Positions 1-64,000 are shown, numbered from the stretch's first letter. The stretch is 64,000 nt of DNA from Candidatus Bathyarchaeota archaeon (GCA_963769425.1 CAVYLP010000006.1:896001-960000); one strand, 5' to 3'. The notes: generated by a model from the sequence alone, not told the origin. Numbers and translations are program-made.

Positions 1-684
1 GACGTGCTCTCGTAGATAGTTGACGCCCACGTTCATCAGCTCGATAGCGTCCAGTGCACTCCTACCCTGCTCCGGTGAGCCCGCGGCGTGGCTCGTCTTT
101 CCATAGTAGTGGAACTTGACGGAGTTGATGGCGGTGCTGCTGGATAGGCCAGCGGTGTTGATGGAGCCGGGGTGGTGGCTCAGGCATGCATCAACGCCCT
201 TGAAGAGGCCCGCCCGCACCATGAAGACCTTGCCATCATAGTTCTCCTCCGCGGGACAGCCGTACATCTTGATGGTGCCCTTGATCCTCCCCTCCTTCAT
301 CTCTTGCTGGATCGCTAAAGCAGCGGCTACAGCGGTGACGCCGTGAATGTTGTGACCGCATCCATGCCCCGGTGCGCCTTGCCTCAGGGGTTGTTTTATA
401 GGCACTTTGTCGTTGCTTAGGCCGGGCAGAGCATCATATTCACCCATCAAGCCAATGGTGGGGCCAACACCATTGCTCCACGTCGCCGTGAAAGCGGTGG
501 GCATCCCCGCTACACCATGCTTTAACTCAAAATCGTATTTCTCCAATTCGTTTGTGAGGAGTTTAGATGATTTCTCCTCCATGAGTCCAAGTTCGGCATA
601 CCCCCAGACTTTGTCACTGAGCGATATGATCTGCTCAGAGTTAGTATCGATCCAGCCCCAAGCCTTCTGCTTCAAATTGGTCAC
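1..684 (-). CDS. M20D/AbgB-like amidohydrolase, 5' part (runs off window start)
   Basis: Read manually from GTG at 684: MTNLKQKAWGWID...YAELGL...GEYDALPG...GHGCGHN...PAEEN...SHHP; close paralog of 2523-3962. Confidence 0.9.
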   Translation of the reverse strand, partial: MTNLKQKAWGWIDTNSEQIISLSDKVWGYAELGLMEEKSSKLLTNELEKYDFELKHGVAGMPTAFTATWSNGVGPTIGLMGEYDALPGLSNDKVPIKQPLRQGAPGHGCGHNIHGVTAVAAALAIQQEMKEGRIKGTIKMYGCPAEENYDGKVFMVRAGLFKGVDACLSHHPGSINTAGLSSSTAINSVKFHYYGKTSHAAGSPEQGRSALDAIELMNVGVNYLREHV

Positions 685-911
685 CGATGTTTGTGAAGCA
701 GTTGTAGTCTGTTAAAACGTTACGCTGTGTTTGCATGTAGATGTATTAAAAAACATTCAGCGAACTTATGTGCCTAGGTTTGCGGGATGTTCGCGTAGGT
801 AAGAAACTATTCGGAAAAAATAGAACTCACATCTCCCTACCATGAAAGCTTCTCACAGAACCTCCGATCCAAATGTTCATTTTAATAAACAACTCTTCCT
901 GATGTTTCACC

Positions 912-1796
912 ATGCAAAAAATCACACCACATCTTTGGTACGATAAAGAAGCAAATGAGGCAGCCGAGCTCTACACCTCCATCTTCAAAGACGCGGAGAT
1001 CAAGAGCAGGCACATTCTTCATAACACCCCATCTGGCGACACGGACATGCTAACCATCGAGCTGCTGGGACAGGAATTCATGCTCATCAGCGCGGGCCCA
1101 TTCTTCAAGTTCAACCCATCCGTCTCGTTTCTCGTCTCCTGTAAGACAAAGGAGCAGGTCGATGAGTTCTGGAGAGGCCTCTCCCGTGGAAGCCGGGTGC
1201 TCATGAAGCTCGGCAAGTATCCTTTCAGCGAGAGATACGGGTGGGTGCAGGACAGGTACGGTCTCTCGTGGCAGCTGATGTCAACGAGGGGACGAGACTC
1301 GAAGCAGAGGATCACACCAACGATCATGTTCGCCGGCGACGTGTGTGGCAAGGCTGAGGAGGCCATCAACTTCTACACTTCGGTGTTCCACGACGCGAAG
1401 GTCGGGGACATTCTTCGCTATAGCAAGGGAATGGATCCTGACAAGGAGGAGACTGTGCAGCACGCCGCTTTCACCCTCGAGGGGCAGGAGTTCGCGGCAA
1501 TGGATAGCGCACGCGAACATATGTTCTCTTTCAACGAGGCCGTGTCATTTGTGGTCAAGTGTGAGACTCAGGCTGAGATGGATTACTACTGGGGGAAGCT
1601 ATCAGCCGATCCGAAGGCTGAGCAGTGCGGCTGGCTGAAGGATATGTACGGGCTCTCTTGGCAGATTGTTCCCACTGTGATGTCTAAGATGCTCATGGAT
1701 AAGGACGAGAGGAAGGTGGCGCGGGTTACCGAGGCGTTCCTCAAGATGAAGAAGTTCGATATTGCGGCTCTGGAGCGAGCATTCGAAGGAAAATAG
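912..1796 (+). CDS. VOC/PhnB-like protein (two 3-demethylubiquinone-9 3-methyltransferase-type domains)
   Basis: Duplicated ITP.L/IMF...YGWVQDRYGLSWQ and CGWLKDMYGLSWQI motifs; ends MKKFDIAAL. Confidence 0.9.
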   Translation: MQKITPHLWYDKEANEAAELYTSIFKDAEIKSRHILHNTPSGDTDMLTIELLGQEFMLISAGPFFKFNPSVSFLVSCKTKEQVDEFWRGLSRGSRVLMKLGKYPFSERYGWVQDRYGLSWQLMSTRGRDSKQRITPTIMFAGDVCGKAEEAINFYTSVFHDAKVGDILRYSKGMDPDKEETVQHAAFTLEGQEFAAMDSAREHMFSFNEAVSFVVKCETQAEMDYYWGKLSADPKAEQCGWLKDMYGLSWQIVPTVMSKMLMDKDERKVARVTEAFLKMKKFDIAALERAFEGK

Positions 1797-1923
1797 CTGT
1801 AAAGGAAGTAAAAAATACGTGCTTATCTTAGGATTATTTTGAGGACTATGGCCAGATAGGACTAGGGTTGATTTTTACATCCTTTAATTTAACCAAGAAA
1901 ACCTTAAGGGTTCGGCTGTCCGT

Positions 1924-2517
1924 GTGCTGGGCTTAGTGAGCCGATTGGATGGGGTAGATCTCGTTTCTCTTCTTCTCTTATCCGTCGGGCTCTCGATTGA
2001 TGTTCTCTCAGTCTCCGCGGTGACGGGGTTCGGGTTGGGAAGGGTGAACCGTGGGCAGATGCTTCGCCTCGCGGTGACTTTCGGGGCGTTCCATGTCTTC
2101 ATGCCTATCCTTGGGTGGCTCGCTGGAGGTTCGTTAATTGCCCTCATCTCAGGGTATGATCATTGGGTCGCTTTCCTACTCCTCGCCTTCGTGGGGGGTA
2201 GGATGCTTTTAGAAGGGGTTAGGGGCGGCGAGAAAGTCGATCCTTCTGCAATCTTCGAATTAAGGAGCTTACTCCTCTTCAGTCTAGCCGTCAGTGTTGA
2301 TAGCATCGCAGTGGGATTGAGCTTCGGCATCGGAGGCGTCCCAATTGTGTTTCCTGCAGCGTTGATTGGGGCCACAGCCTTCGCCTTCACCATCGTCGGC
2401 GTGACGGTTGGATGCAGGGCGGGTCAGTCGCTGGGGAAGTGGTCACAGATCATAGGCGGCTTGATTCTGATCCTTATCGGCCTAAGGGTGCTGATAAGCC
2501 ACCTGATGGGTGGTTGA
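1924..2517 (+). CDS. mntP: Manganese efflux pump MntP family
   Basis: LSIDVLSVS and AVSVDSIAVG repeats, about 6 TM segments, GGLILILIG near the C-terminus. Confidence 0.85.
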   Translation: MLGLVSRLDGVDLVSLLLLSVGLSIDVLSVSAVTGFGLGRVNRGQMLRLAVTFGAFHVFMPILGWLAGGSLIALISGYDHWVAFLLLAFVGGRMLLEGVRGGEKVDPSAIFELRSLLLFSLAVSVDSIAVGLSFGIGGVPIVFPAALIGATAFAFTIVGVTVGCRAGQSLGKWSQIIGGLILILIGLRVLISHLMGG

Positions 2518-2522
2518 GCCGG

Positions 2523-3962
2523 CTACTGTTGGGCCTTTTCGGCGGCGACCCTCGCTATCTCGAGTGGTGGCACGCAGTCTGCGGGTATCGGCGTCTTGTA
2601 GGTTCTACCCTTAAGACGCTCGGCGTGCTCGGCCTTTGCCTTCTTGAGTAGCTCGGGTTGGGTTATGAGGTCGAGGGCAGTGCCCGCGATTGTCTTGGCG
2701 GCGAAGTTGAGGCTCTTGTGGGCTACGCTGCTTCCGCTCATTGACACGAATTGCCAGCTGTGTCCCGGGGCGCCGAGGACGTTGAGGGTGGTGCCGAATT
2801 CGACGGTGGGGCATTTCCAGCTGACGTCGCCGACGTCGCTGCTGCCCGCCATTGCTTCGCCCTCGCCTGTGGGGTCGAGGATGTCGGTTGGTAGGTCTAC
2901 GTCGACGTATTTTTCCCAGTTCGGTATCTTGGATTTGCGGAGGCTGTCGACCTTCTGCTCCTTGGGGGTGTTTTTAGCGATCTCGGCGGCGAAGTCCAGC
3001 TCCTCCTTGGTGTATGTGGGTGCTCCGACTTCGCGCATGTTTTTGACGACTGTCTCGGCGACGGTCTTGTTGGGGATTATGTTGTAGAGACCGTCGATGA
3101 ACTCGACCTTGAGGGTGGTCTCCGTCATGAGGGCCGCGCCCTCTGCGATCTTGAGGATCCTGGCGTAGATGGGTTCTAGTTGGTCGCGTTCCGGTGCGCG
3201 TATGTAGTACCAGCTCCTCGCGTAGTCGGGGACCACGTTTGGCTGACCTCCTCCGGCCTCGATGACGTAGTGGACGCGTGCTTCCTGGATTATGTGCTCG
3301 CGGAGGTAGTTGACGCCGACGTTCATGAGCTCGATCGCGTCCAGGGCGCTCCTACCCTGCTCGGGGTTGGCGGCTGCGTGGCTGGTCTTGCCGTAGTAGT
3401 GGAACTTGACACCGTTGACGGCTGTGCTGCTTGATAGTCGGGCGGTGTTCATGCTGCTCGGGTGGTGACTCAGGCAGGCGTCCACGTCGTCGTAGTGGCC
3501 CTCCTTGACCATGAAGACCTTGCCCGCGTAGTTCTCCTCGGCGGGTGTACCGAAGAACTTCACTCGTGCGTTGATGTTGTCTGATTCAAGTTCGTAGCGG
3601 AGTGCTATTGCTCCGGCCATTCCGCTGACTCCGTGGACGTTGTGACCGCAACCATGACCCGCGTGACCTGGGGCTAAGGGCTCCTTCTGAGTGGAGACTT
3701 TCTGGCTGATTCCGGGTAGGGCGTCGAACTCGCCCTGGATTCCGATACAGGGTCCTCCCCTTCCCCACTCTGCTACGAAGGCGGTCGGCATCCCCGCGAT
3801 GCCTCTCTTGACTTTGAAGCCGTTCTTCTCCAGCTCGTCAGAGATTAGTTTGCTTGATCTGGTCTCCCAAAGTCCTAGCTCAGCATAGCCCCAGATCTGG
3901 TTGGCCATCTCAGCGAGGTGTTTCTGGTTTTCGTCTATCCATTTCCACGCGGTCTGTTTCAT
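2523..3962 (-). CDS. M20D/AbgB-like amidohydrolase
   Basis: GEFDALPG, GHGCGHN, PAEE, SHHP, GSSDVGDVSW, GHSWQ; start moved to MKQTAWKW. Confidence 0.92.
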   Translation of the reverse strand: MKQTAWKWIDENQKHLAEMANQIWGYAELGLWETRSSKLISDELEKNGFKVKRGIAGMPTAFVAEWGRGGPCIGIQGEFDALPGISQKVSTQKEPLAPGHAGHGCGHNVHGVSGMAGAIALRYELESDNINARVKFFGTPAEENYAGKVFMVKEGHYDDVDACLSHHPSSMNTARLSSSTAVNGVKFHYYGKTSHAAANPEQGRSALDAIELMNVGVNYLREHIIQEARVHYVIEAGGGQPNVVPDYARSWYYIRAPERDQLEPIYARILKIAEGAALMTETTLKVEFIDGLYNIIPNKTVAETVVKNMREVGAPTYTKEELDFAAEIAKNTPKEQKVDSLRKSKIPNWEKYVDVDLPTDILDPTGEGEAMAGSSDVGDVSWKCPTVEFGTTLNVLGAPGHSWQFVSMSGSSVAHKSLNFAAKTIAGTALDLITQPELLKKAKAEHAERLKGRTYKTPIPADCVPPLEIARVAAEKAQQ

Positions 3963-4042
3963 GGGTTGTTGTGTGGGGTTTAGAGGTTTAAGATTGATGG
4001 GTTTCCATCGAATCAATCAATCCTTATTTTACTATTTTGATT

Positions 4043-4069
4043 AATTAGTAAATTGCTAATTTACTAATT
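4043..4069. promoter_or_regulatory. Perfect 12-3-12 AT-rich inverted repeat upstream of amidohydrolase (possible operator)
   Basis: AATTAGTAAATT-gct-AATTTACTAATT. Confidence 0.5.
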
Positions 4070-4096
4070 TTATTAAATAGTATATTAGTTATGTTT

Positions 4097-4229
4097 TCCG
4101 GCCATTTCGCTGAACCCGTGGAGGTTGTAGCCGTAGTCATTACCGGCATGACTTGGAGCCAGTTGGTCCTTCTAGGTGAACCGTTTGGCTGATTCTATTA
4201 AGGGCGTCGAACTCGCCATTGGAGATTCC
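4097..4229 (-). pseudogene. Decayed internal fragment of an M20 amidohydrolase
   Basis: Aligns with 3612-3743 (17 nt identical: AGGGCGTCGAACTCGCC); translates GEFDALNRISQ..*KDQLAPSHAGNDYGYNLHGFSEMAG with a stop and an indel. Confidence 0.8.
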
Positions 4230-4232
4230 TTA

Positions 4233-4482
4233 TTCCTAGTAGCTGGAACTTACTTCCTTGTAGCTGGTATGTCTTCTTCCCTGTGGCGGGTATTTTCTTC
4301 CTAGTAGCTGGAATTCAATTCCTAGTAGCTGGTATTGTCTTCTTCCATGTAGCTGGAACTTACTTCCTGGTAGCGGGTATTTTCTTCCTTGTAGCTGGTA
4401 GTTTCTTCCATGTAGCTAGGAATGGGATTCCTTGTAGCATAGGATAACGATTTTCCGCCGCGCCAAATCCTAGCAGCAGGTA
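4233..4482. repeat. Tandem array of about 10 degenerate 21-24 bp units, core TTCCTAGTAGCTGGWA
   Basis: Example units: TTCCTAGTAGCTGGAACTTAC, TTCCTTGTAGCTGGTAGTTTC, TTCCTGGTAGCGGGTATTTTC; detached copy at 4467-4482. Confidence 0.92.
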
Positions 4483-4561
4483 CAAGAATTGATGGCTTGC
4501 TGTCTATCAGTGTGAGATTAGGAACATAACGGTGGAGTTAGAGTTGTGGATTTTGATTTTG

Positions 4562-4783
4562 TTAGTAGGCGTGTTTGGTGTATTTTTCGTAGTGTTTGCG
4601 GATTATTTCCATGACTTTGTCGGTCTCTTCCTTGTTGTGGACCTTTTGGAATGTGACGGTGTGCTCCCAGGCCTTGGTCTTGGGGTCTACCTTGATTATC
4701 TTGACGTAGACCTGTAGGCCGAGTTTTCTGAGCTCGGCGATTATCTCGGTCTCCTGCTGCTTTACCTCAGGGGGGATGGACGT
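4562..4783 (-). CDS. Small hypothetical protein (73 aa), ACG at the start position
   Basis: Open frame (M)SIPPEVKQQETEIIAELRKLGLQVYVKIIKVDP...KHAY* behind an SD-like AGGTGA; host-like codon usage; not in ORF track. Confidence 0.55.
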   Translation of the reverse strand, partial: TSIPPEVKQQETEIIAELRKLGLQVYVKIIKVDPKTKAWEHTVTFQKVHNKEETDKVMEIIRKHYEKYTKHAY

Positions 4784-4821
4784 GTGTTTTCACCTAGGGT
4801 GTGATTGGTGTCCCTGGGCGG

Positions 4822-4953
4822 TTATTTCTTGTGCTTGTAGCCGGCGGGGAGGCTTACTGCTTTGCGCTCTTTTGTTGCCTTCTTCTTGGCTCTGACTAGC
4901 TCGTTGTGTTTCTTGACGCCGTCGATCTTGTCCTGCTTGCTCTTTGTGGGCAT
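4822..4953 (-). CDS. Small lysine-rich basic peptide (43 aa)
   Basis: MPTKSKQDKIDGVKKHNELVRAKKKATKERKAVSLPAGYKHKK*; co-oriented upstream of 4562-4783. Confidence 0.5.
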   Translation of the reverse strand: MPTKSKQDKIDGVKKHNELVRAKKKATKERKAVSLPAGYKHKK

Positions 4954-5094
4954 GGTTGTTCTGCCCTTGCTGGGTGTTGGTTCGCCTTATAGGTATGGTT
5001 TTATGGGGGTACTTAGAAGACCTGGATATCGCTGCACTAAATATCCTGAAAGAAACTCCTATGTCTCACCCATTGGGAGATGTATACATAGACA

Positions 5095-5325
5095 ATGACC
5101 CGAAACGTGACCATTTCAACTAGGGTACCGTCGCAACTCAAATCCAAGATTAAGAAATACCGTTTAAACATGTCCAATATAATTAGGCAGGCACTAGAGT
5201 TAGAGGTAGCTAAGGCAGAGACAGAGAAACTCGACACCATGCTAGAGAAACTCAGCCCCGCCCTCAACCGAATAGACATCGATTCCGCGATAACGGGCAT
5301 CAGAAACGACAGAAACCACCGTTAA
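5095..5325 (+). CDS. Ribbon-helix-helix (CopG/VapB-type) antitoxin-like protein, orphan
   Basis: VTISTRVPSQLKSKI...NMSNIIRQALE RHH pattern; C-terminal IRxDR typical of archaeal VapB. Confidence 0.75.
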   Translation: MTRNVTISTRVPSQLKSKIKKYRLNMSNIIRQALELEVAKAETEKLDTMLEKLSPALNRIDIDSAITGIRNDRNHR

Positions 5326-5491
5326 AATGAGGGTCCACGAAACCGTGAACCCCTTACCCCACCCGGACATTCCGACCTAAGTCGGCTGGGCTTTCGCCCA
5401 AGAAACCATCCCATCTACACTTTTTAAAGATTACCGAAGCAAAACCTTTACTTGAAGCCGTAGACCCCCTGGCGCGCGCATTGTAGCGAGG

Positions 5492-5551
5492 GAAAAAGGA
5501 GCTGTTTTCATGTCTCCCTTGTACCCTGTAGGGGGTATAAGAGAAAAAAAG
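5492..5551 (+). repeat. Left copy of ~60-bp imperfect inverted repeat (partner 18665-18727)
   Basis: GAAAAAGGAGCTGTTTTCATGTCTCCCTTGTACCCTGTAGGGGGTATAAGAGAAAAAAA aligns with the reverse complement of 18665-18727. Confidence 0.8.
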
Positions 5552-5596
5552 GTCTTGTAGCTTGTCCGTTATGGTGTAAAATGGTCATAAATCTGC

Positions 5597-5701
5597 TTAT
5601 CGGATTTGGGGGCAATCCGAGGCGTAACACCTACCTCTTAACCTCTTACAGTAGCCGCCCTTCTCAAACCTGCAGACCTGACTCAGCCTCTCAAAACTCA
5701 C
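5597..5701 (-). CDS. Possible 34-aa four-cysteine peptide
   Basis: MSFERLSQVCRFEKGGYCKRLRGRCYASDCPQIR, GTG start after a purine-rich SD-like stretch. Confidence 0.35.
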   Translation of the reverse strand: MSFERLSQVCRFEKGGYCKRLRGRCYASDCPQIR

Positions 5702-5747
5702 CCTTATCCTCGCTCCACCTGATTGTGTGCCGAGGATCATAACTAAT

Positions 5748-6557
5748 TCAGAGGAATGTTTTAGGCTCTTTTCTGTCGCCATGTTGCGTAGACAGCCATT
5801 TTGCTACACGAAGTAAAGGCTCATGCTCCCAGCGCCTAGCTCCAGTTGGACAGCCCTGAATACAAGCACTACATAGGATACACTTCTCAACCTCAGTCTT
5901 CACTACATCAGAAACCTCAACACACCCCGTCGGACAAACACTCGCGCACACACCACACAGGTTACAAGTCCCTGCATCTGTGACCGGGTGTGCACCAGCG
6001 CGGATCGCCACTGTTCGAGTCCGAGTATTCTCAGAATAGGGATAATTACCCGGTACCATCAAAACTGGAAACTCATCAAGGCTCTTCACTTTTCCCAGGA
6101 TTTGTAATCCGAATTCATGTGCTTTCTTGAGATCCAACTCATCGGGTCTTCCAGCTCCGATGGGCGTCTTCTCAGTGCTGAAACTATGTTGACCAATGAA
6201 GGCAGCACCAGCTACCGGCGTGAAACCCTGCTCCTTAATGGTGTCGTTTAACTCGAGTAGTGAATCCTCAAAGTCTCTGTTTCCATACATTACAACGAGT
6301 ACGGCTGGAGTTTTATCTCCCTTGACCATTTTAAGTCGGTTGATTACGGTTGTGGGAACTCGTCCTTCGTAGGTTGGTGTCGAAAATATCGCGAGTTCGT
6401 CTCTTCCCAGTCGATAGTGCTGGTTGGTGTTCCGGGGGGTAAGATCAATAGTGTTGGTAACCAGTTTCATCGCTGAAGCAATTTCTTTGACTATTTTCTT
6501 TCCGGTTCCAGTTGGGGAGAAGTAGACCAGATTTACCTTAGTTATATTCAAAGTCAT
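5748..6557 (-). CDS. Flavodoxin + 2x[4Fe-4S] ferredoxin fusion (EFR1-like)
   Basis: YFSPTGTG, YGNRDFED, CNLCGVCASVCP and CILCSACIQGCP. Confidence 0.9.
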   Translation of the reverse strand: MTLNITKVNLVYFSPTGTGKKIVKEIASAMKLVTNTIDLTPRNTNQHYRLGRDELAIFSTPTYEGRVPTTVINRLKMVKGDKTPAVLVVMYGNRDFEDSLLELNDTIKEQGFTPVAGAAFIGQHSFSTEKTPIGAGRPDELDLKKAHEFGLQILGKVKSLDEFPVLMVPGNYPYSENTRTRTVAIRAGAHPVTDAGTCNLCGVCASVCPTGCVEVSDVVKTEVEKCILCSACIQGCPTGARRWEHEPLLRVAKWLSTQHGDRKEPKTFL

Positions 6558-6647
6558 TATTTAAAGGAATGAACGCGTAGAAAGGCCTTTTTGCTTTGAA
6601 CAAATCGAGAGCACGCGCACACGTCGCCATAATTCCAGATATGGAAA

Positions 6648-8144
6648 TTATGCAACCTTGAAGATTACTCCACCCCGCCTCGTCCTGTTAGGTAGCACCA
6701 GTGTCTGGGGCTCCCTCTCCCCGAGCACCTCCGTCGCCTTAGCCCACGCCGAATCAAAGTCCCTCGCAGGCACCATCCCCACGGAGCGGGCTGCCTTCGG
6801 GTTCAGCGCCCCGGCGCATATCACGGTGTAGTTGTCGAGGGCCCACTGGGCGTTGTAGAACATCCAGAAGGGATGCAGGGGGTGAAAAGCCCTCGCATGC
6901 CTGTACCGGAAGATGTAGTCGTCTCGGTGCAGGAACTCGTCCTCGAAATCCACCATCTCCGCGGCGTTCTGGCCAACCTTATTGAATACCTTGATGACCT
7001 CCTCATCCGACTGGCGAGCCTCCGATATCCTCCCATCGCAGGGAGCAGCAACTATGAAGACCCCACCAGGCCTGAGGAACGGTTTCCCGATGTAGTCCTT
7101 CAGCGGGTGTGAGCTCACCTGGGAGGCCAGGATGGCCAGAGGGTTGTTAGAGGTGTCGTAGGTCGTCTGCGGGCCACACCCGGCCACCACGACATCCACC
7201 TCAGAGGGGAGCTCCACAATCCTCTCCTTATCCAGCACCCTCCACATTGGCTCCTGGATCTCCCGGTAGTGACCGGCCCTGAAGATGCTCCACCTCGAGT
7301 TGACGTTCCCGAAGCCATCCAGGTTGAATATCGGCTTCCCGGTCGCCTCCTCAATCCGATCCTGAATCGCGTGTTTATGCTCCCTGTAGAGGTTATCCCT
7401 CGGCGAGCAGTGAGTAGACCTAGGGTCGGCTATTATCGAGTAGGTGTGAGTCGAGCCAATCGCCTTCGCGCTCCCAAGCCCAACCGTCAAACCACTGCTC
7501 CCACCATACCCACCATAGGTGCCCAGGGGGGCGAAGCAGCCGCCGAGGAAAATCACGAGGTCTGAGTCCTGAACACACCTGTTATACTCAACGTAGTCGC
7601 CTAGCTTCGAGTACCCGAGAAAGACCAACTCGTCCGGGTCGGAGCAGTCCGGGTTCTTGATCCCCCTAGGATAAACGGTACCTGGTGGCCAGAACTTGTT
7701 CACAACATCAGCCGCAAGCATCGAAGCTGCCCCGCCAGATCGATTGGGATGAGCAGCCCAGGGAGCATCGGGGCCAGTGGGGGGCAGCAACTCTTTCCTC
7801 CCCAGCTTCGGGTAGCAGCCGAGCCCAGGCATGAAGGTGATATCCGAGTCCTCGACCCCCGCCCTGTGAAGTTCCTCAAGAACCACAGGCGCGCTGACGG
7901 AGCCGTGACCTTGGTGTGTATGGAACCCTATGGTGACCTTGCTTCCCTTCCTGACGATGTCAGATATCCTATCCATTCCCAGGGGGTTCTCCAGTGCTCG
8001 CTTGACTGCCTCGGAGGGGTCAGGCAGCTCGGGAGTCACCTGCTCCGATGGAATGTTCTCGAAAACGATCGCTGATTCTGGCACATGGACCTCCCAACTC
8101 AAGTCGCCGTACTCTATCCCGTGAACAACCTTCATCTCGACCAT
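6648..8144 (-). CDS. Divergent lactate-racemase (LarA/DUF2088) domain protein
   Basis: EAVKRALENPLG, GSKVTI, VEYNRCVQDSDLVI, LRPGGVFIVAAPCDG; canonical DxTR motif absent. Confidence 0.7.
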   Translation of the reverse strand: MVEMKVVHGIEYGDLSWEVHVPESAIVFENIPSEQVTPELPDPSEAVKRALENPLGMDRISDIVRKGSKVTIGFHTHQGHGSVSAPVVLEELHRAGVEDSDITFMPGLGCYPKLGRKELLPPTGPDAPWAAHPNRSGGAASMLAADVVNKFWPPGTVYPRGIKNPDCSDPDELVFLGYSKLGDYVEYNRCVQDSDLVIFLGGCFAPLGTYGGYGGSSGLTVGLGSAKAIGSTHTYSIIADPRSTHCSPRDNLYREHKHAIQDRIEEATGKPIFNLDGFGNVNSRWSIFRAGHYREIQEPMWRVLDKERIVELPSEVDVVVAGCGPQTTYDTSNNPLAILASQVSSHPLKDYIGKPFLRPGGVFIVAAPCDGRISEARQSDEEVIKVFNKVGQNAAEMVDFEDEFLHRDDYIFRYRHARAFHPLHPFWMFYNAQWALDNYTVICAGALNPKAARSVGMVPARDFDSAWAKATEVLGEREPQTLVLPNRTRRGGVIFKVA

Positions 8145-8234
8145 CCGAGTGTCTCCTTAAGTTTTAGCGTTGATTTGGCCTGATGTTATAAGCTTATGCA
8201 TGTACGCACGAAGCGCGTGCAACCATGGTCATTT

Positions 8235-8416
8235 TGACACAGATCTACGTGTATTCATCGAGATTAACAGATTTTTCGAGACTAGAGTCGAGGTTAAGAA
8301 TTAGGGACGGGGAGCATCAGACTCTTGAGACTCTGATCAACGAGGAAGCTCAACTATTTGCCAAGTATCTGCGAGGCGAGATCAAGAGCTGGACTCCGAG
8401 AATAGCCTTAATCTAA
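8235..8416 (+). pseudogene. Probable C-terminal relic of a stand-alone archaeal Cas1
   Basis: Across frames reads ..FFETRVEV-RIRDGEHQTLETLINEEAQLFAKYLRGEIKSWTPR, resembling (from recall) C-termini of solo Cas1 proteins; no catalytic core. Confidence 0.5.
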
Positions 8417-8514
8417 ATTGCTCACCCACGCATGCTTGATCAAGGATTGAGCCCAATTTAGCCCTAGCGTACATATGCAATCTTATCTCCAGCGACGCCC
8501 CAAGCAACTCTTGT

Positions 8515-9108
8515 ATGGTGCTACGTCGACTCCTCAACAGAAAAAGAGACCCGCGACTACCCCCAGGCCAACACGAGACAAAGAACTTCCCCATACTCCA
8601 GCATGGACACGTACCAAAGATCGATAAAGCGACCTGGAGCCTCAAAGTAGGCGGCTCAGTGGAGAACCCGGTGAACTGGACCTGGGACCAGCTCCAGACC
8701 CTACCCATGACGGAATTGAGGACGGACATACACTGCGTGACCAGCTGGAGCAAATTCGACACCAACTGGAGGGGAGTCGCGTTGGACGACATCATTGAGA
8801 GGGTGAAGCCGAAGCCGACGGCGAAGGTCCTCTTCGCCCGGTGCTACGACGACTACTCCACCAATGTTCCCGTCGAGGATGTGAGGGGCGGTCAGGCGAT
8901 GGTGGCTCTGCGGTATGAGGGGTCTGACATTGAGGGGAGACACGGTGGTCCCGCTAGGCTGCTTGTGCCTCATCTCTACTTCTGGAAGAGTGCGAAGTGG
9001 CTGAGGGAGCTGGTGTTCCTGGACTTTGACGATCAGGGGTTCTGGGAGACTAAGGGTTACCATAACTATGGGGATCCGTGGAAGGAGCAGAGATACAGAA
9101 CCTCTTAA
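8515..9108 (+). CDS. Sulfite oxidase-like molybdopterin-binding oxidoreductase
   Basis: RLPPGQ, DIHCVTSWS (Mo-Cys), HGGPARLLVPHLYFWKSAKW, GFWE..GYH.YGDPW. Confidence 0.92.
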   Translation: MVLRRLLNRKRDPRLPPGQHETKNFPILQHGHVPKIDKATWSLKVGGSVENPVNWTWDQLQTLPMTELRTDIHCVTSWSKFDTNWRGVALDDIIERVKPKPTAKVLFARCYDDYSTNVPVEDVRGGQAMVALRYEGSDIEGRHGGPARLLVPHLYFWKSAKWLRELVFLDFDDQGFWETKGYHNYGDPWKEQRYRTS

Positions 9109-9310
9109 CGATGCGCGCTCATGAATGCACACGCGTAGTTGAGTGGGTTTGGGTTTGGGGCCATAGTCATATCTTCACTTCCACCTGATACTAAGCAGTG
9201 ATTGATTAATTAACGACTAGCGTATGCCCGCACACCCCATTTTTTAGCCACCACTTAAATGTAATTTATTTTCAGATAATATTATATGTTAGATAACAGT
9301 TAAAGATTTA

Positions 9311-10174
9311 GTGAAATTAATGATTGAAAGTAATGGACGTATTAGCTTTGGAGAGGTGGATGAGACTTGGGGGAAGTATGATCTAAATCAGATGCAGATT
9401 CGATTTAACGACTCTGACACTGGTTACAAGGCGATTGTACATCAGGGGGAGATGGTGTCAATCGTTCGCAGGGGCTATGAGCTTCTGCCGAATGAGGAGG
9501 CGGTCAGCATCGCGGACCAGGCTGCTGATCTGGCTGGTCTCGTTCCCTTTGATGAGTTCACTGGTGATTGGTTCGTCAGGATGAAGGATCACGTCATCTA
9601 TGATAGGGCTGCCCACAGGGTTCACGCTCTCTACGCTTTGAACCAGGACTACGACGTTAATGGGGATAAGATGCACATCGGGGTCGGGGTGCATAACAGC
9701 ATAGATGGGTCGCTTGGTTTCGGCTGCGGGATCTTCACTTTCAGGACGGCCTGCGCCAACATGGTCTTCGCGGGATTGCCTGGGTACAGCCAGAGTTTCG
9801 ACCAGAGGAGGACCCTCGAGCACGTCTACAAGAGACACACAGCTGGTCTAAGACCACTTCTCGATGACATGGGTAATGTGATATTAAGGGTCATGGAGAG
9901 GGCGGGTGACGTGCTAGACTCTTACAGGAGAATGGCCGATGAGAAGGTGACAAACGAATTAATTGATAGGATTCTGAACAGTCGGCTCAGCCGGAAGACT
10001 CTCCCAGACTATCTAACTGAGGAGGATGCGACGATCCCTGATCTGTCCAAGTGGCAGCTCTACAACGATGTGACGGAGCTCATCTGGCACAACCAGAAAT
10101 CGGGGCTGAAGACGAAGACGTTTCAGTTCAAGACCCTTCACAGCTTGATACCACTCAAGGTGATTGCAACTTGA
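9311..10174 (+). CDS. DUF932-like phage/plasmid-associated protein
   Basis: IVRRGYELLPNEE, HNSIDGS...FRTACANM, WQLYNDVTE motifs. Confidence 0.75.
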   Translation: MKLMIESNGRISFGEVDETWGKYDLNQMQIRFNDSDTGYKAIVHQGEMVSIVRRGYELLPNEEAVSIADQAADLAGLVPFDEFTGDWFVRMKDHVIYDRAAHRVHALYALNQDYDVNGDKMHIGVGVHNSIDGSLGFGCGIFTFRTACANMVFAGLPGYSQSFDQRRTLEHVYKRHTAGLRPLLDDMGNVILRVMERAGDVLDSYRRMADEKVTNELIDRILNSRLSRKTLPDYLTEEDATIPDLSKWQLYNDVTELIWHNQKSGLKTKTFQFKTLHSLIPLKVIAT

Positions 10175-10380
10175 CCCTCCAGGAATCGAAAGCTGAGGAA
10201 AGGCTGATCAAGTCATGCGCGTCCTGCGGTCACGTTAGGGTATGTGCAGTATTCAGGGCAGTCTCGCCTCTCCTATCTCAGAGCTGGGATGATAGCACCA
10301 GGCCAATTGAGCCCGATTGCCTCGCGATTATTTGCAGGGAGTTCGTCTCCGCTTCCGCACTTCAAATTCTAAATGAATGA
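10171..10380 (+). CDS. Small Cys-rich hypothetical protein
   Basis: TTG start overlapping the DUF932 stop; CASC..VC...C..IC. Confidence 0.55.
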   Translation: MTLQESKAEERLIKSCASCGHVRVCAVFRAVSPLLSQSWDDSTRPIEPDCLAIICREFVSASALQILNE

Positions 10381-10467
10381 TATAATGAGATTTACTAGAT
10401 CGAGGGATTCCGAACCCTCAAATTTCAGATATATTGTAAATCAAATATTATATAAAAAATCATAAAT

Positions 10468-13337
10468 TCAGTTACGAGAATTAGATATAAATACAGCATA
10501 TCTGAAGGCTTCTTCGTTAAGATGTGATATTATATCTTTCTCTATGTATCTAAATAAACGAGATGGATTATAGGTAAGGAAAAAGTTTATAGCCATTTCC
10601 TTTAATACAGCAGACAGTTTATTTGTATACAACTTCTCTAGATCAGAACTTTTATTCGCCTTTATTTCTGCGATTATCTGTTGATTATTTACTACAACTT
10701 GCACATATTGTTCAAAGAGATTTATCTCATTACCGCTTAAAGCCATCTCATAATGAACGTTAACAGCGTCAATAACCTCGGGGATTGTTGTGTATATTGG
10801 GGCTCTTCTACCCATTCTGTGTAATATTAAGGGACGGAGGGGCTCGGGTTCCTTTTTCTCTGGTCGAATGACGTGTGATACTATGTAGACTTTCTTTAAT
10901 TCTTCGTCTAATTTTCCGCCTTTTCCAAATGGGTCTATGAATTTGGCGAGGTAATTTGTGAAAAGTGCAAAATCCCTTAATTCAATTGAAGTTATTCTAA
11001 ATAAATTATCCATGTACTTGAAAGTGTTATTAAAACGGTTTAGGAGAGATTTGAAGCTTCTAAATTCTAAAATGGGCAATCTCACGATATTTTTTGCGAC
11101 TTGATTTAGAACAATGGTGGTAGCAGCTGGGTTCGATTCTTGAAGAACTGCGTTTTTAAAATCGTCTACATCGAGCATTGTGAAGAGTGCGAAGGAGAGA
11201 AGTTCATTCTGTAAGTTAGGGAGGTCGTGAACATCGATTCCTGAGAAGTCGTCTACTGCCCCCTTGAATTTTCTAAAAGCGGCTATGATTTCTTTATAAG
11301 AATCGGTAAAATCAACGACTAAGGTGTCATTTTTTCCTACAAGGGTTCTGTTTAGTCTGCTAATAGTTTGGACCGCATTTATTCCACTAACAGATTTGTC
11401 TAGGAACATTGTGTGAAGGTAAGGTTGATTGAATCCATATTGGAATTTGTTAGCGACGACTATGAAACGATAACCGAGTTTGTCAAACTCGGTCTCAATC
11501 TTCTCCTCAATTTTATTCATATTTACTTCTGTATAGCTGATGCCGTCGTGTTTTACTGTCCCGGAAAAAGCAACTAACGACTTGTAATCGAGGTTTCGAG
11601 ACTTCAAAGCTTTATCCAAAATCAATTTGTATTTAACGGCAGAAAGTCGGCTGCTTGTTACTATCATCACTTTAGCTTGTCCATTTATCTTAGGCTTCGT
11701 GTTAGACTCGAATATTTTGAGAATGATGTCAACCTTTTCTTTGATTATTGCCTCATCTTCAAATGCTTTTGCCTTTAGCTTTTTCGATACTACTAACGGG
11801 GGATATTCTTCTTTGTTTTGGATTTCGTGGCTCAGTTTGTATAAAGTGCTGTATGTAATCACGTTTTCAACTACGTTTAGAATGTATCCTTCTGTTTCAG
11901 CTTGGTCCATACTATATGTGTCGAAAGGTTTTCCGAAAATCTCAAGAGTTTTATTACTTGGAGTCGCGGTGAGAGCAATAAACGCGACATTTGGATAGGT
12001 CCTAATTCCAATACCTTGAATAATTTCTTGTTGGTAATCTTGCTCCTCATCGAATTTATCCATCAGGTTTGAACGGTATTTGCCAGTTTGAGAGCGGTGT
12101 GCCTCATCAATGATTAGGCAAATTCTTTTTCCTTTTTGTGATTCGAGTAAGTCATTGAGTTTCTTAACCGAAAATTTTTGAATTGTTGTGATTATCACCT
12201 TGGTGTTCCGATTAAGTGAACTGGCTAATTCTGCTGTAGATTCAGCATGTTCGATAATACCGAATTGAGTTTCTGAAGATGTAATTGTACCCTGTATCTG
12301 ATTATCGAGGTTTAGCCTATCGGTAACTACTATAACTGAGTCAAATAAGTGAAGATTATCAACATGGGCGTTTCTAAGGAATTTCTGTAGAACTGCTATC
12401 GTGTAACTCTTGCCTGAGCCAGGTGAATGTTGGATTAGGTATTTTTTGTCTAATTCTTTTTTTTCTTTGAAGTGTTGATTTAAGTCCGACATCAAATTGA
12501 TGACGGTCCTTCTTTGATGGTATCTGGGGAAGAGGAATTTTCGATAGTTTCTTCCAGTCTTGTCTTTTTCCTCGTGACAGAAGAGATAATCTTCTATAAT
12601 ATCGATTAGGCTCTCTGGTCTAAAAATATCGTGATAAAGATAATCTACCGGATAATCATCAGGAATTAAGGGATTTGTATTCTCAATATCTTTATTGAAA
12701 TGAACAAAATCTTCTGTAGAATTTTCAACAAATTGAGTGGCTATTTTAGCTTTAATTGTATCAGCTGCTAGATGAAGGAAAGGCATTGAAAAGATAAGTT
12801 CTTTCTTATCCCGGCTAATATATTGGCTTACAGCATCATCGACATTTTGTCCTGTCTGCAGGTTTTTTAATTCGATTGTAATTATTGGCAAACCATTCAG
12901 AAATAAAACAATGTCAATTGACTCCATTGTTCCCGAAAAAGTAAACTGTCGAACGTAGCTGAAGATATTTGATTCATATCGTTTCAATTCCTCAGGATTA
13001 TGCGTTGTTTCAGGCTTATAATATACTAATTTAAATCGTCTACCCTTAATGTCGATGCCTTCTTGAATTAATTCGAATCCTTTCTTTGAAACAAGTTTTT
13101 TTCTTATCTCCTCTTTAATTGATGAGAGCCAAGTGTCACTCAGGTCTATTTTTAACTCATCAAGTTCTTCTGTTTGCGTTGTTTCTAAGAAGCGTGTTAG
13201 AATCTGGTCATCAACTAGATTGATTAAATCTATATCACTCGTTTCTCGTTTAAGGAAAACCATAGCAGAATTCTGGAAGGGCTTCTCAGCTCTGAACAGA
13301 AATGCGTCTCAAATTCTTTTTCAGAGGGTAATGGCAT
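10468..13337 (-). CDS. hsdR: Type I restriction endonuclease subunit R (5' frameshift near 13288)
   Basis: DIVLFLNGLP..IELK nuclease, QHSPGSGKS, IDEAHRSQ, TATP, QTISRLNR; true N-terminus MPLPSEKEFETHF is out of frame with the 13263 ORF. Confidence 0.92.
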
Positions 13338-13341
13338 AGAT

Positions 13342-14658
13342 TCAACTCAGCCTAATCTTACCAGTTACAGCTTCATAAATCAAAGACTTTCGGTATTCTT
13401 CTAGCTTTATTATTTCTTCTTTTAAAATTCCTATTATTTTCCGAATTTTTTTCGTTTCTGAATCTAAAAAATTAGATATTTCTATCTGAATAGATTTTTT
13501 AGGAAAGGGAATTTTAAACTCTTTTATATTTCTACTTTGAAGTTCAATTTGATTAGTAGCACCTTGAGATAGATAATTTTCGATTAAATGTCGATATGGA
13601 AACAAAAAGTAATAAATATATCTCGGTTCAAATCTTTTAAATTCGTCTCGTATTATAGTAATATGTGTATCTGCAAGATAACAGGAATCTTCTTCAAATA
13701 TATTTACTCTTCCCACTGTACCTGTACCTGTGGAAGTAATAAGTACATCATATTTTTTTAATATACCTTTAGAATCAGATATGTTCTTAATAATATTATG
13801 TTTAGCTTTTGAATAATCAATCAAATCATTATATATACAGGCTTGATTTAATACATTAATAAAAGTGTCTTCTTCAGAATAATCTGGCGTTTCCCCTCGT
13901 GATATAAATGAGGCTACTTCTTTCAAACGTTTTATTAAATAATGTTCTGGTATTTCGCCTATCCAATCAACTCCTGAGTTTATCATTTTTGACTCTTGTT
14001 CAATATTTCTTGTTACTGACCTCGATATAACTGATTTTTCGTACTCATATAGGAGTTCAATTTGATTATATTTGAAATCTATAATTTTTTGTAATTTTGA
14101 ATTTACTCTATCAAGATATAATATTATTTTTTTCTGTTCGTTTTCAGGTGGTTTGAGAAAGGGAATAACGCTTATCGCTTTTTGACCAACTGCGGGATAA
14201 CTTACTCCAACGCTGTTAGAGACCATATAACTCAAAAATAGATGAGAAATAACATAATAATATACAAATTTAGGTTCAATTCCACTCTTTGGAGATAATG
14301 TTGCAAACCCAGTAGAGACTATAAGATTTGGTTCAACCTTTCCGAAAAAAGCAATAGCTTGAAGATAAGGTCTAACTGTTGAAACAATTGTATCCCCATT
14401 TTTAATAATTCTTCTAGCTCTTGATGGAGCGTCTCGAAAGAATAACTCCACCGGTTCTTTTACTAGACCAGTTTGTTCTACTGCAGTTATATCCACATAT
14501 TTGATTGTGATATCTGGATTTGTATTTTCTGACAAACTCTCTGAATTTATATCAATAACTTCTTTAAGACGATTCAATTCCCAATTTTCTGGTATATCTC
14601 CAATCCATTCTATGCCAGAATATTTCATTTTAAATTTCATTCCTAATTTTGATTCCAT
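13342..14658 (-). CDS. hsdS: Type I R-M specificity subunit S
   Basis: Two TRDs with conserved repeats SGIEWIGDIPENW / SGVDWIGEIPEHY; ends SLIYEAVTGKI. Confidence 0.95.
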   Translation of the reverse strand: MESKLGMKFKMKYSGIEWIGDIPENWELNRLKEVIDINSESLSENTNPDITIKYVDITAVEQTGLVKEPVELFFRDAPSRARRIIKNGDTIVSTVRPYLQAIAFFGKVEPNLIVSTGFATLSPKSGIEPKFVYYYVISHLFLSYMVSNSVGVSYPAVGQKAISVIPFLKPPENEQKKIILYLDRVNSKLQKIIDFKYNQIELLYEYEKSVISRSVTRNIEQESKMINSGVDWIGEIPEHYLIKRLKEVASFISRGETPDYSEEDTFINVLNQACIYNDLIDYSKAKHNIIKNISDSKGILKKYDVLITSTGTGTVGRVNIFEEDSCYLADTHITIIRDEFKRFEPRYIYYFLFPYRHLIENYLSQGATNQIELQSRNIKEFKIPFPKKSIQIEISNFLDSETKKIRKIIGILKEEIIKLEEYRKSLIYEAVTGKIRLS

Positions 14659-16430
14659 TTTTCTAATCCCAGTTCTTTGAGAAGTTCCTGATTTTTATGT
14701 TCCAATTCAATAAATTCTTTTATAATTTCTTCAGTTTGTCTTAACGGTTGATACTTGTAAAAATATTGGGTAAAATTAATTTCATATCCAATTTCCTTTT
14801 GTAAAATTTTGTAAGGTTTTTCTATCTCTTTTTTTAGATAATCTTCGATGTTTTGTTTTAGAGGTACATATTCTTCATCTCTAGTCTCCTTTTCTTTATT
14901 GATTTTTATATCTTTTCCTCTAACCGTTTTTATAGTTGTTTCAAAAATCGGCTTTCCTCTTTCATCGAGTTCTCTTAATTCTAGATTAATTCGCGTATAT
15001 CCGAAGTCATTTGTATCAAAAATCTTAGATAACTCATTTTCATTAAAAGCGTGATAGATATTTGAAATTTTTATTATATGTTCTGATGATATTTCATTTC
15101 GTTTGTTACCTAGACTTTTCTTCATTTTCACAAAAAAATCAACTGCGTTTATTAGCTGCACTTTTCCTTTCCTTTCCTCTTCTTTAAGGTTACGAAGAAT
15201 CCAAATATATGTGGGTATTCCCGTGTTATAAAATAACTCAGGGGGTAAAGCAATAATTGCATCAAGCAGGTCATTTTCGAGTAGGTACTTCCTAAAATTA
15301 CTTTCTCCTGAACCTGCATCTCCTGTAAATAGAGGTGAAGCATTAAATACTATAGCTATCGAAGAACCGCCTTCACGAGGATGTTTCATTTTTGATAGCA
15401 TTTGCATTAGAAATAACGTGGAACCGTCCGATACTCGAGGAAGCATATCTTTATTGAATCTTCCTGTTGTATCTCTCTCAATTATTTGTTTGTCTTTTTT
15501 CCAATCTTTCCCAAAAGGTGGGTTCGATAACATATAGTCAAATTTTTCATCGGGTAATTGGTCATTTGTGAGAGTATTACCTTGCTTAATGTTCGTCATT
15601 CTTTCTCCTTTTAAAAGCATGTCAGAAGCGCAAATTGCGTAAGTTTCATCATTAATTTCTTGTCCATAAAGAACTATATTTGCTTCACATTTACTAAGAA
15701 TGTATTTTTTAGCCTCTGTTAGCATACCGCCAGTTCCACAAGCTGGATCGTAAATGCACTTCAACTCATTAGGCTTTATGGAGTCATCATTAATGACAAG
15801 TTCAACCATTAGTTTTATTATTTCTCTTGGTGTGAAATGCTGTCCTGCTTCCTCATTACTAGCCTCTGCAAATCTTCTAATAAGTTCTTCAAAAATATAA
15901 CCCATTTTTAAATTACTTACCACATTAGGTGAAAGGTCTAGGAGGGAATATTGCTTTACCAATTGATAGAGTAATTTATGCTTGTCCAAATCCGAAAGTT
16001 GTTCTTGTAGTTTAAAATTTTGCATTATTTCTTGGATGTTATTTGTATAACCATTAATATATGCTCGGAAATTGTCTTTTAATGCAGTTTCTTTTTCGGC
16101 TGATAGTTTTTTTAATGTAAACTCTGAAGTATTATCGAATTCAAGTGTTGCTGAAACCTTTTCGGATATTATTTTCGACCTTTCACTAGTACTCAATATA
16201 TCTAGTTGGGATTTATATTCTAAATATGCTTCCGCTCTTTTCTCAACAAGAACGCTGTCGATTCTTCGGAGAACAACAAAAGGAAGTATAATGTCTTGAT
16301 ATTGATGAGGTTTGTATGTATCTCTTAAAATTCTATCTGCAGACTCCCAAATAAACGCGACCTCGTTTGAGTTATTGATTTGTTCAGAAGTATTAAGGGG
16401 CCTGTTTTTTTTATTTTCAGAAACGGACAA
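14643..16430 (-). CDS. hsdM: Type I R-M N6-adenine methyltransferase subunit M
   Basis: GQHFTPRE, YDPACGTGGML (motif I), SNPPF (motif IV), LFYNTGIPTYIW. Confidence 0.95.
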   Translation of the reverse strand: MSVSENKKNRPLNTSEQINNSNEVAFIWESADRILRDTYKPHQYQDIILPFVVLRRIDSVLVEKRAEAYLEYKSQLDILSTSERSKIISEKVSATLEFDNTSEFTLKKLSAEKETALKDNFRAYINGYTNNIQEIMQNFKLQEQLSDLDKHKLLYQLVKQYSLLDLSPNVVSNLKMGYIFEELIRRFAEASNEEAGQHFTPREIIKLMVELVINDDSIKPNELKCIYDPACGTGGMLTEAKKYILSKCEANIVLYGQEINDETYAICASDMLLKGERMTNIKQGNTLTNDQLPDEKFDYMLSNPPFGKDWKKDKQIIERDTTGRFNKDMLPRVSDGSTLFLMQMLSKMKHPREGGSSIAIVFNASPLFTGDAGSGESNFRKYLLENDLLDAIIALPPELFYNTGIPTYIWILRNLKEEERKGKVQLINAVDFFVKMKKSLGNKRNEISSEHIIKISNIYHAFNENELSKIFDTNDFGYTRINLELRELDERGKPIFETTIKTVRGKDIKINKEKETRDEEYVPLKQNIEDYLKKEIEKPYKILQKEIGYEINFTQYFYKYQPLRQTEEIIKEFIELEHKNQELLKELGLEKWNQN

Positions 16431-16710
16431 GATTTCACCCTAGATATACTATCTTGTCTTTGGTTCTCAGACTTATTAAAAGTGTTATTGAATATCTCTA
16501 ATTCTCTAGAATCTATTAATCGTTGACTATCTAATTTTGATACCCTTTCGGTAAAAGAAAGATTAAGGAAGTTTCACATAGAATGCAGAGCATTATTGTA
16601 AATAGTAAAAAACCAATTAATATTAACCTGGTTTTATCTTTGACTAACAGAATAGTAAATTCAGCTGAACGACCAGTAAGTTATTTATCAATCTTGAGTA
16701 AGTAGAATTC

Positions 16711-16884
16711 ATGAAATGTCCTCGATGTGGAAAGGAAGCTACTGCCTCTGGTAAAAAATGGAAGTATGGGTCCTTTGATGTTGAAAAACATACATGCTCA
16801 TCGTGTAAGAAGTCATTTAATGTTTATCTGAAAAAAGGTAAAATTAGTCACACTGTGCCCAAACCCAAAATAGGAATCACATAA
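16711..16884 (+). CDS. Small zinc-ribbon protein (57 aa)
   Basis: MKCPRCGKEATASGKKWKYGSFDVEKHTCSSCKKSFNVYL...; two CxxC; below ORF-track cutoff. Confidence 0.7.
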   Translation: MKCPRCGKEATASGKKWKYGSFDVEKHTCSSCKKSFNVYLKKGKISHTVPKPKIGIT

Positions 16885-17086
16885 AATTATATCGACGTGT
16901 ATTTTTTGGTGGTCTTTTATCCCTTAACCTCTAAACCGGGGACATTCTAATAACATGGGGGTTCTCTTATTTCCGGGGTTTCGATATCGGGGGCGTCCCC
17001 TCTCCTATTATGATTTAAGTCTATAGAAACATCCCTGCGCAAGCCATTTCTACAGCTGAGCGCAAGACTTAGACTCTTTTAATCAT

Positions 17087-17191
17087 CCCCCGGGGTGCCC
17101 GTGACGAAGTCACGGGTCGGGGACGCTCAGTCGAGACATTCCCAGCGAAGCCAGCCTGAGCCTCTAGCTGGTGCGCGAAGCGCACACGCGT
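17087..17191. other. Cluster of GC-rich hairpins with GAA triloops
   Basis: CCCGTGAC-GAA-GTCACGGG (8 bp) and GTGCGC-GAA-GCGCAC (6 bp) perfect stems. Confidence 0.75.
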
Positions 17192-17381
17192 TAAAATTAT
17201 CCAAATTTTAACCCCCAAATACACACGGGGATATTCGTTCACATAATGAAGCTATAAACGCCACCTTCGGTCTTCCACAAGATTACTTACTTTTGCTGGC
17301 TGAGCTCTCGCCCAAGAAACCCTCCCAACACACCTTGAAAAATTACCGAAACTAGACAGAGATTGTGGTGGTGCAAGTTCG

Positions 17382-18306
17382 CTATGGTGGGAAGACCCTG
17401 ACACCACTGTCGTCGTCGCCTCAGCGAGGGCAGCCTCGTCCCAACCACCGAAGGTCTGACGCATGCCAGCTTCAGGTACCCGATCTTCGCTGGGTCCCAT
17501 CCCTCGAGTGTCGCCACGGTTGCGTCGAGCGTCACGCAGTCCCTGCTTCCAAGCAGCAGCCCCTTGTTCTTCGCCGTATTGGGCCTGATCGCCTCCTCCG
17601 GCGTCTTCCCCTGAGACGCCGTCAACACCCCGTCAACCATCCCCACCACGTCGAAGATCGACCGATACACCTTGTTGATGTCCACGATCGACTGGTCCAG
17701 CTTGCAGTCGAACTCCCCGTGGAACCTGCTCCTCCCCGGACCCGGTATCATCCCGAAGAAGTTCTTCAGCGAAAGACTCACAACGATCGGCTGATGGTTC
17801 AGCCTGTACTTCGCGAGGCTCAGGAAGGTGCCCCCGCGGAGATCGTACAACCTCCGCGGCACCACCCCGTACATCTCCTCGAAGAGCACCGGTGGATACC
17901 TCTCTGCGTGCTTCTTCACCACACCGGGATCGACGACGCGCTTCGCCCAAACCTCCTCCGTGACGTTAAGGTACTCCACACCATGCTTCTTCAACACGTC
18001 ACCCACGCCGGAGTACTCGAGGAACCACTCATCGCTCTTCTTCAGGTCCCTCCTCTTCACCGACCCTATCCCCTTACCGTTAAGGGCGTCTTCCGTCCTC
18101 GCCCACCCGTAGCTCTCAACAACAATCGCCTCCCCATTTATCGCTGACAGCACTCCATCCAGCACCGCAGCCTCGGTGAAGTTGTTGATCGTCCCCCAGT
18201 TGGGTTTGATGATCACCGGCGGCTTCAGATGTAACTCAGAAACAACCTTCTTGTAGATTGATGGATCCTGTGATTGCTCAAGGATAACCTTCCCGAATCT
18301 CAACAA
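17382..18306 (-). CDS. DUF362 family protein (3' indels)
   Basis: VIIKPNW, IVVESY, SLSLKNFFG, SRDCVTLDA; TTG start after GGAGG; C-terminus continues in other frames (QTFGGWDE.., GVRVFPP*). Confidence 0.75.
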
Positions 18307-18463
18307 CTCTCCTCCGAAAACACAGGTATCAGGGATACACAACTCAATTTTAGACTTGTGGAAATACACATGGGATCGGAGTTCGGAAAATCCATTATCG
18401 ATAACAAATTTTTAGAAAATTATTTTTCTTAAATATCATATGATACTTGAGCGAGGGATATTT

Positions 18464-18727
18464 GAAAACGGCTCCTTTTCCACAACCAACATTCATTAAA
18501 AAACAAATATTTCGCTTTTTAGCGAAATATTTATTATGTTACAAATTTTAATAAAAGGAGGCTAGGAATCGTTGTACTATGCTACCACTTACGGGAGAGT
18601 CTCGAAAACAGCTCCTTTTCTACTCCCGCTAACACTACAAAAGGAAGTCGAGTGGATCATGAGTCTTTTTTTTCACTTATACCCCCCCTGCTGGTTACAA
18701 GGGGGACTTGAAAATCGCTCCTTTTTC
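18464..18727. repeat. Three copies of GAAAA-N7-TTTTC motif; last one within right copy of the inverted repeat
   Basis: GAAAACGGCTCCTTTTC (18464), GAAAACAGCTCCTTTTC (18604), GAAAATCGCTCCTTTTTC (18710). Confidence 0.8.
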
Positions 18728-18802
18728 TAATCAACGATGTAGACACACGTCGAGTCGTGGACCGTTTTTTCAGACCTGAAAAGCTATTTGAGCGAACTGA
18801 GG

Positions 18803-20192
18803 CTACGCGAAGACCTCTTCGAACCTCTTAACTAGCTCCTTCTCCTGCCCGGGCAGAAGCATCAGCGTGTTCACTATGAAGTTGTTGCTGTCCCCCCAGT
18901 ACCGGACCCAGATCTCAGGGTCCCCCTCCCTCAGCTTCTTTACAATCGACCCAACCTCATCTATGCTCTTGTCGAGGAAGTGGACGTTTAGCCCAAGTGT
19001 GTTGTAGGCTAGGCCTGTTCCACTCTTCGGAAGGTAGCTGATCCTCGCCTCCTTGAGGCCGGGGAGCTTCCTGATCCGCTTCTCAATGTAGCGAGCCCTA
19101 TCCCAGGCTGGGTTGATCCTCTCCGTCTCGTGGTCGAGCGCCATCCAGCGCTTGAAGGCGACGACTAGCCCAACGATCTCCTGCCTGTCAAGCTTGTAGC
19201 CGCGTCCAATCCCTCGGTACTTGCCGGGCGTCTCGTCTGGACCAGACTCAACCCCTATGAAGCTGTGGAGGGCAATCGCCTCGATGAGGTCCTTGCGCCC
19301 AATTACGAATCCAGTGCTGTTCGGGCCGTGCACGTATTTTCCACCGAAGGCAATGAGATCCGCCTTCATGTCCGTGAACATCTTGAAGTTGCTCGTCGGG
19401 TACGTCATCCCGGCCGCGTCGACTATGACTGGTATCCCATGGTTGTGAGCCATCTTGAGGAGATCCTTGAGCGGAGGTACACCCCTCTTCGGCGCATACG
19501 GGTACGCGTAGTGGATCGCCGCCGTCTTATCCGTAATCGCGGCCTCGAACTCGTCCACGCCACCGCCCCAGTTCTCGTCTCCAACGAACACGAACTTGCC
19601 CCCAGCCACCTCCATGGCGCGGTCGTAGACGTAGAGCCTGTTGTTCCGCTGGATGATGAACTCATTCTTCATCCCCGTCGTGTCGGGGAGACGCCTCATC
19701 TTCTCCGGGTCACTCCCCGCCATACATGCCGCAGCTCCGAGGACCAGTGCAGCGAAGCCGCCGCTCGTGATCCAGGCGGCCTCAGCGCCCGTCCCCTTCG
19801 CAATGATCTCGCCCCCCTTCTGGAGCAGCTCCCACATGTTACAGTACGTCTCGTTCGCCCTATCCATCGCCACCTGCACCTCCTTGGGCACGGTGCTGCC
19901 ACCCAACCGGGTGAGGGCGAAGGCCGCGTTCCCGCGTACAGCCCATACATGCTGCGGCGCCGAGTACGAGCGCCGCGAAGCCACCGCTCGTGATCCAGGC
20001 GGCCTCCGCGCCCGTCCCCTTCGCGATCACCTCGCCCCCCTTCTGGAGCAGCTCCCACATGTTACAGTAGGTCTCGTTCGCCCTATCCATCGCAACCTGC
20101 ACCTCCTTGGGCACAGTACTGCCACCCAACCGGGTGAGGGCGAAGGCCGCGTTCACCACGCGCTTACAGCCGAGTTCAGAATAGACGCTCAT
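18803..20192 (-). CDS. SelA/DgaE-like PLP-dependent enzyme, with out-of-frame internal duplication
   Basis: VVNAAFALTRLGGS, VIVDAA, FGGKYVHGP (PLP Lys), GIGRGYKLDRQEIVGL; segment duplicated at 19720-19930 and 19943-20153. Confidence 0.8.
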
Positions 20193-20289
20193 AGAAGGGA
20201 GAGGAGACTCAACGCGATAAAACAGTTTGGAGCGGATATGGCACCAATTTTATCTTACTAAATTGATAAACTAAACAAGGTAATACCCG

Positions 20290-20445
20290 ATGGTCAAAGC
20301 CTCCAGCAAGAAACGTAGTAAGTTACAGGAGAGTCTTGATGAAGAGACGCTAAGGGCAAAGGCGGAGCGTGCAAGTGAGATATTGAAGAAAATACCAGAC
20401 AAGGAACTCGTGGCCGCAATCCGCCGAAGCCGAGACAGTCGATGA
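20290..20445 (+). pseudogene. VapB-like antitoxin remnant (C-terminal half)
   Basis: ..AERASEILKKIPDKELVAAIRRSRDSR*; followed by an overlapping ATG reading MND*ILDLS (possible dead PIN start). Confidence 0.5.
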
Positions 20446-20510
20446 ATGATTAAATCCTTGACTTATCTTGCCCCACTGGGTAGCGTCAGGACTATTTGAT
20501 GGCGAGATCT

Positions 20511-20982
20511 CTAGGATGAGGCTTCGTTGATCCCTCGTTCTCTTCGGAGGAAATCGCCGATGTCGAATACGTTCTTCAAGATCATCTTACCTTCATGAGT
20601 CTCAATCCTCCCGTAACCGAGGCAATCCCCATCAAGCATCACGAGGAAGCATGTACCCTCAGTGAGATCCCCCTCAGACTTCTGTATGTTCTCAACGAAG
20701 ACATCCCTACCACAGACGAAGAGCCACCCGACCCGCTCGTCAACCCACACCTTGTGGGGCCCCTCAAGTTTCCCTAGTTCACGAAGCAGGACGGCGCTGG
20801 GCATGAACTCCCTCTTCGTCCTCCCAAGCAGCTTGCCCGCGTAGACAAGCCTTCCCTCTGTCACGTATCTGAGTCGCCACGTCGGGGCCGACGATGAAAC
20901 GCCTGTCGTTGAGGTTCACCCTCTCCCCAACTGGCTCGTAGACAGCGCCAATCGCCGCTAGGAAATCCTTCAGCTCCCTCAT
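20511..20982 (-). CDS. NIP7-like PUA-domain ribosome biogenesis protein (frameshift ~20860)
   Basis: YAGKLLG...KVWVDERVGWLFVCGRDVF...CLGYG...DIGDFLRRE; directly downstream of the Nop2-like MTase. Confidence 0.75.
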
Positions 20983-21865
20983 GGCTTCACCACCTTTGCG
21001 ACGAAGAAACCCTGAGTACCAGTCTCATCAGGCCAGAACCTCCTACACTTCGCCACATCGGGGCTGAGTTTTCTATCCAGTACCTCAGTCAACGCAGGGC
21101 TCCCGGGTCCACCGATCTCCTCTAACCTGACGTCGTGGTTGTCGAGGAGCCACTGGACATTCAACTCATCCTCCTCCGGCTCGAGGCTGCACGTCGTGTA
21201 GACGAGGGTCCCGCCGGGCCTCAGCAGCCCAACGGCGGCCCCGAGGAGCCTCCTCTGCTCCAAGGCGTTCTTCTCCACGTCCCCTATGTCCCGCTTCCTG
21301 AACCACTCCCTATCGGTCACGTAGTTCCCGGAACACGGCGCGTCGAGTAGAATCCTGTCGAAGAGTGTGCCGCCGTAGTCGAGCCCCGCAGCGTCGGCGT
21401 GGTATGCGACGCAGTTCTCCACACCGGTGCGCTCCAGGTTGTTCTCGAGGGCGTAGAGGCGGTCCCTGCGGATGTCGACGGCGACGACGGCGCCTCCGTT
21501 CCCCATCCAAGCCGCTATCTGAGTCGTCTTCCCCCCTGGGGCGGCGCACATGTCTAGCACGACCTCCCCCCCGGTTGGGGCGAGGACCTCGACGGGGAAC
21601 TGGGCGGCCGCCTCCTGTATCGAGTAGAGGCCGAGTAGGTACTCGAAGCTGGCGCCGACGCTCGACTCACCCCCCTCAACGTGGAATCCATCCCTCAACC
21701 AAGGGATGGTCGTCATCTTCACGCCCCTGGGCCTCAAGCTCTGGCAACGACCTCCTCCCTGCCAGCTAGGAGGGTGTTCACCCTTATCGCCCGCCTCGTC
21801 CTCTCGTCGCCCCTCAAATCGTGCCCCATCGCCCTGTATCGGTCGAGGAAGAAGCCGGCGCCCAT
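20979..21865 (-). CDS. RsmB/NOL1/NOP2 RNA m5C methyltransferase (frameshift ~21735)
   Basis: AIRVNTL in the upstream frame; LDMCAAPGGKT, LLDAPCSG, YTTCSL, GFFVAK. Confidence 0.9.
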
Positions 21866-21955
21866 GTGACGCTTCTTCACTGGAGGCGATTTAACCGTTC
21901 CCACAGCCCACCCAGATTTATAGTCTGGATGTTACCTCAGTTCCCGGGGAGACAG

Positions 21956-22994
21956 TTGGCGAGACCGCGGGCTAGGGAATTCGGCGTCGAGTTGGGCTCG
22001 ATGAAGACGGGTAGGCTGAACGCCATCACGGACGTAGAGGGCGTTGGAGTTGGCCACTCAACCATCATCGAGGGCGACTCGGTCAGGACGGGCGTCACAG
22101 CCATAGTGCCCCACCAGGGGAACCTAGTCGAGGAGAAGGTCACGGCGGCCGTCGACCTCTTCAACGCCTACGGGAAATCCACCGGCCTCCCCCAGATCAT
22201 CTACGAGGGCACCCTCGAGACCCCGATAATGCTCACGGAGACTCTGAACACGTGGAGGGTCGCCGACGCCGTCGTCGACTACCACCGCGACCGCATGGGG
22301 CTCGAACCTCGCTCCCTAAACGTCGTCGTTGGCGAGACGAACGGGAGCTACCTCACCGACAACCTCGGTAGGCACGTCGGCGCGAAGCAGGTCTTCGAGG
22401 CACTCGACGCCGCGAGGAGCCAGGCTGGGCGGGGTCCGGTGCAGGAGGGGAACGTAGGCGGCGGGACGCCCATGACGGGCTACGGCTTCAAGGGTGGCAT
22501 AGGCACCTCGAGCCGCGTCGGCGACGGCTTCACGGTCGGCGCCCTCGTCCAGCTCAACTGCGGTAGCAAGGAGGACCTCACAATCGCCGGAGTCCCCGTA
22601 GGTAGAGAAATCAAACTCCCAAAGAATCCGGAGGCCAGCCCCGGCAATAGCATAATGATGATCATCGCAACCGACCTAGCCATGGAGTCCAGGCAACTCT
22701 GGAAGGTTGCTAAGAGGGCGGCCCTCGGACTAGCCCGGACGGGTACATATAGTGGAAACGGTAGTGGCGACTTCACCATCGCCTTCACAACGGGGAAGAA
22801 GCCTCACGATGGGCGCAGGCGACGAGTTCCTAAACCCCGTCTACAAGGCGACCGTCGAGGCAACGGAGGAGGCTGTCGTCAACGCCCTCTTCGCAGCCGA
22901 GACGATGACAGGCTACAAGGGCCACATAAGACACGCTCTCCCCCTCGATCAGGTCAGAGAGATATTCAGCAAATATGGCCGCAGATTACCCTAG
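21956..22994 (+). CDS. Peptidase S58 DmpA/P1 family aminopeptidase (frameshift ~22800)
   Basis: LNAITDVEGVGVGH, RTGVTAI, EGNVGGGT, FKGGIGTSSR, GNSI, GSGDF; C-terminus ATEEAVVNAL in another frame. Confidence 0.88.
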
Positions 22995-23043
22995 CCGGTA
23001 AACGTTAAACCCCCTCGGACGCCTCTACTCCCGGTGCAGCTTC

Positions 23044-24375
23044 TTGCCTAGCCTCCGAGGCCCAAGTATAGTCACGGGGCTCCCCGGCCCACGCGTCGCC
23101 AAACTCCTAGCCGACTCCGGCCTAGACCCCTCGTCCTACTCGAGCCCAATAGTCGACGAGGCGAGGGGCATCTACGTCAAGGACCCCGACGGGAACGTCT
23201 TCGTGGACCTCATCTCGGGGCGCTGCGTCGCCAACACCGGATACAATCACCCCCGCGTAGTCGAGGCGATTAAGGCCCAAGCGGAGAGGAGCATCCACTG
23301 GCAAACAGAGCAGGCATATACCCTAATCCGTCGCTTCGAGGAGATGCTGGGCTCGGGGCCCAAGCAGGTCTACTGGGGCCAATCGGGGAGCCTCTCCAAC
23401 GACCACGCAATAAAGGCGGTACGCAGAGCCACGGGGAAGCCCCTCATCATCAGCTTCACGGGGAGCTACCACGGAAGCAGCATGGGCGCCATAAGCCTCA
23501 GCGGCTACGACCCAAGCATGAAGAGACACTACGGCCCACTACTCCCCGGCATCATCCACGTCCCATACGCCTCCTGCTACAGGTGCCCCCTCAAGATGGA
23601 GCACCCCGGCTGCGGCCTAGCATGCCTCAGCTACATCGAAGACGTTGCCTTCAAGAGCTATGTCCCATCCGACGAGGTCGCCGCCGTCTTCGTCGAGCCG
23701 ATCCAAGGGGATGCTGGTTGGCATGTCCCACCGCAGGGGTGGCATGTGGGGCTGAAAAAACTGTGCGAGAAATACGGAATCCTCCACGTTGCAGATGAGG
23801 TCCAGATGGGTTTCGGTAGGACAGGGACTTGGCTTGGGATGGACCACTGGGGCATCAAGCCAGATGTTGTCATCCTAGGGAAGGCTATGGGGAGCGGAGT
23901 GCCAATCAGCGCCGTCGTCCTCGGTAGGGATCTACTCGAGTCGACGGACCCGGAGCCCATCCCCATACACGCCCAGAGCTTCAGCGCTACTCCCCTCGGT
24001 ACAGCAGCGGCTCATGCTACCATGGACGTGATTCGCGATGAGAAGCTCTGTGAGAACTCGGAGAGGATGGGTGAGTACATGAGGAAGAGACTCATAGAGC
24101 TCATGGACGAGCATCCAAGCATCGGCGACGTTAGGGGCATAGGCCTACTCATAGGCGTCGAGATAGTGAAGGATAGGGTGAGAAAGACGCCCGACCCGGT
24201 GGCCGCAAACATGATCTGCGCCGAGGCCTTCAAGCGGGGCATCTACACACTCAACATGGGGAGCTACGGCGGAAGAGCCATCAGAGTTGCCCCACCCCTA
24301 ATCATCGACGAGGGGCAAGCAGACACCGCAATAAACCTACTTGAGGAATCGATTGGAAAAGTCGAGACCCGCTAA
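23044..24375 (+). CDS. Class III PLP aminotransferase (GABA-AT/amino-acid racemase-like)
   Basis: DPDGNVFVD, SYHG, EPIQGDAG, ADEVQMGFGRTG, LGKAMGSG, GDVRGIGL. Confidence 0.92.
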   Translation: MPSLRGPSIVTGLPGPRVAKLLADSGLDPSSYSSPIVDEARGIYVKDPDGNVFVDLISGRCVANTGYNHPRVVEAIKAQAERSIHWQTEQAYTLIRRFEEMLGSGPKQVYWGQSGSLSNDHAIKAVRRATGKPLIISFTGSYHGSSMGAISLSGYDPSMKRHYGPLLPGIIHVPYASCYRCPLKMEHPGCGLACLSYIEDVAFKSYVPSDEVAAVFVEPIQGDAGWHVPPQGWHVGLKKLCEKYGILHVADEVQMGFGRTGTWLGMDHWGIKPDVVILGKAMGSGVPISAVVLGRDLLESTDPEPIPIHAQSFSATPLGTAAAHATMDVIRDEKLCENSERMGEYMRKRLIELMDEHPSIGDVRGIGLLIGVEIVKDRVRKTPDPVAANMICAEAFKRGIYTLNMGSYGGRAIRVAPPLIIDEGQADTAINLLEESIGKVETR

Positions 24376-24564
24376 GGCTGCAAATGCAACGCGCTGATCC
24401 TTGAAATCCACGTGAAGGGCACTGAAGTCTAGTCGGGTACAGTAACCCGTAATATAACTTGCGTCAAATCCACCCGAGATTTTAAAGAATCGTAACCATC
24501 AACTGCGCGCTGGAACTACTCACAGGCTTGTTAAATCAGAAGAAATTTAACATAACCAGCGTGA

Positions 24565-24774
24565 TTGAATCCACGGTTACCCCACAGGAGAAACTCCTAC
24601 TACATTACACTCTCCGTCATCTCGATGCAGATCACATTTTCTACCATCTACATGGTCTTCCCCCTCAACTTCGTCTTCTACCTTGCTGCTGCATTCTGCG
24701 TCGTGGCCCTTGTACTCATACAAGTGTTTGTACCGGAGCCGCGTACCCGAAAAGACGCTAAGAGAAAACCGTGA
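24565..24774 (+). pseudogene. Possible C-terminal fragment of an MFS-type transporter
   Basis: Hydrophobic helix FYLAAAFCVVALVLIQVFVPEP resembling a last MFS TM. Confidence 0.3.
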
Positions 24775-24784
24775 TAGTTCTTGT

Positions 24785-26083
24785 TTAGGGCTTGTAGCCT
24801 CTTACGAACTCCTCAGTAGCGCTGATGTAAGCATCTATGTCCTCCACCGTGTGTGGGCTGCTTATCCAGCAGTGACTCACATTCGGGCTCAGATAGATGA
24901 TTCCCTTGTCAAGCATATGGGTGAAATAGGCCTTTGTGGCGGCCGCGTCGTTCCTGATCGTGTCGGCGGCGTTTCGGGGTATCTTCGACTGGAAGTGGAT
25001 GGCGAACGTCGAGCCAACACCCGTCACCGTCGCGGGGAGCCCACCCCTGCCGAAGACATCCTCCAGCCCAGTCCTCATCCGTTTCCCGAGCTTGTCGATG
25101 CTGATGTAGATCTTCCCATCCTTTAGGAGATCGAGTGTCGTGCAGCCCGCCACCATGCTGATCGGGTTGCCTGTGAACGTGCCCCCGTGGGCGACGCGCT
25201 CCTCCGCCTTCGGATACTTCTTCTGGTCGATTCGCTCCATGATCTCCTCAGAGCCGCAGAAAGCGCCTATGGGGAACCCCCCACCAATGATCTTGCCAAG
25301 GATCGTTATGTCTGGTTTGACGCCGTAGAGCTCCTGTGCCCCACCGGGGGCGAGGCGGAACCCCGTCACAACTTCATCGAAGACAAGAAGGGTCCCAGTC
25401 TGGTCGCAGACCTCACGTAGCCCCTGGAGGTAGCCCGGCTCCGGGGTGATGAATCCCGCTGCGCCCATGACCGGCTCGAGGATGATGCAAGCGTACTCCT
25501 TGGTCCTGATGCGTTTCCTCGCCGCCTCAAGGTCGTTGAACGGTACAGCATCCGTGTCCTCGGTTGTCTTCGGGTTAAGCCCTGCTGACTCCGACTTCGT
25601 ATAGGGGTAACTGACAGCCTTGTGGAGGCTGTCGTAGCCGCCGTGCCATCCCCCCTCGATCTTGAGCATCTTCATCCTACCCGCGTAGGCCCGGGCGAGG
25701 CGCGTACCATACATGTTCGCCTCGGTCCCGCTCGCACAGTACCTCACCATCTCCGCCGAGGGGACGTTCCTAACTATGCGCTCGGCAAGCTCGATCTCCA
25801 ACTCGTGGCTGAATCCGATATGGGTCCCGTTTGGGAGCTGCTTCCTCACAGCGTCCATAACCCTCTTCGGGCTGTGGCCGAGGATCAATGCCCCGTGACC
25901 CACCCAGTAATCCGTGTACTCGTTGCCGTCCACGTCTCTAAGCCTCACCCCCTGCGCCTCCTCGACGAAGAACGGGTACGGAGGAAGAGCCCGAATACCG
26001 TAGCTAACACCCGAGGGCAGAACCTTGCACGCCCTCTCATACAACTCCTTGGACTTCAGCGTCTTCTCGGCGAAGCTGCTCAT
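24785..26083 (-). CDS. Glutamate-1-semialdehyde aminomutase-like class III aminotransferase
   Basis: DVDGNEYTD, SGTEA, FDEVVTGFR, LGKIIGGGFPIGA, GTFTGNP. Confidence 0.88.
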   Translation of the reverse strand: MSSFAEKTLKSKELYERACKVLPSGVSYGIRALPPYPFFVEEAQGVRLRDVDGNEYTDYWVGHGALILGHSPKRVMDAVRKQLPNGTHIGFSHELEIELAERIVRNVPSAEMVRYCASGTEANMYGTRLARAYAGRMKMLKIEGGWHGGYDSLHKAVSYPYTKSESAGLNPKTTEDTDAVPFNDLEAARKRIRTKEYACIILEPVMGAAGFITPEPGYLQGLREVCDQTGTLLVFDEVVTGFRLAPGGAQELYGVKPDITILGKIIGGGFPIGAFCGSEEIMERIDQKKYPKAEERVAHGGTFTGNPISMVAGCTTLDLLKDGKIYISIDKLGKRMRTGLEDVFGRGGLPATVTGVGSTFAIHFQSKIPRNAADTIRNDAAATKAYFTHMLDKGIIYLSPNVSHCWISSPHTVEDIDAYISATEEFVRGYKP

Positions 26084-26185
26084 CAGGAACCCCAGCCAAG
26101 GGATATCGTCCACGCGTATTAATTATTTTTAATCAAGGACATGCCCAAATAATGTTTAAATCTCATAAAACCAGAGGTCGAGGCA

Positions 26186-26455
26186 ATGCCCGATGAAGCT
26201 ATTACGCATCAGATCGAGATTTGCAAATCAGAGATAGATGCTGAAAGTTTCGGGCCATGTGTCATGGATCTCTTCAACATGTTACCCGAGAATACTCGGG
26301 GCGAGATCGAGAAAATCGATGGCGTCTGCAAGATAACCGAATCCTACGTAAATCGCTTCATAAACAACGTTCTCATTACCGTCGAATTCGTGACCACAAA
26401 GACCTACAACCACAAGCTATTGTTCTCCGAGATACTGAAGAGGTTAGAAAAGTAA
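26186..26455 (+). CDS. Hypothetical protein
   Basis: 89-aa ORF after TATA-like TTTAAA and GAGG. Confidence 0.55.
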   Translation: MPDEAITHQIEICKSEIDAESFGPCVMDLFNMLPENTRGEIEKIDGVCKITESYVNRFINNVLITVEFVTTKTYNHKLLFSEILKRLEK

Positions 26456-26527
26456 GGCTAATCCCTTTGGCTTGATATCGAGATGGTATAAATAGAATCA
26501 TTCCTCCCTGAAACACGGTGCGAGTAC

Positions 26528-27008
26528 TTGTCGAAGGAGTTGAAGAAGAAGGAAGAATGGGTATGGAACCCAGACGAGATGTTCCGCGAACTAGACACGA
26601 GGATTGAGGACTTCAAGAAGAACGTGATGATGCCAATGATGCCCATGTTGCCCATGAAGGCAAAGGCGTGGCAACACCACATGATGAGGACTCCTAGGGT
26701 CGATCTGAATGATTTAGGCGACCACTATGAGGCGTTCATCGAGGTCCCCGGCGTCGAGAAGGAAGCTGTGCAGGTCCACATGACGCCGACCACCCTCGAT
26801 GTTGACGCCGAGGTGGAGATGGAAACGGAGGAGAAGAAGGAGTTCCTCATGAGGGAGAGGAGCCAGCAGGAGATCTGTCGCACGCATAACCTTCCCTGAA
26901 GAGATTATCCCCGAGCAGGCTGAGGCAAGGGTCACCAATGGGCTGCTCACCGTCACTGTTCCAAAGAAACACAAGCCTGAGGAACGGACAAAGATCGAGG
27001 TCAAGTGA
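26528..27008 (+). CDS. Hsp20 small heat-shock protein (frameshift ~26885)
   Basis: PRVDL..EVPGVEKE..ERS; continues FPEEIIPEQAEARVTNGLLTVTVPK..KIEVK in another frame. Confidence 0.88.
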
Positions 27009-27023
27009 CCCCGACCACATTCT

Positions 27024-28895
27024 TTAAACGAAGACTATGGGGGGCAGGGAATCCTTCCCCGTCCTAACCTTAAGCTCCTGAAGCTCCCGTTTCTGCTGGT
27101 TGAGTACATCCCAGAACTCCCTAGGCATGTTAGGTTCATCTTTGTAGAGCTGCTCCATCCTCGCGATCTTCTCGAGGTAGTTAGAGACGCGTATACTGAA
27201 CTGTTGGATGTATTCCTCCTCCACGTAGTCCCTCTTGAAAACCGTCTTGAAGAGTTGCTTGAGGTCCTTGTAATGAGGGATCAATCCAATGGGAGTCTTT
27301 ATGGCGTCGTAGTCCCCCTTGACGCGGCCCTCCGCCCAGATGACCCAGATCTTCTTGTCTAGCTTCGTGTTCGTGTACTTGCCCTCGTGGCGGAGGAAGT
27401 AGTTGGTTGAGTATACGCGTGGTTTGTGCTTGAGCTTCTTCCCGAATTTGATGTGGTTGGTGAGATAGGTTGAGAGTGGGACGACTACGAAGTCCATGTT
27501 CGCCATCGGGTCCTGCCTGCGCACACCTGTCTTGCCGATGATTGCTGTGGTCGTCTCGGACTCGAGGGTCGCCCCGATGTAGACGCCGTGCTCCCAGCTC
27601 AGCGCCTCCGCGATTGGGACGTTCGTGTCTGAGTCTCGGCCACCATAGAATATGCCTTCGACGACGACGCCAACTGGGTCATTGTACTTAGGGTCGACGT
27701 TCTCAAGCTCGCTTAGGCGCATAGTGTAGCGGGCGTTGCCATGGGCGAAGGGGATCTCGTTACCGTCCTTGTCCTTCTTCCCCTTGAACCAGTCCCCACT
27801 GAAGTTGACACCCTTGTCAGGGATCTCATTCTTTCCCATTCCGAGCCAGTATGGAACCCCCTCGGAGACGAGGACGTTGCTGAAGATTAGCTCCCTCGGG
27901 GTTGTGAGGCTCTTGTAGATTAGAGGGTCGTCCACAGGATTAACGTCCTGTATGATCCCGAAGATGCCCTGTTCTATGTTGACGCCCCTACAATTACCCT
28001 CTTTGTCCTCCTTGAGGTACGCTATATCGTCCCCCACGATACTCTGCCCGGGGATCATGGCTGTGCTCGTTTTACCACAGGCGCTAGGATATGCGCCGGC
28101 GAAGTAGGTGACCCTACCCTTACCTGGTGGGTGGACACCCATGAGAAGCATGTGCTCCGCCAGCCAGTCCTCGTGGTTCGCCTTATAGATGGCGAGTCGA
28201 AGAGCCAGCTTCTTGAGTCCCACGCTGTTCCCAGCGTACTGGTTGTTCACCGAGTAGACCTTTCCGTCGGTGACATCTATGTAGATGCGGCGGTTGCCGT
28301 AGTTCTTGGTGACCTTTCTGTCGTCGAGTTCACCGGCCGAGTGGAGGAATGTGAAGAAGTCCTTACCACCATTGAGTCTCCTGAACTGCTCGAATCCCTG
28401 CCTGTAGAGGAGGTCCTCGCTATGGGAGACGTAAGCGGAGTCCGTTACCTGCATTGCACAGATACTGAAGCGGCTGTTCGTCGGGCCGAGGCTGTAGAAC
28501 TTCACGATCATGGCCTTTCCCCTCATGCAGCCGTCCATGAGGCCGAGTATCTCCTTAAGCCCCTCCTCTCTCCCTATGGTGTTGATCTTCTTGCTCAGAC
28601 TCATCCCTGGTGGCGTGAGGACCTTCGTGCTACCCGTGTCGCGGGCTAGGTCATAGTAGCCATCGAAGTGGATCGTGTGCCCCTTCAATTTCAGTGGCTT
28701 TTCTTCACCAGTCTCAAGGGCGAGTTCTCGGATGCGTTCGACTTCTGACTGAGTCTCGCCAAGAACCATGACGCTTAACGGCTTACATAGAGCCACGAAG
28801 GATTGAAGCTGGTCTATCACGTGCTGGTTGCCGAGGGACTCCAGGTTCTCTCGGCTCTTCTCATCCAGGACTTTAACGAGGGTGTCCGGGATCAT
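27024..28895 (-). CDS. pckG: Phosphoenolpyruvate carboxykinase (GTP)
   Basis: YAGNSVGLKK, WLAEHM, AYPSACGKTSTAM, VGDDIAY, HGNARYT, GGRD. Confidence 0.95.
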   Translation of the reverse strand: MIPDTLVKVLDEKSRENLESLGNQHVIDQLQSFVALCKPLSVMVLGETQSEVERIRELALETGEEKPLKLKGHTIHFDGYYDLARDTGSTKVLTPPGMSLSKKINTIGREEGLKEILGLMDGCMRGKAMIVKFYSLGPTNSRFSICAMQVTDSAYVSHSEDLLYRQGFEQFRRLNGGKDFFTFLHSAGELDDRKVTKNYGNRRIYIDVTDGKVYSVNNQYAGNSVGLKKLALRLAIYKANHEDWLAEHMLLMGVHPPGKGRVTYFAGAYPSACGKTSTAMIPGQSIVGDDIAYLKEDKEGNCRGVNIEQGIFGIIQDVNPVDDPLIYKSLTTPRELIFSNVLVSEGVPYWLGMGKNEIPDKGVNFSGDWFKGKKDKDGNEIPFAHGNARYTMRLSELENVDPKYNDPVGVVVEGIFYGGRDSDTNVPIAEALSWEHGVYIGATLESETTTAIIGKTGVRRQDPMANMDFVVVPLSTYLTNHIKFGKKLKHKPRVYSTNYFLRHEGKYTNTKLDKKIWVIWAEGRVKGDYDAIKTPIGLIPHYKDLKQLFKTVFKRDYVEEEYIQQFSIRVSNYLEKIARMEQLYKDEPNMPREFWDVLNQQKRELQELKVRTGKDSLPPIVFV

Positions 28896-29066
28896 GAACC
28901 ATCATTTGATGTACGGTACTCCCCCGATAAGTGTAACGGTGGAGACACATACGCGGGAAAATGCCCCAGATGGGGCGCGACGAATAGTTTCTCAAACCAT
29001 AATGTCTATCAACTCAGCGGGTTCCTTCATACATCCTTGGAACTATCGGATCGAGTGCCGCCGGAG

Positions 29067-29912
29067 TTGGGCGCGTACTTCGCCAACGTCCGCATGGGTG
29101 ACTGGGGAGGATACATCCTCATATCCATCCTAGGTTACATGCTGGGACTAGACTTAGCCAACAGCTACCTCACCAATCTGCTTCTCGCTATTCCCTACTT
29201 CGCGGTGATTGCCTGCTACCTAGGTTTCTCATTCTCCATAAACAACTGCTTCGACTGCGAGGGAGACAGGCTCGGAATTAAGGCAACACGTAATCCTATC
29301 GCCCTGGAGAGGATCAGCGTCCGCTCCGGCTTCATCTTCTCCCTCCTCCTCGCGGCCGCAGGCCTCACCATAACAAGCCTCTTGCTTGGGTCAGGCCCCG
29401 CCCTACTATACCTCGTCATGTTGTCGCTTAGCGGCGCCTACTCCGCCCCTAAGCCGAGATTCAAGTCGGTCCCGGTCGTGGACATGCTCTCCCACGGGCT
29501 CTTCTTCGGCTCACTCATAGTCCTCTTCGGACTCACAGTCACGGGCGGCTCCAGTCCACAGACCCCATTCATCTGCGCTGGGATATTTCTGGCCTCGATC
29601 ATTGTGGAGCTCAACAATCAGATCGAGGACGCAACCGCTGATGCCGAGGCTGGGGTGAGGACGACAACTGTTACAGTCGGGCTACCCTGGGCGAAGAGGC
29701 TTTTCTCCGCCCTCCTAGCTGTCCACATAGTTGTGATGGTCTACATGCTCAGTCAACCCGGTGGTATTATCGCCACCGCTATTTCGGTCGGCTTCTTCAT
29801 GGTTCTTGCTTACAAGCTTTACATCGGCAAGGAGAGGAGGAGTTACTTCTTCCTAATCGAGAAGGTCACGCCGATAGTCTATTTCCTGTATGTTTTCTTC
29901 CTCATAATCTAA
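29067..29912 (+). CDS. UbiA-family prenyltransferase
   Basis: NNCFDCEGD..RNP, YSAPKPRFK, NQIEDATAD.AG.RT; multi-TM. Confidence 0.88.
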   Translation: MGAYFANVRMGDWGGYILISILGYMLGLDLANSYLTNLLLAIPYFAVIACYLGFSFSINNCFDCEGDRLGIKATRNPIALERISVRSGFIFSLLLAAAGLTITSLLLGSGPALLYLVMLSLSGAYSAPKPRFKSVPVVDMLSHGLFFGSLIVLFGLTVTGGSSPQTPFICAGIFLASIIVELNNQIEDATADAEAGVRTTTVTVGLPWAKRLFSALLAVHIVVMVYMLSQPGGIIATAISVGFFMVLAYKLYIGKERRSYFFLIEKVTPIVYFLYVFFLII

Positions 29913-29925
29913 GGAAAAGTCGAGG

Positions 29926-30057
29926 CTATTCAGCACTCTTAATGGGTTTCTTAGCTTTTTCCTCCCTATGGGGAAGGAAATCGAATATACCAATAACCGC
30001 GACAACAATCAAAACGGCGATCGCGATTATCATCGGATCGAGGTAAATCTCAGCCAT
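29926..30057 (-). CDS. Small single-TM protein (43 aa)
   Basis: MAEIYLDPMIIAIAVLIVVAVIGIFDFLPHREEKAKKPIKSAE*. Confidence 0.55.
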   Translation of the reverse strand: MAEIYLDPMIIAIAVLIVVAVIGIFDFLPHREEKAKKPIKSAE

Positions 30058-30143
30058 GTGAGGAAATTTATCATAAATACTATTTAGCGTTTGGGGGAGA
30101 GGCAACAGTTAAGACTGAAGGAGTCTCATGTTCCCCGATCAAG

Positions 30144-31115
30144 ATGAGTGAAAAAGGTGTACTATCCCGGTTCTGGCTATGGGAACTTACACGCCCCGCC
30201 TTTGAGGACTGGCTCTCGAACGACTCCGCGCCGACTGTCATCATAGGCATCGGCGCCATCGAACAACACGCGGTTCACCTCCCACTTGGGTGCGATAGCA
30301 TCGGCGTCGCCCAGTTCATCCACGACGTGGCGGAGAAGACTAACAGCGTCTGCCTCCACCCAACTTGGGCAGGTTACAGCCCACACCACATGGAGTTCGC
30401 TGGTACAATCACGTATGGCCACGAGACGCTCCTCAACATCCTCCTCGACACAATCAGAAGCCTAGCATATCACGGTGTAAAGCGCTTCGTCTTAATCAAC
30501 TACCACGGCGGCAACGAGAACATAATGAACCTAGCCGCCCAGATAGCGAAGAGAGAGTACCGCGTCATGGTGGCGACCCCTCACGGACCAAACAACACAG
30601 AACTCTCCAAGAAGATCAGGGACCGGATGCAAAGGTACCTAGAGGTCCACAGCTGCGCCCGTGAGACAAGCTACGCCCTACACTACTTCCCCGAGCTGGT
30701 CGAGATGTGGCGCCTGGAGAACTGGGAGAACCCCACCATCATCCCCGACTATCTCCTTGAGTTCCTCAACCCCGACCGCCCAGACTACGAGATAGTCAGC
30801 CAGATATTCAACGCCAGCATCGGCCCCGACACAAACGACATCACCAAAACTGGTCAGTACAGCATCAACGACCCACGCGCCGCGACGAAGGAAGAGGGAG
30901 ACGCGATGGCTGCGGAGTCCACACAGTTCCTCATAGACTTCATAAACACGTGGAAGAAGCTGCCCACCCCACCCGCCTACCGCGACGAATGCGGCTGCGG
31001 CGATCCGAACTGCCACGAGGAGCACGGTGACGACTGCGACTGCGGGGGCGAGGGGCCATGCCACGACCACGAGGACGCCGAGGAGGGAGACGATCACGGA
31101 CACCATCATGCTTGA
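30144..31115 (+). CDS. Creatininase-family amidohydrolase with Cys/His/Asp-rich tail
   Basis: GAIEQHAVHLPLGCD, HGGN, HSCARETS; 42-aa metal-binding-like tail. Confidence 0.88.
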   Translation: MSEKGVLSRFWLWELTRPAFEDWLSNDSAPTVIIGIGAIEQHAVHLPLGCDSIGVAQFIHDVAEKTNSVCLHPTWAGYSPHHMEFAGTITYGHETLLNILLDTIRSLAYHGVKRFVLINYHGGNENIMNLAAQIAKREYRVMVATPHGPNNTELSKKIRDRMQRYLEVHSCARETSYALHYFPELVEMWRLENWENPTIIPDYLLEFLNPDRPDYEIVSQIFNASIGPDTNDITKTGQYSINDPRAATKEEGDAMAAESTQFLIDFINTWKKLPTPPAYRDECGCGDPNCHEEHGDDCDCGGEGPCHDHEDAEEGDDHGHHHA

Positions 31116-31836
31116 GGAGCTAACCTGGCCCCTCGTCGAGAAGGCGCTGAAGGACGGGTACAAGACGATACTCGTCCCCGTGGGCTCCATAGAGCAGCAC
31201 GGTCACCACCTCCCCCTAGCCACCGACTCGCTTCTAGGTGAGGCCCTCTGCCGGCGCCTAGCCGAGAAGATGGGCAAGACCCTTGTTGCGCCGGTCATCA
31301 GGCCGGGTTGTAGCGTCCACCACATGGCATTCCCGGGGAGCCTCGACGTGAGCCCCGAGACACTGATGAGCGTGATAAGGGACGTCTGCTTCAGCCTCGA
31401 CCACCACGGCTTCGAGAACATCATCCTCATCCCCAGCCACGGCGGCAACTTCGCCCCGGTCGCCACGGTGACCCAGGAGATAGCGCCGAAGCTCAAGGCG
31501 AACCTCATAGCCATGGGGGACCTCATGGGCCTCATAGGCAAGATGCAAGAGGCAGCGGTCGAGATGGGGATACCCCGCGAGGCCGTCGGAGGCCACGCAT
31601 GCGCCGGGGAGACGAGCATCATCCTCGCTTACCGCCCCGATCTCGTCAGGATGAAGGACGCCAAACCCGGCTACATTGGACCCTTCACAAGCAAGTACCA
31701 GAGGAAGGGTTTCCGCGCAGTGACCCCAACCGGCGTCATGGGCGACCCCAGACCCTCCACAAAGGAGGCGGGGAAACTCATGATCGAGAAGATCACGGAC
31801 ATGTACCTCGCCGCCATAAGGCGGGAGCTGGAATAA
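31108..31836 (+). CDS. Creatininase-family amidohydrolase (second paralog)
   Basis: PVGSIEQHGHHLPLATD, SHGGN, HACAGETS, GVMGDP. Confidence 0.9.
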   Translation: MLEELTWPLVEKALKDGYKTILVPVGSIEQHGHHLPLATDSLLGEALCRRLAEKMGKTLVAPVIRPGCSVHHMAFPGSLDVSPETLMSVIRDVCFSLDHHGFENIILIPSHGGNFAPVATVTQEIAPKLKANLIAMGDLMGLIGKMQEAAVEMGIPREAVGGHACAGETSIILAYRPDLVRMKDAKPGYIGPFTSKYQRKGFRAVTPTGVMGDPRPSTKEAGKLMIEKITDMYLAAIRRELE

Positions 31837-31890
31837 TCCCGGACCCTCCAAGTAACCCCTAATAAGGCACACACAGCCCTAGGAACTGCC

Positions 31891-33189
31891 ATGGACTACA
31901 CGGAGGCCTCCAAATGGTATCTCGGCTTGGAACGACTCGGCTCCAAACCCGGCCTAGAGACCATATCTGCGCTTCTTGAACGCCTCGAGTCACCTCAAAA
32001 ACGGTTCAGATCGGTCCACGTCACCGGCACGAACGGTAAGGGCAGCACCTCAGCGATGATCGCAAGCATCCTCCGAGCCGCCGGCTTCAGGGTCGGCCTC
32101 TTCACCAGCCCCTACCTGAGCACCTGGAGGGAGAGCATCGTCATCGACGGCGAGAAGATCAGCCAGGATGACGCTACCGGCCTCATGGCGCAGATCAGGT
32201 TCGAGTGCGAGGAGACTGAGAAGGCGCCGGGCCTCCGCCACCCTACGCAGTTCGAGGTACTCACCGCCGCCGCCTTTCAACACTTCGCCGAGAGGGGGGT
32301 AGACTTCGCCGTCGTCGAGGTCGGCATGGGGGGACGACTCGACGCAACGAACGTCATCAGCCCCGAGGTCGCAGTCATCACAAACGTGAGCCTAGAACAC
32401 ACGGCTTGGCTGGGGGACACCGTCCTTAAGATAGCGAGGGAGAAGTCGGGCATCATAAAACCTGGTTGCTCAGTCGTCACCGCGACGACAAACGACGATG
32501 TCTACAACCTCCTCCGTGAGAGAAGCCGCGAGGAGGGCGCCACACTCACACGCGTAGGGACTGATGTCACATACGCGACCCAGCAGAGCGACATAGACGG
32601 GCAGACCTTCCGCGTCGAGGGCAAGCTCGCGACATACAACCTCTCAACAAGGCTCCTGGGTGAGTACCAAGTGGTTAACGGGGCGACTGCGGTCGCCGTG
32701 GCCGAGGCTCTCGTCGGCCGGGGATTCAAGCTATCCCGGCGAGCCATAATCGAGGGGATCAGAGACACAACTTGGCCGGGGAGGCTCGAGGTCGTCCAGA
32801 AGAACCCCCTCGTTCTGCTCGACGGCGCGAAGGACGCCGAGGCGGCGAAATCCCTGCGTCGCTCCCTGAGCGTAATCCCCCGTAGGCGACTAATCGCGGT
32901 GATCGCGATCAGCGGCGACAAGGACATCCCAACGATGGTCCGGGAGATATGTGGGGCAGCCTATTACGTCATAGCGACGATCCACCGCGTAAAGTCGAGG
33001 ACAGCCGATCCAAGCGTAATAGTCGCGGAGGCCACCAAACTCGGGAAGCCCTCCGAGACCCAGCCAAACGTCGCATCTGCAATAAGGAGAGCACTGGAGA
33101 TGGCCGAGCCTGAGGACGCCATCCTCATCGCGGGCTCCGTCTTCCTCGTCGGCGAGGCCCGTGAACTCTGGTACCCACCAGAACCTTAG
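31891..33189 (+). CDS. folC: Folylpolyglutamate/dihydrofolate synthase
   Basis: HVTGTNGKGS, EVGMGGRLDATN, WPGRLE, GSVFLVGE. Confidence 0.93.
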   Translation: MDYTEASKWYLGLERLGSKPGLETISALLERLESPQKRFRSVHVTGTNGKGSTSAMIASILRAAGFRVGLFTSPYLSTWRESIVIDGEKISQDDATGLMAQIRFECEETEKAPGLRHPTQFEVLTAAAFQHFAERGVDFAVVEVGMGGRLDATNVISPEVAVITNVSLEHTAWLGDTVLKIAREKSGIIKPGCSVVTATTNDDVYNLLRERSREEGATLTRVGTDVTYATQQSDIDGQTFRVEGKLATYNLSTRLLGEYQVVNGATAVAVAEALVGRGFKLSRRAIIEGIRDTTWPGRLEVVQKNPLVLLDGAKDAEAAKSLRRSLSVIPRRRLIAVIAISGDKDIPTMVREICGAAYYVIATIHRVKSRTADPSVIVAEATKLGKPSETQPNVASAIRRALEMAEPEDAILIAGSVFLVGEARELWYPPEP

Positions 33190-33267
33190 AAGATAAAAAC
33201 TTAGGCAAGAAACGATTTTACTTGAATAATTCCACCTCAGGATGCATCTATCCTATGTTCGCTGGGT

Positions 33268-33963
33268 TTATTGGTCCTTAACCCAGGGGTAGAAGCGGCG
33301 CACGGCCATGATAAGGGGCGTGCCGACGAGCGTCGAGATCGCTATGATTACAGACCTCTCCACTATCACCACTGGGAGCACGGCTAGGAATAGAAGCGGG
33401 CCGGGGCCGAAGAGGGTGAGGAAGAGCAGGTCGCCGAGGAGGTGCCCCGTCATCGTCCCAACGAGACTCACCACGAGGACCCCGATGACGAGCTTCCCCC
33501 TCTCATCTGAGTTCACTAGCTCGGCGGTCTTCCCCCTGAAGACGAGGGCAACTCCTAAGGCCACAATGTGAGGCACGACGGTGATCGCAGCGGCCCTACC
33601 CGTATCCGTCGCGAACCATCCGATGAGCAACACCGCCAGGGGGAGCGAGCCAAGGATCCAACCGGGAACCCCGAAGACCCTCCTCCTGCCAAGGCAAGCA
33701 GCCGAGAAAGCCGCAACCGGGGCAAGGGGCGTGAAGAGAAGCCCGGAACCCCCGCTCGCCATCGCGTTACCTATGATCGCCCCGAGGAAAGCCGCTACGG
33801 GCCCAAAGAACGGTCCGAGGATGAGTCCGTAACTCATCTCCAGACCCCGAACCAAATCGATCTTTGAGTCGGGGACACCGATCACGGGGAAGCCCGGAAG
33901 AAAACTGCCCGCAGCGTAGAGGGCGGCGAAGACGGTCACGAGGGCGAGGATCCGTGTACGCAA
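33268..33963 (-). CDS. ECF transporter S-component-like membrane protein
   Basis: About 6 TM; FAALY, GLILGPFFGPVAAFLG. Confidence 0.65.
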   Translation of the reverse strand: MRTRILALVTVFAALYAAGSFLPGFPVIGVPDSKIDLVRGLEMSYGLILGPFFGPVAAFLGAIIGNAMASGGSGLLFTPLAPVAAFSAACLGRRRVFGVPGWILGSLPLAVLLIGWFATDTGRAAAITVVPHIVALGVALVFRGKTAELVNSDERGKLVIGVLVVSLVGTMTGHLLGDLLFLTLFGPGPLLFLAVLPVVIVERSVIIAISTLVGTPLIMAVRRFYPWVKDQ

Positions 33964-34109
33964 GGATAGGACACCTCATCTCCGAAGTGTCCAATAATTT
34001 AAGGTTTTAAATCTGAGAGGACGGAGGTGCCCCCTTTCTCTCCACTCCTCGGCCTCGCCTCAAAAATAAGCGCTAGGTACCTGGCGTATAAAACGAGTAA
34101 CCCTTACTC

Positions 34110-35384
34110 CTAAAGATCGGAGTCTGCCTTCTTCGCCTTCGATGGCGTGATGACCTTCTGCTCCTGCTTCTCCAACTCGGACTCCTGCATCGCGTGCTTC
34201 AGGTTCCAAGCCGTGACGCTGGGGAGGCCCCAGAGGGCGATGAAGCCGAGGGCGTCACCCTGGTCGTACTTCGTGTTGATGTCGAAGCTCGTCAGGTTGT
34301 AGTCGTAGAGGCTGAACTCGCTGTTCCTCTTCACAGGCTTGGCGGTCCCCTTGTGAAGCTTCATCGTCACCCAGCCCGTCACCTTCTCCTGCGAGCTGTT
34401 GATAAATGCCCCTAGGTCATTCATGAGTGGGTCGACCCAGAGCCCCTGGTAGGCGAGTACCGTCCACTTGTGGTCGATTTCCCTCTTGGTGAGCATCTGG
34501 TGAATGGTGAGCACCATCTTCTCCAGATCCTTGTGGGCAGTGAGGATTATCTCGGCGGCTGGGCACTCATACGTCTCCCTACTCTTCAGGCCGACGGTGC
34601 GGTCCTCCATGTGCTCGATGCGCCCGACGCCGTGCTTGCCACCCTTCTCGTTCAGCTTCTGGAGGATGCTGACGGGGTCCATCTCGACGGCGTCGATGCT
34701 CACCGGGACACCCTTCTCGAAGCCGATTGTGACGAACTCGGGCTCGTCGGGTGTGTCCTTGATCTCCTTCGTCCACTCCCAGACCTCCTTCGGCACCATC
34801 TTGTCGGGGTACTCGAGTACGCCGCCCTCGATGCTCCTGCCCCAGAGGTTCTGGTCGACGCTGTAGGGGCTGTCAACTGTCACCGGCACCGGTATGCCGT
34901 GCTCCTTCGCGTAGACAATCTCCCCGTGGCGGTCGAACTTCCACTCGCGGACCGGAGCGATGATCTTCGTCTTCGGGCTCAGCGCCTTTATGGTGACGTC
35001 GAATCTGATCTGGTCGTTGCCCTTGCCGGTGCAGCCGTGGGCGACGGCGTAGGCGTCCTCCATCTCCGCGACCTCCACCATCTTCTTCGCGATAAGGGGG
35101 CGACTGATGCTGCTGCTGATCGGGTAGCTGTCCATGTAGAGGGCGTTCGCCTTTATCGCGGGGAAGACATACTCCTGCGCGAACTCCTTCTTCACGTCCA
35201 TCGTGTATGCGTTCACGACGCCGAGGCTCCACGCCTTCTCCTCGATCTTCTTCATGTCCTCCTCCTGACCCACGTCAAGGGTGAGGCTGACGACGTCGCT
35301 CTTGTACTGTTCCTGAAGCCATTTGAGCATGACCGATGTGTCTAGGCCGCCGCTGTAGGCGAGCACGATCTTCTTCTTTGCCAT
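34110..35384 (-). CDS. argG: Argininosuccinate synthase
   Basis: LAYSGGLDTS, AHGCTGKGNDQIRF, YSVDQNLWGRS, KSRETYECP. Confidence 0.97.
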   Translation of the reverse strand: MAKKKIVLAYSGGLDTSVMLKWLQEQYKSDVVSLTLDVGQEEDMKKIEEKAWSLGVVNAYTMDVKKEFAQEYVFPAIKANALYMDSYPISSSISRPLIAKKMVEVAEMEDAYAVAHGCTGKGNDQIRFDVTIKALSPKTKIIAPVREWKFDRHGEIVYAKEHGIPVPVTVDSPYSVDQNLWGRSIEGGVLEYPDKMVPKEVWEWTKEIKDTPDEPEFVTIGFEKGVPVSIDAVEMDPVSILQKLNEKGGKHGVGRIEHMEDRTVGLKSRETYECPAAEIILTAHKDLEKMVLTIHQMLTKREIDHKWTVLAYQGLWVDPLMNDLGAFINSSQEKVTGWVTMKLHKGTAKPVKRNSEFSLYDYNLTSFDINTKYDQGDALGFIALWGLPSVTAWNLKHAMQESELEKQEQKVITPSKAKKADSDL

Positions 35385-35484
35385 ACGGGTTCCTCTATGA
35401 GATAGCCGTATGAGACTGAGGCGGCAATTTATACATTACGACATATTTGCTTTAAAAGAAGGTATATTTGTTCTATTTAGAACA

Positions 35485-35937
35485 TCACGCTTGTGGCGTC
35501 TCATTCGGCACAGGCGCTGGTTTGGGCTCTTCGGTTCTCTTAAGCCCCGCGATCCTCTCCCTCTCGATTCTCGCTCTCATGAACATGGCTCCAACTACGG
35601 CGCCTATCAAGAGGCTCAACAGGGCATAGATGTCAGTCAGCGTGGCTTCGACGACGATGTTGTATATGAACTCGAAGATATATGCGAGAACGGCAGTGAG
35701 TGTGCCCGTCATTATGTAATCCCTACGTCTAACTCTCGCAACAAGGTACCCTCCGAGGAATCCCCCGCCGATATGCGCAGCAAGATAGACATCCATCACC
35801 ATCGTGTACACGGATTCCCTATCGGCCGGGGCGAGCCCGCCGTACATGAGTTGCAGTATCTGAGAGACTAGGAGGACGGTGCCGAATGCCAGGGCCGCCC
35901 CCGCGAGGTAGTTCCTGAAGTCACGCTCGCTTTTCAA
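35485..35937 (-). CDS. Hypothetical 4-TM membrane protein
   Basis: Hydrophobic helices, GGFLGGYLVAR. Confidence 0.7.
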   Translation of the reverse strand: MKSERDFRNYLAGAALAFGTVLLVSQILQLMYGGLAPADRESVYTMVMDVYLAAHIGGGFLGGYLVARVRRRDYIMTGTLTAVLAYIFEFIYNIVVEATLTDIYALLSLLIGAVVGAMFMRARIERERIAGLKRTEEPKPAPVPNETPQA

Positions 35938-36036
35938 GACGCTTCACCTCTTTAGGGTGGCGCTCCGATATTTAACCCTCCACGGGGTGGGCGTCAAGTT
36001 CTTATCCCCTCTACCCGATCTGCTTCTGGACCCAAA

Positions 36037-36435
36037 ATGGCGTTGGCTGATAGGACCCCCAAGCTCTTAGACTACTTCGCAGGCGCGCTTCTTACAAACG
36101 GCCTAGCGAGCATGGTTATCTATCTAGCGCTATTCGAACCTTTCTTCCAATACCTTCTGATTCCTCTCTGGTGCCTCTCCGCAGGCATCGCCACGTATCT
36201 TGTCTGCATGAGAACTTCAAAGCAGCACCTAATAACAGGGGCGAAGACCGTCGTGATCTCCATAGTCATAGGCGTCTTCATGATCCCAACGCTAGAGGGT
36301 CTTGAGCTCGGTAGCCTTATTCTTATTATCGTTTGTTTCATCATCGGGGGTATCGGAGGTGCGTACTACGCCCTCCGCGAGCAGCTGAAGAGGAAGAAGC
36401 AGTCCGCCGTACCTCCGCCGACGGTTGAGCCTTAA
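36037..36435 (+). CDS. Hypothetical 4-TM membrane protein
   Basis: Hydrophobic helices, IGGIGGAY; similar layout to the divergent neighbour. Confidence 0.7.
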   Translation: MALADRTPKLLDYFAGALLTNGLASMVIYLALFEPFFQYLLIPLWCLSAGIATYLVCMRTSKQHLITGAKTVVISIVIGVFMIPTLEGLELGSLILIIVCFIIGGIGGAYYALREQLKRKKQSAVPPPTVEP

Positions 36436-36476
36436 CCTTAAATCACCTCTTCACCGCTTACCAATCGGCGAAGGAC

Positions 36477-36893
36477 TTGTACTACGACGTCGAGGTGACC
36501 CCTAAGGATGAGGAGGAGTTCATCGAGAAGGTAGCCCAGAAGATCCACGAGTACGAGATGGAGACCGTAGCCATCCTCCTGCTTGAGAGTAGTAAGCCAC
36601 TCGTTTGGGTCGGCGGGGAGATGGGCCGCTTCTTCATCAGCCCATTCGTGCCAATACTCAGCGAGGATTGGGGCGTCACCAGCGAGAAGTTCTTCCTCAT
36701 ATTCGAGAAGAGGGAGAACGTCGACAAGCTCCTAAAACGCCTCGAAGAACTTGCCCAAGCGGATGAAGCTAAGAGCAAGGAGGAGAAAAGGGCGGCAAAG
36801 GAAAAGAAGGAGGCGGAGAAGGCCGCCGAGGCCGATGGCGGCGAGCAGCCTCATGCAGAGAAGACTGGCCTGCGAAAGCGCCTCCACATCTAG
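36477..36893 (+). CDS. Conserved-looking hypothetical helical protein upstream of GlmL-like gene
   Basis: IEKVAQKI..AILLLESSKPL..SPFV..EKRENVDKLLKRLEEL. Confidence 0.75.
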   Translation: MYYDVEVTPKDEEEFIEKVAQKIHEYEMETVAILLLESSKPLVWVGGEMGRFFISPFVPILSEDWGVTSEKFFLIFEKRENVDKLLKRLEELAQADEAKSKEEKRAAKEKKEAEKAAEADGGEQPHAEKTGLRKRLHI

Positions 36894-36952
36894 ACACCTT
36901 TCCCTTTCAGAAACCTTTAATGCTGATGTATCCACAAGTTTTGAGATTCGCG

Positions 36953-38791
36953 ATGCCTACCCTCAAGAAACCCATCGAGGATATGCAGTACATTCTCGCA
37001 ACGGATGTCGGCAGCACCACGACGAAGGCCCGCTTCTTCCGCAAGGTAGACGGCGTGTGGCGCTTCTACGTCGCCGGCGAGGCACCCACCACCGTCGAGG
37101 CCCCCTACGAGGACGTCACACTCGGCGTACAGAACGCCGTGCGCGAGGTCGAGGAGCTAACCGGGCACAAGCTCCTGAACCCGGACGGGAGCGGCCTCAT
37201 CCTGCCCTACGATGGCAAACAGGGCGTCGACCTCTACTGCACGACGAGCAGCGCGGGTGGTGGCCTGCAGATGATGGTCGCCGGCCTCATCAAGAACATG
37301 ACCGCCGAGTCGGCGAACCGGGCAGCCCTCGGCGCTGGCGCCATAGTCATGGATGTCATCGCCCGAGACGACGGTAGGCAGCCCTACCAGAAGATACAGC
37401 GCATCAGGAACCTGCGCCCCGACATGATCCTCTTCGCGGGGGGCACCGACGGCGGAGCGGGGCAGCATGTCATGGAGATAGCGGAGCTGATCAAGGCGGC
37501 GGAGCCCAAGCCACGCCTCGGCGCGAGCTACTCCCTGCCCATCGTATACGCTGGCAACAAGACCCTCAGGGAGGACATATCCAAGCTCTTCAAGGGCGAG
37601 TTCGCGCTCACCTGCGTTGACAACATCAGGCCGACCCTCGAGGTCGAGAACACCGAGCCCGCGAGGCGCGCTGTACACGAGCTATTCATGGAGCACGTCA
37701 TGAGCCACGCCCCCGGCTACAACCGGCTTATGAACTGGACTGACATCCCCATCATGCCGACACCCGCCGGCGAGGGCATGGCTATGCAGCTAATCGCCGA
37801 AACCTTCAAGATCAACGTCCTCGGCGTCGGCCTCGGCGGAGCCACGACGAACGTCTACAGTGTCGTCGATGGGCGCTTCGTCCGAAGCGTTTCCGCCAAC
37901 CTCGGCATGAGCTACAGCGTCACCAACGTCATGAAGGAGGCGGGCATCCCCAACATCATGAGGTGGATGCCCTTCAAGATCGAGGAGGAGGAGGTCGCCA
38001 GCCGCCTGATGAATAAGATGATCAGGCCAACCACGATCCCCCAGACTCTTGAGGACCTCATAGTGGAGCACGCCGTGGCACGCGAGGCGCTGAGGCTCGG
38101 CCTCCAGCACCACCGCACGATCGCGACGCGCCTCAAGGGCGTCCAGACCCAGCGCACAATCAGCGACATGTTCGAGCAGGCCATCGAAGACAGCTACGTC
38201 AAGATGATGACCATCGACGTCATCGCGGGCACAGGCGGGCTACTCAGCCACGCCCCCCGCCGAGTACAGTCCATGCTCATACTCAGCGACGCATGGCTCC
38301 CAGAGGGAATCACAAGGATGTTCCAGGACTCCGTCTTCATGATGCCCCACCTTGGCGTCACGAGCACGGTCTACCGCGACGCCGCTTGGAGCATCTTCGA
38401 CAAGGACTGCCTCGTCAGGATAGGTACCAGCATCGCCGCCGCCGGCACTGGGAAGCTCGGCGACCACTGCATGACCGTAGAGCTGACGATGTCCGACGGC
38501 AAGGTCCAGAAGGAAGAGATGAACTTCGGTGACATCAGGCTGGTGCCCCTCGCGGAGGGGGTAGAGGCGAAGGCGGTCATCCACCCCGCAAAGGCATTCG
38601 ACGTAGGGGAGGGGCCGGGCAAGTCGAAGGAGGCTACAGTCATCGGAGGCGTCGCCGGTATATTGCTCGACGCCCGCGGTCGTCCGCTATACCTACCCGA
38701 AGACAACGCTCAGAGGATGAACCTGCTATACAAGTGGTTCACATCCCTCAAGATGTACCCCGAGGACCCCCTCAAGGAGCTGGTGAAGTAA
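36953..38791 (+). CDS. GlmL/MutL-type (glutamate mutase L family) ASKHA ATPase-like protein
   Basis: TDVGSTTTKA, SSAGGGL, GGTDGG, DNIRP, MPTP, GLGGATTNVYS, GTGGLLSH. Confidence 0.88.
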   Translation: MPTLKKPIEDMQYILATDVGSTTTKARFFRKVDGVWRFYVAGEAPTTVEAPYEDVTLGVQNAVREVEELTGHKLLNPDGSGLILPYDGKQGVDLYCTTSSAGGGLQMMVAGLIKNMTAESANRAALGAGAIVMDVIARDDGRQPYQKIQRIRNLRPDMILFAGGTDGGAGQHVMEIAELIKAAEPKPRLGASYSLPIVYAGNKTLREDISKLFKGEFALTCVDNIRPTLEVENTEPARRAVHELFMEHVMSHAPGYNRLMNWTDIPIMPTPAGEGMAMQLIAETFKINVLGVGLGGATTNVYSVVDGRFVRSVSANLGMSYSVTNVMKEAGIPNIMRWMPFKIEEEEVASRLMNKMIRPTTIPQTLEDLIVEHAVAREALRLGLQHHRTIATRLKGVQTQRTISDMFEQAIEDSYVKMMTIDVIAGTGGLLSHAPRRVQSMLILSDAWLPEGITRMFQDSVFMMPHLGVTSTVYRDAAWSIFDKDCLVRIGTSIAAAGTGKLGDHCMTVELTMSDGKVQKEEMNFGDIRLVPLAEGVEAKAVIHPAKAFDVGEGPGKSKEATVIGGVAGILLDARGRPLYLPEDNAQRMNLLYKWFTSLKMYPEDPLKELVK

Positions 38792-39973
38792 ATGTCAACA
38801 AGGAAACACGAAGCCCCGAAGCACGAGAAGAAGAAGGACGACAAGGAGAGCGGGGAGGCGCACGCCTACACGCCGGGCCTAAAGGTCAAGCGCTCCATGA
38901 CCATTGAGAAGCTGCGCAGACTACCCATTCCCGGTGAGGTCCTCCACAAAGTGGGGGACACAGTCAACTTCGACGCGAAGGTCGCCCGCACAGAGATCAG
39001 CGGTGAGCCGGAGATAGTGAAGGTGGCGATGACCCTAGGGATCGAGCCCGAGGATCTCCCCCGCTTCATGCTGAAGAAGACCGGGGACAAGGTGAAGGAG
39101 GGGGAGAGCATCGCCTTCTACTCTTCTCTCTTCGGCCTCTTGAAGAAGAGCGTCACGAGCCCGAGGGACGGGGTGATTGAGTCGATCTCGGAGGTGACTG
39201 GACAGGCGATCATAAGGGGGTCGCCCATCCCGGTTGAGGTCGATGCCTACTTGCCGGGTAAGATAGTCAACGTTATCCCTCGCGAGGGGGCCGTGGTTCA
39301 GACGCACGGCGCATTCATACAGGGAATCTTCGGCATCGGCGGCGAGACCCACGGCGAGATCAAGGTGGTCGTCGGGGAGAACTCGGACGAGATAACGTCG
39401 GAGAAGATAGACCCAGACTGCAAGGGGAAGGTCCTCATAGGAGGCTCCCTAGTTACTCTCGAGGCAATGAAGAAGGCGGCCCAGGTCGGCGCCGCAGCCC
39501 TCGTCGTTGGCGGCGTCCGCCACCAGGACTTGACCACATTCACAGGCCAGGAGATAGGCGTGGCGATCACAGGGCAGGAAGAGGTCGGCCTCACCCTCAT
39601 CATCACTGAGGGGTTCGGCAGGATGAACATGAACGCTGCCACCTTCAAGCTTCTCAAGAACTTCGAGGGCCGCCTCGCCTGCGTCAACGGCGCCACACAG
39701 ATCAGGGCGGGCGTCCTGAGGCCCGAGATAATCATCCCCCACGAGGAAACGGTAGAGGAGAAGGGCGACACCTTCGCGCTTGGCATGGTCCCCGGGACAC
39801 CCGTGAGGATCATCCGTCAGCCATACTTTGGGGCCATCGGCGTAGTGGACCATCTCCCGGTGGAGCTGCAGGCGATGGAGTCCGAGAGTATGGTTCGTGT
39901 CCTAATGGTGAAGTTAAGCGACGGCACGATAGCGACCGTCCCGAGGGCCAACGTAGAGATAATCGAGGAGTAA
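38792..39973 (+). CDS. Hypothetical GlmL-coupled protein (barrel-sandwich-hybrid-like repeats, C-terminal KOW-like)
   Basis: Starts immediately after the GlmL stop; KTGDKVKEGESIA..SPRDGVIESI; GTPVRIIRQPYFGAIGVV. Confidence 0.8.
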   Translation: MSTRKHEAPKHEKKKDDKESGEAHAYTPGLKVKRSMTIEKLRRLPIPGEVLHKVGDTVNFDAKVARTEISGEPEIVKVAMTLGIEPEDLPRFMLKKTGDKVKEGESIAFYSSLFGLLKKSVTSPRDGVIESISEVTGQAIIRGSPIPVEVDAYLPGKIVNVIPREGAVVQTHGAFIQGIFGIGGETHGEIKVVVGENSDEITSEKIDPDCKGKVLIGGSLVTLEAMKKAAQVGAAALVVGGVRHQDLTTFTGQEIGVAITGQEEVGLTLIITEGFGRMNMNAATFKLLKNFEGRLACVNGATQIRAGVLRPEIIIPHEETVEEKGDTFALGMVPGTPVRIIRQPYFGAIGVVDHLPVELQAMESESMVRVLMVKLSDGTIATVPRANVEIIEE

Positions 39974-40047
39974 GGCTCCTTGCAACCGTTGCTTTCCCGC
40001 TTCTATTTTTGGGAAAGTAATTAATCTCCATCGCCGAAGTTAGGGCC

Positions 40048-40620
40048 ATGAAGAAGTCACTTGGAGCCGGGACATTCGCGCTACCCTCGCCCGTCTGGGT
40101 CGTGGGCACATACGACGCCGCCGGGAAACCAAACCTCATGACCGCTGCCTGGGGCGGGATATGCAACTCACGCCCACCTTCGATCTACGTCAGCCTTCGC
40201 AAGGCTACCTATAGTCACGGGAACATTATGGCGACGGAGGGCCTACACTGTCAGCATTCCCTCGGAGAAGTATGTGAGGGAGGCGGACTGGATAGGGATC
40301 GCCACGGGCCGCGAGCGGATAAGTTCGCGACCGCCAAGCTCACCCCCGTCAAGGGATCGGCCGTCGACGCGCCCTACGTGGACGAGTTTCCAGTCGTGCT
40401 CGAATGCCGCGTCAAGGAGGTCTTCGAACTTGGCCTCCACACCCAGTTCGTCGGTGAGATAATGGACGTAAAGGCCGAGGAGAGTGTCCTCAACGCGAAG
40501 GGAGCGATAGACATCGAGAAGGTGAAGCCCATAATCTTCACCGCTAGCGCCGGCACCTACCACGGTGTAGGTAAGAAGCTGCAGGACGCCTTCACGACCC
40601 GGGAGATGAAGAAGGGCTCA
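40048..40620 (+). CDS. Flavin reductase-like (flavoredoxin) protein, compensating frameshifts
   Basis: PNLMTAAWGG, APYVDEFPVVLEC, HTQFVGEI; middle part (VSIPSEKYVREADWIGI) in another frame; 3' end uncertain. Confidence 0.82.
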
Positions 40621-43110
40621 GGCCCCACTAGCGCAGTAGTAGATAGCGTTGAAGAGCATCCTGAACGTGCCGCGGGCCTGGTTCCTGAAGCTAGGCGGGA
40701 ACCCGAAGAGGATCACCCTCCCCCTCCCAACTGTGTGGTCGGAGACCGCCGCGAGTCCCCTCAGCTGCTTCTCCCCGAGAATCCAGCCGCTGAGCAGCGG
40801 GTTCGCCTCCGGGTACTTCGCCACCTTATAGCCCTCCTTCACCTTGAAGGCGGGTCCTGAGATGAAGTAGACCGATGCCTCGCGTGGGTAGCCGAACGCG
40901 ACGGGGTGTGCCTCGTCGAGGGCGACCCTGAGGATGCTGCCGGGGATGTAGAACTCCTGCTCCTTCAGCCCCTCGAGCGGGTTCTCCGCGGCCACCATCA
41001 GGTCTTTGATGGCGTAGCTCGACGCCCTGTTGAGGGTGATTACGTTCCCCCCAGCGCCGAGGAAGTCGAGCACGGCCTTCGTGCCCTCCTCGCCGAGCCC
41101 GACCCTGTACATGGCCTCGTACCTGCTCGGGTTGGAGCCCTTGATCGCCTTCATCCCGTTCACGATCTGGTCCCTCGGGAGGTCTGGGAAGACCAGAACA
41201 TCGAATCTCTCCGCCAGTCCTCCCTGCCGGATATCCTGGGGGCTCAGCGACTCGAAGCCGAATCCGTACTCCTCGAGCACCATCCTGAGCCACGCCTCGT
41301 CCGGGTTGGGCAGCCACGCCCTGTAGACGCCTATCCTGGGTTTCACCACCTCGAAGGCGACGTCGGGGAGGTCTTCTACCCCGTGGAAGCTGACCCCGAG
41401 GCGTGTCGCCTCCTCCATCAACTTATCCGTGTCCTCGCCGGACTCCACGACGAAAGCCCCAGGCCTCAGCTCAACAGCCCCTGCCTCAACCCACCCCTGT
41501 GTTCTCCAGAGCTTGACCCCCTTGTGGAGGAACGTGTTAGCGACCTTCGTCGATGCGAGCAACTCCGACGGGAACATGTACCATTTGCTATTAGAGCCGT
41601 TGACGACCCCGATCGGCTTTCTGGGCTTCAGTAACTCCAGCTCACAATCGAATTTATCTTGAACTGAGACAACGTCGATCCCCATCTGTAGACCTAAGGT
41701 CTGGGCGGTGACGTCGTAGGGAACTTCAGGTGGGTCGCTAGGGTTCCTCCTCAGGTCTGGATAGACCTGCTTCTCCAGCATTGTCTTCGCGAACCGCCCA
41801 TAGGGCTGAGCGAGTGGGACGACAACACATCCCTTCCGGTACCTTATGCCGTCAGCGGTGAACGGCTCCAGCGCCTCATACAGCCTCACGTCACCCATCC
41901 TCAGGACCTCGAACAGCTCATAAGCCGCTCCCGGGTCCGCCTGCTCCTTAGGTATGATGAATGCGTAGGGACCATTCGATGGACTCAGCGCCCTCTTACC
42001 GATCTCCAGGCTGCCCCTCAGCCAGCGCTCCCTGTGCTTAGCAGCGTTACCGAGGAGCGCCATGGCTGCGGTGAACTCGTAGTCGATGATGTCTCGTAGG
42101 CTCCACCTCCCGCCGCCCCAGGGCATGGCGTGGTTCCACCTCACCTCACGCGGCTTGAAGCCCCTCTCCCCCTCGAGTTCTTCTGCCTTTACATCGACTG
42201 GGCTCGCGATGTCGGCGCTCGCGGCCTCGCTCAGGATGCGTATGCCGCCGTGATAGTGCTGGTAGGCCCTCGCGGGTGTCCATCCGTCGAACTCCCAGTG
42301 GGTGGTCACACCCGCCTTCCCCGAGGTCGTCAGGGCATCCGCCATCGTCAGTCCCATGAAGCTCGTACCGCTGACAATCACCGGGTCCACATTCGGATCA
42401 ATAGGATCGATGTAGGGGGGCACAAAGAGTCGCGGCCCCTTCTGCCCCATCTGGTGGATGTCATATACAATCTGGGGATGCCAGACGTTGTGGACCTTCT
42501 CGACGGTCAGCCTCGTCTCCTTGAGGCTGAACATGAACCAGTCCCTGTTGTTGTCGTGGCCCGCGTACCTGTGGTAGACCATGGGCGGTGCCGTGCCCTC
42601 ATACCTAGTCCCTAGGTACCGCTTGTACCACTCGCAGACCAGTCTGTTTCCATCGGGATTCAGTGAGGGAATGAGGAGGAGAACGGTGTTCTGCAGAATC
42701 TCCCTGACATCCGGGTCCTCCCCCGTTGCGAGCCGGTGGAGGAGTTCCATGCTCATCTGGCTCCCACCGACCTCCGTCGAGTGGATACTGCAAGTGATCA
42801 ACACGATCGTCTTCCCACGCCTGACGAGATCATCTGCCTCCTTCACCGTGACCCCCTCCGGGTCACAGAGTCTCCCTTGGACCTCCTGAAGCTCCTCAAG
42901 TCTCCTGAGGTTCTCCGGAGAAGACACGGTCGCGAGGATGAATGGGTTCCCTTCCGTCGTCTTCCCGAGCTCCTCAAGCCTCACCCTATCAGAGGCTTCG
43001 ACTACCTTCAAGAAGTAGGCCACGATCTCTGGCCAATCCGCGAGTCTACGATCCTCCCCGACTTTAAAGCCAAGATGCTCCTCAGGAGATGGGACGCCCT
43101 TCGTAGCCAT
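40618..43110 (-). CDS. M14-family zinc metallopeptidase with C-terminal GATase-like domain
   Basis: IHSTE, NPDG, HDNNRDW, DIHQMG, PYDVTAQTL; no signal peptide. Confidence 0.9.
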   Translation of the reverse strand: MATKGVPSPEEHLGFKVGEDRRLADWPEIVAYFLKVVEASDRVRLEELGKTTEGNPFILATVSSPENLRRLEELQEVQGRLCDPEGVTVKEADDLVRRGKTIVLITCSIHSTEVGGSQMSMELLHRLATGEDPDVREILQNTVLLLIPSLNPDGNRLVCEWYKRYLGTRYEGTAPPMVYHRYAGHDNNRDWFMFSLKETRLTVEKVHNVWHPQIVYDIHQMGQKGPRLFVPPYIDPIDPNVDPVIVSGTSFMGLTMADALTTSGKAGVTTHWEFDGWTPARAYQHYHGGIRILSEAASADIASPVDVKAEELEGERGFKPREVRWNHAMPWGGGRWSLRDIIDYEFTAAMALLGNAAKHRERWLRGSLEIGKRALSPSNGPYAFIIPKEQADPGAAYELFEVLRMGDVRLYEALEPFTADGIRYRKGCVVVPLAQPYGRFAKTMLEKQVYPDLRRNPSDPPEVPYDVTAQTLGLQMGIDVVSVQDKFDCELELLKPRKPIGVVNGSNSKWYMFPSELLASTKVANTFLHKGVKLWRTQGWVEAGAVELRPGAFVVESGEDTDKLMEEATRLGVSFHGVEDLPDVAFEVVKPRIGVYRAWLPNPDEAWLRMVLEEYGFGFESLSPQDIRQGGLAERFDVLVFPDLPRDQIVNGMKAIKGSNPSRYEAMYRVGLGEEGTKAVLDFLGAGGNVITLNRASSYAIKDLMVAAENPLEGLKEQEFYIPGSILRVALDEAHPVAFGYPREASVYFISGPAFKVKEGYKVAKYPEANPLLSGWILGEKQLRGLAAVSDHTVGRGRVILFGFPPSFRNQARGTFRMLFNAIYYCASGA

Positions 43111-43337
43111 GATTAAGACAAGTCAGTCCCGCGCATTAAAGCTGAGTGAAGATACATAAAAAAACTGGAAAAGAAGATCGGAAAAAGAACTCAGTGCGAA
43201 TAGTTTCATTCTAACATAATTATTGGATAGACAAACGTGAAGAAAAAACTGAATAGTAATTACTATTGGTGATCACAAAAGGATAAGAAAATCCATTTTT
43301 CCACCACTTTTTAACTAGAAAATTTGATTTTTAACTG

Positions 43338-43354
43338 CGAAGTATTAAATATTA
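43338..43354 (+). promoter_or_regulatory. Putative BRE/TATA for the membrane operon
   Basis: GCGAAG-TATTAAATA about 170 bp upstream of the start codon. Confidence 0.5.
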
Positions 43355-43376
43355 ATCTGGATTACTGCTCTATCTA

Positions 43377-43482
43377 ACCGGAGAAAGGGTTTGGTCTCTC
43401 TGATCCAAATGGGGTTACATTAAACCCATGGAAAACTCGATGCGAAAGCACGAGTGATTGAGGATGCGAACCCTCTATCGGT
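43377..43482 (+). ncRNA. Candidate structured 5' leader RNA
   Basis: Hand-folded: closing stems ACCGG/TCGGT and AGGGTTTG/CGAACCCT, plus hairpins ATGGG/CCCAT and ACTCG-a-TGC-GAAA-GCA-CGAGT. Confidence 0.45.
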
Positions 43483-43515
43483 AAAGAAAAATGAAATGAA
43501 ACGGAGGAAACGAGA

Positions 43516-44307
43516 ATGGGATTACTAGCAGACGGCAGAATAGATTCGCTAATCTTGTTGCTGGTCTCGTTCGCCCTGTTCTACATCTTCATGCAGCAAG
43601 CCAAGGGGGGTGCAAAGTTCAAGGTGAGAACCTTCCCCGCGGTCACCGCCATACCCGAAGCGGTTGGCAGGGCGGCGGAGATGGGCAAACCAATCTACTA
43701 CTCAACAGGGCTTGGCATGCAGACTCTGAACAACCAGCTCAACGGTCCGCAGACCCTAGCGGGAATAAGCATACTTGCCTACGTCACCAGACTGAGCGCA
43801 AGGAGCGGTGTCAAGGTAAGCTACTTCACACCCATCGCGGATTCGCTTCCCCTCGTTGAGGAGACGATGAGGACTGCATACTTGTCTGAGGGAAAACCAG
43901 ACGAATTTGACGCTACTGCACAGATCAATTTCCAACAAGACCAATCCCCATATCTAACCGCCTCATTAGGCTGGATCCAGCGCGAGAAACCTGCCTCAAG
44001 TTTCCTGATCGGAGGATACTATTACGAATCCGTTGTACTGGGGGAGGCTGGTAACACAATCGGTGCAATGCAAATCTCCGGTACAGCAAACACAAGCCAG
44101 ATACCCTTCCTTGTAGCGACCTGCGATTACACCCTCATCATGGAGGAGCTCTACGCTGCAAGCGCTGAGATATCTGGAAACACCGATGTACTAGGTAGCC
44201 TGCGCGGAGAAGACATCCTCAAATTTGTCGTGCTGGCACTGCTCGCTATAGGATTTATTATCGCCTTCACGGGAAGCGCCTTCCTGGTTAACCTTCTAAA
44301 GGTGTAA
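43516..44307 (+). CDS. DUF6754-like membrane-anchored protein
   Basis: AIPEAVGRAAEMGKP, YYESVVLGEAG, QISGT..QIPFLVATCDYTLIMEELYAASA; TM at both ends. Confidence 0.8.
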   Translation: MGLLADGRIDSLILLLVSFALFYIFMQQAKGGAKFKVRTFPAVTAIPEAVGRAAEMGKPIYYSTGLGMQTLNNQLNGPQTLAGISILAYVTRLSARSGVKVSYFTPIADSLPLVEETMRTAYLSEGKPDEFDATAQINFQQDQSPYLTASLGWIQREKPASSFLIGGYYYESVVLGEAGNTIGAMQISGTANTSQIPFLVATCDYTLIMEELYAASAEISGNTDVLGSLRGEDILKFVVLALLAIGFIIAFTGSAFLVNLLKV

Positions 44308-44313
44308 TGAAAT

Positions 44314-44961
44314 ATGTCTCAAATATACAAACGCGAGTTGGTCTTCGTCATCGCAGCGATATCCGCCATAATAGCGATGGTAGCGTACTACTTCACCGGC
44401 ATAGGTGCAGCAGGAACCATAGCTAACCAGCTCTACACCTGGGCCCTAATTGTCCAATTAATGGCAATAGGTCTGGGTGCAGTAAACATGGTTCAGGTCC
44501 ACTACAGAAATGTCCAAAGGAGAACCAAGGGCCTCTGGTACAACAGTGCCTGGTTCCTGGTTTTCTTTGCCATCCTGATGGTCTTCGGCCTAGTAAAGAT
44601 CGCGAGTGGTCAGGAACCCTACCTATACACATGGGTATTTACTAACGTCTACACAAGCCTGAGTTCAACCCTGTATGCTATTACTGGTTTTTACATCTTC
44701 TCAGCAGCCTACAGGGCTTTCCGTGCCAGAAACATCGATGCTACACTTCTCTTAGTCGCAGGCGTATTTGTGATGCTTGCGAACGCTCCAATTGGTGAGG
44801 TCATATGGTCGGGATTCCCCTCAATCGGGAACTGGTTAAACAATGCCGGAGAAATCCCCGCGATGAGGACCTTCCTCATCACTGGTGCTCTTGGTGTTTT
44901 AGCGTTCGGGTTTAGAGCCCTCCTAGGAAAGGAGAGAGGGTTCTACTCGGGGGTGGAGTGA
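44314..44961 (+). CDS. Hypothetical polytopic membrane protein (operon gene 2)
   Basis: About 6 TM; FYIFSAAYRAFRARN, LLGKER. Confidence 0.8.
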   Translation: MSQIYKRELVFVIAAISAIIAMVAYYFTGIGAAGTIANQLYTWALIVQLMAIGLGAVNMVQVHYRNVQRRTKGLWYNSAWFLVFFAILMVFGLVKIASGQEPYLYTWVFTNVYTSLSSTLYAITGFYIFSAAYRAFRARNIDATLLLVAGVFVMLANAPIGEVIWSGFPSIGNWLNNAGEIPAMRTFLITGALGVLAFGFRALLGKERGFYSGVE

Positions 44962-44962
44962 T

Positions 44963-45799
44963 ATGAGCGACAAATCTATCTGGGACCGGATACAGAACGC
45001 CGATAGGAGGATCTTTTACTGGATCCTATTCATCGGCTTAATGATTCCCTACATCAGCCCCCTTGGTCTGCCCGTCGCCGTCACTACCTCGACCCAAGCA
45101 TACTACGATAAACTAAATTCCCTTCCAGCCGGCTCGGTCGTAGTACTTAGCATCAACTCGGGTGTAAGCGCGTGGGGAGACTGCCTGCCCGCTATGACTG
45201 CGACAGTCAAGCTCCTAGTACAAAAGAACATCAAAATCATTGTCTGGGGCATGGGTCAGGTTGACATCGATCTCACGTGGGCGAAGATAGAATCACAGGT
45301 ACCCGCCCTCGGTACATCGTACAAATACGGAACTGATTATGTCTACTTCGGCTACCTTCCCACCCAAGAGACCACTGTCTCCTTACTAAGGGATAACATC
45401 CGAGGCGTATTCAGCGAAGACAAGAACGGCACGCCAATCGGCAACATTCCCATGATGGCAAACGTCAACGGCGCCAAGGACATCGCGGCTGTATGTTCGA
45501 GTGACACCGGTGATGTACAATCCTACTATGTAAAGCTCTGGAAGAACGGCCCAACCAATACCCCCGTCGCTGAACTCGGTATAGCCATGAACAAGTCCGG
45601 TGACATGCCCTACTTCCTCTCCGGAGACGAGTTCGGTCTCGTAGCTGGCTCACGAGGCGGAGCAGAGCTCGAGAAGTTGATCGGTGCCCTTGGAGACGGA
45701 ACGACGACAATGGACGCCATCAACGTCTCACACATACTCATTGTTTTAGCAATCATACTTGCGAACGTGGGATACTTCGCAATGAGGGGGAAGAAGTAA
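44963..45799 (+). CDS. Hypothetical membrane-anchored protein (operon gene 3)
   Basis: DRRIFYW N-terminal TM, YGTDYVYFGY, GLVAGSRGGAELEKL, MDA..SH C-terminal TM. Confidence 0.8.
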   Translation: MSDKSIWDRIQNADRRIFYWILFIGLMIPYISPLGLPVAVTTSTQAYYDKLNSLPAGSVVVLSINSGVSAWGDCLPAMTATVKLLVQKNIKIIVWGMGQVDIDLTWAKIESQVPALGTSYKYGTDYVYFGYLPTQETTVSLLRDNIRGVFSEDKNGTPIGNIPMMANVNGAKDIAAVCSSDTGDVQSYYVKLWKNGPTNTPVAELGIAMNKSGDMPYFLSGDEFGLVAGSRGGAELEKLIGALGDGTTTMDAINVSHILIVLAIILANVGYFAMRGKK

Positions 45800-45800
45800 A

Positions 45801-46454
45801 ATGATTGTGAATGTTGCAGCGTATCCGACTGGCATCTACGACATATTAGGCCTATGGGCGGGTTTGTTCCTAATGCTCGCCATCTACAGCTACCCACTCT
45901 TCAAGGAGAACCCGATATACAGGTTCGCAGAGCACACCTTCACCGCGTCGGCGATGGCCATTGGAATAATAGTGACCCTCACGGCCCTACAGGGCACCGC
46001 CTGGATACCACTCGTCAATGGTAACTACATGATTATCATAGGCATCATCCTGGGCCTAGTCATGTACACCCTGTTGATACCGAGCAAGAGGTACCTGAGC
46101 CGATACCCGATAGCGATACTCGTCGGCTCCACCATCGGACTAAGCCTAGCCAGCGGGATCCAGCCGAACATCCTTAACCAGATGATCTCCACGATCGCTG
46201 TGCCAGCTTCCAACTCTCAGATGATCGACTGGTTCAGTTTCATCTGGATCGCTGTAGGCACAATCTGCGCGACCACATACTTCCTACTGACATACGAGCA
46301 TAGCGGCGTGATCAAGCCGGTGACCGTCATAGGGCGCTACTTCATAATGATAGGTCTCGGCGCCTACTTCGGCAACACAGTGCTCTTTAGATTCAGCATG
46401 CTGGCGACGAGGGCTCAGTTCCTGTTACAGGTTCTGAAGATCATCCCGATGTAA
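45801..46454 (+). CDS. Hypothetical polytopic membrane protein (operon gene 4)
   Basis: About 6 TM; KENPIYRFAEH, SRYPIA, GRYFIMIGLGAYFGNTV..R. Confidence 0.8.
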   Translation: MIVNVAAYPTGIYDILGLWAGLFLMLAIYSYPLFKENPIYRFAEHTFTASAMAIGIIVTLTALQGTAWIPLVNGNYMIIIGIILGLVMYTLLIPSKRYLSRYPIAILVGSTIGLSLASGIQPNILNQMISTIAVPASNSQMIDWFSFIWIAVGTICATTYFLLTYEHSGVIKPVTVIGRYFIMIGLGAYFGNTVLFRFSMLATRAQFLLQVLKIIPM

Positions 46455-46465
46455 GCTACCCCACG

Positions 46466-46489
46466 CCCTTTCCTTTTTATTATTTTTAT
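46466..46489 (+). terminator. T-rich archaeal terminator
   Basis: CCCTTTCCTTTTTATTATTTTT after the operon stop. Confidence 0.5.
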
Positions 46490-46552
46490 ACTCCCCCAAA
46501 GGAGTAGCTATGATTAGCCCGAATGTTATAAACGACCGCAGCCGATAGTCAC

Positions 46553-47416
46553 TTGTTGAATCCATCTGAAATCCACGATCTCCTCAACGAATCCCGGTTG
46601 TTGAGAAGGGTCGCGGTTGAGAACCTAATGCTCGTAAGCCTCGGGCTCCGCCCCTGTAGCCAGACGACGATCCCCGCCGAGCTCCCCAGCGGGCCTTTGA
46701 TGGGCGAAACGATAGACGAGCGTTTCAAACCTAAGATGGAAAAACTCAGGTTGATTCGGGATCAGAAGGCGAAGATCAGGGAGATCGGGGCCATGAGGAA
46801 GGGAATGGCCTCCGCCTTCGATGAGCTCGTCGAGGACTCCATGGAGTGTAAGTTGCTATCAGATTGGGCGAAGAAGCTGAGTCTCAAGGTTGACCAGGTC
46901 GAGGTGCGCCCCACAGTCCACGAACTCTACCTCTACAGGAACCGGGAGACGTTGAGGGAGCTTCAGAGGCTCATTCAGGAGAGGGGGAAGCTCAGGGTGG
47001 AGGCCGTGAGAAAGCCGGACCCATCAAAGGGACAGCTTCAGTTCATCTACCCTGAGGAGTTCAACGGCGACTGGATAAAGAGGATGGGGCACCTCCTCGG
47101 CTACCCAGACTGCTGCGTCGAAAGGTACGCCTCGGATAGGGAGCATGGTGTGAACGCGGAGGCTAGGGCGGCGACACAACTAAAGGAACTTGACATCCCC
47201 CCCGACCAACGTGTCTACTTCGTCAGCTATTTTCTCCCATGCAGTCCCACCTGTCAGAAAGCGAGAGAGATGGGGGAACTCTACAACCAAAACCTATTGG
47301 AGGCGCTCCCTGAGGCTGGTAAGGTCTACGAGTCCATAACGGCGGAGAACATGGATCGCGTGCGAAGACAACCCGAGATAATCAACGACTACCTGAGCAA
47401 GCTGAGAGGGGTCTAG
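46553..47416 (+). CDS. DUF483-like hypothetical protein
   Basis: GHLLGYPDCCVERY and FLPCSPTC motifs. Confidence 0.65.
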   Translation: MLNPSEIHDLLNESRLLRRVAVENLMLVSLGLRPCSQTTIPAELPSGPLMGETIDERFKPKMEKLRLIRDQKAKIREIGAMRKGMASAFDELVEDSMECKLLSDWAKKLSLKVDQVEVRPTVHELYLYRNRETLRELQRLIQERGKLRVEAVRKPDPSKGQLQFIYPEEFNGDWIKRMGHLLGYPDCCVERYASDREHGVNAEARAATQLKELDIPPDQRVYFVSYFLPCSPTCQKAREMGELYNQNLLEALPEAGKVYESITAENMDRVRRQPEIINDYLSKLRGV

Positions 47417-47766
47417 CTTTTCCTCAGCGGCATCTCGCCCTGCTTAACCGGTATCCTCTCGACCTTGAACGTGACTGGTCGCTCCGAGTCGGGGCAGCTG
47501 AAGTATTTGATTTTGTCTATGTAGTCCCATGGCTCCGTGACGTTCCTCTCCATAGCCGACGTGAGGGGGAGGATTGCGCTGAAGGCTGCGAGGCAGACGC
47601 TGTCCGTCTCCTCGAGGACGAGCCTCCCCGGGTTGCTCGTGATGGTGATCTTGTCACCGACCTTGTATACCTTACAGGGCCCCTTGACGTGCGGGGGGTT
47701 CCCGTCTAAGCTCTTCGGTTCCTGAACGTCGACGACCGTGAAGACTACCTTGTACATGGTTATCAC
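47413..47766 (-). CDS. TIGR04076-like small Cys protein
   Basis: GPCKVYKVGDKI, VCLAAF, SCPD..VTFKVER. Confidence 0.75.
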   Translation of the reverse strand: MITMYKVVFTVVDVQEPKSLDGNPPHVKGPCKVYKVGDKITITSNPGRLVLEETDSVCLAAFSAILPLTSAMERNVTEPWDYIDKIKYFSCPDSERPVTFKVERIPVKQGEMPLRKS

Positions 47767-47846
47767 ATCACCTCGCGGACTCGGGAGGTAAAAGAATTAG
47801 CATCCGCTCTCGTGGTTAAATAAGTATGAAAAAAGGGTGGTTTGAT

Positions 47847-48653
47847 TTACTCGATGAGGTAGACGATGCTTAGATTCACCGTCACGCTCAGGTTGCCCGA
47901 CAGCACCGGAGTGGAGGCCTTCGCCGACCCCGCCGCTGAGATGTCGTAGTTACTGTAGCTCACTGGCGGGTAGTAGACGCTCTCGTTCACGCTCTGGACC
48001 CCCGTGACGTGGATACCCAGGCCGCTGGTTATCACGTCGCTCTTCGCCTTCGCGTCGGCGATTGCGGCCGTGTATGCTTGTAGCCTCATGGCGGAGGCGG
48101 TCTCATCAGTTATTCCGAAGCCAATCGAGTCTACCCTGTTGGCACCCGCGGTGGTCGCGGCGTCGATTACTGGGCCGACCTTGGTGAGGTCCTTGATCTT
48201 TATCTGGATCATGTTGGTGACCTGATACCCAACTACTTGGCGGACATCGTAATTGTAGTTGGGGTACACTATGTACGTCGTTGTCTGCATGTCGTCGTCC
48301 GTGAAGCCGAGTTGCTTCAGGGCAGCGATAACTGCGGTCATGGTTGCAGCGTTCTCGTCGATGGCGGCGCTGGCGATCTTATCCTCGGTGTAGACGCCGA
48401 GTGAAACGGTCGCCTGGTTAGCCTTTACGTTTATGACGCCGGTGCCCGTGACGCTCAGCGTCTTGGGGTTCGTGCTGGTGTCAGTGGCGGCGACTGTGGA
48501 GCTTGGTACTCCGAGGGCTGGTGGGACTCCCGTTGGGAACCTGAACTCGGTGGCGCCAGCGACCATGCCAGGCTTGTAGGCGATCATCATCCCCGCTAGG
48601 AGGATGGATGCGCAGATCGCTAGGACGGTCGCGGCTTGACTTGTCTTATCCAT
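47847..48653 (-). CDS. SIMPL (DUF541) domain exported protein
   Basis: N-terminal TM; LSVTGTG, GYQVTN, AGANRV, AIADAKAK. Confidence 0.88.
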   Translation of the reverse strand: MDKTSQAATVLAICASILLAGMMIAYKPGMVAGATEFRFPTGVPPALGVPSSTVAATDTSTNPKTLSVTGTGVINVKANQATVSLGVYTEDKIASAAIDENAATMTAVIAALKQLGFTDDDMQTTTYIVYPNYNYDVRQVVGYQVTNMIQIKIKDLTKVGPVIDAATTAGANRVDSIGFGITDETASAMRLQAYTAAIADAKAKSDVITSGLGIHVTGVQSVNESVYYPPVSYSNYDISAAGSAKASTPVLSGNLSVTVNLSIVYLIE

Positions 48654-48743
48654 GTTTATTACCGGTAAGAAGGCTCTTCGCGGCTCTATTATACCCATAG
48701 ATTAGAACGATTGTACGAATGATTAGAACAGGGCTGAGGCGAG

Positions 48744-50267
48744 TTAGACCTTGAAGGGGGGTATGTGCCACTCCCTCCCCCTCTGTGTGGTGACGTACTC
48801 TGGCCACGGGAGATCCACTGGGGGCTCCATATCTACCGGGAGGAGAGGCTTCTCGACGTACTTGCTCGTCCTCTCCCTCCACTCATCCTTGCACGCCTTC
48901 AGTCTGTCAGGATCAGTGATGAGATCCATCATCGTGCCACTTATAGCCTTCCCGGCGGTGTAGATACTCTTGTCTATCACACCCTTCATGCCGCATAGCG
49001 CGTAGCGGGTCCACGAGGGAAGCCTCACCTCAGGGACGCTGACGCTTGGGACGTAGACTTGTATCCAGACAGTTGGACAGTGCCATGTGAACTCGACGTA
49101 GTCGTCGCTCCCGTGGTGTGTCTGGTGGTTGGGGATCGGCTTCCGCCACATCTTCTCCCAATCGTCCGGGGTCGTCAGCTTCTCGTTGTACGGCTCCTGG
49201 GGCGGCTTGTAGCCGAGCCCCCTAACGATCACGCGGGCTTTCTCCTTATCACTCTCAGTGAACTTTGGTGCCCCAATGAGTTCCAGGTTCTCGTAGGCTA
49301 AGTCAGCGAGGGCCTTGTTGAAGAGGCCGGTGCGTGTCTTCGCCACCCATTTTATTCCAAGCTTACAACCGGTGACCCTCGCGACCGACTCTGCGTTGTT
49401 GAGGAGTACCTTGTATATCTGCTCCTGCTGCACGAGACTCGGACTCCTGAAGGCGTAGGTGATCACACCCACCCTCGGCGGCAGGTTGTCCGCCGTTGCC
49501 TGACCAGCGACGAGTATGGCCTCGTTTATCGTCCAGAGCCCGGTGCGAGGAAGCATGTTCTCCTTCGTGTACTTCGTCGTCGTGTACATGAGGCAGACCG
49601 CGTCGAGGGCCCCCGGTGCCCGTGTCTGGGTGGGGAGATCGGGGGCGTAGCTCATCCACTTCTCCGGCTCGTCGCAGTCGAAGACGAATGCGACGCACCA
49701 ATAACTCCCCCACTGGGTTTCGTACATGACAGTCGTGGAACACCTCGGGTGCCAAGCCACTGTTGCATCGAGTCCCTCATAGTAGCCTCTCGCTGCCTCG
49801 TAGGGCTTAGAGATGCATATCTTCTCCCCCGGGGCGCCAAAGATCTTTATAGTACCCTTGAGATTGTGCTTCTCCATAGCGTACTTGACAGCGTGTGCAC
49901 CAGCTGCTGCTGCGACGCCCAGTGCGCTATGTGGGTCCGTGTGCCCCGCCTGCCACGGGTTCTCCGCCTCCTTGTGGGTTACGGGCTCCTGCGCAGTCTC
50001 GGGTACCGCATCATATTCGGTGTAAGTGCTTATGACGGGTTTTCCCTTCCCCCATGTTGCGACGTAGGCGGTTGGCATACCGGCGATCCCATCATCGACT
50101 TCGAATCCCTCCTCGCGGTGCTACCTCACGAGGGCATCGTAGCTCTTGTACTCCCGAAGAGCTGGTTCCGCGTACCTCCAGATCAGCTGATGCAGGTTGC
50201 TGATCTTCTCCGAGTTCTCATCGATGTACTCGAAGGCCGTCTTCTTCTCCTTGGTCAGCTTCGCCAT
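48744..50267 (-). CDS. Divergent M20/AbgB-like amidohydrolase with in-frame TAG at codon 49
   Basis: ATG 50267 MAKLTKEK..YAEPALREYKS..*..GFEV..GMPTA in one frame; EYDAVP, GHTDPHS, PGEK, GSDDYVE. Confidence 0.8.
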
Positions 50268-50363
50268 GATAAGCCGTAGAAAATAATCATTAAGACCTTA
50301 TAACATGTGGGCGACCCAAACCCTCATTCCACTGGGCTGATGAAGTAAAAGAAAGGGGTAGGC

Positions 50364-50735
50364 TTACTTGACCTTCTTTAAGGCTTCCTTAGTCTCAACT
50401 GGGAAGTCGCGCATGAGGTTCTTGAGGACGACCTCGGCGACATACTGCTTGAACTGAGCCTCATTCAGCTTCGTGGAGTAGATGCGACGGTGCCCACCCT
50501 TACCCGTTATCTCGGTGTAGTTGAGCACACCCTCATCCACCATGGCGTTTAGGAAGTTGATTATGGAAGCCCTGCTGATGCTCCTCGTCTTTAAGGTCTT
50601 GTTTACCATGCTCCAGACGTCCCGCGAGCTGGCCCCCTCCCCCTTCTTCTCCCAAATGTAGTGGAGTGCCTCCTCTTGGTAGTCCTTAAGGACCATGGCG
50701 AGTCCGTATCCGGCGGTATCAATGGTTAGTGTCAA
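50364..50735 (-). CDS. BlaI/MecI/CopY-like winged-helix regulator
   Basis: LHYIWE..SSRDVW..SRASIINFLNAMVDEGVL..KGGHRRIY. Confidence 0.8.
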   Translation of the reverse strand: MTLTIDTAGYGLAMVLKDYQEEALHYIWEKKGEGASSRDVWSMVNKTLKTRSISRASIINFLNAMVDEGVLNYTEITGKGGHRRIYSTKLNEAQFKQYVAEVVLKNLMRDFPVETKEALKKVK

Positions 50736-50855
50736 TTCTTATTCACTTACTGGACGTTAATGCGAGTCTATCCGAAAATATAAACGTTAAGTTTTTTTTA
50801 AGGGCATGGGACGCCCTATCTTCATAATGTTTAAATATACATGTCAACTTTTTCA

Positions 50856-50873
50856 TATGAAGAAATCTTCATA
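50856..50873. promoter_or_regulatory. ArsR/SmtB-type operator
   Basis: TATGAAGA-AA-TCTTCATA between TATA (TTTAAATA ~50830) and the arsR start; extra half-site at 50819-50826. Confidence 0.75.
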
Positions 50874-50884
50874 AGTGATTTGTC

Positions 50885-51202
50885 TTGAAGAGAGGTCTCA
50901 CGGAGATTTGCTACGGATTTTTCTCAACATTAGCCAACCCAACGCGCCTCGCCATACTCGAGAAACTCAGGGGCAACCCGATGAACGTCACCCGCCTAGC
51001 AGAAGCGATCGGCCAGGAACAGAGCATGGTGAGTCACAACCTGAAGACGCTCGAGAGATGCAATCTAGTGCACAGCGACAGGAGTGGGAAGGAGAAGGTT
51101 TACAGCATCAACGCCGAGACCGTCGAAGGATTGTTCAGGGTCGTTGAGAACCATGCGGTTAATCACTGCCCGTTCCACGGATCCTGCTCAGAATCAAGGT
51201 AA
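50885..51202 (+). CDS. ArsR/SmtB family transcriptional regulator
   Basis: FSTLANPTRLAIL, QSMVSHNLKTL; C-terminal HCPFHGSC. Confidence 0.9.
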   Translation: MKRGLTEICYGFFSTLANPTRLAILEKLRGNPMNVTRLAEAIGQEQSMVSHNLKTLERCNLVHSDRSGKEKVYSINAETVEGLFRVVENHAVNHCPFHGSCSESR

Positions 51203-51216
51203 ACGAGTGAACCAAC

Positions 51217-52872
51217 ATGAACGAACAAAAAGTTGAGGTAGAGAAGGCAGAGTCGCCGATGTTCTGCTACCAATGCGAGCAGACGGCTCAGGGAAGGGCA
51301 TGCACCCAGATCGGTGTGTGCGGCAAGAATCCGGAAGTGGCGGCCCTGCAGGACCTCCTAATCTATTCCCTTAAGGGGCTGTCGATAGTCGCATCCGAGG
51401 GACGCAAGAGGGGGATATATGACAAGGAGATTGACAGGTTCGTCTGCGAGGCCGCGTTCTCCACGCTGACGAACGTAAACTTCGACCCGGAGAGGATCGC
51501 GGGGTTCGTCAGGAAGACCGTCTACTACCGCGATAGACTGAACAGACTCGTTAAGGCGAAGCTCCCCGAATCCATGGAGGGCTTCATGCCCTCCGACGAC
51601 ATAGTCGAGATGGTCAAGCAGGGGGAGAAGGTCGGCATCAAATCAGAGCCAGACGCGGGCAGCGACGTACACAGCCTGCGCTGGACGCTCATCTACGGCC
51701 TGAAGGGGATATGCGCCTACACCGACCACGCAGCGATACTCGGGAAGGAGGACGAGGGTCTCTACGCTTTCGTTGAGAGGGGCTTCGCCGCGGCTGCTAA
51801 TCCAGCAATGGGGTTGAACGACTACCTTGGCCTAGTCATGGAGGTGGGTAAGATGAACCTCCGCGCAATGGAGTTGCTCGACGCCGCAAACACAGGTGTA
51901 TACGGTAACCCGGTCCCGACCACAGTGCCACTCGGCCACAAGAAGGGCAAGGCTATACTCGTCTCGGGGCACGACCTGAAGGACTTGGAGCTTCTGCTCC
52001 AGCAGACTGAGGGGAAGGGCATCTACGTTTACACCCACGGCGAGATGTTACCCACCCATGGATACCCGAAACTGAAGAAGTACAGCCACTTCTATGGCCA
52101 CTACGGCACCGCTTGGCAGAACCAGATAAGGGAATTCTACACCTTCCCCGGTGCCATACTGATGACGACGAACTGCATCCAGCGCCCGGCACCAACGTAC
52201 ATCGCCAACATATTCACAACGGGGCTCGTTGGATGGCCCAACGTCACCCACATCGCCAACAAGGACTTCACGCCAGTTATCAAGAGGGCCCTAGAACTCC
52301 CCGGTTTCCAGGATGACAAGGAGGCGGGTACCGTCATGGTGGGCTTCGGCCACGAGGCGGTGATGAGCGTCGCTCCCAAGGTCATCGAGCTCATCAAGGA
52401 GAAGAAGATCAGGCACTTCTTCCTCGTCGCCGGCTGCGACGGTGCGAAGCCGGGGCGCAACTACTACACCGAATTCGTCGAGAAAGTGCCAAAGGACTGC
52501 GTCGTCCTCACACTCGCCTGCGGCAAGTTCAGGTTCTTCGATAAGGACCTCGGCACAATCGACGGGATACCCAGGCTCCTCGATATCGGCCAGTGCAACG
52601 ACGCGTATTCAGCCATCCAGATCGCCGTGGCCCTGAGCAAAGCATTCGGCGTTGACGTGAACGAACTCCCACTAAGCATGATCCTGAGCTGGTACGAGCA
52701 GAAGGCGGTCGCAATACTGCTGACACTTCTGAGCCTGGGAATCAAGAATATCCGTCTCGGCCCCAGCCTACCCGCGTTCCTCACGCCGAACGTCCTCAAG
52801 GTGCTCGTGGATAACTACAACATCATGCCCATCACCACCCCGGACGCCGACCTGAAGGCAATCCTCGGGTGA
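51217..52872 (+). CDS. hcp: Hybrid cluster protein (hydroxylamine reductase)
   Basis: MFCYQCEQT..GVCGK, SGHDL, THGEM, GCDG, LACGK, GQCND, WYEQK. Confidence 0.96.
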   Translation: MNEQKVEVEKAESPMFCYQCEQTAQGRACTQIGVCGKNPEVAALQDLLIYSLKGLSIVASEGRKRGIYDKEIDRFVCEAAFSTLTNVNFDPERIAGFVRKTVYYRDRLNRLVKAKLPESMEGFMPSDDIVEMVKQGEKVGIKSEPDAGSDVHSLRWTLIYGLKGICAYTDHAAILGKEDEGLYAFVERGFAAAANPAMGLNDYLGLVMEVGKMNLRAMELLDAANTGVYGNPVPTTVPLGHKKGKAILVSGHDLKDLELLLQQTEGKGIYVYTHGEMLPTHGYPKLKKYSHFYGHYGTAWQNQIREFYTFPGAILMTTNCIQRPAPTYIANIFTTGLVGWPNVTHIANKDFTPVIKRALELPGFQDDKEAGTVMVGFGHEAVMSVAPKVIELIKEKKIRHFFLVAGCDGAKPGRNYYTEFVEKVPKDCVVLTLACGKFRFFDKDLGTIDGIPRLLDIGQCNDAYSAIQIAVALSKAFGVDVNELPLSMILSWYEQKAVAILLTLLSLGIKNIRLGPSLPAFLTPNVLKVLVDNYNIMPITTPDADLKAILG

Positions 52873-53216
52873 ACACGGTGAAAATAGTCGAGGTTAAATT
52901 AGCTCAGGCTAGCCAGAACCCGCACGGCGTCGAGTCCAAGTCTCTCTACAACACTGAGCACGCGACGGTGACCCACCTAGCGCTGAAGCCAGGAGAGCAG
53001 CTAAAGCGCCATATCACGCCGACAGACGTATTCTTCTACGTCCTGGAGGGGCGTGGCGTCGTCGAGGTCGGCGACGAGCAGAGAGAGGTCGGCCCCGACA
53101 CACTTATTGAGAGCCCGAATGGGATACCTCACTGCTGGTACAACAGGAGCGATGGTTTGCTTCGTTTTCTGGTCTGCAAGATGCCCCGGCAGTCGGAGCC
53201 GATGAAGATTCTCTAG
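52869..53216 (+). CDS. Cupin domain protein
   Basis: HITP..FYVLEGRG..P.GIPH. Confidence 0.88.
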   Translation: MNTVKIVEVKLAQASQNPHGVESKSLYNTEHATVTHLALKPGEQLKRHITPTDVFFYVLEGRGVVEVGDEQREVGPDTLIESPNGIPHCWYNRSDGLLRFLVCKMPRQSEPMKIL

Positions 53217-53255
53217 CCTTATCTCCCACGCTTCACTTTTTCCCCAACGATCCAT

Positions 53256-53705
53256 ATGACCGAGATAAAGGTGGGGGACATTGCGCCTGACTTCACCCTC
53301 CCCGACCAAGATGGGAAGTCGCTCACACTTTCCTCCCTCAAGGGAAAAGTCGTTGTCCTGTACTTCTACCCGAAGGACTTCACATCAGGTTGCACGAAGG
53401 AGGCGTGCCATTTCAGGGACGCCTACGAGGACTTCACTGAGGCGGGGGCGGAGGTCGTCGGTGTTAGCGCTGACAGTCAGGAGTCCCACAGGAAGTTCAG
53501 GGACAAGTACCTGCTCCCATTCTCCCTGCTCAGCGACGAAAAGGGCGAGGTAAAGAAACTATATGGGCTCTCGGGTCACCTGCTCCCCGCAAGGGTCACG
53601 TTCGTCATCGACAAAGGGGGTGTGGTCCGCCTGGTATTCAGCTCGAAAATAGACATGAAAGCCCACATCGACGAGGCGATGAAGGTCCTGAAGACACTAA
53701 GTTAA
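53256..53705 (+). CDS. bcp: Peroxiredoxin (BCP/PrxQ)
   Basis: YFYPKDFTSGCTKEAC. Confidence 0.93.
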   Translation: MTEIKVGDIAPDFTLPDQDGKSLTLSSLKGKVVVLYFYPKDFTSGCTKEACHFRDAYEDFTEAGAEVVGVSADSQESHRKFRDKYLLPFSLLSDEKGEVKKLYGLSGHLLPARVTFVIDKGGVVRLVFSSKIDMKAHIDEAMKVLKTLS

Positions 53706-54127
53706 GTGTCGAAGACCACCCTGACGATCCACTCTCCGTCCCTGTTCTCTACGCTCATCATGTGGTAGGTCACGGCTTTCACCGCTATCCCAACCTCGTG
53801 GGTCGCTGCGGAGAAGCGCTCCCCCCTCCCTTCAGCCCTCGCCTTGAAATTCTTCTCATCGACATTGATTATGAGTCTCTTCGCGGTAAGCCCCTCAGAG
53901 TCGTTGAGAAAGAGCAGTTCGTCAAGGATGTTGACGATCAGGCTCTGGAGATCCGTGCCATTCGCCTCCGCGGTGTAGGTCTCCTTCTCCTTAATGCCTT
54001 CGAGGGGGGTTATAGAGTTCAGCATCCCGAGGGCCACGTTTGCGACTGCCTCTCCCAAGGTCTTACCCCTACCCTCAATGAGTAAGTCAGCTGGTGGGCC
54101 ACCGGGCGGATAGTTGTACCCCGACAA
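53702..54127 (-). CDS. Archease
   Basis: AD..IEGRG, VKAVTYH, VVFDT. Confidence 0.85.
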   Translation of the reverse strand: MSGYNYPPGGPPADLLIEGRGKTLGEAVANVALGMLNSITPLEGIKEKETYTAEANGTDLQSLIVNILDELLFLNDSEGLTAKRLIINVDEKNFKARAEGRGERFSAATHEVGIAVKAVTYHMMSVENRDGEWIVRVVFDT

Positions 54128-54128
54128 T

Positions 54129-55685
54129 TTACTCCCACTCTATAGTGCTCGGTGGTTTGTTGGTGATGTCATAGACGACGCGTGTAACCTGGGGAATGCT
54201 GTTTGTTATTTCATTACTTATGCTCTCAAGGAGTTCCCAAGGAGCGCGTGTGAAGTTGGCGGTCATCGCGTCGACGCTCTCCACTATTCGAACCGCGACC
54301 GTCCACCCATATGCGCGCTCGTCCCCCTTGACGCCGGTGCTCTTCGTGTCTGTAAGGACGGCGAAGTACTGCCAAGGAAGGCCGGCTATTTCGGACTTCT
54401 CCACCTCCTCCGTCACTATGGCATCTGCCTTACGTAGCGCCTCGACCTTATCATCCGTGACCTCACCGACTATCCGGACTGCTAAGCCGGGGCCGGGGAA
54501 TGGCTGGCGCCAGACTAGCTCCCTTGGGAGCCCAATCTTCGCGCCGAGGGCCCTGACCTCATCCTTGTAGAGGTCTTTGAGGGGCTCGACGACTCCTTTG
54601 AACTCCATGTGGAGGGGTAGTCCTCCGACGTTGTGGTGGGTCTTTATCGTATCAGCGTGGCGAGTTATTCCCGACTCAATTCTGTCGGGGTAGATTGTGC
54701 CCTGAACTAGGTACTCGGCGCCGAAGCCGCGTGCCTCCTCCTCGAAGACTCTGATGAACTCCTCCCCGATGATTTTTCTCTTCCTCTCCGGGTCGACGAC
54801 GCCCTGCAGCCTCTTAAGGAACCTCTCCTTGGCGTCGACGACCTTGACGTTTACGCCGATTCGCTCCATGGCATCTTTGACCTGCTTTGACTCGCCCATA
54901 CGCATGAGGCCATGGTCGACGTGAACTGCGATTATGCGATCGCCGAGGGCCTTGCCGACGATGGCGGCGGCTACGCTTGAGTCAACGCCTCCGCTGAGGG
55001 CGATGACCGCCTTCCCTTTTCCGACCTGTCTCTTGACGGTCCTTATGCCCTCTTCGACCGCATCCGCAGGGTGCCAGTTCGGGGCACACTTGCAGATGTC
55101 GAAAACGAAGTTATGGAGCATGCGGTCGCCGTGGACAGTGTGCTTGACTTCGGGATGCCACTGGAGACCGTAGATGCCCTTCTCAGGGTAGCTGAAGGCC
55201 GCTACCGGGGCGGAGTCGGTGTGGGCGAGTACTCTGAAGCAGCTCGGCATGCTGAAGACGGTGTCTCCGTGGCTCATCCAGACTGGCTCCTCGATCTCCA
55301 TCCCCTCGAGTATCCCCTCAGCCTTCTCGATGTAGGCTGTCCTGGAGCCGTACTCCTTAACTGTCCCCTTCCGGACGTCGCCCTTGTTGAGCTGCGCGAG
55401 GAGCTGGTGACCATAGCAGAGGCCAAGAACCGGGACGCCAAGGGCGAGTATCCCCTCATCGAGCCTCAGTGAGTCCCGGGCGTTCACACTGCTGGGGCTC
55501 CCGGAGAGGATGACTCCCCTTATCCTCATCACCTTTCCGAGGGTCTTGACATCGTCGACGGTGGCGTCGCTTGGTAGAATCTCTGAGTAGACATTCATAT
55601 CCCTGACGCGGCGGGCGATTAGGTGGCAGTATTGGCCGCCGAAGTCGAGGATCACGATCCCGTCTGGAAGCAGATCGGGGGACAT
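54129..55685 (-). CDS. guaA: GMP synthase (glutamine-hydrolysing), fused A+B
   Basis: LDFGGQY, GLCYGHQ, QWHPEV, SGGVDS, IKTHHNV, KPPSTIEWE. Confidence 0.97.
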   Translation of the reverse strand: MSPDLLPDGIVILDFGGQYCHLIARRVRDMNVYSEILPSDATVDDVKTLGKVMRIRGVILSGSPSSVNARDSLRLDEGILALGVPVLGLCYGHQLLAQLNKGDVRKGTVKEYGSRTAYIEKAEGILEGMEIEEPVWMSHGDTVFSMPSCFRVLAHTDSAPVAAFSYPEKGIYGLQWHPEVKHTVHGDRMLHNFVFDICKCAPNWHPADAVEEGIRTVKRQVGKGKAVIALSGGVDSSVAAAIVGKALGDRIIAVHVDHGLMRMGESKQVKDAMERIGVNVKVVDAKERFLKRLQGVVDPERKRKIIGEEFIRVFEEEARGFGAEYLVQGTIYPDRIESGITRHADTIKTHHNVGGLPLHMEFKGVVEPLKDLYKDEVRALGAKIGLPRELVWRQPFPGPGLAVRIVGEVTDDKVEALRKADAIVTEEVEKSEIAGLPWQYFAVLTDTKSTGVKGDERAYGWTVAVRIVESVDAMTANFTRAPWELLESISNEITNSIPQVTRVVYDITNKPPSTIEWE

Positions 55686-55743
55686 TGATCAACACAACCC
55701 CGATGTCTCTATATGGGTTTTGTTGCACCGATATGCAAGTGGG

Positions 55744-56577
55744 CTACTTGGCGTACGCCTCGACGAGGTCCCTCGCAGTTATGATGCCCACCATCTCGTC
55801 CTCCTCCATCAGGGGGAGCCTCCTGATATGCCTGTCAGCCATGATGTAGGCGGCCTCGTAGACGCTTATCCAGGCTGGGGCGACGATGAGTGGCGTGGAC
55901 GCGTAGCCCTTTACTGGGGCGTCAAGGGACTTGCCCTCCCTCAGGAAGGTGGTTAGGAGGTCTCGCTCCGTGAAGATGCCCTTCGGCTTCCCCGCGGAAG
56001 ACACTATGACGCTGCCGATCCTCTCCTTGCCCATTGTGACCGCGATGTCGGCAACAAGCAGCGCCTCATCAACCATAACGACCTCGGCGGTCATGTAGTC
56101 CTCCACCTTGACCAGCGTCTCCGGCACATCGGGTAGGCTGCGTATGAAGTCGGAGGCGGAGACTATGCCGACGAGCTTCTCCTTCTCCATGACGCCGAGT
56201 CTCCCCTTCCGCTTCATCATGACCTTGGCAGCCTCCTTTATGGGGGCGTCGGGCGGGATGGTGAGGAGGGGCCACGACATGGCTGCACCGACCTTCGACT
56301 TCGCTGGGTCTCTCCTCAAGGCGAGGATGCCGCTGAGTAGGTCTCTCTCGGTGACGATCCCCTTCGGCTTAGCGTCCGCCTCGACGACGAGGCTCCCAAT
56401 ATGTTTCTCCCCCATGGCACGGGCCGCGTCGGCCATGGTCTTATCCTCCGTGATCGTTACGACTCTGGGGGTCATGATATCTTTGACTTGGCGGAACTTT
56501 TTCATCTGCTCGTACGCCCTGTCGTAGACTCCCGGGAACTCCCTCCTCAGATCCTTAGGGTACTCCAACCACACCAC
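55744..56577 (-). CDS. Four-CBS-domain protein
   Basis: Repeated IGSLVV..GIVTERD motifs. Confidence 0.9.
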   Translation of the reverse strand: MVWLEYPKDLRREFPGVYDRAYEQMKKFRQVKDIMTPRVVTITEDKTMADAARAMGEKHIGSLVVEADAKPKGIVTERDLLSGILALRRDPAKSKVGAAMSWPLLTIPPDAPIKEAAKVMMKRKGRLGVMEKEKLVGIVSASDFIRSLPDVPETLVKVEDYMTAEVVMVDEALLVADIAVTMGKERIGSVIVSSAGKPKGIFTERDLLTTFLREGKSLDAPVKGYASTPLIVAPAWISVYEAAYIMADRHIRRLPLMEEDEMVGIITARDLVEAYAK

Positions 56578-56849
56578 CGAGAAGACCCTCTGAATCTAAG
56601 TTGATATCTGTAGTGGTCGGTTACACCTCGGAGCCAGTCGGGTGGAAACCTGCATAATCGCCTTATTTTGGTACATCGTCAAGAGTCAACTGGCTGGTTT
56701 TCTTGTTCTTTTCTGTAATCAGCTCCGTTTTCGGTCTCGATTGTGTATTCCCTTTTTTTCAGGGGAATTACTACGCGGCTTCTCGTTGACGGATATCATG
56801 ATGCCTGGATGTGTTACGTCTTTAAAAGGCGTGGGCTCTGGTCTTACCC

Positions 56850-58082
56850 ATGAAGTACATCAATGTGCCCGCCTGGGAGTGGTACGGTTGGAAGCCCGAG
56901 CGCCTCAGCTTCCCCGATGGCTGGGACGTAAGCGTCCAGAAGATGAAGGGCCACGACGCCAAGGCCCTGAAACCGAAAGAGATCAAGGAGAAGATCACCC
57001 ACCCGTACGGCACCAAGCCGCTGAACGAACTCGCCAAGGGGAAGAGGAAGTGCGTCATCCTCTTTGACGATATGACCCGCCCCACGAAGACAACTCAGAT
57101 GCTACCCGCCGTTCTCGACGAACTACATGAGGGGGGCCTAACCGACGATAGAATAGTATTCATGATGGCATCCGGCGCCCACACCGGGCGGATGCTCTTC
57201 GACTTCCAGAAGAAGCTCGGCGAGGACATCTGTGCGAGACACTTGGTTTTCAACCATAACCCCTACGACAGCTTCGAGGATCTCGGCAAGACGAGCTGGG
57301 GCACACCCATACTCATCAACAAGGAAGTTATGAGTTGCGACCTCAAAGTCACAGTGAGCAGCATTATGCCCCATTTCGGCTATGGTTTCGGGGGCGGAAG
57401 CAAGATGATCCTCCCCGGTGTCTCCGCGGTCGAGTCTATTAGCCCCAACCACGGAATAAAAAAGGGCACAGACCCCGGGAGGGTGACAAGCAATGAGCGT
57501 CGCCTAGACTCCGAGGAGGCAGCATGCAAAGTCGGCGTAGACTTCATAATTCTCTCCCTCCTCAACGCTGCCTCCGATGTGTGCGACTTAGTCTCCGGCG
57601 ACATAATAACCGCTCACAGGGAGGGCGTCAAGCGGGCACGCGCCCACTACGTCACTAAGGTCGTACCCGACGCCGATGTAAGCATAGGAAACACCTACCC
57701 AATGGCTAACGAGGGCTACAAGTCCTACCACATAGCTCTCGAGTCCGTCAGGAAGGGAGGCGACCTCGTCTACCTCCTATACACCCCCGAGGGGTGCCGC
57801 GTCCACTTCTACAACGGTCGCTTCGGAACCAACTACGGAGGCGAGGGGTGGAACCCTGAGGTCTACACGAAGAAGCCTTGGAAGATGGAGCGTGTCATAT
57901 GCGTCAGTCCCAGCGGTCTCATGAAGGCGGACGAGCATTATTACGGCGAGGGCTCTAAGTGGGTTAAGAAGTGGAGCGAGGCTAGGGCTCTCATGGAAGA
58001 GGTCCACGGCTCAAGTGCGAAGGTTGCCATCTATCCCACGGCCTCCATGCAGATAAGCGAGAAGAACGCAGGCAACGACTAA
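56850..58082 (+). CDS. LarA-family (nickel-pincer dependent) racemase/epimerase
   Basis: DDMTRP, GAH, NHNP, PHFGYGFGGGSKMILPG, NH. Confidence 0.85.
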   Translation: MKYINVPAWEWYGWKPERLSFPDGWDVSVQKMKGHDAKALKPKEIKEKITHPYGTKPLNELAKGKRKCVILFDDMTRPTKTTQMLPAVLDELHEGGLTDDRIVFMMASGAHTGRMLFDFQKKLGEDICARHLVFNHNPYDSFEDLGKTSWGTPILINKEVMSCDLKVTVSSIMPHFGYGFGGGSKMILPGVSAVESISPNHGIKKGTDPGRVTSNERRLDSEEAACKVGVDFIILSLLNAASDVCDLVSGDIITAHREGVKRARAHYVTKVVPDADVSIGNTYPMANEGYKSYHIALESVRKGGDLVYLLYTPEGCRVHFYNGRFGTNYGGEGWNPEVYTKKPWKMERVICVSPSGLMKADEHYYGEGSKWVKKWSEARALMEEVHGSSAKVAIYPTASMQISEKNAGND

Positions 58083-58205
58083 CCCTTACCTGCGAATCGT
58101 CACTTTTTTTCTAAACTTTGACACTACTTCAGTAAGTGCCCAAATGTCTACTGTTTAACCATTCTAAGCGATGTAGAAGTCCACATTCTTCTCTAACACG
58201 GTTTG

Positions 58206-58626
58206 CTAGCTCTCCTGAAGCTGCTTCATGGTCGCGTATAGCGCGGGGTAGAACATTGCCACGTCAGTCAGTGAGAGGATACCAACCAAGTCCTCACCTA
58301 ACTCCCCGCCGAGGACCGGCAGCTTCTTGATCCCCTGGACCAACATGACCTGGATTGCGCTCTCAAGTAGAGCGTCAGCCTTTACGACGAAGACGGGCTG
58401 GGTCATAATATCTAAGACCTTCACCTTCTCGGGGTTCTCTCCCTTTGCGGCCACCCTCGTGCAGAGGTCCTTATCTGTGACGATACCGGCGAACCTCTTA
58501 TTCGACAGCACGACGAGGCTGCTGACGCTGCGAGAGTCCATCATCTTCGCAGCCTGCCTCGCGGGTGTAACTACCCTCGATAGTGACGACACTCGCGCGC
58601 ATGACATCCTCTATCTTCAGGCTCAT
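58206..58626 (-). CDS. CBS-pair protein (frameshift ~58563)
   Basis: True N-terminus MSLKIEDVMRASVVTI in another frame; GIVTDKD, IKKLPV, GILSLTD. Confidence 0.82.
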
Positions 58627-58773
58627 CTTAAACACCGGTTACGACTCAACACACGGGTTTTGATTCATTAAAGCAATTTTGGACCTTCGGCCAGTATCAC
58701 CGATACGTGACCTCTTAGCTTAAACTTCAAATCCCACCAAATGAAATGATCAAACGCCCTTATCGGTGATTCT

Positions 58774-59193
58774 ATGAGCGGAATAATCCTAGTCAGAGAC
58801 ATCATGGCGAAGAACGTCAAAACCGTCCGCACAGACGACAGTGCCCACGACGCCGTCGTCAAGATGAACAAATTTGACGTAGGTAGCGTCATTGTGGTAA
58901 ACGGCAACCGCCCAGTCGGGATAATCACGAGCAAGAATATCCTAAGCAGGGTCGTTGAACCCCGCCTCGACGCCGGAACGGTCAAGGTCAAGGACATAAT
59001 GAGCAGTCCCATCGTGTCCATCGAGCCGGATTCCTCAGTTGAGGATGCAGCGAGGCTAATGGCTCAGAAGAGGATCAAGAAGCTAGCCGTGATGGACAAG
59101 GACAAGATACTCGGCATCTTGAGTACGAGCGATATAGTCAGGGCTAATCCAACCCAACTCGGCATTCTACAAGAACTCCTTAAGATCAGTTGA
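58774..59193 (+). CDS. CBS-pair protein
   Basis: VRDIM, VGSVIV, IKKLAV, GILSTSD. Confidence 0.9.
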   Translation: MSGIILVRDIMAKNVKTVRTDDSAHDAVVKMNKFDVGSVIVVNGNRPVGIITSKNILSRVVEPRLDAGTVKVKDIMSSPIVSIEPDSSVEDAARLMAQKRIKKLAVMDKDKILGILSTSDIVRANPTQLGILQELLKIS

Positions 59194-59308
59194 GCGAGAA
59201 GACACCAATCTCAATGAGATAATCATTAAGTACAACTTAAAATCTGAATTACGGTTGATCTCCAGCCAAACCTTTTACACACTGGAGGTGAAAGGAACAA
59301 CGGTGTTT

Positions 59309-59857
59309 ATGGTAACTACAAGAAAAAAGGATCCATGGGAACGACCGGCGACGAAGTCGACCGAATACCACTGCGTTGAGGCGCGCAGGGGCAGAGAGTT
59401 CATAGTCAGGATGACGACGGGGACCGACGTTTACAAGGCCCTCCAGCAGTTCGCTAAGGATAAGAAAATCAAATTTGGAAAGATACACGCCGCCTTCATG
59501 GGCGGTTTCGCTCCCGCTAAGATGTTCATGTGGACCCCCGACACACGGGACCCCTCGAACTGGCATAACGAGACTGCGGCGAGCTTCGAGAACCTTAGCA
59601 TGCTCATCAGCATGAGCGGGATGATACACACACGCATTGTCGACGGCAAACCCGAGCCCTTCCCCGCCATTCACTTTTGCATCGGCGGATCTTGGGACGT
59701 GCCCACCGTAGGGGGACACCTTATAGAGGGGTCCATTGTGAGGGGTGTCGTCGAGGTCTTTGTCACCGAGATACTTGGAATAGAGGAGATGCTCCCCTCA
59801 AACTATAACCCGGCAGTAGATGGAGCACCCGAGGAATGGTATAAAGAAGTAAAGTAG
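59309..59857 (+). CDS. DUF296/PPC domain protein
   Basis: ISMSGMI..AIHFCIG..VGGHLIEG..VEVFV. Confidence 0.75.
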   Translation: MVTTRKKDPWERPATKSTEYHCVEARRGREFIVRMTTGTDVYKALQQFAKDKKIKFGKIHAAFMGGFAPAKMFMWTPDTRDPSNWHNETAASFENLSMLISMSGMIHTRIVDGKPEPFPAIHFCIGGSWDVPTVGGHLIEGSIVRGVVEVFVTEILGIEEMLPSNYNPAVDGAPEEWYKEVK

Positions 59858-60100
59858 CACTAATCCCAGCTTTTTTGTTTAATTAAACAGTTATTTCAAT
59901 ACTTATAGCCATAGTTATTATTAACATATTTTTTACAATGTTTTAAATACTTTTATAAAATCAAGTCTATTTGAACTATTTGCATTAAATTCATCAAAAT
60001 ATCTAAAAAATATCTCGGAATATTACATTTTTAAATTTAGGAATGCCATTTCTCTAGGCTGCAGAACGGTTTCTGATGCCGAGGGAAAGCCCCTCAATGA

Positions 60101-60313
60101 ATGGTGAAAAAGATGCCAGAGTGTGAAATCTGCGGCGAAGAATCTGACAAGCTCATCAAGTGTAAGTCCTGCGGAGCAAAGTTCTGCGAGGACTGTGGCT
60201 CCCCAATCGAGAAGCTCTGCGAGTTCTGCGCGGAGGAAGAAGAAGTCACCGAGGAAGACCTGGAAGACATCGACGAGGGGTCGGGTGTAGAAGCCGGGGA
60301 CGACGACGAGTAG
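60101..60313 (+). CDS. Small zinc-finger protein with acidic tail
   Basis: CEIC, CKSC, CEDC, CEFC followed by an E/D-rich tail. Confidence 0.75.
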   Translation: MVKKMPECEICGEESDKLIKCKSCGAKFCEDCGSPIEKLCEFCAEEEEVTEEDLEDIDEGSGVEAGDDDE

Positions 60314-60395
60314 ACTTCCCAACCCGCCCGAGAGGGAACACCCTTTTTAAATGAAGCTAAACCACAATGCGTATCTTTATCGAAACGAGGCTCAC

Positions 60396-60761
60396 ATGGA
60401 AATGTCCGAGGAGAAGACAAAGTACTGCCCTTACTGCGGCGCGCAAATCGATTATAAGTACACGACATGCCCATCATGTGGCAAGCCGCAGCCGCTGATA
60501 GACGGCACGGCGCCTCAGCGGACGGTCGTGAAGAAGAACGCGCTCCTCGCAGCCATCCTATCCCTCCTAATCACCGGCGCAGGGCAGATCTACCTCGGAC
60601 GAGTCTGGAGGGGCTTGGGATACTTGGTGGCTGTCCTCCTCTTGGGCATCCTATTCGACGGGATCCTCACGTTTGACGAACTCATGATAATAGGCGTCGT
60701 GTTCTCGATTATATCCGCCTGGGACGCCTACCGAATAGCAAATGAGATCAACCGATCCTAG
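60396..60761 (+). CDS. Zinc-ribbon + TM2-like membrane protein
   Basis: CPYCG..CPSCG; AILSLLITGAGQIYLG; WDAY. Confidence 0.8.
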   Translation: MEMSEEKTKYCPYCGAQIDYKYTTCPSCGKPQPLIDGTAPQRTVVKKNALLAAILSLLITGAGQIYLGRVWRGLGYLVAVLLLGILFDGILTFDELMIIGVVFSIISAWDAYRIANEINRS

Positions 60762-60810
60762 CCATTGATCAACTTTAAGAAGAGTAGAAGGATAAACAGG
60801 TTAACCAACC

Positions 60811-61935
60811 TTGGATAAAGTCGACGCAGTGGTAATAGGGGCAGGGGCGGTTGGACTCGCCATCGCCTCGGAGATCACAGGGAAGAACCGCGACGTATTC
60901 ATCCTAGAGAGAGAGTCCGCGATCGGTCAAGGAGCCAGCAGCCGGAACAGCGAGGTCATACATGCTGGCATTTACTACGCGACCGGGACTCTGAAGGCGA
61001 AGATCTGCGTCGAAGCCAACCCCATGATCTATCGGATCTGCGCCGAGAACAAGGTGCCATATAAGAAGTTAGGCAAGATAATCGTCGGTAACGGCGAGGA
61101 AGAGATGAAGCAGCTTGAGGGTCTCATGAGGCAGGGGAAGGCAAACGGCGTCAACGACCTCGATCTCATAGACTCAGATCAGATAAGGCGAATCGAGCCC
61201 AAGGTTAAAGGAGACATGGCCGTCCTTAGCCCCAGCACCGGGATAATGGACGCCCACGGCCTTATGGACCACTACCTCCACAAGGCCCGCCGACAGAGTG
61301 GGTCGGACCCACTCGTCCTCGACACGGAGGTAAGGGGCATCAAGAAGATGCAGGATGGCTACCAAGTCGACACGATGAGTGGCGGGGAGCCCTTCAGCAT
61401 CGAGGCGAGGGTAGTCATTAACGCAGCTGGCCTCTTCTGCGACAAGGTAGCGTCGATGGTTGGTATAGATATCGACAAGGCGAAGTATAGGCTCCACTGG
61501 TGCAAAGGCGACTATTATAGCATCGTTGGGAAGCCACCAGCTACCATGCTTGTCTACCCCCCGCCGCTTAAGGACACGCTGGGGCTCGGCATCCACACTG
61601 TACCCGATCTCACGGGCCGCCTCAAGTTTGGTCCAAACGCCTACTACGTCGACAAGCTTGACTACAAGGTAGAGTCACCCGCAGAGCCCTTCTGGAGCGA
61701 CATAGTCACTTATCTACCCAGCATTCGAAAGGAGGATCTCCGCCCTGATATGTCGGGGATACGCGCGAAGACCCAGGGCCCCGGTGAAAAGGCCCGGGAC
61801 TTCGTCATCGAACACGAGGAGAAGCGTGGATACCCGGGATTCATTGATCTCATTGGAATAGAGTCTCCTGGTCTCACATCCTCACCTGCAATTGCGAAGA
61901 TGGTCTCCTTCAAGGTTGATGAGCTGCTGAATTAG
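60811..61935 (+). CDS. L-2-hydroxyglutarate oxidase-like FAD oxidoreductase
   Basis: IGAGAVG, SSRNSEVIHAGIYY, KGDY, LGIH, GIESPGLT. Confidence 0.9.
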   Translation: MDKVDAVVIGAGAVGLAIASEITGKNRDVFILERESAIGQGASSRNSEVIHAGIYYATGTLKAKICVEANPMIYRICAENKVPYKKLGKIIVGNGEEEMKQLEGLMRQGKANGVNDLDLIDSDQIRRIEPKVKGDMAVLSPSTGIMDAHGLMDHYLHKARRQSGSDPLVLDTEVRGIKKMQDGYQVDTMSGGEPFSIEARVVINAAGLFCDKVASMVGIDIDKAKYRLHWCKGDYYSIVGKPPATMLVYPPPLKDTLGLGIHTVPDLTGRLKFGPNAYYVDKLDYKVESPAEPFWSDIVTYLPSIRKEDLRPDMSGIRAKTQGPGEKARDFVIEHEEKRGYPGFIDLIGIESPGLTSSPAIAKMVSFKVDELLN

Positions 61936-61947
61936 CATCTAACTGCT

Positions 61948-62242
61948 TACCTGCTATTAGGAATCCCATTCCTAGTAGGATGGAATGTCAAAGTACTCAG
62001 CGTGATCATCGATACCTGCTACTTGGAAACGGATTCCTACTAGGATGGTACGTTATAGGCTAGCTGGGCGTGGATACCTCGCTAGTAGGAACCATAGAAA
62101 AACACCACTTTTGCACCGGTCACTAGGAATCAGCCCTCCTCACAACTCTATTCAAAGATATGGATTGCCTTCATCCTTTCCCCCTGAGTGAAGAGACATT
62201 TCCTCATGGTAACCATCCCGCGCGGATACCTGCCACTAGGAA
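61948..62242. repeat. Dispersed cluster (~7 copies) of the same repeat family as 4233-4482
   Basis: TACCTGCTATTAGGAA (61948), TTCCTAGTAGGATGGAA (61969), TACCTGCTACTTGGAA (62013), TTCCTACTAGGATGGTA (62034), 62075, 62114, TACCTGCCACTAGGAA (62227). Confidence 0.8.
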
Positions 62243-62729
62243 TTGATCCTCGTCGCGGCTCTTGTCCAATTGTTATGTAATGGATTCGTTCTCGAGGACC
62301 TAACTGGAGTCATAGCTCAAAGAACCAGTAACCAGTTGCCTAGGTAATGAAGTTCTATGCACCGACGTCAGTAGGTGTAGATTCCAATCTTGCCTGTGTG
62401 AACCCTACTTCAAGCAGCAGCTGATAGATGGGAAAGTAGCGAAAAAACCCAAGCCGAGAAGCTGCAGTGAGCTGCGAAGAACTCGACTTCTGGAAGGGAG
62501 AGAAACTTTTATCCTTATGGTTAAAGTTCAATGGGGCAAGAGATATCACTGCTTTTATCCTTCAACCTTTTACAAGATAACAATTATTTTCTGTTAATCT
62601 TAATGATTAATTTAAATCCGTTTTTTGGAAGATAATTGAGATAGTGTATCTTACCAATCCTTTAATATTCACGGTTAGTAATCCTAAATACATCAGTTTA
62701 CACATCCAAACTGTCCTAGGTGCTAATCT

Positions 62730-63044
62730 GTGCGGTTCTGCGACAAATGTGGCTCCTTCATGGAGAAGTCTCCCAAGGGGTACCGCTGCCAGAAGTGCGG
62801 CTTCGAGGTGAACCCAGGCGTCATGGAGGTGACGCGGGAAGACGAGCCTAAGGCAGAGCCGGTATATGTCGTGAGGGGGGAGGACGAGTCCGTGAAGGTG
62901 AACCAAATATGCCCACAGTGTGGGCACAGCGAGGCATATCACCAGGTCCGCGTAGCACTCGGTGAGCACGCAGGTGTGAACAGCGACAGGTACGTTGAGA
63001 GGTTCAAGTGCACCTCGTGCGGCCACGTCTGGGTCACAAATTAA
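62730..63044 (+). CDS. TFS/RpoM-like double zinc-ribbon protein (non-canonical)
   Basis: MRFCDKCGS..CQKCG; CPQCGHSEAY..FKCTSCGHVW; lacks QTRSADE. Confidence 0.8.
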   Translation: MRFCDKCGSFMEKSPKGYRCQKCGFEVNPGVMEVTREDEPKAEPVYVVRGEDESVKVNQICPQCGHSEAYHQVRVALGEHAGVNSDRYVERFKCTSCGHVWVTN

Positions 63045-63475
63045 ACCCAGTTTACCTTTACCCTAAATGGGATTCCTTGCTCGACGCTCTTTGACACGAT
63101 GCAGAACTCCTCGAAGAGGGCGATGCACCTCTCCATCTGACTGACATACTCTTTATCGATCTCCGCGTTAAGCTCGACGTCCATCTCGGTAATCCTCCAG
63201 CGCCCCTTCTCGTTTCTGGTCATCTTGGCGTTGACACGAGTCTTCATGCCCTTGACCTCCGCTCTCGCCCTCTTGAGGCAGAATAAGAGGCTTGAGCTCA
63301 GACAGTTGCCAATCGCGGCAGCGAGTAACATGGACGGGTTGGGCCCGGTACCCTTGCCGATAGGAGCCTCCTCATCGGTGACGAGTGCCTCCATCCCCTC
63401 GTGCCCGAAGTCGATCTTGAAGGAGTAATCCTGCAGCCTCTCCAACTCGACTGTGAGAGTCTTTTCTTCGCTCAA
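63041..63475 (-). CDS. OsmC family protein
   Basis: TDE..GPNP..AAIGNC; FCIVSKS. Confidence 0.88.
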   Translation of the reverse strand: MSEEKTLTVELERLQDYSFKIDFGHEGMEALVTDEEAPIGKGTGPNPSMLLAAAIGNCLSSSLLFCLKRARAEVKGMKTRVNAKMTRNEKGRWRITEMDVELNAEIDKEYVSQMERCIALFEEFCIVSKSVEQGIPFRVKVNWV

Positions 63476-63507
63476 ATCGTTCTCCTTACTTTTGGGAGCC
63501 GCTGCGT

Positions 63508-63753
63508 TTAAGTCGATTTTGGCTCAATCTCACCCGGTAATGGCTGGGAAGCCTGGTCCTTATTGTGCCTGCCCTCGGTGAGGAACCCGAAGCCGAAGAG
63601 GCTGAACCCTAGGATGACGAATATCCAGATGATCCATTCGTCGCTGGTGTCGCCCGTCATTGTGATCTGGTAGACGGTGGCGACGCAGATGAGTGCCGCG
63701 ATGACGGCGCCGACGTACATGAGGTTCCAGCTCGTGAGTTTGATTTCGACCAT
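63508..63753 (-). CDS. Small 2-TM hypothetical protein
   Basis: Two hydrophobic helices. Confidence 0.6.
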   Translation of the reverse strand: MVEIKLTSWNLMYVGAVIAALICVATVYQITMTGDTSDEWIIWIFVILGFSLFGFGFLTEGRHNKDQASQPLPGEIEPKST

Positions 63754-63834
63754 CCGATGTCCAAACAATTACCACTTTCAGCGGGATTTAACCTTCCCGA
63801 TACGGTTAAAGCCGCTGTCGACCCCTCGTTTGGC

Positions 63835-64000
63835 ATGCCCAGCATGAGGAGAAAGGAGAAGGAGATAACCGAGAGGGTGGTCATCGAGGAGATCCTCAGG
63901 GAGCAGGAAGTCGGCAGGCTCGCCACCTCCGTGGGCGACCAGCCATACGTTGTGCCAATCAACTTTGTCTACAACGACGGGAAGATAATCTTCCACAGTC
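63835..64000 (+). CDS. Pyridoxamine 5'-phosphate oxidase/NimA-like flavin-binding protein (partial)
   Basis: MRRKEKEI..ILREQEVGRLA..PYVVPINFVY..IIFHS; runs off window end. Confidence 0.85.
   Translation, partial: MPSMRRKEKEITERVVIEEILREQEVGRLATSVGDQPYVVPINFVYNDGKIIFHS

What the first reader, a model, noticed from the sequence alone, without database searches (positions are those of the whole stretch)
36477..46454. Candidate undescribed ASKHA-ATPase-coupled membrane complex (GlmL-like + partner + DUF6754-like four-gene operon) around a cytoplasmic peptidase
Seen: a co-oriented small protein, a GlmL-like ATPase and an abutting 393-aa partner. About 3.5 kb away is a tightly spaced four-gene membrane operon with an A-B-A'-B' layout (two TM-domain-TM proteins alternating with two ~6-TM proteins), divergent from a signal-less M14 peptidase. 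Established: GlmL/MutL is known as the accessory/reactivating factor of B12 glutamate and ornithine mutases. No mutase or B12 gene occurs in this window, and there is no ABC ATPase or binding protein. From recall (unverified), these families co-occur in other anaerobic peptide fermenters. Inference: a novel transporter or membrane machine, perhaps for peptide/amino-acid uptake, powered or gated by an actin-fold ATPase.
Basis: partly seen in the sequence, partly recalled or inferred. Interest (0 to 1): 0.88.

Follow-up and report, generated by a model that had tools for sequence, protein, structure and literature searches.

The report
Actin-fold ATPase tied to unknown membrane module
A long form of the GlmL/MutL actin-fold ATPase, its three-domain partner protein and a four-gene membrane module of unknown families form a conserved gene system in many bacterial and archaeal phyla, which most likely takes up peptide-like nutrients and appears to be undescribed.

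Summary
All genes lie at the stated coordinates, and the link between the two halves is real.

- **Gene order.** A paralogous locus on another contig, and the orthologous locus of a sister species, carry ATPase, partner, A, B, A', B' without a gap. The flavin reductase and M14 peptidase are therefore a lineage-specific insert.
- **Spread.** The same order recurs in Zixibacteria, Fermentibacteria, Bacillota, Ignavibacteria and other phyla.
- **Co-occurrence.** Long-form MutL and DUF6754 occur together in 3 of 151 Thermoproteota genomes and 6 of 121 Bacillota genomes. Long-form MutL was never found without DUF6754.
- **Contrast with GlmL.** The short ~460-aa form sits beside B12 mutases and is separated from the long form by a 100% supported branch.
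- **ATPase and partner.** They occur fused in about 50 protein clusters.
- **Membrane proteins.** A', B and B' match no Pfam family. None of the four has a sequence relative in the PDB, and the B model matches no solved fold.
- **Neighbours.** Flanking genes are amidohydrolases, peptidases, glycine-cleavage genes and TonB-dependent receptors.

The best reading is a new uptake system with shared ATPase units. Transport and physical coupling are inferred, not shown.

The parts
36037..36435 (+). 132-aa membrane protein (about 4 TM) at the head of the cluster
   Evidence: Hydropathy. Homologue in the same position in L016/L019 and other Bathyarchaeia loci (11 ORFs in 9 of 80 loci). Bacterial loci carry a 140-170-aa membrane protein in the same position (22 of 80 loci). 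No Pfam family was found for the bacterial form; the window's own copy was scanned only against PADLOC.
36477..36893 (+). 138-aa small soluble protein with a conserved LES.KP core and a Lys/Glu-rich tail
   Evidence: No Pfam family. Homologues lie directly upstream of MutL in bacterial and archaeal loci: 36 ORFs by HMM in the 80 loci. Conserved core seen in 37 aligned sequences; no TM segment.
36920..38791 (+). Long-form GlmL/MutL-family ASKHA ATPase (623 aa) with a C-terminal extension of about 125 aa
   Evidence: PF13941 at 390.5 bits over residues 25-497. Below all three NCBIfam cut-offs: GlmL 207.9 against 475, Or-4 215 against 600, glmL_fam 145.8 against 204. Nucleotide-binding motifs conserved in 61 sequences. 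Split from the mutase-linked short forms by a 100% SH-aLRT branch.
38792..39973 (+). 393-aa partner: barrel-sandwich hybrid domain, swivelling beta/beta/alpha domain and KOW domain
   Evidence: AF2 model with pLDDT 89.9. Fold matches per domain. Fused to MutL in about 50 protein clusters. MutL lies directly upstream in 52 of the 65 loci with enough flank.
40048..40860 (+). Flavin reductase-like gene: lineage-specific insert, not a core part
   Evidence: PF01613 at 80 bits. Absent from the orthologous locus L016/L019 and present in L020 as a 201-aa protein. The window copy reads on for 243 nt into the M14 gene.
40618..43110 (-). 830-aa M14-family peptidase without a signal peptide: lineage-specific insert
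   Evidence: PF00246 at 71.7 bits. A 67% identical orthologue sits in the same place in L020 and is absent from L016/L019. A MutL-to-DUF6754 spacing of about 5.1 kb is also seen in G007, G011 and G017.
43516..44307 (+). A: DUF6754 protein, TM then an alpha/beta domain of about 200 aa (inferred cytoplasmic) then TM
   Evidence: PF20539 at 234 bits. Hydropathy. Seven invariant residues (E55, G65, A82, G126, G166, D204, G246) across 43 sequences. Bacterial forms add an N-terminal signal peptide and fn3 or beta-propeller domains.
44314..44961 (+). B: 215-aa polytopic membrane protein with six helices
   Evidence: No Pfam family. No PDB sequence relative. AF2 model pLDDT 83.1. No fold match: Foldseek best E 0.9; VIA best Z 7.3 over 57 residues. 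S130, R134 and R137 (in a conserved SAAYRAFRAR stretch) are >=90% conserved and E207 near the C-terminus is invariant.
44963..45799 (+). A': 278-aa protein, TM then an alpha/beta domain (inferred extracytoplasmic) then TM
   Evidence: No Pfam family. No PDB relative. No named Atlas look-alike. Topology inferred from the charge distribution in the alignment.
45801..46454 (+). B': 217-aa polytopic membrane protein
   Evidence: No Pfam family. No PDB relative. Always last in the four-gene order, in 43 module loci of 7 genomes.
46553..47416 (+). 287-aa DUF483-like Cys-rich protein, a recurrent accessory gene
   Evidence: PF04467 at 38.6 bits. Homologues lie right after B' or after the partner in 6 of 80 loci, in Bathyarchaeia and Bacillota.

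Best explanation
The region encodes one copy of a widespread, undescribed multi-gene system. Its membrane part is a four-protein module in fixed order. A has a cytoplasmic alpha/beta domain held by two TM helices. B has six helices. A' has an extracytoplasmic alpha/beta domain held by two TM helices. B' is polytopic. I read this module as a permease that imports peptide-like or amino-acid-derived nutrients. A' (and, in bacteria, the fn3 or beta-propeller N-terminus of A) would act as the outward-facing receptor. Genomes hold 1-11 modules, each next to different catabolic enzymes. The soluble part is a long-form GlmL/MutL actin-fold ATPase bound to a partner made of barrel-sandwich, swivelling and KOW domains, with a small helper protein. 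I propose that this unit is a shared ATP-driven energiser or gate for the modules. It would work as a shared ATPase serves several ABC or ECF permeases, but with an actin-fold motor in place of a P-loop one. Shown here: the gene linkage, the phyletic co-occurrence, the ATPase-partner fusions, the intact ATPase motifs, and the lack of known relatives for the membrane proteins. Inferred: that the four proteins form one complex, the direction and substrate of transport, and any physical or energetic coupling to the ATPase.
For: - **Contiguity.** In the own genome C3:72142-65967 carries MutL(603)-partner(398)-A-B-A'-B' without a gap. The orthologous locus L016 carries TM132-small-MutL-partner-A-B-A'-B'.
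- **Proximity in relatives.** Among 41 relatives, 25 of 35 MutL matches of at least 330 bits have DUF6754 within 8 kb on the same contig.
- **Partner loci from more than 12 phyla.** Of 35 loci with at least 8 kb on both sides, 16 of the 28 with MutL upstream carry all four module genes. None of the 7 without MutL does.
- **Co-occurrence, Thermoproteota.** In 151 genomes, strong MutL is found in 3 and DUF6754 in the same 3, plus one fragment at a contig end.
- **Co-occurrence, Bacillota.** In 121 genomes, long-form MutL is found in exactly the 6 genomes with strong DUF6754 matches.
- **Unlinked copies.** 5 of 5 genomes whose MutL-partner locus lacks a module have 6-10 DUF6754 genes elsewhere. 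4 of 5 genomes with a lone partner have one MutL elsewhere.
- **Fusions.** 50 of the 51 longer relatives of the partner carry PF13941 (two checked).
- **ATPase motifs.** Conserved in 61 sequences.
- **KOW domain.** The module-less 'clade 2' partner lacks only the KOW domain.
- **Module order.** A-B-A'-B' is kept in nearly all of the 43 module loci (40 fetched, 3 own) of 7 genomes; a few are partial or cut at contig ends.
- **Neighbours of modules.** 136 of 160 flanking ORFs were scanned: Amidohydro_3 10, Amidohydro_1 9, DUF885 5, Peptidase_M28 4, 2-Hacid_dh 4.
- **Neighbours of MutL-partner blocks.** 148 of 173 flanking ORFs from 54 loci were scanned: glycine-cleavage P 7, amidohydrolases 6, TonB-dependent receptor 4, ExbB 4, Peptidase_S58 2, M55 2. 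No B12 family appears among the 25 listed.
- **Own genome.** No SBP_bac_5 match.
Against: - Nothing shows transport.
- B matches no transporter fold, so a permease role rests on topology and context alone. A, A' and B' were not modelled.
- No natural fusion joins the soluble unit to a membrane protein. The one candidate, P0432, looks like read-through into A's own signal peptide. The best 120 of 164 longer A relatives show only fn3 or PQQ-type additions.
- Some lineages (WOR-3, Poribacteria, Stahlbacteria) keep the partner far from MutL and from any module, so the partner may have a life of its own.
- 12 of 28 well-flanked MutL-partner loci have no module within about 10 kb.
- The neighbour tallies count related genomes more than once and have no background control.
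- The own genome has 47 ABC ATPase domain matches, so it is not short of conventional transporters.
- Topologies are inferred by eye from charge distribution.
Confidence: 0.45

Rival explanations
1. Pathway coupling without physical coupling. The four-gene modules are secondary (ion-driven) importers. MutL-partner is a soluble ATP-dependent enzyme or chaperone that acts on the imported compounds or on an enzyme that degrades them. It would resemble the ATP-dependent hydantoinase/oxoprolinase ASKHA enzymes, or the B12-enzyme reactivases.
For: Weak Hydantoinase_A/Hydant_A_N signals appear in the fused forms. The partner's swivelling domain is of the kind used in phosphotransfer enzymes and in RraA-like enzymes (Z 8.7-9.6). 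Glycerol dehydratase reactivase also combines an actin/Hsp70-like ATPase with a swivelling domain (passages of PMC7674605). Neighbours include amidohydrolases, creatininase and S-Me-THD-like proteins. The partner occurs away from modules in some phyla.
Against: One or two MutL-partner units accompany 4-10 modules that sit beside different enzymes. That fits a general service better than one substrate-specific step. Long-form MutL was never found in a genome without DUF6754 in the two phylum samples. No invariant His or Cys that could carry a phosphoryl group or a cluster is among the partner's conserved residues. The reactivase alpha chain did not appear in the three top-50 fold lists.
Confidence: 0.25
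2. The module is not an importer. It is an envelope machine for export, secretion, or assembly or modification of surface polymers or lipids, or a signalling device. MutL-partner would be its cytoplasmic assembly chaperone or motor.
For: Bacterial A proteins carry extracytoplasmic fn3 and beta-propeller domains. In two WOR-3-like loci the lone partner follows a 931-952-aa polytopic protein whose family I did not test. Glycosyltransferase family 2 proteins are among the module neighbours (3 of 136). B has unusually long helices of 33-39 residues. Actin-fold ATPases serve pilus and secretion machines (PilM, GspL: recalled, not tested).
Against: There are many module copies per small genome. Neighbours are mainly catabolic hydrolases, glycine cleavage genes and TonB-dependent receptors, which are uptake partners. 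No pilin, secretin or polymerase-like gene is among the recurrent neighbours.
Confidence: 0.12
3. An Rnf/Nqr-like ion-translocating redox complex. On this reading the partner is an RnfC/NqrA-like peripheral subunit and B/B' play the RnfA/E role.
For: The partner's barrel-sandwich domain is closest to RnfC and NqrA N-termini (Z 7.7-7.8 over 59-64 residues). Some homologues pass Pfam RnfC_N. B and B' are about 215 aa with about 6 TM, the size of RnfA/E (size recalled).
Against: Only the small N-terminal domain matches. There are no Fe-S or flavin motifs and no conserved Cys in MutL or the partner. B and B' homologues hit no Rnf-Nqr family at E up to 1. The B model matches no Rnf or Nqr chain. 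No oxidoreductase subunit is conserved in the cluster.
Confidence: 0.03
4. A classical GlmL-type accessory or reactivating protein of a B12-dependent mutase that happens to lie near membrane genes.
For: It belongs to Pfam MutL. NCBI names the fused forms 'glutamate mutase L'.
Against: No mutase E subunit was found in the own genome, which is 91% complete. The aminomutase search also found nothing, but its control rang in no genome. Scores fall below all three NCBIfam cut-offs. In the control, 19 short-form loci have B12-binding in 18 and Met_asp_mut_E in 12 of 114 flanking proteins. The long-form flanks list no B12 family among the top 25. The two forms are split by a 100% supported long branch.
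Confidence: 0.02

Closest known systems
GlmL (methylaspartate mutase accessory protein) and Or-4 of the ornithine fermentation cluster (Pfam MutL, PF13941)
   Same: Same Pfam family and ASKHA fold class, with conserved phosphate-binding motifs.
   Different: The long form is 600-655 aa against about 460 aa. It falls below the NCBIfam equivalog and subfamily cut-offs. It always has a BSH-swivel-KOW partner, sometimes fused. It is never next to B12 mutases but next to DUF6754 modules. It forms a separate clade.
Glycerol/diol dehydratase reactivase (alpha subunit: actin/Hsp70-like ATPase plus swivelling domain; beta-subunit swap mechanism)
   Same: Both combine an actin-fold ATPase with a swivelling beta/beta/alpha domain, here on a separate or fused partner. 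This gives a precedent for ATP-driven prying of a partner protein (passages of PMC7674605).
   Different: No sequence or fold match to the reactivase was seen in my lists. There is no B12 enzyme in the context. The likeness is an analogy recalled from domain names, not a tested relationship.
ABC and ECF importers with a shared ATPase module
   Same: The logic is the same: several membrane permease modules per genome, an outward-facing alpha/beta domain, and a smaller number of cytoplasmic ATPase units, some encoded apart from the permeases.
   Different: There is no P-loop ATPase in the cluster. There is no Pfam ABC or ECF membrane family in A, A', B or B'. The B fold is unmatched.
Phosphohistidine swivelling domains of PEP-utilising enzymes and rifampin phosphotransferase; RraA-like proteins
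   Same: These are the best fold matches of partner residues about 150-320: Enzyme I Z 9.6, RraA Z 8.8-9.6, rifampin phosphotransferase Z 8.7-9.2.
   Different: No histidine is among the invariant or nearly invariant residues of the partner family. The Z values are near the level that the tool calls common.
RnfC / NqrA N-terminal barrel-sandwich hybrid domain
   Same: Fold match of partner residues 70-144 (Z 7.7-7.8). Pfam RnfC_N is found on some homologues.
   Different: The rest of RnfC/NqrA is missing, and no redox cofactor motifs are present.

Membership tests
Pfam MutL (PF13941) | Score over the gathering cut-off of 27 bits across the whole model | tested here: met
   390.5 bits, model positions 1-450 of 450, residues 25-497.
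NCBIfam accessory_GlmL (NF040745, equivalog) | Score of at least 475 bits | tested here: not met
   207.9 bits.
NCBIfam ornith_Or-4 (NF040744, equivalog) | Score of at least 600 bits | tested here: not met
   215 bits.
NCBIfam glmL_fam (TIGR01319, subfamily) | Score of at least 204.05 bits | tested here: not met
   145.8 bits.
GlmL-type B12 mutase accessory protein (functional class) | Encoded beside, or in a genome with, glmS/glmE or oraS/oraE-type B12 mutases | tested here: not met
   No Met_asp_mut_E or Lys-AminoMut_A in the own genome; the latter control rang nowhere. Long-form flanks list no B12 family, while short-form flanks do.
Pfam DUF6754 (PF20539), protein A | Score over the 27-bit cut-off | tested here: met
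   234.4 bits, model positions 10-253 of 257. The own genome has four copies.
ABC transporter | ABC_tran (P-loop) ATPase encoded with the permease | tested here: not met
   None of the 47 ABC_tran matches of the genome lies in the window's coordinates. None is among the conserved cluster genes.
ABC transporter | Membrane domains of a known ABC permease family or fold | tested here: inconclusive
   No Pfam hit for 10 homologues each of A', B and B' at E up to 1, apart from single chance-level hits. The B model has no match. A, A' and B' were not modelled.
Rnf/Nqr complex | RnfA/E- or NqrD/E-type membrane subunits and cofactor-bearing subunits | tested here: inconclusive
   No Rnf-Nqr Pfam hit for B or B' and no such chain among the fold matches of B. 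Only the partner's small N-terminal domain resembles RnfC/NqrA. There are no conserved Cys.
PEP-utilising enzyme mobile (phosphohistidine) domain | Swivelling beta/beta/alpha fold | tested here: met
   Enzyme I Z 9.6 (rmsd 2.5, 107 aligned); rifampin phosphotransferase Z 8.7-9.2.
PEP-utilising enzyme mobile (phosphohistidine) domain | Conserved catalytic histidine | tested here: not met
   No His among the 20 invariant or 39 nearly invariant residues of 62 partner sequences.
Anti-phage defence systems (PADLOC) | Any component matching a PADLOC model | tested here: not met
   0 families for all 9 proteins at E up to 0.01.

The most novel reading that the evidence does not exclude
This would be a third kind of primary active transporter beside P-loop (ABC/ECF) and P-type systems. 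An actin-fold (ASKHA) ATPase, clamped to a barrel-sandwich/swivel/KOW adaptor, serves as a shared motor for many interchangeable four-protein permease modules built from protein families with no known relatives. The system is spread across at least a dozen mostly uncultured bacterial and archaeal phyla, where it may be a main route of peptide and amino-acid uptake.
Probability: 0.3. Interest if true: 0.95.

Novelty: categorically new. Interest (0 to 1): 0.82.

Why it matters
If the reading holds, it adds a new energy-coupling principle to membrane transport: an actin-fold ATPase in place of a P-loop one. It would give a function to a Pfam DUF, to three protein families that have no family assignment at all, and to the long-form 'glutamate mutase L' genes that pipelines now misname.

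It would also matter for sediment and subsurface ecology. Carriers hold up to about ten module copies in genomes of only 1.4-3.4 Mb, in lineages such as Bathyarchaeia, Methanomethylicia, Zixibacteria and Fermentibacteria. These groups are thought to live on detrital protein (recalled), and how they take up substrates is poorly known (recalled).

Even if the ATPase turns out not to be the motor, three things stand. The strict co-occurrence defines a new functional system. The long-form and short-form MutL split is clear. The annotation of these genes as B12-mutase accessory proteins should be corrected.

Tried and rejected
- **Complex prediction.** A + B + partner (residues 28-393), with the partner scored, gave ipSAE 0.01 in both runs. 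The verdict was 'no answer', and I do not count it either way.
- **Expression.** No RNA holder was listed. There were two DNA runs with small shares (0.05-0.06) which I did not lay.
- **Atlas.** For the partner it returned only its own unnamed or Biotin_lipoyl/RnfC_N-tagged bacterial clusters. For A', restricted to named clusters, there was no usable hit.
- **A/A' and B/B' duplication.** hhalign on 10-row alignments gave E 0.007 (probability 5%) and E 0.18. On 38-43-row alignments it gave E 0.056 and 0.11. I rejected this as evidence of homology.
- **Apparent partner-DUF6754 fusion.** P0432 (707 aa, one sequence on one contig) reads straight from the partner's C-terminus into A's own signal-peptide-like start and breaks off inside DUF6754. 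I judged it a read-through or assembly artefact, not a Rosetta stone.
- **Reactivase analogy.** Glycerol/diol dehydratase reactivase chains did not appear in the top-50 lists of three fold searches with the partner model. The analogy stays untested.
- **PDB by sequence.** Nothing below E 0.03 for MutL or the partner profile, and nothing below E 0.2 for the A, A', B, B' profiles.
- **Defence system.** No PADLOC hit.
  - 'DUF6754', 'PF13941' and 'TIGR01319' each returned 0 papers.
  - 'GlmL' returned 869 papers, mostly unrelated word matches (listing only).
  - 'glutamate mutase' + 'GlmL' returned 1 paper on mesaconase (listing only).
  - 'DUF483' returned only DUF483x families (listing).
  - 'Bathyarchaeota' + 'MutL' returned 6 papers, none on this by title (listing).
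  - 'ASKHA/reactivase/swiveling domain' returned 2 papers. I read passages of one, PMC7674605.
  - The four-term search on actin-like ATPase gave nothing relevant by title.
  - 'glutamate mutase L' returned 1 unrelated paper.
  - My statement that the system is undescribed rests on these searches only. Subscription journals and supplementary files were not searchable.
- **Not done.** The tree used the quick method with SH-aLRT only, and the tool warned about long short-form branches.

Full report
**1. What is in the window**

| Coordinates (+ strand unless noted) | Length | Identification |
|---|---|---|
| 36477-36893 | 138 aa | small protein, no Pfam family |
| 36920-38791 | 623 aa | Pfam MutL/GlmL family, 390.5 bits over residues 25-497 |
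| 38792-39973 | 393 aa | partner; start abuts the MutL stop; weak Biotin_lipoyl-type match |
| 40048-40860 | 270 aa | flavin reductase-like ORF |
| 43110-40618 (minus) | 830 aa | M14 peptidase |
| 43516-44307 | 263 aa | DUF6754 (234 bits), called A here |
| 44314-44961 | 215 aa | B, no family |
| 44963-45799 | 278 aa | A', no family |
| 45801-46454 | 217 aa | B', no family |

The four membrane genes are separated by gaps of 6, 1 and 1 bases. Hydropathy gives one TM at each end of A and A', and several TM segments in B and B'. Names given by other sources to close homologues place the organism in the Bathyarchaeia.

**2. The two halves belong together**

- The own genome (2.55 Mb, 91% complete) has two MutL genes and four DUF6754 genes.
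- On contig C3 the second MutL (603 aa) is followed directly by a partner (398 aa) and an A-B-A'-B' module, all on one strand.
- The other two modules stand without MutL.
- Each position of the module is orthologous across the four copies (27-41% identity). A/A' and B/B' show no similarity.
- In a sister species the orthologous locus (MutL 89% identical) reads 4-TM protein, small protein, MutL, partner, A, B, A', B' without interruption.
- The flavin reductase and M14 peptidase are therefore an insert. The same insert is present in another Bathyarchaeota MAG, L020, with M14 67% identical. Three further genomes of the genus show the same spacing of about 5.1 kb.

**3. Linkage and co-occurrence beyond this genome**

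*Relatives.* Among 41 relatives, MutL is found in 30 and DUF6754 in 30. Both are found in 28 and neither in 9. Two genomes have MutL only (84% and 64% complete) and two have DUF6754 only (68% and 62% complete). Of 35 MutL matches of at least 330 bits, 25 have DUF6754 within 8 kb on the same contig. Of 12 lower-scoring matches (255-330 bits, a second clade), none does.

*Partner loci.* A scan of species-representative genomes with the partner profile found 570 relatives. The best 80 loci come from:
- archaea: Bathyarchaeia, Methanomethylicia, Culexarchaeia;
- bacteria: Zixibacteria, Bacillota, Ignavibacteria, WOR-3, Fermentibacteria, Eisenbacteria, Poribacteria, Stahlbacteria, Hydrothermota and others.

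HMM labelling shows the recurrent order small, MutL, partner, then one to three A-B-A'-B' modules. Of the 65 loci with at least 2.5 kb upstream, 52 have MutL directly upstream of the partner. Of the 35 loci with at least 8 kb on both sides, 16 carry all four module genes. All 16 are among the 28 with MutL, and none is among the 7 without it.

*Unlinked copies.* Five of five genomes whose MutL-partner locus lacks a module carry 6-10 DUF6754 genes elsewhere. Four of five genomes with a lone partner have one MutL elsewhere.

*Phylum samples.*

| Sample | Genomes | Long-form / strong MutL | DUF6754 |
|---|---|---|---|
| Thermoproteota | 151 | 3 (>390 bits) | the same 3, plus one fragment at a contig end |
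| Bacillota | 121 | 6 (open frames 584-655 aa) | the same 6 strongly, plus one weak partial hit (88.6 bits) in a genome with no long-form MutL |

In the Bacillota sample MutL of any form occurs in 45 genomes.

**4. This is not the mutase-linked GlmL**

- The window protein falls below all three NCBIfam cut-offs: GlmL 207.9 against 475, Or-4 215 against 600, glmL_fam 145.8 against 204.
- As a positive control I fetched 20 short-form loci from the Bacillota sample; 19 had a 450-487-aa MutL ORF. Their 114 flanking proteins include B12-binding (18), Met_asp_mut_E (12), methylaspartate ammonia-lyase (10), OAM_alpha (3) and Lys-AminoMut_A (3).
- The same tally on 148 of 173 ORFs flanking 54 long-form blocks lists no B12 family among its top 25.
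- A quick maximum-likelihood tree of 83 proteins splits the 19 short forms from the 61 long forms plus 3 clade-2 proteins by a branch with 100% SH-aLRT support. The tool's warning about long short-form branches applies. The long forms have very short branches, which indicates strong conservation.
- A third type, a 1233-aa Bacillota protein, starts with what by eye is a B12-binding (DxHxxG-like) motif, not tested against Pfam, and has its MutL region at 691-976.

**5. The soluble unit**

MutL and the partner are one functional unit. Fifty of the 51 longer relatives of the partner carry PF13941, and two were checked directly. The partner family is large: 2,404 clusters at 50% identity with E up to 0.001.

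The partner's AF2 model (pLDDT 89.9) has three domains:
- a barrel-sandwich hybrid domain at 70-144, best matched by RnfC and NqrA N-termini (Z 7.7-7.8);
- a swivelling beta/beta/alpha domain at about 150-320, matched by Enzyme I (Z 9.6), RraA (8.8-9.6), rifampin phosphotransferase (8.7-9.2) and the aconitase X small subunit (8.1);
- a KOW domain at 329-393.

No histidine or cysteine is among the partner's conserved residues. MutL keeps its nucleotide-binding motifs in 61 bacterial and archaeal sequences and has no conserved Cys cluster.

The second Bathyarchaeial clade never lies near a module. Its phosphate-1 motif is degenerate, and its partner stops exactly before the KOW domain. This makes KOW a candidate docking element, which is an inference.

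**6. The membrane module**

- Ten homologues each of A', B and B' hit no Pfam family.
- Profiles of all four proteins find nothing in the PDB by sequence.
- The B model (pLDDT 83.1, six long helices) has no fold match. Foldseek's best E is 0.9. The wide VIA search gives no Z of 8 or more, and its best (7.3) covers only a 57-residue hairpin.
- From the charge distribution in the alignments I infer that A has its alpha/beta domain in the cytoplasm and A' has its domain outside.
- Consistent with this, bacterial A proteins begin with a signal-peptide-like segment and carry extra fn3 or beta-propeller domains.
- The A-B-A'-B' order is kept in nearly all of the 43 module loci of 7 genomes; a few are partial or cut at contig ends.

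**7. What it may carry**

In the own genome each of the four modules lies near a hydrolase: M14; an M29-like peptidase and Amidohydro_3; Amidohydro_1; creatininase and Amidohydro_1.

| Tally | ORFs scanned | Leading families |
|---|---|---|
| Module flanks | 136 of 160 | Amidohydro_3 (10), Amidohydro_1 (9), DUF885 (5), Peptidase_M28 (4), 2-hydroxyacid dehydrogenases (4) |
| Long-form MutL-partner block flanks | 148 of 173 | glycine-cleavage P protein (7), amidohydrolases (6), TonB-dependent receptors (4, directly downstream of B'), ExbB (4), Peptidase_S58 (2), Peptidase_M55 (2) |

The own genome has no family-5 peptide-binding protein, although it has 47 ABC ATPase domain matches. This points to uptake of peptide-like or amino-acid-derived compounds. 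The counts include related genomes and have no background control.

**8. Mechanism proposed, and its status**

I propose that A-B-A'-B' is a permease, with A' (and the bacterial N-terminus of A) as receptor. MutL-partner, helped by the small protein, would be a shared ATP-driven energiser or gate acting on the cytoplasmic domain of A or the conserved tail of B.

The precedent for an actin-fold ATPase with a swivelling domain that pries a partner protein open is the glycerol/diol dehydratase reactivase (passages of PMC7674605). That is an analogy only.

- **Shown:** linkage, co-occurrence, the fusion of MutL with the partner, and intact ATPase motifs.
- **Not shown:** complex formation, transport, direction of transport, substrate and coupling.

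The main rival is pathway-level coupling: a soluble ATP-dependent enzyme or chaperone together with secondary transporters. An envelope or secretion machine is a second rival. The Rnf-like and B12-reactivase readings are improbable.

**9. Novelty**

Searches for DUF6754, PF13941 and TIGR01319 found no paper, and the other literature searches found nothing on this system. Within what I could search, the system is undescribed. Its membrane proteins have no known relatives, and no known transport class uses an ASKHA ATPase (the last point is from recall).

Noticed in passing
window 10001-16000: G+C falls to 0.32-0.39 against about 0.5-0.6 in the rest of the window. This may be a foreign or mobile island.
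   Followed up: no
window 40048-40860: The flavin reductase ORF overlaps the 3' end of the convergent M14 gene by 243 nt. Its orthologue in L020 is 201 aa, so the window copy has a C-terminal read-on of about 80 residues.
   Followed up: partly
window 46553-47416; L020:17618-18475, L042:6724-7656, L032, L035, L046, L062: A DUF483-like Cys-rich protein recurs right after B' (Bathyarchaeia) or right after the partner (Bacillota). It may be a further component.
   Followed up: partly
L014:9178-11860, L017:8958-11565, L018:7492-10135: A second Bathyarchaeial MutL clade (575-596 aa) has a degenerate phosphate-1 motif and a partner (293-301 aa) that lacks the KOW domain. It has no module nearby, and its role is unknown.
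   Followed up: partly
L139:7929-11630 (minus strand): A 1233-aa Bacillota protein has a B12-binding-like N-terminus (by eye, not tested against Pfam) and a MutL region at residues 691-976. This is a third, B12-linked architecture of the family. Similar frames of about 1240 aa occur in two more genomes.
   Followed up: partly
L029, L030, L050, L077, L131: Zixibacteria and Ignavibacteria carry two or three tandem A-B-A'-B' modules, directly behind a MutL-partner pair in L029, L030, L050 and L077; in L131 (Ignavibacteria) no MutL or partner lies in the fetched stretch.
   Followed up: no
L052:14712-17513, L058:14853-17723, L081:14741-17503, L079:15382-18084: TonB-dependent outer-membrane receptors with a CarboxypepD_reg domain lie just downstream of B' in four bacterial loci. 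ExbB-type genes are also among the flanks.
   Followed up: partly
L078:5980-7422, L080:783-1880, L079:4227-4610 and others: Glycine-cleavage genes (P, T, H) lie directly upstream of the cluster in about 8-11 of the 80 loci.
   Followed up: partly
L039:2657-3454 and 9 more loci: In Zixibacteria and Ignavibacteria a family-less protein of about 265 aa with a signal-peptide-like start is inserted between MutL and the partner.
   Followed up: no
G000:C6:416506-423091 (L008) and G000:C3:62784-64554 (L007): Three tandem aldehyde:ferredoxin oxidoreductase-sized ORFs (one confirmed by Pfam) precede one module. Two adjacent DUF4438 genes lie near the C3 locus.
   Followed up: no
L045:7216-10011, L049:7137-9995: In two WOR-3-like MAGs the lone partner gene directly follows a 931-952-aa polytopic membrane protein. 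I did not test its family.
   Followed up: no
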